A stretch of 64,000 nt of DNA from positions 14,570,001-14,634,000 of the forward strand of contig CM022670.1 of the NCBI GenBank assembly GCA_012295275.1. Reading direction: 5' to 3'. This document shows positions 1 through 64,000 of this stretch, piece by piece (position 1 is the stretch's first letter; each line of letters opens with the position of its first letter). The position numbers and the translations under genes are program-made. The stretch comes from Chrysomallon squamiferum. Lineage: Eukaryota > Animalia > Mollusca. The notes below the pieces were generated by a model that saw only the letters and a list, made by a program, of their open reading frames with translations, was not told the DNA's origin and made no database searches.

Positions 1-2571
1 CAAATGCACACTGTGATGTGCAGTATGGAGATTGCGGTAATGGTAGATGTCAGGCAGGATGGAAGGGAACTGACTGTAGACAAGGTAACTGACTTTTCAC
101 GAATTTAGACACAAATATTTTTAAATGATTATACTCTGTAAGTTCAGCATGTGAAACATCTTTTCTGTATTTCTGTATATAAAAGCACAATAATAATACC
201 TTCCTTTACGACAGTTACTGATTTTAAAACATTTGACTTAAACATTTTAAAAATGTATATTTATTGACCTTAACGACAAATTACATTATGACAAAGAACA
301 TAAATTAAATGTATGTAATATTATTTTCGTAATGGATTACAATAATAAATAAGAAATGATTAAATCCAAAGATTTATTATAATGATTTATTATTTATTTT
401 TTACATTTCCCCAAATTAATTGTAAGGAGAACGTCTTTTTTATATTTTTGTTTGAAATTTGTAACTATTATAAGATAACAAATTTCATCATCATCACTAA
501 AACTATCACTAAATAGGGTAATAATAATAACTATCTTGTTTTCAGTGTAAGAAAACAAGAAAATATCTATCATTTTCCAACAAATACAATTGATTAACAG
601 TCCGAATATTAAATTTTAATTTCATGTTTTTGATAGATATTTGACTTCTTTATAGCCAACATAATATCTTAGCAATGACAAGTTACTATTTACGTTCTTT
701 TTTACTTTAGTAAATCATTATTATGTTTCCATTATGCAGATCTCTATCGACTTAAGGAGCTGTGTTATTAGTTTATCGCTTAGGCTAAATATCATCGCTC
801 TTAAAGACGTGTGTTGGGCTAATAATAAACAGTATTTTAACGTTGCTTTATAACTTTTCACTTTTGTAGAGGACATAATTCAGCTAATCTTTTTACTGTT
901 ACTAATATTACTACTACTACTACTACTACTAACACTACAACAACAACAACTACTACTACTACTACTACTAATAATAATAATAATAATTATAGTGGCTCTC
1001 AGGTATTATTAAGAATTAAGAATGGGTCACAAAAAGCATCTTCCATTAATTACTTGAATTATTATTTTTTATTTGTAAGCTTCTTTATTTATGTTCAAAT
1101 TTACTTTCAGTTTGTGCAGCGGGCACATACGGATTAAACTGTTCAACATTTCCTTGTTACGTAAAGTAGAAATGTCAGTAACAGTAAGTCAACAGACAGA
1201 TAACTAAGCCTTCTTCTTGCTTGTAATCAAACATATTTTGAAACACAAAAATAAAGAAATAACATGAATGTATGTTAAATAAAATGTTAAAAAGCGAATC
1301 TTTATTTAAAGTATGTTTTGTTTGTTTATTTTTCATACTTGCTCTGTTAGAATGCGATAACAGGTATGGAGAAAACTGCAGTTTACACTGTGAAGTCAGA
1401 CATTGTAAAGATGATAAATCTCCCTGTGATTCTCGTACTGGAGAATGTGTTGGAGGATGTAAACCTGGATGGTTTCACATTACTTGTACTCAACGTAAGA
1501 ATAGTTTCTGTCCTTCTTCTTTAGCACATAAAAGGTTTTCAAGCTGAACTGAAGTGACACTTTAATGAAGCGACAAACTAATTCAACTCGATTTGTCTAA
1601 TTTGGAATTTTACATAATAATAAAATAATAAACATTCATTTAATCAGTCATTTATTCGCTGAGTCATTCATTATTTCAAAGAATAGAAAAGTTAGGTATA
1701 TAAAAAAAAGATGTTCTATTTGCAGTCAGTAAATTTACGTCGTATTCGTGACTTTGTCTCATAATTTATAGCAGCGTTATAAGGAGAAAGGCCATAACAA
1801 ACTGTAAACATTTTAACTCAATACTTAGAATATCATAGAAACGTTGAAGCCATGCTTTGCCGTCATAGCATTATTAATCTGGACCTCTGTGATGATGACG
1901 ATGATCATCATCGTCATCATCATTATTATCATCATATTTTTCTTATGATCAAAGTCATCATGTGTATTTATAGGGATTATCTTATGTATAAAACAGTATT
2001 ATTTTCTTGAAAGCATCTTGAGTACAAAAAAATGATTCTGTACCTAATATTGTAGAATGTCCTTCTGGTAAATACGGAGATGGATGTTCACCTAACTGTG
2101 ATGAAAGACGTTGCTTTGGAGGACAGAAATGTGATTCAGAAACTGGACAATGTATTGATGGATGCATCCCTGGATGGGAAGGAATTTCATGTTCAGAAGG
2201 TATGTATGTATGTATGTGTGTGTGTGTGTATGTATGTATCAATGTGTGTGTATATATGTATACATCAGATCAAAGTTTTCCTATCGTTTTGGTAAAATGA
2301 ATATTCGTGCAAAATGCTTTAATGATATATATATATATATATATCAGTTTGTGCTTTAATTAATTAATTTATTTATCTATTTATCTATTTATGTATTTAT
2401 GCATTTGTTTATTTATTTATAATGATGATGATGATGATACTAATAATAATAATCATTATCATCGTCTACTCCTTCTTCTTCAGTGTACATTGTCTTTTTA
2501 TAATGACTTTTGTGTTGTTGCTGTAGTTCTTCTCCCTCTTTTTCTTCTTATCATCATCATCATCATCATCA

Positions 2572-2627
<56 letters not shown>

Positions 2628-3277
2628 ATTTTTAGTTTCATCAGAGAAAGAAACAGTGACAACCAAACCGTCGTCTGAAAAGACAACAATAACAGCTTTA
2701 TCAATTACAACAGGAATGCTATCTTTATTTGTGATAATTTTCATTGTTGTTATTATATGGTAAGTTTGAATTAAAGCAAAGCGCGGTTCTCTCTCGTAAC
2801 TGTAATAAGAAAACATTGATCGATGATAGTAGAGTTACATAGAAATTAGTTATTTCAAATGCAATAACCCACACATGAACCTTTATACTGATATGTTTTG
2901 AAGTCCCAATGTTATTAATATGTTTATTGGAATCAGGATTTTCAGCAGCCTAAACTGATTATTGTAACATCTTAATTTTTAGGCTGCTTCGGATTCGGAA
3001 TCGGTCAAACACCAGCGAACATACGGTATCGTTTGCCAAAAATGAAAGAACCCAGTCCAGAGCAGCAGCTACTTCATCAGCACTGTACGAAGTTCCTCAT
3101 GAAGACATGAGTCGAGCAACTAGAAATGATGATCAGAGGACTAAAACAGATGTGGCACAGTCAGACTATGAAAACACTTCATTCCAAGCTGATACCACTC
3201 AAGAAATAAATGATTATGATAAACTAGATACTGATGTTGCTGGACAGAGATCTCCATATGACAAAATTAAAACGTAA
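1..3277 (+). CDS. Gene A (5'-truncated by the window): EGF-repeat single-pass receptor with ITAM-like tail
   Basis: Exons <1-84 (EGF3-type), 1351-1494 (ECDNRYGENC...), 2056-2199 (ECPSGKYGDGC...), 2636-2759 (stalk+TM ...TITALSITTGMLSLFVIIFIVVIIW), 2983-3277 (tail ending ...DYDKLDTDVAGQRSPYDKIKT*, TAA 3275-3277). All junctions are GT-AG with compatible phases. AATAAA at 3370-3375. Confidence 0.85.
1111..1169 (+). pseudogene. Truncated EGF pseudo-exon in gene A
   Basis: A good acceptor (ttactttcag) is followed by CAAGTYGLNCSTFPCYVK*, the start of an EGF module that then breaks off. Confidence 0.55.
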
Positions 3278-5339
3278 TACAAAAATCTATTTGTATTTCT
3301 GAATGTTCTGGCAAAACTGGAGAAAGTCCAATGTTTATATCACAAATGTCAATACGCTGAAATCTGTAAAATAAAGAACGATGTTATTACCTAGCTGATA
3401 TCAGATATTTTTAAAATATAAATGGTCAAACAACTATTATAAATATTAGATTTCATATTCAGTAAAACAGTATTATATATCACTGTATTTGTTTTATATT
3501 TTGAAACAACAGTTCTACAAATTAGATTACTTACTCAGATGTATCTCACACATCTTATTTTCCGTATTTAATTACTTGCTTATATTATCTTCTTACATTT
3601 CGCAATACAGTCACAACACGACTGTCAGTTAATATGCATTTTACTTCCCTTGTTTTCTTTACTTTATACATTCCGACACACACACACACACTTACACACA
3701 CACATACATATACCTATACTTGCATACATACAGATATTCACACTCACGTATACATATATATACATACACACGCATATATGCATACACACATACATACATA
3801 CATATATAATACATATATACATACATACATATATAAAGGCATGTATACAGAACTTAAATAATTATACATTGCATTAGTGCATGTTTCGAGTTCAATATTT
3901 TAAACGTCAAACTATAATATCTGTATGTATTTTTTACTTTGTAAACAAGGAACAAAAGCTAATACGCCAAAGGTAAAACGTCACTTTACCCTGCGTAACA
4001 GTTGACACATATAACAGACAAAAAAAAAGACAAAAAAGTGAACGTCATATATCATTTTACCATACGTCATCTTTTCATCGTGTTATGGGAATAACCTGCT
4101 GTTCTCTATTCAGATTTAGCCTGTATTATTTTGAGATTACTCGTATTCGAATGGTCGTTATTATAACCCTTTAACGAGAGTGTAGTAAGTAAAATTGTGA
4201 TGAAAGGGTTTCTGTGTTGCGCAAACGTGTTTTTCTAGATGACAGTTTAATTCTCCACAGATAAGCTTGTTCTGGATAAGTCCTTATTTTCTAGTATTTT
4301 GTTCAATAGCAGAACCAGGACAAACCTTAAGTAATAAAAAATAATGTGATTTAATTTACTCTTCCAAATTTAACTTTTAATAGATTATTGCGTGTCGATT
4401 TGAAAGCTTCAGCCATGTGAAACGTGACTGTGCTCATTAGAGGTTCAAGAGAGCATATCTTGCCCCACGTTAACCAGGAGAAAGTGTTTTCTGTCCAACA
4501 GTTTGTTAGTGTGTTAGTGTGTTAGTAGATTACCGATAATGTATAAATGAATTTTTTAACAACAGTATGAAACAATAGTACATGAGTTGTTAGGTCTGAC
4601 ACAGAATATATTATTACTAAAAACTGATAAATCTTTTATTTAACTGCAGTGTTACAATCTGATAAGTTACAGCTGGTTAACACAGTGTTCAGTTATCGAA
4701 TAATGCACTGTCCGGTACTACTTGACCTGTGGTATAAAACTGTGGTGTGTATTTTCCTACTGATTTATGGTATGTGAATTTAAAATTTATCCTGCTGTTA
4801 ACTGAACAGATATAGCATCATTATCATAATTATCATCGCTCTTTGTTACTTTTCCTGTCTAGCTACGCGGGAAGGCGAACTCTGAAAAGAAATATCTAAT
4901 GTACAAGTAGCTGTATGCAGTGAAATTTATTGCATAAATAAGATTTTATTAGTTATAAATTAAATATATATCATTTCTGATGATGATGACGATGGAATAT
5001 TATATCAGTATTATTAATAATAATAATGCAAAGAAGAAAAACAAAAAGGACAACAAGATTAACAACAACAACAACGACAAATAATAATAATAATAATAAT
5101 ATTAACAACAACTGCTGAGGCTCATTTTACATACTATATTGCATATAAAGAACAATTGCTAAAATTTCGACATCTTTTATTTACATTTATTTTTATAATT
5201 TCACGTTAGTCCCGATTCGTATTATCAGAAGTAGAGATGAGGCTGTAGCTAGTACTTTATTCGGGTACTATATATAAACAAGAAAACATAAATACTAATA
5301 CTATTTTCGATTCTAGTAGAGTTATTGTATTTGATGAAA

Positions 5340-5640
5340 ATTACAACGATAATTACTATTTATGGATATTCATAACACGAAATATAAACACGAAATACAA
5401 CGAGGATTACCATACTATAACATAAACAATAACAATATCTATTACAACGACATTACCATACTAATACAAAGAACTACTAGTAATAAATATTACCATATAT
5501 AACATAAACAACAATGATGCTACAAAGAGGATTATCATGCTATAACACAAACAATAGCAATATCTACTACAAAGAGGTGTTCCATTCTGAAACACAAACA
5601 ACAGCCACTAGTACAACAATGCAGATTACCATACCGCTAC
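5340..5640 (+). repeat. Degenerate ~30-45-bp minisatellite with core (g)gattaccat(a/g)cta..ataaacaac (copies also ~16690-17080, 18530-18940, 28310-28720, 30720-31110)
   Basis: Repeated GATTACCAT cores separated by (CAA)/(CTA)-rich linkers, about 300-600 bp upstream of the signal-peptide exons. Confidence 0.75.
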
Positions 5641-5912
5641 TCCCAATGCATTTACACATGCACACTCAGACACGCACACACACATACAAACACACATACA
5701 CATAAACACTCACATTATAAAGAGATAAACACAGCTAACTATGGCACACACAGTATGACTCGTATAGTTGGGAAACATACACACACAACATGCATAATGC
5801 AGTTTCAAGCGATATTAGAACATGTATTCTGTTACTCTTATACAAACACAATGATTAGTGCGGGGCTTTCTGTATTTCTTCCTCGGTGACAACATTAAAT
5901 ACTTTCAACACT

Positions 5913-7962
5913 ATGGCCACGTTACGGATATATTCACATGTTCTAGTTTATTTTGTATTTATTTTAGAAACAGGACAGATATTTGCGTCTTTTGGTAAGT
6001 AATAAAATACTTCATTATTAAACATTTTCAAGTAACCTTGTGCTTGCTTATACATCGTCGTGTAGTAATGTCGTCTCGTGCTTTTATACAGCTAAACTAA
6101 TATACAGTGTCAGATGAGTGAGTTTATGTGTTGCTAGGAAATTAAAACAGGTGAAGAGAGAAACATGTAAGATATTTAGAGAAATGTATAGGAAGACAGG
6201 AAAATATATTTAATATTAGACATAAAGTTATCAAGACGAAAGAAGGATGACAGCAGACAAACTGATACACTTAGAATAAAGGTGAAAAGAGTTATTGCCA
6301 CTTCTACTACTTCTACTACTACTATTAAGAATACTTCTACTATTACTACTACTGCTGCTACTATTTTACTAGACCCTGTGCTACTGTTGCTATTACTGTT
6401 ACTGCTGCTACTAATACAACAATTACAGCCACAATTACTGCTGGTATTGCTCTTACGGGTAGCAGTACTACTACCATGCTACTATGTCTGATGTTCGCAG
6501 TATAATTGCGCAGATTCAAACTGACAGACTGTTTTTAACTTGATGATTAAACTCAGTCGTGTCTTCTTTCACAAGTCCTTATTCTGACCCAGATAACTGC
6601 TATTGACCTAAATTACGTTTTATCTTCGAAAAATAACCTGTCACGCAAACTGATATAATTATCAGGTTAAAATTTTAAAATTGTGAATCATTCATTTCCT
6701 TTTAATATATGTGCGTGTATATGTATGTATGTGCACACATACACACAAACACACACACACATATATATCTTTAGCAAGTACAATAGTTTCTACTTTCCAA
6801 ATAATATATGTACATATCCATTTATGAATGCATGTTTGTATGAATGCATGCAAATGTGTATTTATATTTTTATAAAGTTAAATAATGTGTCCTTATTGTA
6901 GTAGCAGTATACACACACACACATACCTATATATATATATATATTAAGAGAGAGAGAGAGAAAGAGGTGGGTTTCCAGAAAATACAGTAATATGCAAATA
7001 ATAACTTAGCTATATAAATATTATATAAACATTAATCACTTAACTATTTACATATCTTGTCTTTCAACTTTGGAGTAAAAGTAAGTAATAATAGCAATAC
7101 GTATAATCATACAAAATAATTTACGTCATGGTATACTGAAAGATCCAAATGTACACATTATTTATCTCTATTGCAGTTAACGTAGCTCTACACAAACCGG
7201 TCTACCAGAGTTCTTACGAAGATAAAAACGGTTTTGATCCAGCTAGAGCTGTAGATGGCGTAAGAAGCGGAGACTGGCACCAGATTATTCTTACAGCTAC
7301 AAACAGAAAGTACACATGGTTTGAAGTGGATCTGAAAAATACGTACTTTGTTTTTGAAGTTAAAATCTACTTTAGATATGATTGTAAGTAAAACTGTTCC
7401 TGCTTTCAACATTGTTACATTATTTTATCCACACACATTTGAACAAACGCACATACAAACATATGTACATACATAAATACATACATGTATATATGTGTGT
7501 GTATGTGTGTGTGTGTGTGTGTATGTGTGTGTATAATAAACAGCAACAGGTCACTCGGTGTTATGTCAGCATATGTGTTAAGCACGAATTAATTATTATA
7601 CAAATGAATACACCCGATACTATGAGGAACATTATTTGAAATACTGGTTTTATATATTACTTGATATCAATGGATGATTAAACAAAATGTAGAAACAACG
7701 TATGGTTTTTTGTTGCAAAACCACTCTGTTAGAGCTGTAGATGGTGTAAAACACGGACATTATGAGCAGTGTATTAATACAGCTACAAACAAAAATTACA
7801 CATGGTTTGAAGTGGATCTGAAAAATACGTACTTTGTTTTTGAAGTTAAAATCTACTTTAGATATGACTGTAAGTAAAACTGTTCCTGCTTTCAACATTG
7901 TTACATTATTTTATCCACAGAGATTTGAACACACGCATATACATACATATGAACATACATAA

Positions 7963-8010
<48 letters not shown>

Positions 8011-9788
8011 AATAAACAGCAACAGGTCACTCGGTGTTATGTCAGCATATGTGTTAAGCACGAATTAATTATTATAGAGACCAATAAACCCGATACTAGC
8101 AGGAACATTATTTGAAATACAGGTTTTATATATTACTTGATATCAATGGATGAATAAACAAAATGAAGAAACAACGTATGTTTTTTTGTTGGAAAACCAC
8201 TGTGTGATGTGAAAGAGAAGGCCTACAGCTACACTAAGTGATAAACAAGATGTTGCTTTTGTTGTATTGGCTGTGAATCTTTTTATAAACATAATAGATT
8301 AATCATTTATTATATTAATATATTGTTTTAGATACGTTGAGAAGAAATGGTGTACAGGTGTATGCTAACACAGCGGCACATGCATCTAATACAGGTCATC
8401 TGTGTGGTAGTGTTACTGGTAGCAAAAATGAAATTGTGAACATCACTTGTAACGTCAACGCTAGATACGTGACTGTTTATCAAGGAACAGATAATGGAGG
8501 GTCAACAGCACTGGACTTTGTGGAACTTGAGGTGTACAGTAAGTAAAAACGAATTTAACATATTTCATTTCGTATGATATTGCCAATATTTTATCATCAT
8601 CACTTTGTCATCATTTACATCTAATCATCGTCATTATGGTCTTTATTATGGTCCAACTTTCGAGTTTTCCGAGTTTTTTGCTTTTAGTTGCAAGCCAAAA
8701 TCCGCGTTACGAGCGAGCTTCAGCCACGCCGCCACTAGTTGTCGCAAGCAACAACACAACATCACGTGGTTACCTCGCCGTGGAAGCATCTCTGTTTTTA
8801 TTCTAGTGTTTTGTGCAGTATTTTGCCAAATTACCATGGATCCTAAGAAGGTGAGTGCAAAGGACAGTACTGAGAAGAAGAAGGGATATGATGTCCATTG
8901 CTTTAAAGCATGAAATAATAGACAAAAAATGAGCGAAGTGTGCGTGTAATCAACAGGGCTAGGCAGTACAAACATATGTACCAAACTGTAGCAGAAAGAG
9001 TCGGTAAAGGCTATAACTCTAGCCAAAGGCGTTAAAATAATTTATAAGCTGTGAATCTGTGTTCATGAAAAGATGTAGAACCCTAATTCTGTACACTTTA
9101 CAAAACCAGTTTATTTCTTTACATTCTCTTTTATTTTGCTTTTATACAATATTTGTTATTTGTACATACATTTTTCTGACGTTACAAAAAGTTGGGGTGG
9201 TTTTTGGGGAGCTGGAACGGATTAATGGTATTTCAATTAATTTCATTTGGGAACGTTCATTTGATATACGAGCAAATTGAACTCGTAAGTCATATATATA
9301 TATAATACAAAAATAAGCAAAACTAAATAATAAATACATAATGAATAAATAAAATTAATAAAAAAACAAGATCAAAGAGGTAACTACCAGCAGAAAATAC
9401 TATTACTTACACACTTAGAAATACAATTTAATTGATATTTCTTGCATAATTACTACTACTACTACTACTACTACTATTACTATTACTACTACTACTACTA
9501 CTATTACTACTACTACTATTACAACTATTATTACTATTACCATTACTACTACTACTACTATTACTACTACTACTACTATTACTACTACTACTACTATTAC
9601 TGCTGCCGCTTCTGCTGCTGCTACTTTTTTGAAATCATTTTAAGATAATTTATCATAAAAACACATTTGGTAGAAATGTTTTGTTTTTTTTTCTTTTTTG
9701 CGTTATTATTACTATTCTTTTTTTCAGTTCTGTATTTCATTTTCATTATTTATTTATTTTATTTATTATTATTATTATTATTATTACT

Positions 9789-9820
<32 letters not shown>

Positions 9821-12800
9821 TTAATTAATTAATTAATTTATTTATTTTATTATTTATTTATTTATTTTTATTATTATTATTTTTTTCATTAACCTCACAG
9901 ATACGTACATTCACTAATAATGGTGTTCTGGGGTTTTTTTGTGTTTTTTATATTGATCAGCCTGTCAGACAGGATATTATGATTCTAGTTGTGACAAGTT
10001 GTGTAGCCGTCGACACTGTCAACAGAACTCTCCATGTCCTGCTGACACTGGATCATGTACTGGTGGATGTCAGACTGGATGGACTGGATCTGATTGTATT
10101 CAAGGTACATATAATACCTGGCTCTCTTGTAAACATGTTCTTTAGCCTGATATACCATATTTGTTTGACATGTATATTTTGTTTGTATATTACACAGTAT
10201 TATCCACACTGTTGTACAATCATTAATTTTCCCACTGTAAGATCACAGTGTATCCATTATAAAATTTTAAACACTGAATATATGAAATTAGTTTTCGAAA
10301 ACCTTGAACAGAATTCAATGTTTCAGAAACAGTTATTTTAATAGAATGAATGTTTAATTAGTCACCCATCACAGGAACATGGTTATCAGTATAATTATCT
10401 GCCGCAAGCTGAACGTACCTTACTTATAACGATATCTGAATTCTTGGTAGTGTGCATTTTAGTTTATTAATTTATCATTCAGTCTAGGTTTCTTTTGAAA
10501 TATCGTTTCTATCGTATGAATTATACATCATTAATCACTATGATATACTTTAGTTTAATTTTATTTTGTAATCTGACTGGTTTACATCCAATGTCAAACA
10601 TTTTGTACACGAACTGACTTTAGTCAAGCTTCACGTCTTTTAACATATTTATAAGAATAAGAATATTTATGTAATAATTTATATGTTTGTTTTAAATATA
10701 TTTCGTTATTTGCCGCATTGCATTTAGTAGTCTTTAGTAGAAATATGATACGTTATAACATCTAACTGTATTTACACATATATGGTATAGCACTGTGTTT
10801 TAACTTCTGACTCTAATCATATATAACATCTAATTATAGTTACATATATATGGTATAACACTGTGTTTCAACTTCTGACTCTAATCCTATATTATTTCTT
10901 TTCCAGCCTGTACACGTCACATCAATTACGGACCAAACTGCATTAAACTGTGTCAGAATCGTCATTGTGCTTTAGAAAACCCACCCTGCGACATCTACCG
11001 TGGGGACTGTGGTACCAGTGGATGTCAGGCAAGCTGGAAAGGAACTGACTCTACTCAAGGTTTACTTCTTTTACATAGTTTTCTAATTGTAAATACATTC
11101 ATGCAACTGTTGAGTTAGATTTCCAGTTAAATTTATTTTAATTAATTGTTTTAGAAGACTACTCTTTTAAAGTTTTTCTTTTTAACAGAAGTACAGTGTA
11201 TATGTATTGACTATAGCTGTATTATGTTTATTTCTTTGATTTATCTGTCAACTAATTATCTGACTGAATATGTTTAAATCATTAGGTTTAACAATTATTT
11301 GATGTTTGATCAAGCATTACTAATCATTTGAACGTTGTTTTATGTTGGACTTTAGTGCACGCTTATCTTTTCTTATACCATTATTACCAATGTGAATTCG
11401 TCATTGTTATATGTTCGTACTAATCACTTTAACATGTTTTTACGTAGCACTTTATTGCACGCTCATATTCTGTTATTCCATTTTCACAGATATTAATCAT
11501 ATTTATGTTGGTTTTAATTGTTAATCTCTTTCCAGCATGTACATCTCAATCTACTTACGGACCTAACTGTAATAAAAATTGTAAAGATCGTCACTGTGCT
11601 TCAACAAATGCACCCTGTGATGTGCAGTATGGAGATTGCGGTAATGGTAAATGTCAGGCAGGATGGAAGGGAACCGACTGTACACAAGGTAACTGAATTT
11701 TCACGAATTGTGAGACAAATATTTTTAAATGATTATACTTTGTAAGTTCAGCATGTGAAACATATTTTCTGTATTTCTGTATATAAAAGCACAATAATAA
11801 TACCTTCCTTTACGACAGTTACTGATTTTAAAACATCTGACTTAAACATTTTAAACATGTATATTTATTGACCTTAACGACAAATTACATTATGACAAAG
11901 AAAATAAATCAAATGTATGTAATATTATTTTCGTAATGGATTACAATAATTAACACGAAATTATTAAATCCAAAGAGTTATTATAATGATTTATGATTTA
12001 TTATATACATTTCCTCAAATTAATTATGTCAAGAAGTGTGGAAAAGAACTGACTGTAGAATAGATGCATGTCTTTTACATATTTGTTCTAACTTAGATAC
12101 ACTCACTGGATTATAAAATTAATTATAACAGCTACATTTGTATATATATATATATATATATATTTAGTAGAAATATGAAAGGTTATAACAACTAATTGTA
12201 GATATATGTAAATGGTAAAACACTGAATTTTAGCTTCTGTACTCAAGGTTTATGTCTTTTACATGGTTTTCTAATTGTAAATACATTCACGTAACTGTGG
12301 AGTTAGATTTTCAGTTAATTGTATTTTACTTAACTCTACTAGAAGACTACTCTTTTAAAGTTTTTCTTTTTAACAGAAGTACAGTGCATATGTATTAATC
12401 TTTGCTGTATTTTTTTTATTTCTTGACTTATCTGTCAACTAATTCTCTGACTGTCTATATGTAAATCGTTATTTTTAGCACTTGATGTTTGACCGTGCAT
12501 TGCTAGTCATTTCAAAATGCTTTTATGTTGGGATCCAGTGCACGCTTTTCTTTTCTTATATCATTATTATTCGTGAAATCGTCATTGCTGTATGTTCGTA
12601 CTAATCACTTTAACATGTTTTTACGTAGCACTTTTTTGCACGTTCACATTTTCTTATGCCATTTTAACAGATATTAATCATATTTATGTTGGTTTTAATT
12701 GTTAATTTTAAAAATGAATATTTACTGACCTTATCGACAAATTACATTATGACAAAGAAAATAAATTAAATGTATATATTATTATTTTCGTAATGGATTA

Positions 12801-14358
12801 CAGTAATTAATAAGAAATTATTAAATCCAAAGATTTATTATAATGATTTATGATTTATTGTACACATTTCCTCAAATTAATTGTAAGGACCACTTCTTTT
12901 TTACATTTTTGACTGAAATTTGTAACTATTATAACACGACAAGTTTCATCATCATCACTAAAACCATCACTAAACAGGGTAATAGTAATAACTGTCTTTT
13001 TGTCAGTGTAAGAAAACAAGAAAATGTCTATCATTTTTCAACAAATACAAATGATTAACAGCCCGAATATTAAATTTTAATTTCATGACTGCTTTATAGC
13101 CAAGATAAAAACTTAGCAATGACAAGTTACTATTCACTTTCTTTATGACTTTAGTAAATCATTATATTTTTCCAATATGCAGACCTCTATCTACTGTTTA
13201 TTATTAGTAGTATTGTTAGTGTTGTTGTTGTTGTTGTTGTTGTTGTTGCTGTTGTTGTCATTTTGATAAATTTTCTTATGATCAATGTCATGATGTGTAT
13301 TTATAGGGACTATGTTATGTATAAAACTGTATTATTTTCTGGCAAGGATCTTGAGTATAAAGAAATGATTATGTACCTAATATTGTAGAATTAATTAATT
13401 AATTCATTTATTTATTTATTCATTTATTTATGTATATATGTATTTATTTATGTATTTATGTATTTATAATCATGATGATGATTATAATACTAATAATAAT
13501 AATCATTATTATCGTCTACTTCTTCAGTATACATTGTCTTTTTATAATGACTTTTTTGTTGTTGTTGTAGTTCTTCTTCTTATTGTTATCATCATCGATC
13601 ATCATCATCATCATTATCATTATTATTATTCTTATTCTTATTCTTATTATTATTATTGTTATTGTTATCGTTATTGTTATTGTTATTATTATTATTATTA
13701 TTACTTTAATTTTTAGTTTCATCAGAGAAAGAAACAGTGAGTTCCAAACCGTCGTCTGAAAAGACAACAATAACAGCTTTATCAATTACAACGGGAATGT
13801 TATCTTTATTTGTGATACTTTTGATTGTTGCTTTTATATGGTAAGTGTGAATTAAAGCAAAACGCGGTTCTCTCTGGTAACTGTAATAAGAAAACATTGA
13901 TCGATTATTGCAGAGTTACATAGAAATTAGTTATTTGAAATGCACTCATCCTCACATGAACCTTTATACTGATATGTTTGGAAGTCCCAGTGTTATTAAT
14001 ATGTTTATTGAAATCAGGAATATAAGAAGCCTAAACTGATTATTGTAACATCTTAATTTTTAGGCTGCTTCGGATTCGGAATCGGTCAAACACCAGCGAA
14101 CATACGGTATCGTTTGCCAAAAATGAAAGAACCCAGTCCAGAGCAGCAGCTACTTCATCAGCACTGTACGAAGTTCCTCACGAAGACATGAGTCGAGCAA
14201 CCAGAAATGATGATCAGACGAATACAACAGATATGTCACAGTCAGACTATGAAAACACTTCATTCCAAACTGATACCAGTCAAGAAATAAATGATTATGA
14301 TAAACTAGATACTGATGTTGCTGGACAGGGATCTCCATATGACAAAATTAAAACGTAA
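5913..14358 (+). CDS. Gene B: F-type lectin + 3 EGF modules + TM + ITAM-like tail receptor (~454 aa)
   Basis: Exons 5913-5994 (signal [27 protein letters not shown]), 7177-7383 and 8332-8538 (lectin domain: NVALHKP..QSS..AVDG..WFEVDL..RYDxxxxR..ARYV..FVELEVY), 9961-10104, 10907-11059, 11536-11688 (EGF), 13717-13840 (TM), 14064-14358 (tail). Exons sum to 1365 nt in an open frame with GT-AG boundaries. Confidence 0.85.
7730..7869 (+). pseudogene. Partial (3' two-thirds) duplicate of lectin exon 1 within the gene B intron
   Basis: Encodes [46 protein letters not shown] with an intact GTAAGT donor at 7870. It lacks the normal acceptor and the NVALHKP start. Part of a ~490-bp tandem duplication (~7240-7729 / 7730-8200). 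Confidence 0.8.
8650..9291 (+). mobile_element. Degenerate Tigger/pogo-like (Tc1-mariner superfamily) DNA transposon fragment in a gene B intron
   Basis: Insertion absent from the equivalent introns of C and D. From ATG 8836 it reads a frameshifted MDPKKVSAKDSTEKKK/MMSIALKHEIIDK/ERSVRV..LGS..ICT..QKESVKAITLAKGVKII, resembling the N-terminal HTH of Tigger transposases. The 3' part (ggaacggattaat...gatatacgag) resembles Tigger subterminal sequence. Confidence 0.65.
9449..9885 (+). repeat. (TAC/TAT)n and (TTA/TTTA)n microsatellite region
   Basis: Read directly from sequence; it is the source of the poly-Tyr ORF. Confidence 0.9.
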
Positions 14359-14799
14359 TACAAAAATGTGATTTCACTATTTGTATTTCTGAATGTTCTG
14401 GCAAGACTTGAGAAAGTCCAGTGTTTATATCACAAATGTCAATACACTGAAATCTGTAAAATAATGAACTAAGGTATTACCAAGTTTATATCAGATATTT
14501 TCCAAATATTATCAATGGACAAACAACTGTTGTACAAATTAGAGTATACACTCAGTAACAGTATTACATATCGCTGAATTTTATCATATTTTGAAACAAC
14601 AGTTGTACAAATTCGATTATTTACTCAGATGTATCTCAAATATCTTATTTTACATATCAAATTACTTATGCAGATATACCTCTCATAATTTATTTTGCAT
14701 ATTTAATTAGTTACTCATATATCTCTTACATTTTACAATGTAACATACAACCATGATATGGCTGTTTCAGTGAAACTACTTCAAAACTGTGAAACAAAT

Positions 14800-16273
14800 A
14801 AAGATATACATTTTACTTCCCTTGTTTTGTTTACTTTTTACATTCCGACATATAGGCACACACACGCATACATACATACATACACACACATATATACATA
14901 CATACATACATATAAACATGCACAGACATACAAACATGCATACATATATACATAACATAAATAATTACACATTACATTTGTGTAATTTACGAGTGGAATA
15001 ATATCTGTATCAATTTTTTACTTTGTAAACAAGGATCAAAAGATAACATGCCAAATGTGAAACATCATGCTATCATTTACAACAGTTGACAAACCAAACG
15101 TTTTGCGACATATTTGAAAAAAAAAAAAAAAAATAAGAATGAGGTATATCATTTTTCCATAAGTCATCTTTTCATCGTTATGAAAATAACCTGTTCTTCT
15201 CTATTCTGATTTGGCCTGTATTACTTTGAGAATACTCGTATTCAAATCGTCGTTATTATCAACCTTTAACGCGAATGTAGTAAATAAGGGTCTGGTGATA
15301 AGAGGTTCTATGTTGCGCAAACGTGTTTTTCTCACAAATAAGCGTATTCACTTTCTAGCATGTTGTTCAGTAGCAGAACCAGAACAGACCGGGTGATAAG
15401 AGGTTCTATGTTGCATAAACGTGTTTTTCTAGATGACACTTTAATTCTGACAAATAGGCGTATTCATTTTCTACAGCGTTGTTCAGAAGCAGAACCAGGA
15501 CAGACCTTAAGTAACAAATATAACGTTATTTAATTTACTTTTCTAAATTTAACTTTTAATAAATTATTGCGTGTCGATGTGAATGCTTCAGCCATGGTAA
15601 ACGTGATTGTGCTCATTACAGATTCAAGAGTGCATATCTTTCCCCCACGTTAACCAGGAGACAGTGTTGTCTGACCAACAGTTTGTTTTGTTTTAGTGTG
15701 TTAGTAGATAGATAATTGAGTTTTTAACAAAAGTATGATAATGTATAAATGAGTTTCTTACCAACAGTGATAAACAATATTTTACATGAGTTGTATTCAA
15801 AAGGTCCTCTAACAGAAAATATTATTACTAAAATTTTATAGCTGATGATCATATTTATTTTCATTTTATTTATCGTCATCTGCATTATCATAATTATTTC
15901 ATTGTTGTTGTTAGTGTTACACGCTATTGAAAACGCATACAGAAAATGTTGTCAACCGGGAAGGTGTCACGGTTAAGTGAACACCAATTCATGACTTTAA
16001 CTCGTTGTGTTACTTGTCCTGCCTAGCTATGCGGTAAGGAGAACTGTGAAAAGAAATATTTAATGTGCAAGCAGTTGTATATAGTGAAGTTTGTTGCATT
16101 AACTGAGTTTATATTAGATAGTTATAAATTAAATATATATCATTTCTGATGATTATGATAAAGATGACGATCATATCTGTATTAATAATACTAATAGTAG
16201 TCCAAAGAAGAAGAGGAACAAGAAGAAGAAGGACAATAACATCAACAACAACAACAACAACAACAAGAACAAC

Positions 16274-16352
<79 letters not shown>

Positions 16353-19010
16353 CATCAACAGATTAAGAAATTAAGAAATTAATAAATCCAAAATATTTTG
16401 CGGGAACTGAGGAAAGATATTCTATTGTTCTTATTTGTATTTTTCCTGTAGCTGAGGCTGATGTTACATAGTATATCGCATATAAGAACAATTGCTAAAA
16501 TGTCGACATCTTTTACTTATATTTATTTTTATAATTTCACTTTATTCCAGAATCGTATATTACTTCATAAGTAGAGATGTAACTATATCTCGTACTTTAT
16601 TCGTGTAATATGTACAAACAAGAAAACACAGAAATAGTAATAGAATTTTTCATAATAGCAGAAGTTATTGTATTTTATTAATATTACAACGAGGATTGCT
16701 ATACTCTAATATCGACAACAACAACTAGTACTTCAACAAGGATTACCATACTATTATATAAACAACAGCTACTACTACAACAAAATCAGCAACAATTACT
16801 ATTACAACAAGGATTACCATGCTATAATATAAACTATAACTACAAGAAGGATTACCATACTAATATAAACAATTAATACTAATAAATATTACCATATCTA
16901 ACATAACAACAACTACTACTACAACAACAAGCATTACCATGCTATAATGTAAACAACAGTGCTACTACAACGAGGTGTTCCATCTGTAACACAAACAACA
17001 ACTACTAGTACGACAGTAAAGAGTACCATACTGTTACTCCCATTGCTGTTGCTGCTGCAATTACAACAACACCTACCATTACTATTGTTATTAATAAAGG
17101 ATGAAATACAAAGTATTAATCTATACAATATCCGAACATATGTTTATGCTGAGAGGCATTCACTCACACACAGACACACCCACACACACCTGCCTATAGT
17201 TGCATACATACAGATATACACACTCACGCATACTATACATACATACAGAAACATATATTCATACACATATATTCAGAAGCATGCACAGACATACACACAC
17301 ACTTACATACATACATGCATATATACATATAATGATATATAAAGGTATGCATACATAACTTAAATAATTATACATTGCATTAGTGTAAGTTTCGAGTGGA
17401 ATATTTTAAACGTGCAACTATAATATCTGTATCTATTTTTTACTTTGTAAACAAGGAACAAAAGCTAATACGCCAAAGGTAAAACAGCTGACACATTTAA
17501 CAGACAAAAAAAAAAAGAAAGTGATCATATATCATTTTTCCATTCGTCATCTATTCATCGTGTTATGGGAATAACCTGCTGTTCTCTATTCAGATTTAGC
17601 CTGTATTATTTTGAGATTACTCGTATTCGATTGGTCGTTATTAGAACCCTTTAACGAGAGTGTAGTAAATACAATTTGATGATAGGGTTTCTACGTTGCA
17701 CAAACGTGTTTTTCTAGATGACAGTTTAATTCTCCATAAATAGGCGTGTTCTGGATAAGTCTTTATTTTCTAGCAGAACCAGGACAGATCTTAAGTAATA
17801 AAAAATAATGTGATTTAATTTACTCTTCCAAATTTAACTTTTAATAAATTATTGTGTGTCGATTTGAAAGCTTCAGCCATGTGAAACGTGGTTGTGCTCA
17901 TTAGAGGTTCAAGACTGCATATCTTGCCCCACGTTAACCAAGAGAAAGTGTTGTCTGACCAACAGTTTATTAGTGTGTTAGTGTGTTAGTAGATTACTGA
18001 TAATCAATAAATGATATTTTTAACAACAGTATGAAACAATAGTACATGAGTTTTAAGGTCTCACACTGAATATATTATTACTAAAAACTACTGATTTTTT
18101 TAAATTTTATTTGACTGATGTGTTACAATCTGATAGGTTACAGCTGGATAACACAAAGTGCATTTGTCGAATAATGCACTTTCCGGTGTTACTTAAGATG
18201 TCGTACAAAACTGTGCTATGTATTTTGCCACTCGTGTATATACAATTATTCCTGTATGGAATGACATTCTATTTTTTTATATTGATATTTTTCCTGTAGA
18301 GGGTAATGTCACATACTATATCGCATATCCAGTCACTGGTAAAATTTCGAGAGCTTTTAATTACATTTATTTTTATAATTGCAGGTTATTCCAGAGTCGT
18401 ATGTTACTTCAGAAGTAGATATGTAACTATATCTAGTATTTTTTTCGGGTAATATGTACAAACAAGAAATCACAGAAATAGTAATACTATTTTTGATACT
18501 AGCAGCCATTATTGTATTTTATTAATTTTACAACGAGGATTACTGTATTTTAACATTGATAACAACAACTACTACTTCAACGAGGATTACCATACTAAAA
18601 TATAAACAACGACTACTATTACAATCAAGATTACCATAATATAACACAAACTGCAATAACTGATACTACAACAAGGATTACCATGCTATAATACAAACAA
18701 CAACTACAAGGATTACCATACTAACATAAACAACTACTACTAATACGTTTTACCATATATAACATAACAACAACTACTACTACAACAACAAGCATTACCA
18801 TGCTATAATATAAACAAAAATGCTACTACAACGAGGTGTTCCATACTGTAACACAAACAACAGCTACTAGTACAACAGTAAAGATTACCATACTGCTACA
18901 GCCATTGCTGTTGCTGCTGCAATTACAACAACTACCATTACTAGAGTTTTTAATAAAGGATGAAATGAGATATCTATAAAATTTACGAACATATGTTTAT
19001 GCTGAGAGAC

Positions 19011-19044
<34 letters not shown>

Positions 19045-19280
19045 TATAAAAGAAATAAAGACAGCTAACTGTGGCACACACATTATAACTCATATAACTT
19101 GGAAACGTACACATAGAACATATCGTCTTTTCTTCATTTATTATATTTGCTCACTCATGTCTAATGCAGTTTCAAGCGATATTAGAGCACTTATTATGTC
19201 AGCCTTATACAAACACAAGGATCAGAGGGAGACTTTCTATATTTTCTTCCTCGGTGACAAAATTAAATAATTTAAACACT
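14800..19280 (+). repeat. Doubled ~2.2-kb upstream block between genes B and C (also doubled at ~26750-31369; single copy at ~3630-5912)
   Basis: The landmarks ctttgtaaacaagga, ccccacgttaacca and the GGATTACC minisatellite each occur twice in the B-C and C-D spacers and once in the A-B spacer. Confidence 0.8.
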
Positions 19281-26297
<7,017 letters not shown>

Positions 26298-27904
26298 TAC
26301 AAAAATCTTATTTCACTATTTGTATTTCTGAATGTTCTGGCAAGACTTGAGAAAGTCCAGTGTTTATATCACAAATGTCAGTATACTGAAATCTGTAAAA
26401 TAATGAACTAAGATGTTATCAAGTTTATATTAGATATTTTCCAAACATTATCAATGGACAAACAACCGTTAAACAAATTAGATTATACACTCAGTAACAG
26501 TATTACATATCGCTGAATTTTATCATATTTTGAAACAACAGTTGTACAAATTCGATTATTTACTCAGATGTATCTCAAATATCTTATTTTACATATCAAA
26601 TTACTTAAGCAGATATACCTCTCATAATTTATTTTGCATATTTAATTAGTTACTCATATATCTCCTACATTTTACAATGTAACATACAACCATGATATGG
26701 CTGTTTCAGTGAATCTACTACAAAACGGTGAAACAAATAAAGATATACATTTTACTTCCCTTGATTTGTTTACTTTTTACATTCCGACATATACGCACAC
26801 ACGCACATACATACATACATACACACACATATATGCATACATACATACATACAAACATGCGCAGACATACAAACATAGCATAAATAATTACACATTACAT
26901 TTGTTTAATTTACGAGTGGAATAATATCTGTATCAATTTTTTACTTTGTAAACAAGGATCAAAAGATAATATGCCAAATGTAAAACATCACGCTATCATT
27001 TACAACAGTTGACAAACCAAGCGTTTTATGTGATATATCATTTTTCAGCCATGTGAAGCTTCAGCCATGTGAAACGTGGTTCTGCTCATTAAAGGTTTCA
27101 AGAGTGCATATCTTGCCCCACGTTAACCAGGAGAGAGTGTTGTCTGACCAACAGTTTGTTAGTGTTTTAGTGTGTTAGTAGATTACCGATAATGTATAAA
27201 TGAGTTTTTTAACAAAAGTATGAGACAATATTACATGAGTTGTTAGGTCTCACACAGAATATATATTACTAAAAATTGCTAAATATTTTATTTAACTGCA
27301 GTGTTACAATCTGATAAGTACTCCTGGTTAACACTGTGCTACTTGATCTGCCGTACATCTGCGGTATGTATTTTCCCACTCATTCATGGTATCTGTATTC
27401 AAAATTTATCCTGCTGCTAACTGAAAAGGTATATCATGTGTCAACTGATCTTTCTGATATTTTATAGCTGATGATCATATTTATTTTCATCATCATCTTT
27501 ATCGTCATCATCTTCATTATCATAATTATTTCATTGTTGTTGTTAGTGTTGTCATTATTGAAAACGCATACAGAAAATGTTGTCAACCGGGAAGGTGTCA
27601 CGGTTAAGTGAACACCAATTCATGACTTTAACTCGTCGTGTTACTTGTCCTGCCTAGCTACGCGGTAAGGAGAACTGTGAAAAGAAATATTTAATGTACA
27701 AGCAGTTGTATATAGTGAAGTTTGTTGCATTAACTGAGTTTATATTAGATAGTTATAAATTAAATATATATCATTTCTGATGATTATGATAAAGATGACG
27801 ATCATATCTGTATTAATAATACTAATAGTAGTCCAAAGAAGAAGAGGAACAAGAAGAAGAAGGACAATAACATCAACAACAACAACAACAAGAAGAAGAA
27901 CAAC

Positions 27905-27968
<64 letters not shown>

Positions 27969-28804
27969 GTAATAACAACAGATTAAGAAATTAAGAAATT
28001 AAGAAATTAATAAATCCAAAATATTTTGCGGGAACTGAGGAAAGATATTCTATTGTTCTTATTTGTATTTTTCCTGTAGCTGAGGCTGATATATATACTA
28101 TATAGCATATAAGAACAATTGCTAAAATTTCGACATCTTTTACTTATATTTATTTTTATAATTTCACTTTATTCCAGAATCGTATGTTACTTCATAAGTA
28201 GAGATGTAACTATATCTCGTACTTTATTCGTGTAATATGTACAAACAAGAAAACACAGAAATAGTAATAGAATTTTTCATAATAGCAGAAGTTATTGTAT
28301 TTTATTAATATTACAACGAGGATTGCTATACTCTAATATCGACAACAACAACTAGTACTTCAACAAGGATTACCATACTATTATATAAACAACAGCTACT
28401 ACTACAACACAATCAGCAACACTTACTATTACAACAAGGATTACCATGCTATAATATAAACTATAACTACAAGAAGGATTACCATACTAATATAAACAAT
28501 TAATACTAATAAATATTACCATATCTAACATAACAACAGCAACTACTACAACAACAAGCATTACCATGATATAATATAAACAACAGTGCTACTACAACGA
28601 GGTGTTCCATTCTGTAACACAAACAACAGCTACTACTAGTACAACAGTAAACAGTACCATACTGCTACTCCCATTGCTGTTGCTGCTGCAATTACAACAA
28701 CACCTACCATTACTATTGTTATTAATAAAGGACGAATTACAAAATATTAATCTATACAATATCCGAACATATGTTTATGCTGAGCGGCATTTACACACAC
28801 ACAT

Positions 28805-28856
<52 letters not shown>

Positions 28857-31369
28857 ATGCCTATAGTTGCATACATACGGATATACATGCTCACTCATAC
28901 TATACAAACATACACACACATATATTCATACACATATACTCAGAAACATGCACAGACATACACACATACATACATTCATACATGCATGTATACATATAAT
29001 GATTATATAAAGGCATGCATACATAACTTAAATAATTATACACTCCATTAGTGTAAGTTTCGAGTGGAATATTTTAAACGTTAAACTCTAATATCTGTAT
29101 CTATGTATTACTTTGTAAACAAGGAACAAAAGGTAATATGCCAAAGGTAAAACAGCTGACACATTTAACAGACAAAAAATAAAAAATAAAAATGAAAGCC
29201 ATATATCATTTTTCCATACGTCATCTTTTTATCGTGCTATGGGAACCTGCTGTTCTCTATTCAGATTTAGCCTGTATTATTTTGAGATTACTCGTATTCG
29301 AATGGTCGTTATCATAACCCTTTAACGAGAGTGTAGTAAGTAAGATCCTCTTGATGGGGTTTCTATGTTGCGCAAACGTGTTTTTCTACATGACAGTTTA
29401 ATTCTCCACAAATAGGCGTGTTCTAGATAAGTCTTTATTGTCAAGCATTTTGTTGAATAGCAGAACCAGGACAGATCTTAAGTAATAAAAAATAATGTGA
29501 TTTAATTTACTCTTCCAAATTTAACTTTTAATAAATTATTGTGTGTCGATTTGAAAGCTTCATCCGTGTGAAACGTGGTTGTGCTTATTAAAGGTTCAAG
29601 AGTGCATATCTTGCCCCACGTTAACCAGGAGAAAGTGTTGTCTGTCCAACAGTTTGTTAGTGTGTTAGTGTGTTAGTAGATTACTGATAATGAATAAATG
29701 AGTTTTTAACAACAGTATGAAACAATAGTACATGAGTTTTAAGGTCTCACACTGAATATATTATTACTAAAAACTGCTAAATCTTTTATTTAACTGCAGT
29801 GTTACAATCTGATAAGTTATAGCTGGTTCACACAGTGTTCAGTTATCGAATAATGCACTGTCCGGTACTACTTGACCTGTGGTATAAAACTGTGGTGTGT
29901 ATTTTCCTACTGATTTATGGTATGTGAATTTAAAATTTATCCTGCTGTTAACTGAAAAGATATAGCATCATTATCATAATTATCATCGCTGTTGTTTTTG
30001 TTAGTGTTGTTATTATTATTCAAAAGGCATACACAGAAAGTTGTCAGCCGGGAAGGTGTCACGGTTAAGTGAACACGAATTCATGACTTTAACTCGTTGT
30101 GTTACTTTTCCTGTCTAGCTACGCGGGAAGGCGAACTCTGAAAAGAAATATTTAATGTACAAGTAGCTGTATGCAGTGAAATTTATTATATTAACTGAGG
30201 TTATATTAGACAGTTATTAATTAAATATATATCATTTCTGATGATGATGACAATGATGATTATATCAGTATTAATAATAATAATAATGCAAAGAAGAAGA
30301 AGAAAAAGGACAACAACATCAAGAACAACAACGACAATAATAATAATAATAACAATAACAATAACAATAATAATAATAATAAAAATACTAATTATAATAA
30401 TAATAACAGATTAATGAATTAAGAAATGAATAAATACAAAATATGTTGCAGGGAACAGTGTGGAATGATATTGTGTTGATTATATATTTATATTTTTCCT
30501 GTAGCTGAGGCTGATGTTACATACTGTATCGCTTATAGAAATCATTGATACAATTTCTATATCTTTTTTTACATTTATTTTTATAATTTCACGTTATTCC
30601 AGATTCGTATGTTCAGTAGCTAGTTCTTTATTCGGGTAATATATATAAACAAGAAAACACTGAAATAGTAATAATATTTGCGATACAAATAGCATTATTG
30701 TATTTTATGAAAATTCCAACGAGGATTACCATACTATAATATAAACAACAACTACTACTACAATGAGAATTACCATAATATAACACACACTGCAACAACT
30801 ACTACTACAAAAGGATTACCATCCTATAATATAAACAACATTACCATACTGTAACATAAACAATAACTATTACAACGACGATAACCATACTAATATAAAG
30901 AACTACTAGTAATAAATACAACCATATAAAACATAAACAACAACAACTACTTCTAAAACAATCATTACCGTGCTATAATATAAACAACAATGATGCTACA
31001 ACGAGTATTATCATAAAACAAACAATAGCTATAACTACTACAAAGAGGTGTTCCATTCTGTAACACAATCAACAGCCACTAGTACAGCAATGCAGATTAC
31101 CATACTACTAGTCCCATTTCATTTACACACGCACACACGGACACGCACACACACATACAAACACACACACATAATAAAGAGATAAACACAGCTAACTATG
31201 GCACACACAGTATGACTCATATAGCTGGGAAACATACACACACAACATGCATAATGCAGTTTCAAGCGATATTCGAACATGTATTCTGTTACTCTTATAC
31301 AAACACAAGGATTAGTGCAGGGCATTCTATATTTCTTCCTCGGTGACAACATTAAATAATTTCAACACT

Positions 31370-32311
31370 ATGGCCACGTTACGGATATATTCACGTGTTC
31401 TACTTTATTTTTTATTTATTTTAGAAACAGGACAGATATTTGCGTCTTTTGGTAAGTAATAAAATACTAAATTATTAAACATTTTCAAGTAACCTTGTGG
31501 TTACTTATACATCGTCGTATAATAATGTGGTCTCGTGCTTTTATATAGCTAAACTAATATACAGGGTCAGGTGAGTAAGTTTATGTGCTAGGAAAATAAA
31601 ACAGGTGAAGAGAGAAACATGTAAGATATTTAGTGAAATAGAGGAAGGCAGAAACATATATTTAATATTAGACATAAAGTTAACAAGACGAAAGAAGGAT
31701 GAAAGAAGACAAACTGATACACTGAGAATAAAGATGAAAAGAGTATTTACTACTTCTACAACTACTACTACTACTATTAAGAATACTTCTACTATTACTA
31801 CTACTGCTGCTACTATTTTACTAGACCATGTGATACTGTTGCTATTACTGATACTTCTACTACTACTACTACTATTAAGAATACTTCTACTATTACTACT
31901 ACTTTTTTGCTAGACCCTATGCTACTGTTGCTATTGCTGATACTGCTACTACTAATACAACACTTACAGGCACAATTACTGCTGGTATTGCTCTTGCGGT
32001 ACTACTACCATGCTACGGTGTCTAATGTTCGCAGTATAATTACGCGGATTCAAACTGCAAAATTGTTTTCAACTTGATAATTAAACTCAGTCGTCTCTTC
32101 TTTCTCAAGTCCTTATTCTGACCCAGATAACTGTTATTGACCTAAATTACGTTTTATCTTCGACACATAACCTGTTGTGTCTATTTAACTGATCTCGAGA
32201 GTAAAGCACGCAAACTGATATAATTATCAGGTTGAAATTTTAAAATGATGAAGCATTCATTTCCTTTTAATATATGTGCGTGTATATGTTTGTATGTGCA
32301 CACACACACAT

Positions 32312-32342
<31 letters not shown>

Positions 32343-32537
32343 CGTCTGTCTCTGCAAACACAGAAGCATTTATATTAATTTAGCAGGTACAATGGTTTCT
32401 ACTTTCTAAATAATATATGTACATATGCATTTATGAATGTATGTTTGTATGAATACATGCAAATGTGTATTTATATTTTTATAAAGTTAAATATAGTAGC
32501 AGTACACACACACAGACATACGTATATATATATATAA

Positions 32538-32620
<83 letters not shown>

Positions 32621-33183
32621 TTTCCAGAAAATACAGTATTAAGCAAATAATAACTTAGCTATATAAATATTATATAAATATTAATCACTTAACTATTTAC
32701 ACATCTTGTCTTTCAAGTTTGGAGTAAAAATTAGTAATAATAGCAATAAGTCTAATAATTCAATATAATTTACGTCATGGTATATTGAAAGATTATAATT
32801 TATTACGTTGTTGACTGTGTAAATTATTTATCTCTATTTCAGTTAACATAGCTCTACACAAACCGGTCTACCAGAGTTCTTACAAAGACAAAAACGGTTT
32901 TGATCCAGCTAAAGCTGTAGATGGCGTAACAAGCGGAGACTGGCACCAGTGTATTCACACATCTACAAACAGAACGTACACATGGTTTGAAGTGGATTTG
33001 GAAAATATATACTTTGTTGTTGAAGTTAAAATCTACTTCCGAAATGACTGTAAGTAAAACTGTTCGTGCTTTCAACATTGTTACAATATTGTATCCACAC
33101 AGATTTGAACATACGCACATACATACATACGTACATATATAGATACATACATGTATATATGTGGATGTGTGTGTTTGTGTGTT

Positions 33184-33241
<58 letters not shown>

Positions 33242-34369
33242 ATAAACAGCAACAGGTCACTCGATGTTATGTCAGCATATGTGTTAAGGACGAATTAATT
33301 ATTATAGAAACCAGGAACTGGCAGGAACATTATTTGAAACACTGGTTTTATATATTACTCGATGTGAATGGATGATTAAATAAACAACGTATGTTTTTTG
33401 TTGCAAAACAACTGTGTGATGTGAAAGAGAAGCCCTACCGCTACACTAAGTGATAAACAAGATGTTGCTTTTGTTGTACTGGCTGTGAAACGTTTTACAA
33501 ACATAATGCATTAATCATTTATTATATTAATATATTATTTTAGATAAGTTGAAAAGAAATGGTGTACAGGTGTATGCTAACACAGCGGCAAATGAATCTA
33601 ATACAGGACATCTGTGTGGTAGTGTTACTGGCAGTAAAAATGAAATTGTGAACATCACATGTAACGTCAACGCTAGATATGTGACTGTTTATCAAGGAAC
33701 AGATAATGGAGGGTCAACAGCACTGGACTTTGTGGAGCTTGAGGTGTACAGTAAGTGAAAACGAATTTATTATATTTCATTTCGTATGAAATTTTGGCAT
33801 CGTTATCATCGTGATTTTTATGTTTCGTTTGAGATTTAATAAAAGATACCAAAGAAGTACCTACCAGTAGATTTCTCATGGTATTGCTAATATTTTATTA
33901 CCATCACGTCGTCATCATTAACATCTACCTAATCATCGTCATCATCGTCTTTATTAGGTGTTGTTTGTGATATACATACATACATACACACATACATATA
34001 TATATAAAACTAGAAGAAAGCAAAATAATAAAAAAAGAAAACTAATAAATAAATAAATAGAAAATAAAAATTCGACAAAAACATCAACGAATTAACTACC
34101 AGCACAAAATACTATTACTTACACACTTAGAAATACAATGTCATATATGATATAAATTGATATTTCTTGCATAATTACTACTACTACTACTATTACTACT
34201 ACTACTACTACTACTACTGTTGCTGCTGCTGCTACTACTACTAGTACTACTTTTTAAGATCATTTTAAAACAATGTATCATAAAACAGATCAAGCAGAAT
34301 TTTTTTTTATATCTTTTTTGCATTAGTATTACTATTCTTTAATTCAGTACAATTATTTACTTATTTATT

Positions 34370-34449
<80 letters not shown>

Positions 34450-35698
34450 TTTTTTATACGTACATTCATTAATAATAAGTTTTTTTTTTTTTATATATAT
34501 ATATATTGATCAGCCTGTCATACAGGATATTATGATTCTAGTTGTGACAAGTTGTGTAGCAGTCGACACTGTCAACAGAACTCTTCATGTCCTGCTGACA
34601 CTGGATCTTGTACTGGTGGATGTCAGGCTGGATGGATTGGATCTGACTGTATTCAAGGTACATATAATACCTGGTTCTGTTACCATATTTGTTTGATATG
34701 TTTATGTATTACTCATTTTATTTGTATATTACACAATATTATCCACACTGTTGTACAATTATTAATTTTCCCAGTGTAAGATCACAGTTTATCCATTATA
34801 ACATTTTGAACCATTTATATTTATGAAACTAGTTTTCGAAAACCTAGAACAGATTTCAATATTTTAGAAACAGTTATTTTAATAGAATGAATGTTTAATT
34901 AGTCACCCATCACAGGAACATGGTTATCAGTATAATTATCTGCCACAAGCTGAACGTACCTTATTTAAAACGATATCTGAATTCTTGGTAGTGTGTATTT
35001 TAGTTTATTAATGTAGTTTTGGTTTCATTCGAAATATCGTTTTTATCGTATTAAATACAATCATTAATTTTCCCACTGTAAGATCAGAGTGTATCCATTA
35101 TAAAATTTTAAACACTGAATTTATGAAATTAGTTTTCAGAAAACTTTGATCAGAATTCAGTGTTTCAGAAACAGTTATTTTAATTGAATGAATGTTTAAT
35201 TAGTCACCCATCACAGGAACGTGGTTATCAGTATAATTATCTGCCACAAGCTGAATGTACCTTATTCAAAACGATATCTGAATTCTTGGTAGTGGGTAAT
35301 TTAGTTTATTAATTTATCATTCAGTCTGGGTTTCTTTTGAAATATCGTTTCTATCATATCAATTATACATCATTTATCACTATAATATACTCTGTTTTAA
35401 TTTTATTTTGTAATTTGTAATCCACTGTCAAGCAGGTTGTAAAAGAACTGACTGTAGTGAAGGTTCACGTCTTTTAACATATTTAAAAGAATAAATACGT
35501 TTATAAAATAATTTATATGTTTATTTTAAATATATTTCGTTATTTGCCCATTGCATTGTCATTGAAACATATATTTATTAAATACCCATTGTTATCAATT
35601 ATGTCAGGAAGGATGGAAAAGAACTAACTAGGATAGTTACATATTTTTTCTAACTGTAGATACACTCATCGAACTATAAAATTAAATATAAGAGCTAC

Positions 35699-35729
<31 letters not shown>

Positions 35730-38139
35730 ATCTTTAATAGAAATATAAAAGGTTATAAAAAAGGTTACAACATTAGTTATAAGAAATTTTTTCTAATTGC
35801 AGATAACTCATTTGACTACGAAACGAAATATGATAGCTAAATTTATTTTCAAACAAAAATTATATATCTATATATATATATATATTAATAGTCTTTAGTA
35901 GAAATATGGTACATTATCATCTAACTGTATTTGCATATATATGGTAAAGCATTGTGTTTTAACTTCTGACTCTGATCATATATTATTTCTTTTCCAGTCT
36001 GTACACGTTACATCAGTTACGGACCAAACTGCATTAAACAGTGTCAGAATCGTCACTGTGCTTTAAAAAACCCACCCTGCGACATCTACCGTGGGGACTG
36101 TGGTACCAGTGGATGTCAGGCAGGCTGGAAAGGAACTGACTGTACTCAAGGTTTACTTCTTTTACATAGTTTTCTAATTGTAAATACATTCATGCATCTG
36201 TTGAGTTAGATTTTCAGTTAAATTTATTTTAATTAATTGTTTTAGAAGACTACTCTTTTAAAGTTTTTCTTTTTAACAGAAGTACAGTGTATATGTATTA
36301 ATCTTTGCTGTATTATTTTTATTTCTTTGATTTATCTGTCAGTCTATTTCTCTGAATATTTATGTTTAAATCATTAGGTTTAGCAATCATTTGATGTTTG
36401 TCCATGCCTTAATAATCATTTAAACATTGTTTTATATTGGACTTTAGTGCACGCTTATCTTTTCTTATATCATTCTTAGCAGTGTGAAATCGTCATTGTT
36501 GTATGTTCGTACTAATCACTTTAGCATGTTGTTTTTACGTAGCACTTTATTGCATGTTCATATTTTCTTATTCCATTTTTACAGATTATAATCATTTTTA
36601 TATTGGTACTGATTTTAATTCTTAATCTCTTTCCAGCATGTAAATCCCAATCTACTTATGGACCTAACTGTGATACAAATTGTAAAGGTCGTCATTGTTC
36701 TTCATCAAATGCACCCTATGATGTGCAGTATGGAAATTGCGGTAATGGTAGATGTCAGGCAGGATGGAAGGGAACCGACTGTACACAAGGTAACTGAATT
36801 TTCACGAATTCTGATAAAACTATATAAATTTATTTATTTTACCTAAATTCTTTCATGAAACATCTTTTCTGGATTTTTGTTTTGAATAGAAATAATAATA
36901 AGAATCCTTATAAAATCTTTGCTATCTTAAAACATTTTCTTGAACATTTTATCTCTCGACTAAGATTATGACTGTCTATATTTAAATCGTTGTTTTATCA
37001 TTTTGATGTTTATAATGCATTTAACTAGTCATTTTAACATGCTTTTAATTTGGGCTTCTACTTTCTTCGAACTGAAAAACATCTCAAATATCTGAAATGG
37101 AAAAATATAAATATGAATGTAGAGTTGCATTACTTGTGATCAAAATGTGATTCTATTTTGAATTCATCAAATATTACAACAGTAAAAGAGTAAGAATTAA
37201 TTATAATTGTATGTTACAGAATGTGAGAAAAATGTGACCTATGGACGTGGTTGTTTGAAGCAGTGTTCTAAACGTCATTGTCTGAACACATCAACGTGTG
37301 ACACAAAGACTGGGGAATGTATTGGAGGTTGTCAAGCTGGATGGCTAGAACCTGACTGTTCTCAAGGTGAAAATTAAAAGCTGATTACTCTCAGGTTTTC
37401 ATTAAAATGAGAAACAGCTGATATTTTAGATACATTTATTAATATAGTATATATATATATATATTACATTATTTCATCAACTTTCTGGATGTTTAAACCA
37501 TTGTTCTCACATTCGCTGTTTGGTTTACGCATGCGTGTGATTCAAACACTGGAACATATATCGGATACTGTCAGCCTGGATGGAGAAACACAGACCGTCA
37601 TAATAGCAATAAACAGAAACTGAAAAGTGTTAACAAATTAGTTTCAACAATTTCATCCATTTACATCTTTCCCTTCATTCAGTGTTTTATTATATTAAAC
37701 TTATTAATTGTACGTATTTTTGTTTTAAATACTAATATTAAGAAGACTATATAGTTTAACTGTGTATGGGTATGTACATGAACAACAACTGTTTTATAAA
37801 TATTTCAGCGTGTGATAATACATATGGAATCGACTGTGGTTACAAATGTAGTGACAGAAACTGCAAGAACGATAACTCATTGTGCTATGTTAAAACAGGG
37901 GAATGTATCGGAGGATGTAAGCCTGGATGGAAGGGTTTAAGCTGTACTAAAAGTAACTCATTTATTTTACAAGCACTGGCTTTCTATTTAAATAATAATT
38001 CTAAATTTAGTTGAACTATTAACGAATATTAATCATTAATAAATAGATAACGAAAGGTTTGGTGACTTATTATTAAGTTGTACGTTCATAACGAACGGTT
38101 TTGTGACTTATTATTAAGTTGTACATACATACAGAGAGA

Positions 38140-38226
<87 letters not shown>

Positions 38227-39316
38227 ATTTGTTTTTCTTCTACTGCTCAATATATAACTGTTTCAGAGTGTGATCGTGGAAGTTATGTGGAAGAATGCAA
38301 CTCTACCTTGTGGACATTTTAAATCAGGAGACTGTGATAGTGTCTCTGGTCTTTTTCTTAATGAGCAAAATTCTATTTTCTTTATGATGTACAGACGCCA
38401 TGTTTGTTTCTTACTCATCGAGATATGATAAAAATTATTTTGAATTTTCGAACATAAAGTTAACAAAGAATTGAATTTAAATTTTATATAATAGGTATTT
38501 CCACTACTCCTGCTGCGACAAACATGATTATTGGAATCGTCGTTGGCCTCGTAGTTGTCATAATCTTGGTTCTGGTTATAGTTGTCGTAATTTTGAGGTT
38601 TGATTTTTTAGTAAATAATAAACTACATTGATTTTTCCTTTAAAATAATTGTTTCATAAACTACAATTAAAATAGGTCTGGGTACACATTTATATTATTA
38701 CATGGAATGCATTACTCATGATTATAAGTTCAGTATAGCTGTAAAACTCACACTGAAAACTGTGCTAATTCAGGTAATTCCAGTAATGGAGAAAGTATTT
38801 ATATTTGAACAGATCTTCAGTTCACGTAAATATAATATATATATTTCGTCTTCTTTATATATATATATATAGTAATGGTATATATAATATATATTTGTAT
38901 TTGAACAGATCTATATATCGGTTCATATGTATGTATAATATGTATATAAAGAACACGAAATTAAGTTTTATTTCTTCTTCTTTTTGAATTAAAACTCGCT
39001 AGTGAATGTCGAAATATCTGCAGAAATGTATAAACGATTTATCCATTATTTACATTTCACTTGTCTCATATGTATCTTTTACATATCGTAAAGTTGAAAT
39101 TATTATATTTTTTGAATGCAAGTATTTAATAAATATTTACTGTTCTAGACGACGGAGAAGATTCAAACACGAATCAGCGGAATCTGTGGACTCTAATAAA
39201 ACACAGAAGTGGTCCTATCCTAAAGATAAACCTCGTAAGTATAATACACTGAAAAGTTGATATTTTACTTTATTTCTAGTTATTTGCTATAATATATTAA
39301 CATATTAGTTTTTATT

Positions 39317-39359
<43 letters not shown>

Positions 39360-39542
39360 TTCACATACGCCACTGTTTTTCTTGAAAACTGAATGTCTTT
39401 TTTCCAATATATGCACATAATATACTGAAAATATGTTATAGGATTTTGTTATTTCCTTGGGTTTTTTTAATTTTAATTTTTATTTTTATTTTTTTCTGTA
39501 ATCATATACTCTATCATCTATATAGCATGCACATGTTGTTTG

Positions 39543-39573
<31 letters not shown>

Positions 39574-41558
39574 GTTTTTTATTCTATCTTTTATTATTAT
39601 TGAGAAAAATATAACTGGTTATATATTTAAGATTGTATTTTCATTTTATTTTATGATCAGAAATAAAGAAATTGTGGAACGACCCACAAACGTCGAGATC
39701 ACACACTGATTTTGGGATTTTGTTTTGTGAACTGTAATAAATGAAGAACTATTTATTTGGTAAACGTGAAAACTAATTGACTGAACTCTTAAACATGAAT
39801 CCATTCTGTGAACAGTTTTATTTTAAATCTACTTTTATTATTTAATTATAGAAGAAGGTAATGTGTACATGAATGTTGCTTATACAAGTCGTCAAGAACC
39901 TGAGGGAGATGAGATTTCAGAGGAGGTTAAACCGATAGAGACGTCTTCAGTGAATGTGGAAGCTGATTTTCCAGTGGAAGAGGTTGATGAGCAAGACGTT
40001 GAAGACGAGAGGTCAGCTTTTGTGTACTACAACATCAACGACTTCACCCTTCCAGGGACAGGTGTGTCTGTCAGTGAACTGTCTCAGGTTATAGATAAAA
40101 TCAGACACCAGCCTGGAGGATTTGATACAGAATACAAGGTTTGTTTTATACAGTGCGTAACTTTACGAAATGAAGTTTGTCTTTACGTAATATAAAGTAC
40201 TTGTGTAGTCAGTTCATATAATAATAATCTTGTCTAGTGTATTATCTGAAATATGTTGTGTATTCATCCAATTTCATTCTCTTCAGGACGTTGTACTGAT
40301 TTAAATTATGTTGTTATGAAAGGTTTTAGAGAAATATGGTTATATTTGATTTCATGTTTCTCAGTACACAGCTAAGATATTTGTTTTACACACTTCATAA
40401 TTCAGATGTTACTTTTTATATAGTGTATGAGCCATGGTAACGACATTCATTTTCACTCTTTCAGAAACTGCCAACCGAATTTACTTCGCCTTACGATGAA
40501 TCACAGATTACAGAAAATAAAACAAAGAATCGATACCAGGGATATTACCCATGTGCGTTGCATAACTATATTTATTATTCTCAGTATTTGTAAATCTGTT
40601 CTTTTTTTAAATTAAATTGATACATTTACTACTTTGTTTTATTTTCTTAGATATGCCTTTTTTCAATTTACTATTGACAGTCGACCTTTAAGTAAATGAC
40701 TAGCTTCTATCATTCATGTCAATCCGGATTAAACTGCCAGTAAATGTAAGTTCTTATTTTTAATAAAGATATAAACGGTTAATTTCCTATTTTGTAATAA
40801 TGTATGAAAGACATTTGTTTTTTAAAATTATCCCTTTGTAGTTCCGCTTAAAGCAAGTTTAAGATGTCTGAGCTTCGTAGAGAAACTAATGTAGTTGTTA
40901 ATTTAAAAATTATTGATTCTTTTATAGACGACAGCAACAGAGTGGTCTTGACACTGCTACCTAGTATTCCACATTCAGACTACATCAACGCCAGCTACAT
41001 TGATGTAAGAGTTTATTTTACTTAATTATATTTGATGTTTCACTTTTATATTTGTTGCAATTTAATGTTACAGGTAGATTACCCCGAAATCAGACACACA
41101 GGCAGACAGACAGACAGACACACACACACACACAGGGTTGAGAGAGATATATTTTTAACATATGCCTACTTTGTTTCAGGCATATTCAGTAAAGAACTAT
41201 TTCATCGCAGCTCAAGGTAAGATATGTGTAAGAAATAAAAGCTCACACTAACACACAATAAATAAATGAAATAAAATGAAACGGAAGGACTATAAGTAAT
41301 TGATAAAAATATATATATAAATTTTTTTTTTAAATTAAAAATAAAAAAATAATGAAAATAAAATAAATAAGTAACAAAAAATAAAAATAATTATCAGCTT
41401 ACGGATTGTACCGAAATAGCTAGATGTTGTTAGTTAATGTAGTTAGTTAAATATAGTAATAATAATAATAACAAATACAACATTATACGAGTAAGATATG
41501 TTATTTTGTATTTATACCTAAACAATTTTAAGACGTCATATTAAACATCATCATCATC

Positions 41559-41607
<49 letters not shown>

Positions 41608-42222
41608 GCACCAAACAGAAAGACTTTGCCAGACTTCTGGAGAATGATTTGGGAGAAGGCTTGTGGACACATCGTAATGCTGACCAAACTTGTTGAAGCT
41701 ACCAAGGTAAACAGCAACAACATTGAATATCTCGATTTACTTCATATTAGTATTTCACAGTGGTACAAGACGATTTCTGTTTTCTCTTACTGTTGTTTAT
41801 TTTCTTATTTTCTACTCGAAATTGGTTATTTTCGTTTTCTTATTTAATTCGCATTAATCTTTGTTTTAGACTAAGTGCGAACCATACTGGTCTGACACCA
41901 AAACTGTTAACATTGGAGCCTTTGCAATTTCTGTTATTGCAAAAGAGGAAAGAAGTGACTATTTATACAGAAAGTTCTCTGTCACTCACAAAAAAGTTAG
42001 TACAGGAGACAAGTATTACTATATATGCTGGTCGATTGTTTTGAAATGTAATGTTTGTCTTTAAATTATATATATTACAAGAATTCCTCTTTATTGAATA
42101 AGTGTAGTTAATGTATTTTGGTTTATAAATATAATAAGTCTTTTCCTTAACATAAATGCAATCAAAGTTTCGTACTTTTTCCCAAAAAAGTATTTTTTAA
42201 AGATGTACCACGTGTTAATATA

Positions 42223-42256
<34 letters not shown>

Positions 42257-43364
42257 TGCATGCATACCGGTCTGAGCAAATATCGTGAAGGGGAGGTAAC
42301 TGACTTAGATAACTGACATTTGTTCTGACATTGGGTTATTTCCCTTATATTCCTTCTAAGCGTTATGTAGTTAATAGGTTCAGTACATCAAAATTAACTC
42401 TTAAAAGCTCTTCGGAATAAAATGGAAACGTGTGCGACATTTAATTTCTAATACTAATTTTGTATTTTCTTTAGTCCGGGAATTCTAAAACTTTTCAACA
42501 GTACCACTTTATTTCGTGGCCAGATCACGGAGTGCCAAATGTTCATGACTTCGTACAGTTTTTGCTGAAAGTGAGAAAAACGAAACCTCTACACCCCGGA
42601 CCAGTAGTTGTACACTGCAGGTAATGCTGATATTTGAGTATGATGATAAAACATAGGAGTTTTAGATGATTATACATTATTATTCAAAAGTCATCGTAAC
42701 TCAAAAACCTTTCTGCTTTGTAATTTGAGTACCATCACTGTATTATTTTTTCACTGTTGTTTTTACTTCAGCGCTGGAATTGGCAGAACAGGAACGTATA
42801 TTGCTCTGGACATTCTGCTGGACGAGCTGGAGGCGACGGGACGAGTGGACATCAGGAAAGTGATGATTCGACTGAGAGATCAGCGCAGAGGTCTCGTACA
42901 GACCAAGGTCAGATTAATTTACTTTTGATCATGTGTTTTCATTATCGTACATGTTTGTGTTGCCACTTTTACTAACATATTATTTATCTTCAGTAATGTT
43001 TATTTTAAGGTTTGCTTCATGTGCTTTTTTCTAATGAATTATTTTTCAGTATTTTATTTTAATAATTCATAGGTTATACAACTGCGTGTCTCTTATCAGA
43101 CAATCAATGAAATATTTAAGCACGCGATCAACTATAAATGATATAATCTGTTAGGTTCATACTACTATAATACTGATTATCAAAATACAATAGTGGAAAT
43201 AGGATACAATAAATATATATTTATTTTATATTAATATTTATATATACAAAACAACATAATATGTATATGTAAAGAAAAATGGTAATAATATATCAGATAT
43301 TTAAATCACTGCCTCCCTCTCTCTCTTTAATTATATACATATATATATATATATATACATATAT

Positions 43365-43408
<44 letters not shown>

Positions 43409-46400
43409 CATCCAGTATAATTTATGACATCAAATATTTTATATTAAAACAGGAGCAGTATGAGACTGTATTCACTGCCCTGCTTGAATTAGCAACGTTA
43501 GGTGACACCAGTCTGAGGAAACCAGACTTTCTTCAGAAATATCCTAAAGAGAAAGGTTCTTTACTGATGGGAAAGAAAACCATAGACCAGCTAGCTGAGG
43601 TAAAAACAAAACATGAACGATTAGCTACAAACAGCTGTTATATTATTTGTTTTGATATTTGTTGCTACTGGTTTCTTGATCTTCTTAAATATCATGATCA
43701 ACTACGATAAACAATCAGAGGGCAAATAATTTAATGCATACACATATTTACGTACAAGCATATCTAGAAGAATACTAGATGATGAAGTAACATCACTAAA
43801 CATCTAGTGTTACATTTCCTTTTCAGGATGTCGTGTCGTTGAATAAGACTCCATATGTAGGTAAGTTCATTTATAACTGCATCCGCGGTTTCTTTAATGA
43901 TGTTCAAGCGTTAGTATGTTTATCATTTAAAACGCATGCACAGAGACAAAGATATATATTTTAAGTGCATTTGTTTATCTTATAGTTATCATTTTAATAT
44001 AAGATAAATAAATGCACATTAGAATTCGTTATACATCCTCCATTGTTTTAGTTATTATTGATATTTTTGTATTTCCTCTATTATTACTTCTTCTGGTTTT
44101 TGTTCCTCTTTCTTTTCTTCTGTTTCATCTTTTTTCTCTTTTCTTAACTTCGCAGATGTTGTGGGGTATTGTTGAATTTAAAATATGTTATAAAAAGGAA
44201 AAATCTGATAATTGAATAATTAACAGCAGCAGTTTAACTTGGGTTGCTTTATTGAACAGAAACAGCTAATGAGTACCAACTCTCGGTTGGTGGCCGTCAA
44301 GACTTCTTCGTTCTGCGCATGCCTGTATGTAATCTATGGAAAATGTTTTCTTTCCTACTGTTAAATAGTTCTGACGTGTCTTTTTTTAATTTTTTTAAAT
44401 TACATTTTTTAATCAGTAACTGAAAAGAGAATTACTCTATTACAAATAATATACCAAAACTGTTAAACCTTTATTCTGAATCCATTTATTAAAACCTTTA
44501 GACCCAGTGAATGATAAACTATACAATATTTTTTGAAATCCACTCTGAACGTTTATCTATTCTCTATGGCATTAATTTGATAATTTATATTCAAATACCA
44601 TACACGTTTATTTTGTCACTGGCGCATTCTTTTATGCGTCAGCCGTTTATCATGACATATCTTTCGAACTCGCTATCTTCAATATATCAACTGCATTTAA
44701 TTAGTTTTGTACTTGATTTATTAGTCAAAGGCGTCCAAACAAGGATATCTGCTGACACCATACAAAAAAGTCACTGAAGAAATTTTCTGGAAACTGGTTA
44801 CTGAAAATAATTCAAGAACAATAATAACTCTGAGTTCTGAGGTAAGAACAAGCTGCAGTAATAAAGGAAAAAGCATAACACAACAATTTCGATGAACATA
44901 TTGAGAAATAATTGAAGGGATGTCAAAATACTTCCAGAGAGAAAACCCGTATAGGCATGTGCAATGATACATTTCATTACTGGAGTGTGTAGAAAAAGTA
45001 GGTTCTTACGACGCTTGCTTTTAGACAGGTATTTTGTAAGTTTTAAACCAGATTATGGATTCATACAGACAGAGTCGAGAATGCCAATTCATTTATGAAA
45101 ATTATCATAGGAACAAAATATTATAATTATTATTGGGATCGCGATGGTTTGAATACAGGTTACTGATCTGATAACTGAACTCTAAATCGCATCAATTTCC
45201 TCTTTATTTAATTAAATTAACTAAATTCATAATATCAAAATAACTAAATATTAAAAATATATCAACTTTGTTAAATGAAGTAGTGAATTCTTCTTTCCTG
45301 TCTTCGCTTATGCACAGTCAGAATATTTAGTCAAATATAATAATATGGGGAAATATGTTTGTAAAATTCATTTTCTACGATAATTGTTTTTAATTGTAAT
45401 TCTAATAAATAGTAATAACATTTGTCGTTTTAACACTCCAGACTTTTTTCTTACAACATTTCAGGTGATGAGTAAAATAATTCCACCAGCAGGACAGACC
45501 ATTCAACGTGGTAAAACGAACATCACAGCTCTCAGAGAGACCTCAGTAATACACGAGATAAACGAGAAGACGCTACACGTGGAAACAAAGGTATTTCGTG
45601 GATAGTAATTGGCTAAAGGTTTTACATGGACTATATATATATAGTACGTCTGAAATATTTACACTGAATATATTTCAGATGTAGAATATTGTATTTTCAC
45701 GTCTTGTAGAACATTTTTGCAATAATAAAGGACGGCTAATTTATGTTATAATAAAAGAGACAATATAGGTGTCAAAATAATAAAGAATTCAGCAATATGT
45801 ATGTGCGTGTGCGGTTGCGTGTGTGTGTGCGCATTGCGTGCAAGCATTTTTGTGTGTAGGTGTTGTTATTCTTTAAACGATTCGTTTTAATCATATATTT
45901 TAATTACATATTCAAGATATTGTCATATTGTAATAACAGGGGGACAAAGAAAAACGAGAGATACAACATTACTGTATTCACGGATGGTTGCCAACCACTG
46001 ACTCTGTAACACTGATAACCTGTCTGACAACAATCAGTGAAAAATTACAGCAAAAGGAAATCACAAAACTCCCTGTCACTGTTGTATATAGGTTAGTTTT
46101 AGTACCTTTATATATTAGTTTCTTTGTGGTATAATATATACAAAGAAATATTTTCATATTTTTAACTTTTTCCATTATTTATTTGCTTATTTATTTATTT
46201 AATTAATTTAAATAAAATATCATTTTGAAGAAAGGTTATATATATGTGTGTCTATAAATGCATTGGTGTATTTTGACTGAGCTAATATTAAAATGTTTTA
46301 TAAATGATTTTTGTTTCGGCATTCAAATAAAATAATATCATTAGTTTTGTTTTTGTTTTGACATGTTTCTGACGATGATATCAGTTAATCTGAACACTTC

Positions 46401-47114
46401 TTTAGGCTCAGCAAAACCTCTAAAGATTTCTTGAATAGTTATTGTACTGAAATGCTGAAGAGCTTTATTTAAATGCATATGTTATTTTTTATTTTGTTAA
46501 TATTTTTATTATTATTTGTTTTTTGTATGTAATATTCGAATTAATACTTTCTATATATGTATATATATGAACAAATATATGTATGCGCCGATATACACAC
46601 ACTCACACACACATGCACACATATATAAACGCACACACACAAATAAAGAATATACACTATGCCTAAATATTATATCTCTTTTTACATTGTTACATTATCT
46701 CTTTCGTCTTCTCTGTATATCTCTCTTTGCTGTGTTATATGCAAATGACATTAAAAAGTATTTTATAATGAACTAAAATAAAACTGTATAATTCTTTTGA
46801 AAAGCAATTAGTTTTAACCCTCTGAAACTTATATCGCTTTTAATGTATAAATATAGCTTCAGAGTTTCTTTACACTGCACGAACATTATACTCTTATAAT
46901 TTGGTACAGAGAAAGTGAGGCTAAAAACGCTCTAACTCTATGCATTGCAAACAACATCTTGTCTGGTATCCGGCTGGATTCAGAAGTAGAGATATATAAT
47001 AATGTAAGAAGATTTCAGGCGGTGATTCCAAACGTAGAGCTGACAAAGGTAATCACTGTAATGTATAAATTTCATTCAAAAGTCAGTTACTTTTTCTGTA
47101 TCTCTAAATGCCTC

Positions 47115-47145
<31 letters not shown>

Positions 47146-47737
47146 ATGTGTAGCCTATTATTCTATGTAAGTATACTTGTGTGTATTAATGCAGATACAT
47201 ACACCTCCTTAAATTTCTATGTATTAATGTGTATATGTGTATGTAGTAATTCATGTATATAAGTAAGTACCTATCTGTCTGTCTGTTTAGCTATCTATGT
47301 GTCTGTATATATCTATCTATCTACCTACCTATCTATCTATCTATATATCTGACTGTATTTATCTGTCTGTATATCTATCTATCTATCAACTTATTCTCAA
47401 TTTATTTCTCTGTATGTATATGTATATATTTCAATATTTGTCTATCTCTTTATTCATCATTATTTCTGATTCTCAATCTATCAACATATTCAGTCGAGAC
47501 TAATTCAAATAAAATGCAACTATTATAAAAGAGTACATGTCTTTGTTTGTATTTTAATTTTTTTTTTTTTTTTTTTTTACTCAGTTTTACTGAATAACGA
47601 ATTTACAAGGACAAAACATAAGACCACTGAAATAATATTTACACAATACTTTATCGTTTCAGGATGACTTTACATTCTTCTGTAATTTGGCTTTCATGAA
47701 CTTGGAGTCATCTTCAGTGTACGCCAATTGTCCTTAG
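31370..47737 (+). CDS. Gene D: receptor-type protein tyrosine phosphatase with F-type lectin + 5 EGF ectodomain, intact D1 and dead D2 (~1091 aa, 26 exons)
   Basis: Exons 31370-31451, 32843-33049, 33544-33750, 34514-34657, 35998-36150, 36637-36789, 37220-37366, 37809-37952, 38495-38597 (TM), 39149-39234, 39852-40138, 40465-40552 (KNRY), 40928-41004 (DYINAS), 41180-41216 (FIAAQ), 41609-41706 (DFWRMIWE), 41870-41995 (KCEPYW), 42475-42620 (WPDHGVP..VHCS), 42772-42907 (AGIGRTG..LVQT), 43453-43599 (EQY), 43827-43860, 44260-44324, 44725-44841, 45465-45590, 45940-46091, 46910-47048, 47663-47737. Exons sum to 3276 nt in an open frame. Confidence 0.9.
34758..35370 (+). repeat. ~300-bp intronic tandem duplication specific to gene D
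   Basis: The block attaattttccca(g/c)tgtaagatca...agtcacccatcacaggaac...gaattcttggtagtg occurs at ~34760 and ~35062, but only once in B and C. Confidence 0.75.
37484..37605 (+). pseudogene. Decayed EGF pseudo-exon in gene D
   Basis: Reads [12 protein letters not shown] [frameshift] [23 protein letters not shown]. No intact acceptor or donor; Cys residues lost. Confidence 0.65.
38267..38352 (+). pseudogene. Decayed membrane-proximal EGF pseudo-exon in gene D
   Basis: After acceptor tttcag it reads [14 protein letters not shown] [+1] [14 protein letters not shown]. Positional counterpart of the intact gene E exon 57815-57949 (ECSPGTFGKNCKSKCGNC...CDRFSG). Confidence 0.65.
40465..43599 (+). 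other. PTP D1 catalytic domain exons of gene D
   Basis: The classical PTP motifs occur in order: KNRY, DxxRVxL, DYINAS, IAAQ, DFWRM, KCxx[20 protein letters not shown], VQTxEQY. Confidence 0.92.
43827..47737 (+). other. Degenerate, shortened PTP D2 pseudophosphatase exons of gene D
   Basis: Residual motifs FWKLV..TIITL, HY..GW and PVTVVYR (His-Cys of the P-loop lost). Ends in SSVYANCP*. Confidence 0.75.
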
Positions 47738-48872
47738 GTAAAACAATGAGTTCTGCATCCTGGATAAAGACAATACTGATTCTTGAACAGAACCCTTAAC
47801 ATTTCATGAAGTTCAGACACAAACATCTGAAACATTCTAGATCTTTAGTTGTTATAATTAACTGTTTTTTTCTTTTTTCTACTGGATAATAAAGTTGTTG
47901 CATAAATCGAAAACTGTAATAAACTTGCATGTATTTATCGCTTGTTTGGAGTTTTAGTGGACTCTAATTTCTAACACAGAAAGAACATTATGTGGTGTCT
48001 TCGTACAGTTTATAGCATCTTTTTTATATAAAGTAATAAAATGATATTAAATTAAAATATGGTTTATTAAGATTTTAGTTACTGTAGAAGGGTACATAAT
48101 TCTAGTAAATCTCATGGTTGTTGTAAATATGTAATTATATTTGTATGTCCGTGTAGCTGTAGGTTTGTCAGTATGTAACTAGGTGAGTAAGTACGTATGT
48201 ATGTACATTTGTGTGCATATTTGTGTAAGTGTGTCTTTATGTAACTGAAATGAATGTGTGTATGTACGTATATGTATTTGTAAGTATGCACGTATATATA
48301 TGCATATAATTGTATATATGTACATTGCTATATTTTATTTTATTTCGATATTAAAATACAATTAACTTTATTTTGTTTTGATATGTTCGTGATGAAGCTG
48401 TCATCCAGTACTGACATTTATTTCAACTGAACAAAAAATAAAATGTTTTCTGAATCAGGAAGCAATCTCTTAAAAACCATTGTTGCTTAGACAAAAATAG
48501 TTATTATACCCGTGCTGAAGTGTTTTGTTTAAGTGTTTATTTTAAATATAAGGTAACCGTCGATAAATATCTCTGTATTTTAAATCCATATTCGGTGTTG
48601 AAATATGAACCATATAGTAACACACCCACACACTCCTGGAATCTGCATGTAACGCAGAGTGGTAAAAACTAATAAATTCCACATTTCTAGCTGAACATCT
48701 TATTATAATGTTTGCATCTTCCGATATGAATTACGAACAATCAAAAGTAAAAATATAAAATGATAAAATAAAAAACAAACTAAAAAAAAAACAATAAAGA
48801 AATATCTAATATGTATTTACAAAAACAATATTCAAACTTAATTACTACAAGGCAGGGTTATTTCCCTTTGTT

Positions 48873-49062
48873 ACGATCTCGACCCTGAAGCAAATGCATT
48901 TAAAACATACAGGCATGCACATACATACGTCCATACATACGTATACGCATACAAATATACTTGAAAAACGATCTCGACCCTGAAGCAAATGCATTTAAAA
49001 CATACAGGCATGCACATACATACGTCCATACATACGTATACGCATACAAATATACTTGAAAA
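48873..49062 (+). repeat. Perfect 2 x 95-bp tandem duplication between the convergent 3' ends of D and E
   Basis: acgatctcgaccctgaagcaaatgc...aaatatacttgaaaa starts at 48873 and again at 48968. Confidence 0.9.
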
Positions 49063-50040
49063 ACAACAACAACAACACAACTAAAACACTTTTTTACGAA
49101 AATCTCGTTTAATAATCTGTGAACAAATATTATTTTCTATGTAATAGACACATAATGAAAACAAGATAAACATCTGTAGCAAAGAGGAAACTTATTAAAC
49201 TGTATACATATAAATACGCTGAAATGTAGCAAAAATTAACAAAACAAAAAGAAAGAAAGAAAGAAAAACAAAGCGAAAAAAAGAAACAATGACTCATTCA
49301 GAAACTAAGCAAAAAGTTCAATAAATGAAATACATGTATACATCTATAAAACTGACAAAGAAAAAGTGTATTATGACAAATGACAACTTTGACATATACG
49401 TTGCTCTACTGAACAGATTAAAGCATCAATCATACACATCAGTACACCTAGCAGATAGTTAAAATATCGTACAAAAACTAACACCAATACACGAATTAGA
49501 TAGGTAAAAGGCATATATAAAACTTATTTACAAACAAAATATCAAATAAACTATTTAAAAATATCTTATACATCTTTCGTGCTGGATACGAATTAAACGT
49601 CTTTTGTTTTATATGAAGTATTTGTGAAGATCCAACAGTTTAGAGGCTTTATGTGTAAATTATAACTGGCAAAATAAAAAGAAAACACAAATCGAATATT
49701 TAACACATAACCATACGTTTTCGTAATTCACAATACAAGATTAGAAGTATCTATTGATTATTCAATCATAGTTACAGTATTGTCATATAAAAATATCAAA
49801 ATTTTGAACATTATATAAAACTGTTTATTAAAAGGTGCGATTAGAACCATTACTGACACATTGCTTGAAATCATCTTATGTAACCAAAATCAACAAATAG
49901 TTTCCGTATATAATCATAACCATCGCAAATTACAGAGGCAGAATCAAAACAAAAAAATAATTCAAAATCAAGAACTAATATTAGTGAGTTTATTATGTGA
50001 ACTGTTTTATGTTAATTATGTACACATGTGTAGACAAACT

Positions 50041-63509
<13,469 letters not shown>

Positions 63510-64000
63510 GTTGTAAAAATTTAGTCACTGTCAACTAACAAGTCTTTGTCTCTGCAAACCGGAATTAATTTAGAACGGTTCAATGCAGTACTATTATTGT
63601 CGCTGAAACACACGTGCTGTATCACGTGATTAACTAAATACACTGTGGGTTTGACTTGTTTAAGAGGCAAAGTATTGTTCACTGTTAACTCGTTGAGTCG
63701 AGGCTTGGTTGCAGGATGAACCATCCTCTGAGTGTGTGCATACCTGCTGCGAATAATTTATTTATTGATTTATTGATGACTGGATATATAATATAAGCAT
63801 ACATCCATATGTATTTTATGTGATTATTTATTTATTTTGCATATGTAAAACCATCTTGCAAAAGAGAAATGTGATTAACCTTTTACACAAAAGTCTGTTC
63901 ACATATTTTACGTCTGTTAACATTATATTCATTCTAAATTATAATTTTTTGAAAAAAAATGTTCTGTTGTCGTAATTATTCATCCTCATCCTCATGTTAT

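What the first reader, a model, noticed from the sequence alone, without database searches (positions are those of the whole stretch)
28800..37060. Phosphatase gene D carries the 5' half of the ITAM-type genes, with a visible homology breakpoint after EGF3
Seen: D's upstream block, signal exon ([27 protein letters not shown] versus [28 protein letters not shown]), both lectin exons, EGF1-3 and their introns align closely with B and C up to ~36845. Similarity fades by ~37060. Downstream, D is exon-for-exon homologous to E. E's lectin and signal exons are far more diverged and its introns do not align by eye. Inference: either exon-shuffling chimerism or ongoing gene conversion keeps the ligand-binding ends and promoters of opposing receptors matched, as known for SIGLEC5/SIGLEC14.
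Basis: partly seen in the sequence, partly recalled or inferred. Interest (0 to 1): 0.82.

Follow-up and report, generated by a model that had tools for sequence, protein, structure and literature searches.

The report
Snail lectin receptors share outer halves
In a cluster of mollusc sugar-binding receptor genes, a gene ending in a tyrosine phosphatase has nearly the same front half as neighbours ending in a short tyrosine-motif tail, as annotated proteins of a vent snail also show, likely because these genes keep exchanging their outer parts and may act as opposing on/off receptor pairs.

Summary
Gene D (31370-47737, intact 1091-aa F-type lectin/EGF/TM/tandem-PTP frame) is 87% identical in protein to tail gene B from signal peptide to EGF3. 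DNA likeness drops at ~36845 and ends at 37054. Corrections: likeness does not begin at 28800 but runs on from C's tail, so D's front is the end of a ~12-13 kb tandem unit and the donor is unknown. The tail motif fits ITAM (relaxed spacing) and ITIM. The predicted binding loops differ between copies. New support: Gigantopelta aegis proteins show the same match (PTP and tail ectodomains 91% identical to each other, lectins ~58% to this species); a tail-class clade is rejected (AU p=4e-5); the lectin exon is mosaic; D and E share a likely converted phosphatase exon. Against: no listed contig bridges the junction, one run leaves the window's sequence at 37053 (polymorphism or mis-join), and no RNA was examined. 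The architectures are known from Biomphalaria resistance loci, and this scan noted a similar pair in another genome. The matched-ectodomain pairing was not found in my paper searches. Verdict: real, a new variant of paired receptors; function inferred.

The parts
31370..31451 (+). D signal-peptide exon
   Evidence: 96% nt to B, 90% to C, 69% to E
32843..33049 (+). D F-type lectin exon 1 (predicted binding loops, His and R-x-D); mosaic among copies
   Evidence: Pfam PF00754/PF22633; PDB FBP32 and fucolectin-related hits; 4-copy site switch
33544..33750 (+). D lectin exon 2
   Evidence: 95% nt to B and C, 77% to E
34514..36789 (+). D EGF1 (34514-34657), EGF2 (35998-36150), EGF3 (36637-36789), shared with B and C; EGF3 has one Cys replaced by Tyr
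36790..37054 (+). Junction zone in the intron after EGF3: 95% C-like to 36845, then 74-79% A/B- and C-like to 37054
   Evidence: not bridged by a listed contig
37220..37952 (+). D-specific EGF4 (37220-37366) and EGF5 (37809-37952)
   Evidence: group with Gigantopelta modules
38495..40138 (+). D TM exon (38495-38597) and two juxtamembrane exons
   Evidence: homologous to E
40465..47737 (+). D tandem PTP domains: D1 with KNRY, WPD and HCSAG motifs, then a D2-type domain
   Evidence: PF00102; open frame to stop
45940..46091 (+). D phosphatase-D2 exon nearly identical to E 51029-51180 (-); likely conversion tract
   Evidence: pS 0.086 versus 0.689 in other PTP exons, p=3e-12; alignment
25372..31369 (+). 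C TM and tail exons, intergenic DNA and D upstream blocks, continuous with the tandem unit
   Evidence: 91-92% to the B-to-C counterpart in the main blocks
1..3277 (+). Gene A, 3' part only: EGF3 end, two further EGF exons, TM, tyrosine tail
5913..14358 (+). Gene B: lectin, 3 EGF, TM, tyrosine tail; open frame of 454 aa; holds a partial duplicate of lectin exon 1 at 7730-7870
19281..26297 (+). Gene C: lectin, 4 EGF, TM, tyrosine tail; frameshift in a T run in lectin exon 1
50048..63509 (-). Gene E: diverged lectin, 3 EGF, TM, tandem PTP; frameshift at the catalytic-motif exon end

Best explanation
D is a lectin-EGF receptor phosphatase gene whose front half is one more copy of the front half of the tyrosine-tail genes beside it, likely joined by an old unequal crossover in the intron after EGF3 and likely kept alike since by repeated gene conversion, so that the two classes would act as an on/off pair on related glycan ligands. 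Shown: shared front half, stepped breakpoint, species-wise grouping in two species, discordant sites among copies. Inferred: on ligand binding the tail receptors are phosphorylated on YxxL-x10-YxxI and recruit a Syk/Shark-type kinase, while D, carried to the same contact by a similar ectodomain, removes those phosphates directly and sets the threshold. Which class donated the front half is unresolved.
For: Shared half and breakpoint. B, C, D lectins form a clade (97/91); a B+C+Gigantopelta-tail clade is rejected (p=4e-5) and D+Gigantopelta PTP P0003 too (p=0.02). Gigantopelta PTP P0004 and tail protein P0006 share 348 of 381 ectodomain residues, ending at the last EGF; all 5 of P0004's EGF modules pair with P0006's. 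In lectin exon 1, 9 sites group B+D, then 5 group C+D, then 1 B+C. One D/E PTP exon is homogenised. The junction zone (74-79%) is more diverged than upstream introns (81-93%), as nested tract ends would be. The tandem tyrosine spacing of 10 is kept in 15 of 15 tails, although 11 were found with a profile of that tail. D's catalytic motifs are intact. Draper is triggered by excluding transmembrane phosphatases (PMC6219719, passages), which gives a reason for a ligand-matched phosphatase to inhibit.
Against: No listed contig bridges the junction, depth nearly vanishes at 36896-37031 in all 4 runs, and run X6 leaves the window's sequence at 37053. Binding loops are not matched: B has Leu for the triad His, and pN in lectin exon 1 is 0.085-0.118 against 0.034-0.049 in the rest. 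The last tail motif is also an ITIM match in 15 of 15. The three-copy mosaic test weakens with thinning (p 0.001 to 0.27) and vanished under same-type collapsing. P0004 is an automated model without an evident signal peptide and could itself be mis-joined. Only two species were compared; the PTP tree is unresolved. C and E carry frameshifts.
Confidence: 0.55

Rival explanations
1. The shared front half is a neutral by-product of tandem duplication with the unit boundary inside an EGF intron; D may be the original and A-C the hybrids, with no selected opposing function.
For: Likeness is continuous from C's tail to 37054, as at the end of a tandem unit with a single breakpoint. All EGF exons are phase 1-1, so any such join stays in frame. 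Frameshifts, lost or remnant EGF exons and Cys losses indicate turnover. Conversion also hits a non-binding PTP exon.
Against: The same class-crossing match appears in Gigantopelta with a different endpoint, and the tail motif is conserved across species.
Confidence: 0.22
2. The assembly mis-joined a tail-gene front half to the phosphatase gene, or 36845-37054 is a blended consensus of paralogous reads.
For: The zone is a patchwork of A/B- and C-type intron. Depth hole and no listed bridging contig; two X6 contigs carry 60 unlike letters before 37053. Signs of rough consensus elsewhere: two single-base frameshifts, an exact 97-base repeat, and a base at 36066 that all four runs read otherwise.
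Against: D's front half is a distinct copy with exact contig matches in X1 and X2. Bin means imply, by my arithmetic, that X1 and X2 match the window from about 37028 across 37053, which is under the 31-base bridging rule. The tool warns that filtered records leave holes. The Gigantopelta pair gives a precedent.
Confidence: 0.15
3. The arrangement is real but both classes inhibit: the tail works as an ITIM recruiting an SH2 phosphatase, and D is a hard-wired version of the same output.
For: SPYxKI-type ITIM match in 15 of 15 tails; the same ITAM/ITIM ambiguity is reported for Hydractinia Alr1C/D (bioRxiv 2022.03.25.485889, passages).
Against: A fixed 10-residue spacing between two YxxL/I suits a tandem-SH2 binder such as a Syk-type kinase, though SHP2 also has tandem SH2 domains (recalled).
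Confidence: 0.08

Closest known systems
Biomphalaria glabrata LG5R 'scavenger class F-like' receptors, subgroups 1B and 1C (PMC13712769; section 20 and passages read)
   Same: Clustered single-pass genes; fucolectin plus EGF-type ectodomain with a short tail (1B) or two PTP domains (1C).
   Different: The main text has no occurrence of ITAM, activating, inhibitory or chimer and mentions gene conversion once, generically. Orthology to this cluster was not tested; supplements not opened.
Biomphalaria sudanica SudRes1 MEGF/GBD receptor PTPs (PMC12297450; passages read)
   Same: Same domain order as D and E; copy-number change and EGF loss between haplotypes.
   Different: No occurrence of ITAM or conversion in the main text; the passages read compare phosphatases with each other.
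Paired Siglecs 5/14 and 11/16 (PMC6288428, passages; PMC4042635, listing and abstract start)
   Same: Near-identical ectodomains on different signalling ends, concerted evolution by conversion, fusion and null alleles.
   Different: Ig fold; inhibition through recruited SHP-1 and activation through DAP12. Here a lectin-EGF fold, a built-in phosphatase and tyrosine motifs on the receptor's own tail; no function shown.
Gigantopelta aegis XP_041357574 (PTP) and XP_041359117-9 (MEGF10-like)
   Same: Nearest named relatives; the same match of PTP and tail ectodomains (91%).
   Different: The match there runs to the TM boundary, here it stops after EGF3. The genome paper notes fucolectin and MEGF expansions and lists PTPRK among figure families, with no pairing in the passages read (PMC7895826).
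Draper/MEGF10/CED-1 (PMC6219719, passages)
   Same: EGF-type repeats and tyrosine-motif signalling opposed by transmembrane phosphatases.
   Different: F-type lectin head here; the opposing phosphatase shares the ectodomain instead of being excluded by bulk.

Membership tests
Paired receptors (Siglec-5/14 type) | Highly similar ectodomains on different cytoplasmic ends | tested here: met
   87% D/B to EGF3; 91% in Gigantopelta
Paired receptors (Siglec-5/14 type) | Concerted evolution: ectodomains group by species, with conversion tracts | tested here: met
   AU p=4e-5; discordant sites; two species only
Paired receptors (Siglec-5/14 type) | Opposing signals | tested here: inconclusive
   Motifs only; tail fits both ITAM x6-12 and ITIM
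Paired receptors (Siglec-5/14 type) | Shared ligand | not testable with these tools
   Sequence hints at differing loops
Paired receptors (Siglec-5/14 type) | Expression in the same cells | not testable with these tools
   No RNA reads examined
Siglec family proper | Ig domains; charged TM residue for DAP12 in the activating member (recalled) | tested here: not met
   Lectin-EGF ectodomain; B's TM has no charged residue
F-type lectin domain | Sequence match to solved F-type lectins and the h2DG cation motif | tested here: met
   FBP32 and fucolectin-related hits, E about 3e-6; AVDG in B-E
F-type lectin domain | Fucose triad His...R-x-D-x4-R/K (HX24RXDX4(R/K) in PMC5712786) | tested here: inconclusive
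   D and C keep His and R-x-D-x4-R with 27 spacing residues, aligned to FBP32's; B has Leu for His; E has R-E-W
Classical receptor PTP | TM plus D1 with KNRY, WPD, HCSAGxGR and a second domain (motifs recalled) | tested here: met
   PF00102; D protein; activity not assayed
ITAM receptor | YxxI/L-x6-12-YxxI/L (bioRxiv 2022.03.25.485889) | tested here: met
   15 of 15 tails, spacing 10
ITAM receptor | Strict x6-8 spacing (recalled) | tested here: not met
   0 of 15
Biomphalaria LG5R/SudRes1 receptors | Domain order of subgroups 1B and 1C | tested here: met
Biomphalaria LG5R/SudRes1 receptors | Orthology and neighbouring antistasin genes | not tested
   No Biomphalaria proteins were returned

The most novel reading that the evidence does not exclude
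Gastropods run a paired-receptor system unlike the vertebrate ones: an ITAM-like lectin receptor and a receptor tyrosine phosphatase trade ectodomains again and again, so the brake is an enzyme delivered by the same glycan. The join in this species is a segregating polymorphism at 37053, like the SIGLEC14/5 fusion, and the same logic may underlie snail resistance loci for schistosomes.
Probability: 0.35. Interest if true: 0.85.

Novelty: new variant of a known kind. Interest (0 to 1): 0.6.

Why it matters
Receptors of this architecture sit under schistosome-resistance peaks in two Biomphalaria species with no mechanism assigned. If phosphatase and tail members are ligand-matched opposing pairs, resistance could depend on their ratio and on which ectodomain each carries, which can be tested. 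It would also give a receptor PTP a glycan ligand shared with its likely substrate and extend conversion-maintained receptor pairs to molluscs.

Tried and rejected
No whole genome is held, so the left end of the array, which would give the direction, could not be read. The B tail found no relative by word search (0 of 43 candidates); a profile search found 11, of which 10 were looked up: 5 Gigantopelta, 5 unnamed. No RNA holder listed. Reads were laid on 35400-37430 only, as short contigs, with the tables cut (258 pieces and 34 loose ends not shown); the hole at 36896-37031 is no proof either way. X6's loose end matches nothing in the window. My guess that D and E are orthologues of P0003 and P0004 respectively was not supported: PTP tree unresolved, AU p 0.19 and 0.31 (the PTP tree used a wrong E exon boundary and is discarded, its lectin tests are unaffected). 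TM exon ends were mis-set by one base and corrected. Positive selection on lectin exon 1 is not shown: pN/pS is below 1. The three-copy runs test was significant raw, not after collapsing same-type neighbours, a step biased against clustering, and mixed after unbiased thinning. Haliotis P0007/P0011 lectins group by species but are only 53-60% alike, so they are not a third matched pair. Fucolectin-4 P0013, P0009 and P0012 were left out of the lectin tree. Paper searches that found no report of matched PTP/tail ectodomains in molluscs; the library lacks most subscription journals. No supplements were opened; those of PMC13712769 and PMC12297450 may hold the relevant alignments.

Full report
Setting. 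The window is about 30% GC, intron-rich animal DNA. The nearest named proteins are from the vent snail Gigantopelta aegis, 65-67% over lectin exon 2 (3 of 4 hits named), so a gastropod is inferred. Five genes were modelled by splice sites and frame. A (partial), B and C encode signal, F-type lectin, EGF repeats, TM and a 97-residue tyrosine tail. D and E have the same kind of ectodomain with tandem PTP domains and lie tail to tail. D has an unbroken 1091-residue frame. C and E each carry a one-base frameshift, which may be real or consensus error.

Observation. From signal exon to EGF3, D is 88-97% nt identical to B and C in exons and 81-93% in introns; E is 69-77% in signal and lectin exons and its introns score at background. 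Likeness falls in steps: 95% to C up to 36845, 74-79% to A/B then B/C up to 37054, background after. The D 3' half gives only simple-repeat matches to 1-28800 in the rows printed. D's front half is therefore the end of a tandem unit of 12-13 kb with one breakpoint. Such an array results whether D received a tail gene's front half or the tail genes received D's, so the title's direction is not shown.

A second species. Gigantopelta PTP P0004 and tail protein P0006 share 348 of 381 ectodomain residues and diverge right after the last EGF. Their lectins are 92% alike and 57-60% to B, C and D, which are 88% to each other and 56-58% to E. In a 13-row lectin tree B, C, D form a clade (97/91); the P0004/P0006 fork itself is weakly supported (57/63). 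Forcing B, C and P0006 together is rejected (p=4e-5), as is D with PTP P0003 (p=0.02, half domain only). In a 35-module EGF tree each of P0004's 5 modules pairs with P0006's, and D's first three pair with B/C's; D's EGF4 and EGF5 fall with Gigantopelta modules. The tails are homologous across the two species (39%). So both classes predate the split, and each species has matched ectodomains across classes with its own endpoint. The Gigantopelta proteins are automated models whose DNA I could not see.

Exchange between copies. B holds a partial second copy of lectin exon 1. Among four copies, 9 informative sites group B with D, the next 5 group C with D, and 1 groups B with C (p=0.001 if sites were independent, but the 9 lie within 22 bases). 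One D2 exon of D and E has pS 0.086 against 0.689 for the other PTP exons (p=3e-12). A runs test over B, C, D gave p<1e-4 raw, 0.001-0.27 after thinning, and nothing after same-type collapsing. Conversion is thus well supported locally and only moderately along the whole front half.

Is the join real? Nine runs were listed and 4 laid as short contigs on 35400-37430. X1 and X2 hold exact D-type pieces upstream, so D's front half is a real, distinct copy. No listed piece bridges 36850-37050 and depth there is near zero in all four, though the tool warns of filtered records. Two X6 contigs leave the window's sequence at 37053 with 60 unlike letters, where B/C likeness ends; at the listed sites in EGF2 and its intron X6 reads only non-window letters. 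Bin means suggest X1 and X2 follow the window from about 37028 across 37053 (my arithmetic; too short to count as a bridge). A polymorphic join fits all of this; a mis-join is not excluded.

Function. D keeps the catalytic motifs of an active first PTP domain (motifs recalled). The tail ends in YxxL-x10-YxxI/L in 15 of 15 sequences, which fits the relaxed ITAM pattern, fails the strict one, and ends in an ITIM match (patterns; 11 of the 15 were found by a profile of this tail). The lectin aligns to solved F-type lectins. D and C keep the fucose triad residues described in PMC5712786 (passages); B does not. Amino-acid change is higher in lectin exon 1 than in the rest (p 0.08, 0.03, 0.0003) without exceeding synonymous change. 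The scaffold is shared but the binding loops are reshuffled, which weakens 'kept matched'. The most likely working is a threshold device: tail receptors signal through a Syk/Shark-type kinase, and a ligand-matched phosphatase is brought into the contact from which bulky phosphatases are otherwise excluded (Draper). This step is inference.

What is known. Both architectures are described in Biomphalaria resistance regions, and conversion-maintained pairs in Siglecs. My searches found no report of matched PTP/tail ectodomains in molluscs; supplements were not opened. It works like a paired receptor, is not a Siglec, and is not yet shown to be a functional pair. New variant of a known kind; interest 0.6.

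Noticed in passing
window 45940-46091 (+) and 51029-51180 (-): One phosphatase-D2 exon is 91% identical between the inverted genes D and E while other PTP exons are 62-80%; likely a short conversion tract.
   Followed up: yes
window 7730-8205: B has an internal duplicate of the 3' part of lectin exon 1 and its intron; the copy is C-like in the predicted binding loop and B-like after it, and lacks its own acceptor as far as checked.
   Followed up: partly
window 20860-20880 and about 53710: Single extra T frameshifts C (T run in lectin exon 1) and E (at the catalytic-motif exon end); real loss or consensus error not decided.
   Followed up: partly
window 37520-37620, 38266-38350, 1108-1190: Decayed EGF exon remnants in D and A; B lacks the last EGF exon that A and C have.
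   Followed up: partly
window 48873-49064: Exact 97-base direct repeat between the 3' ends of D and E; may mark an assembly overlap.
   Followed up: no
window 37236-37371: Summed contig depth over D's EGF4 is far above its flanks in X1 and X6, hinting at many similar EGF exons elsewhere; the tool says depth is no copy number.
   Followed up: no
window 14848-19043 and 26789-31100: The intergenic DNA is itself built of two alternating blocks repeated before each gene, one with CAA-rich repeats; a first non-coding exon was not located.
   Followed up: no
window 58629-59204 (-): E's first two EGF exons are a recent duplicate pair (90% nt).
   Followed up: no
proteins P0008, P0009, P0012: A second Gigantopelta lectin-EGF family has a different tyrosine tail (P0008 and P0009 end YxxL-x9-YxxI); no phosphatase partner was looked for.
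   Followed up: no
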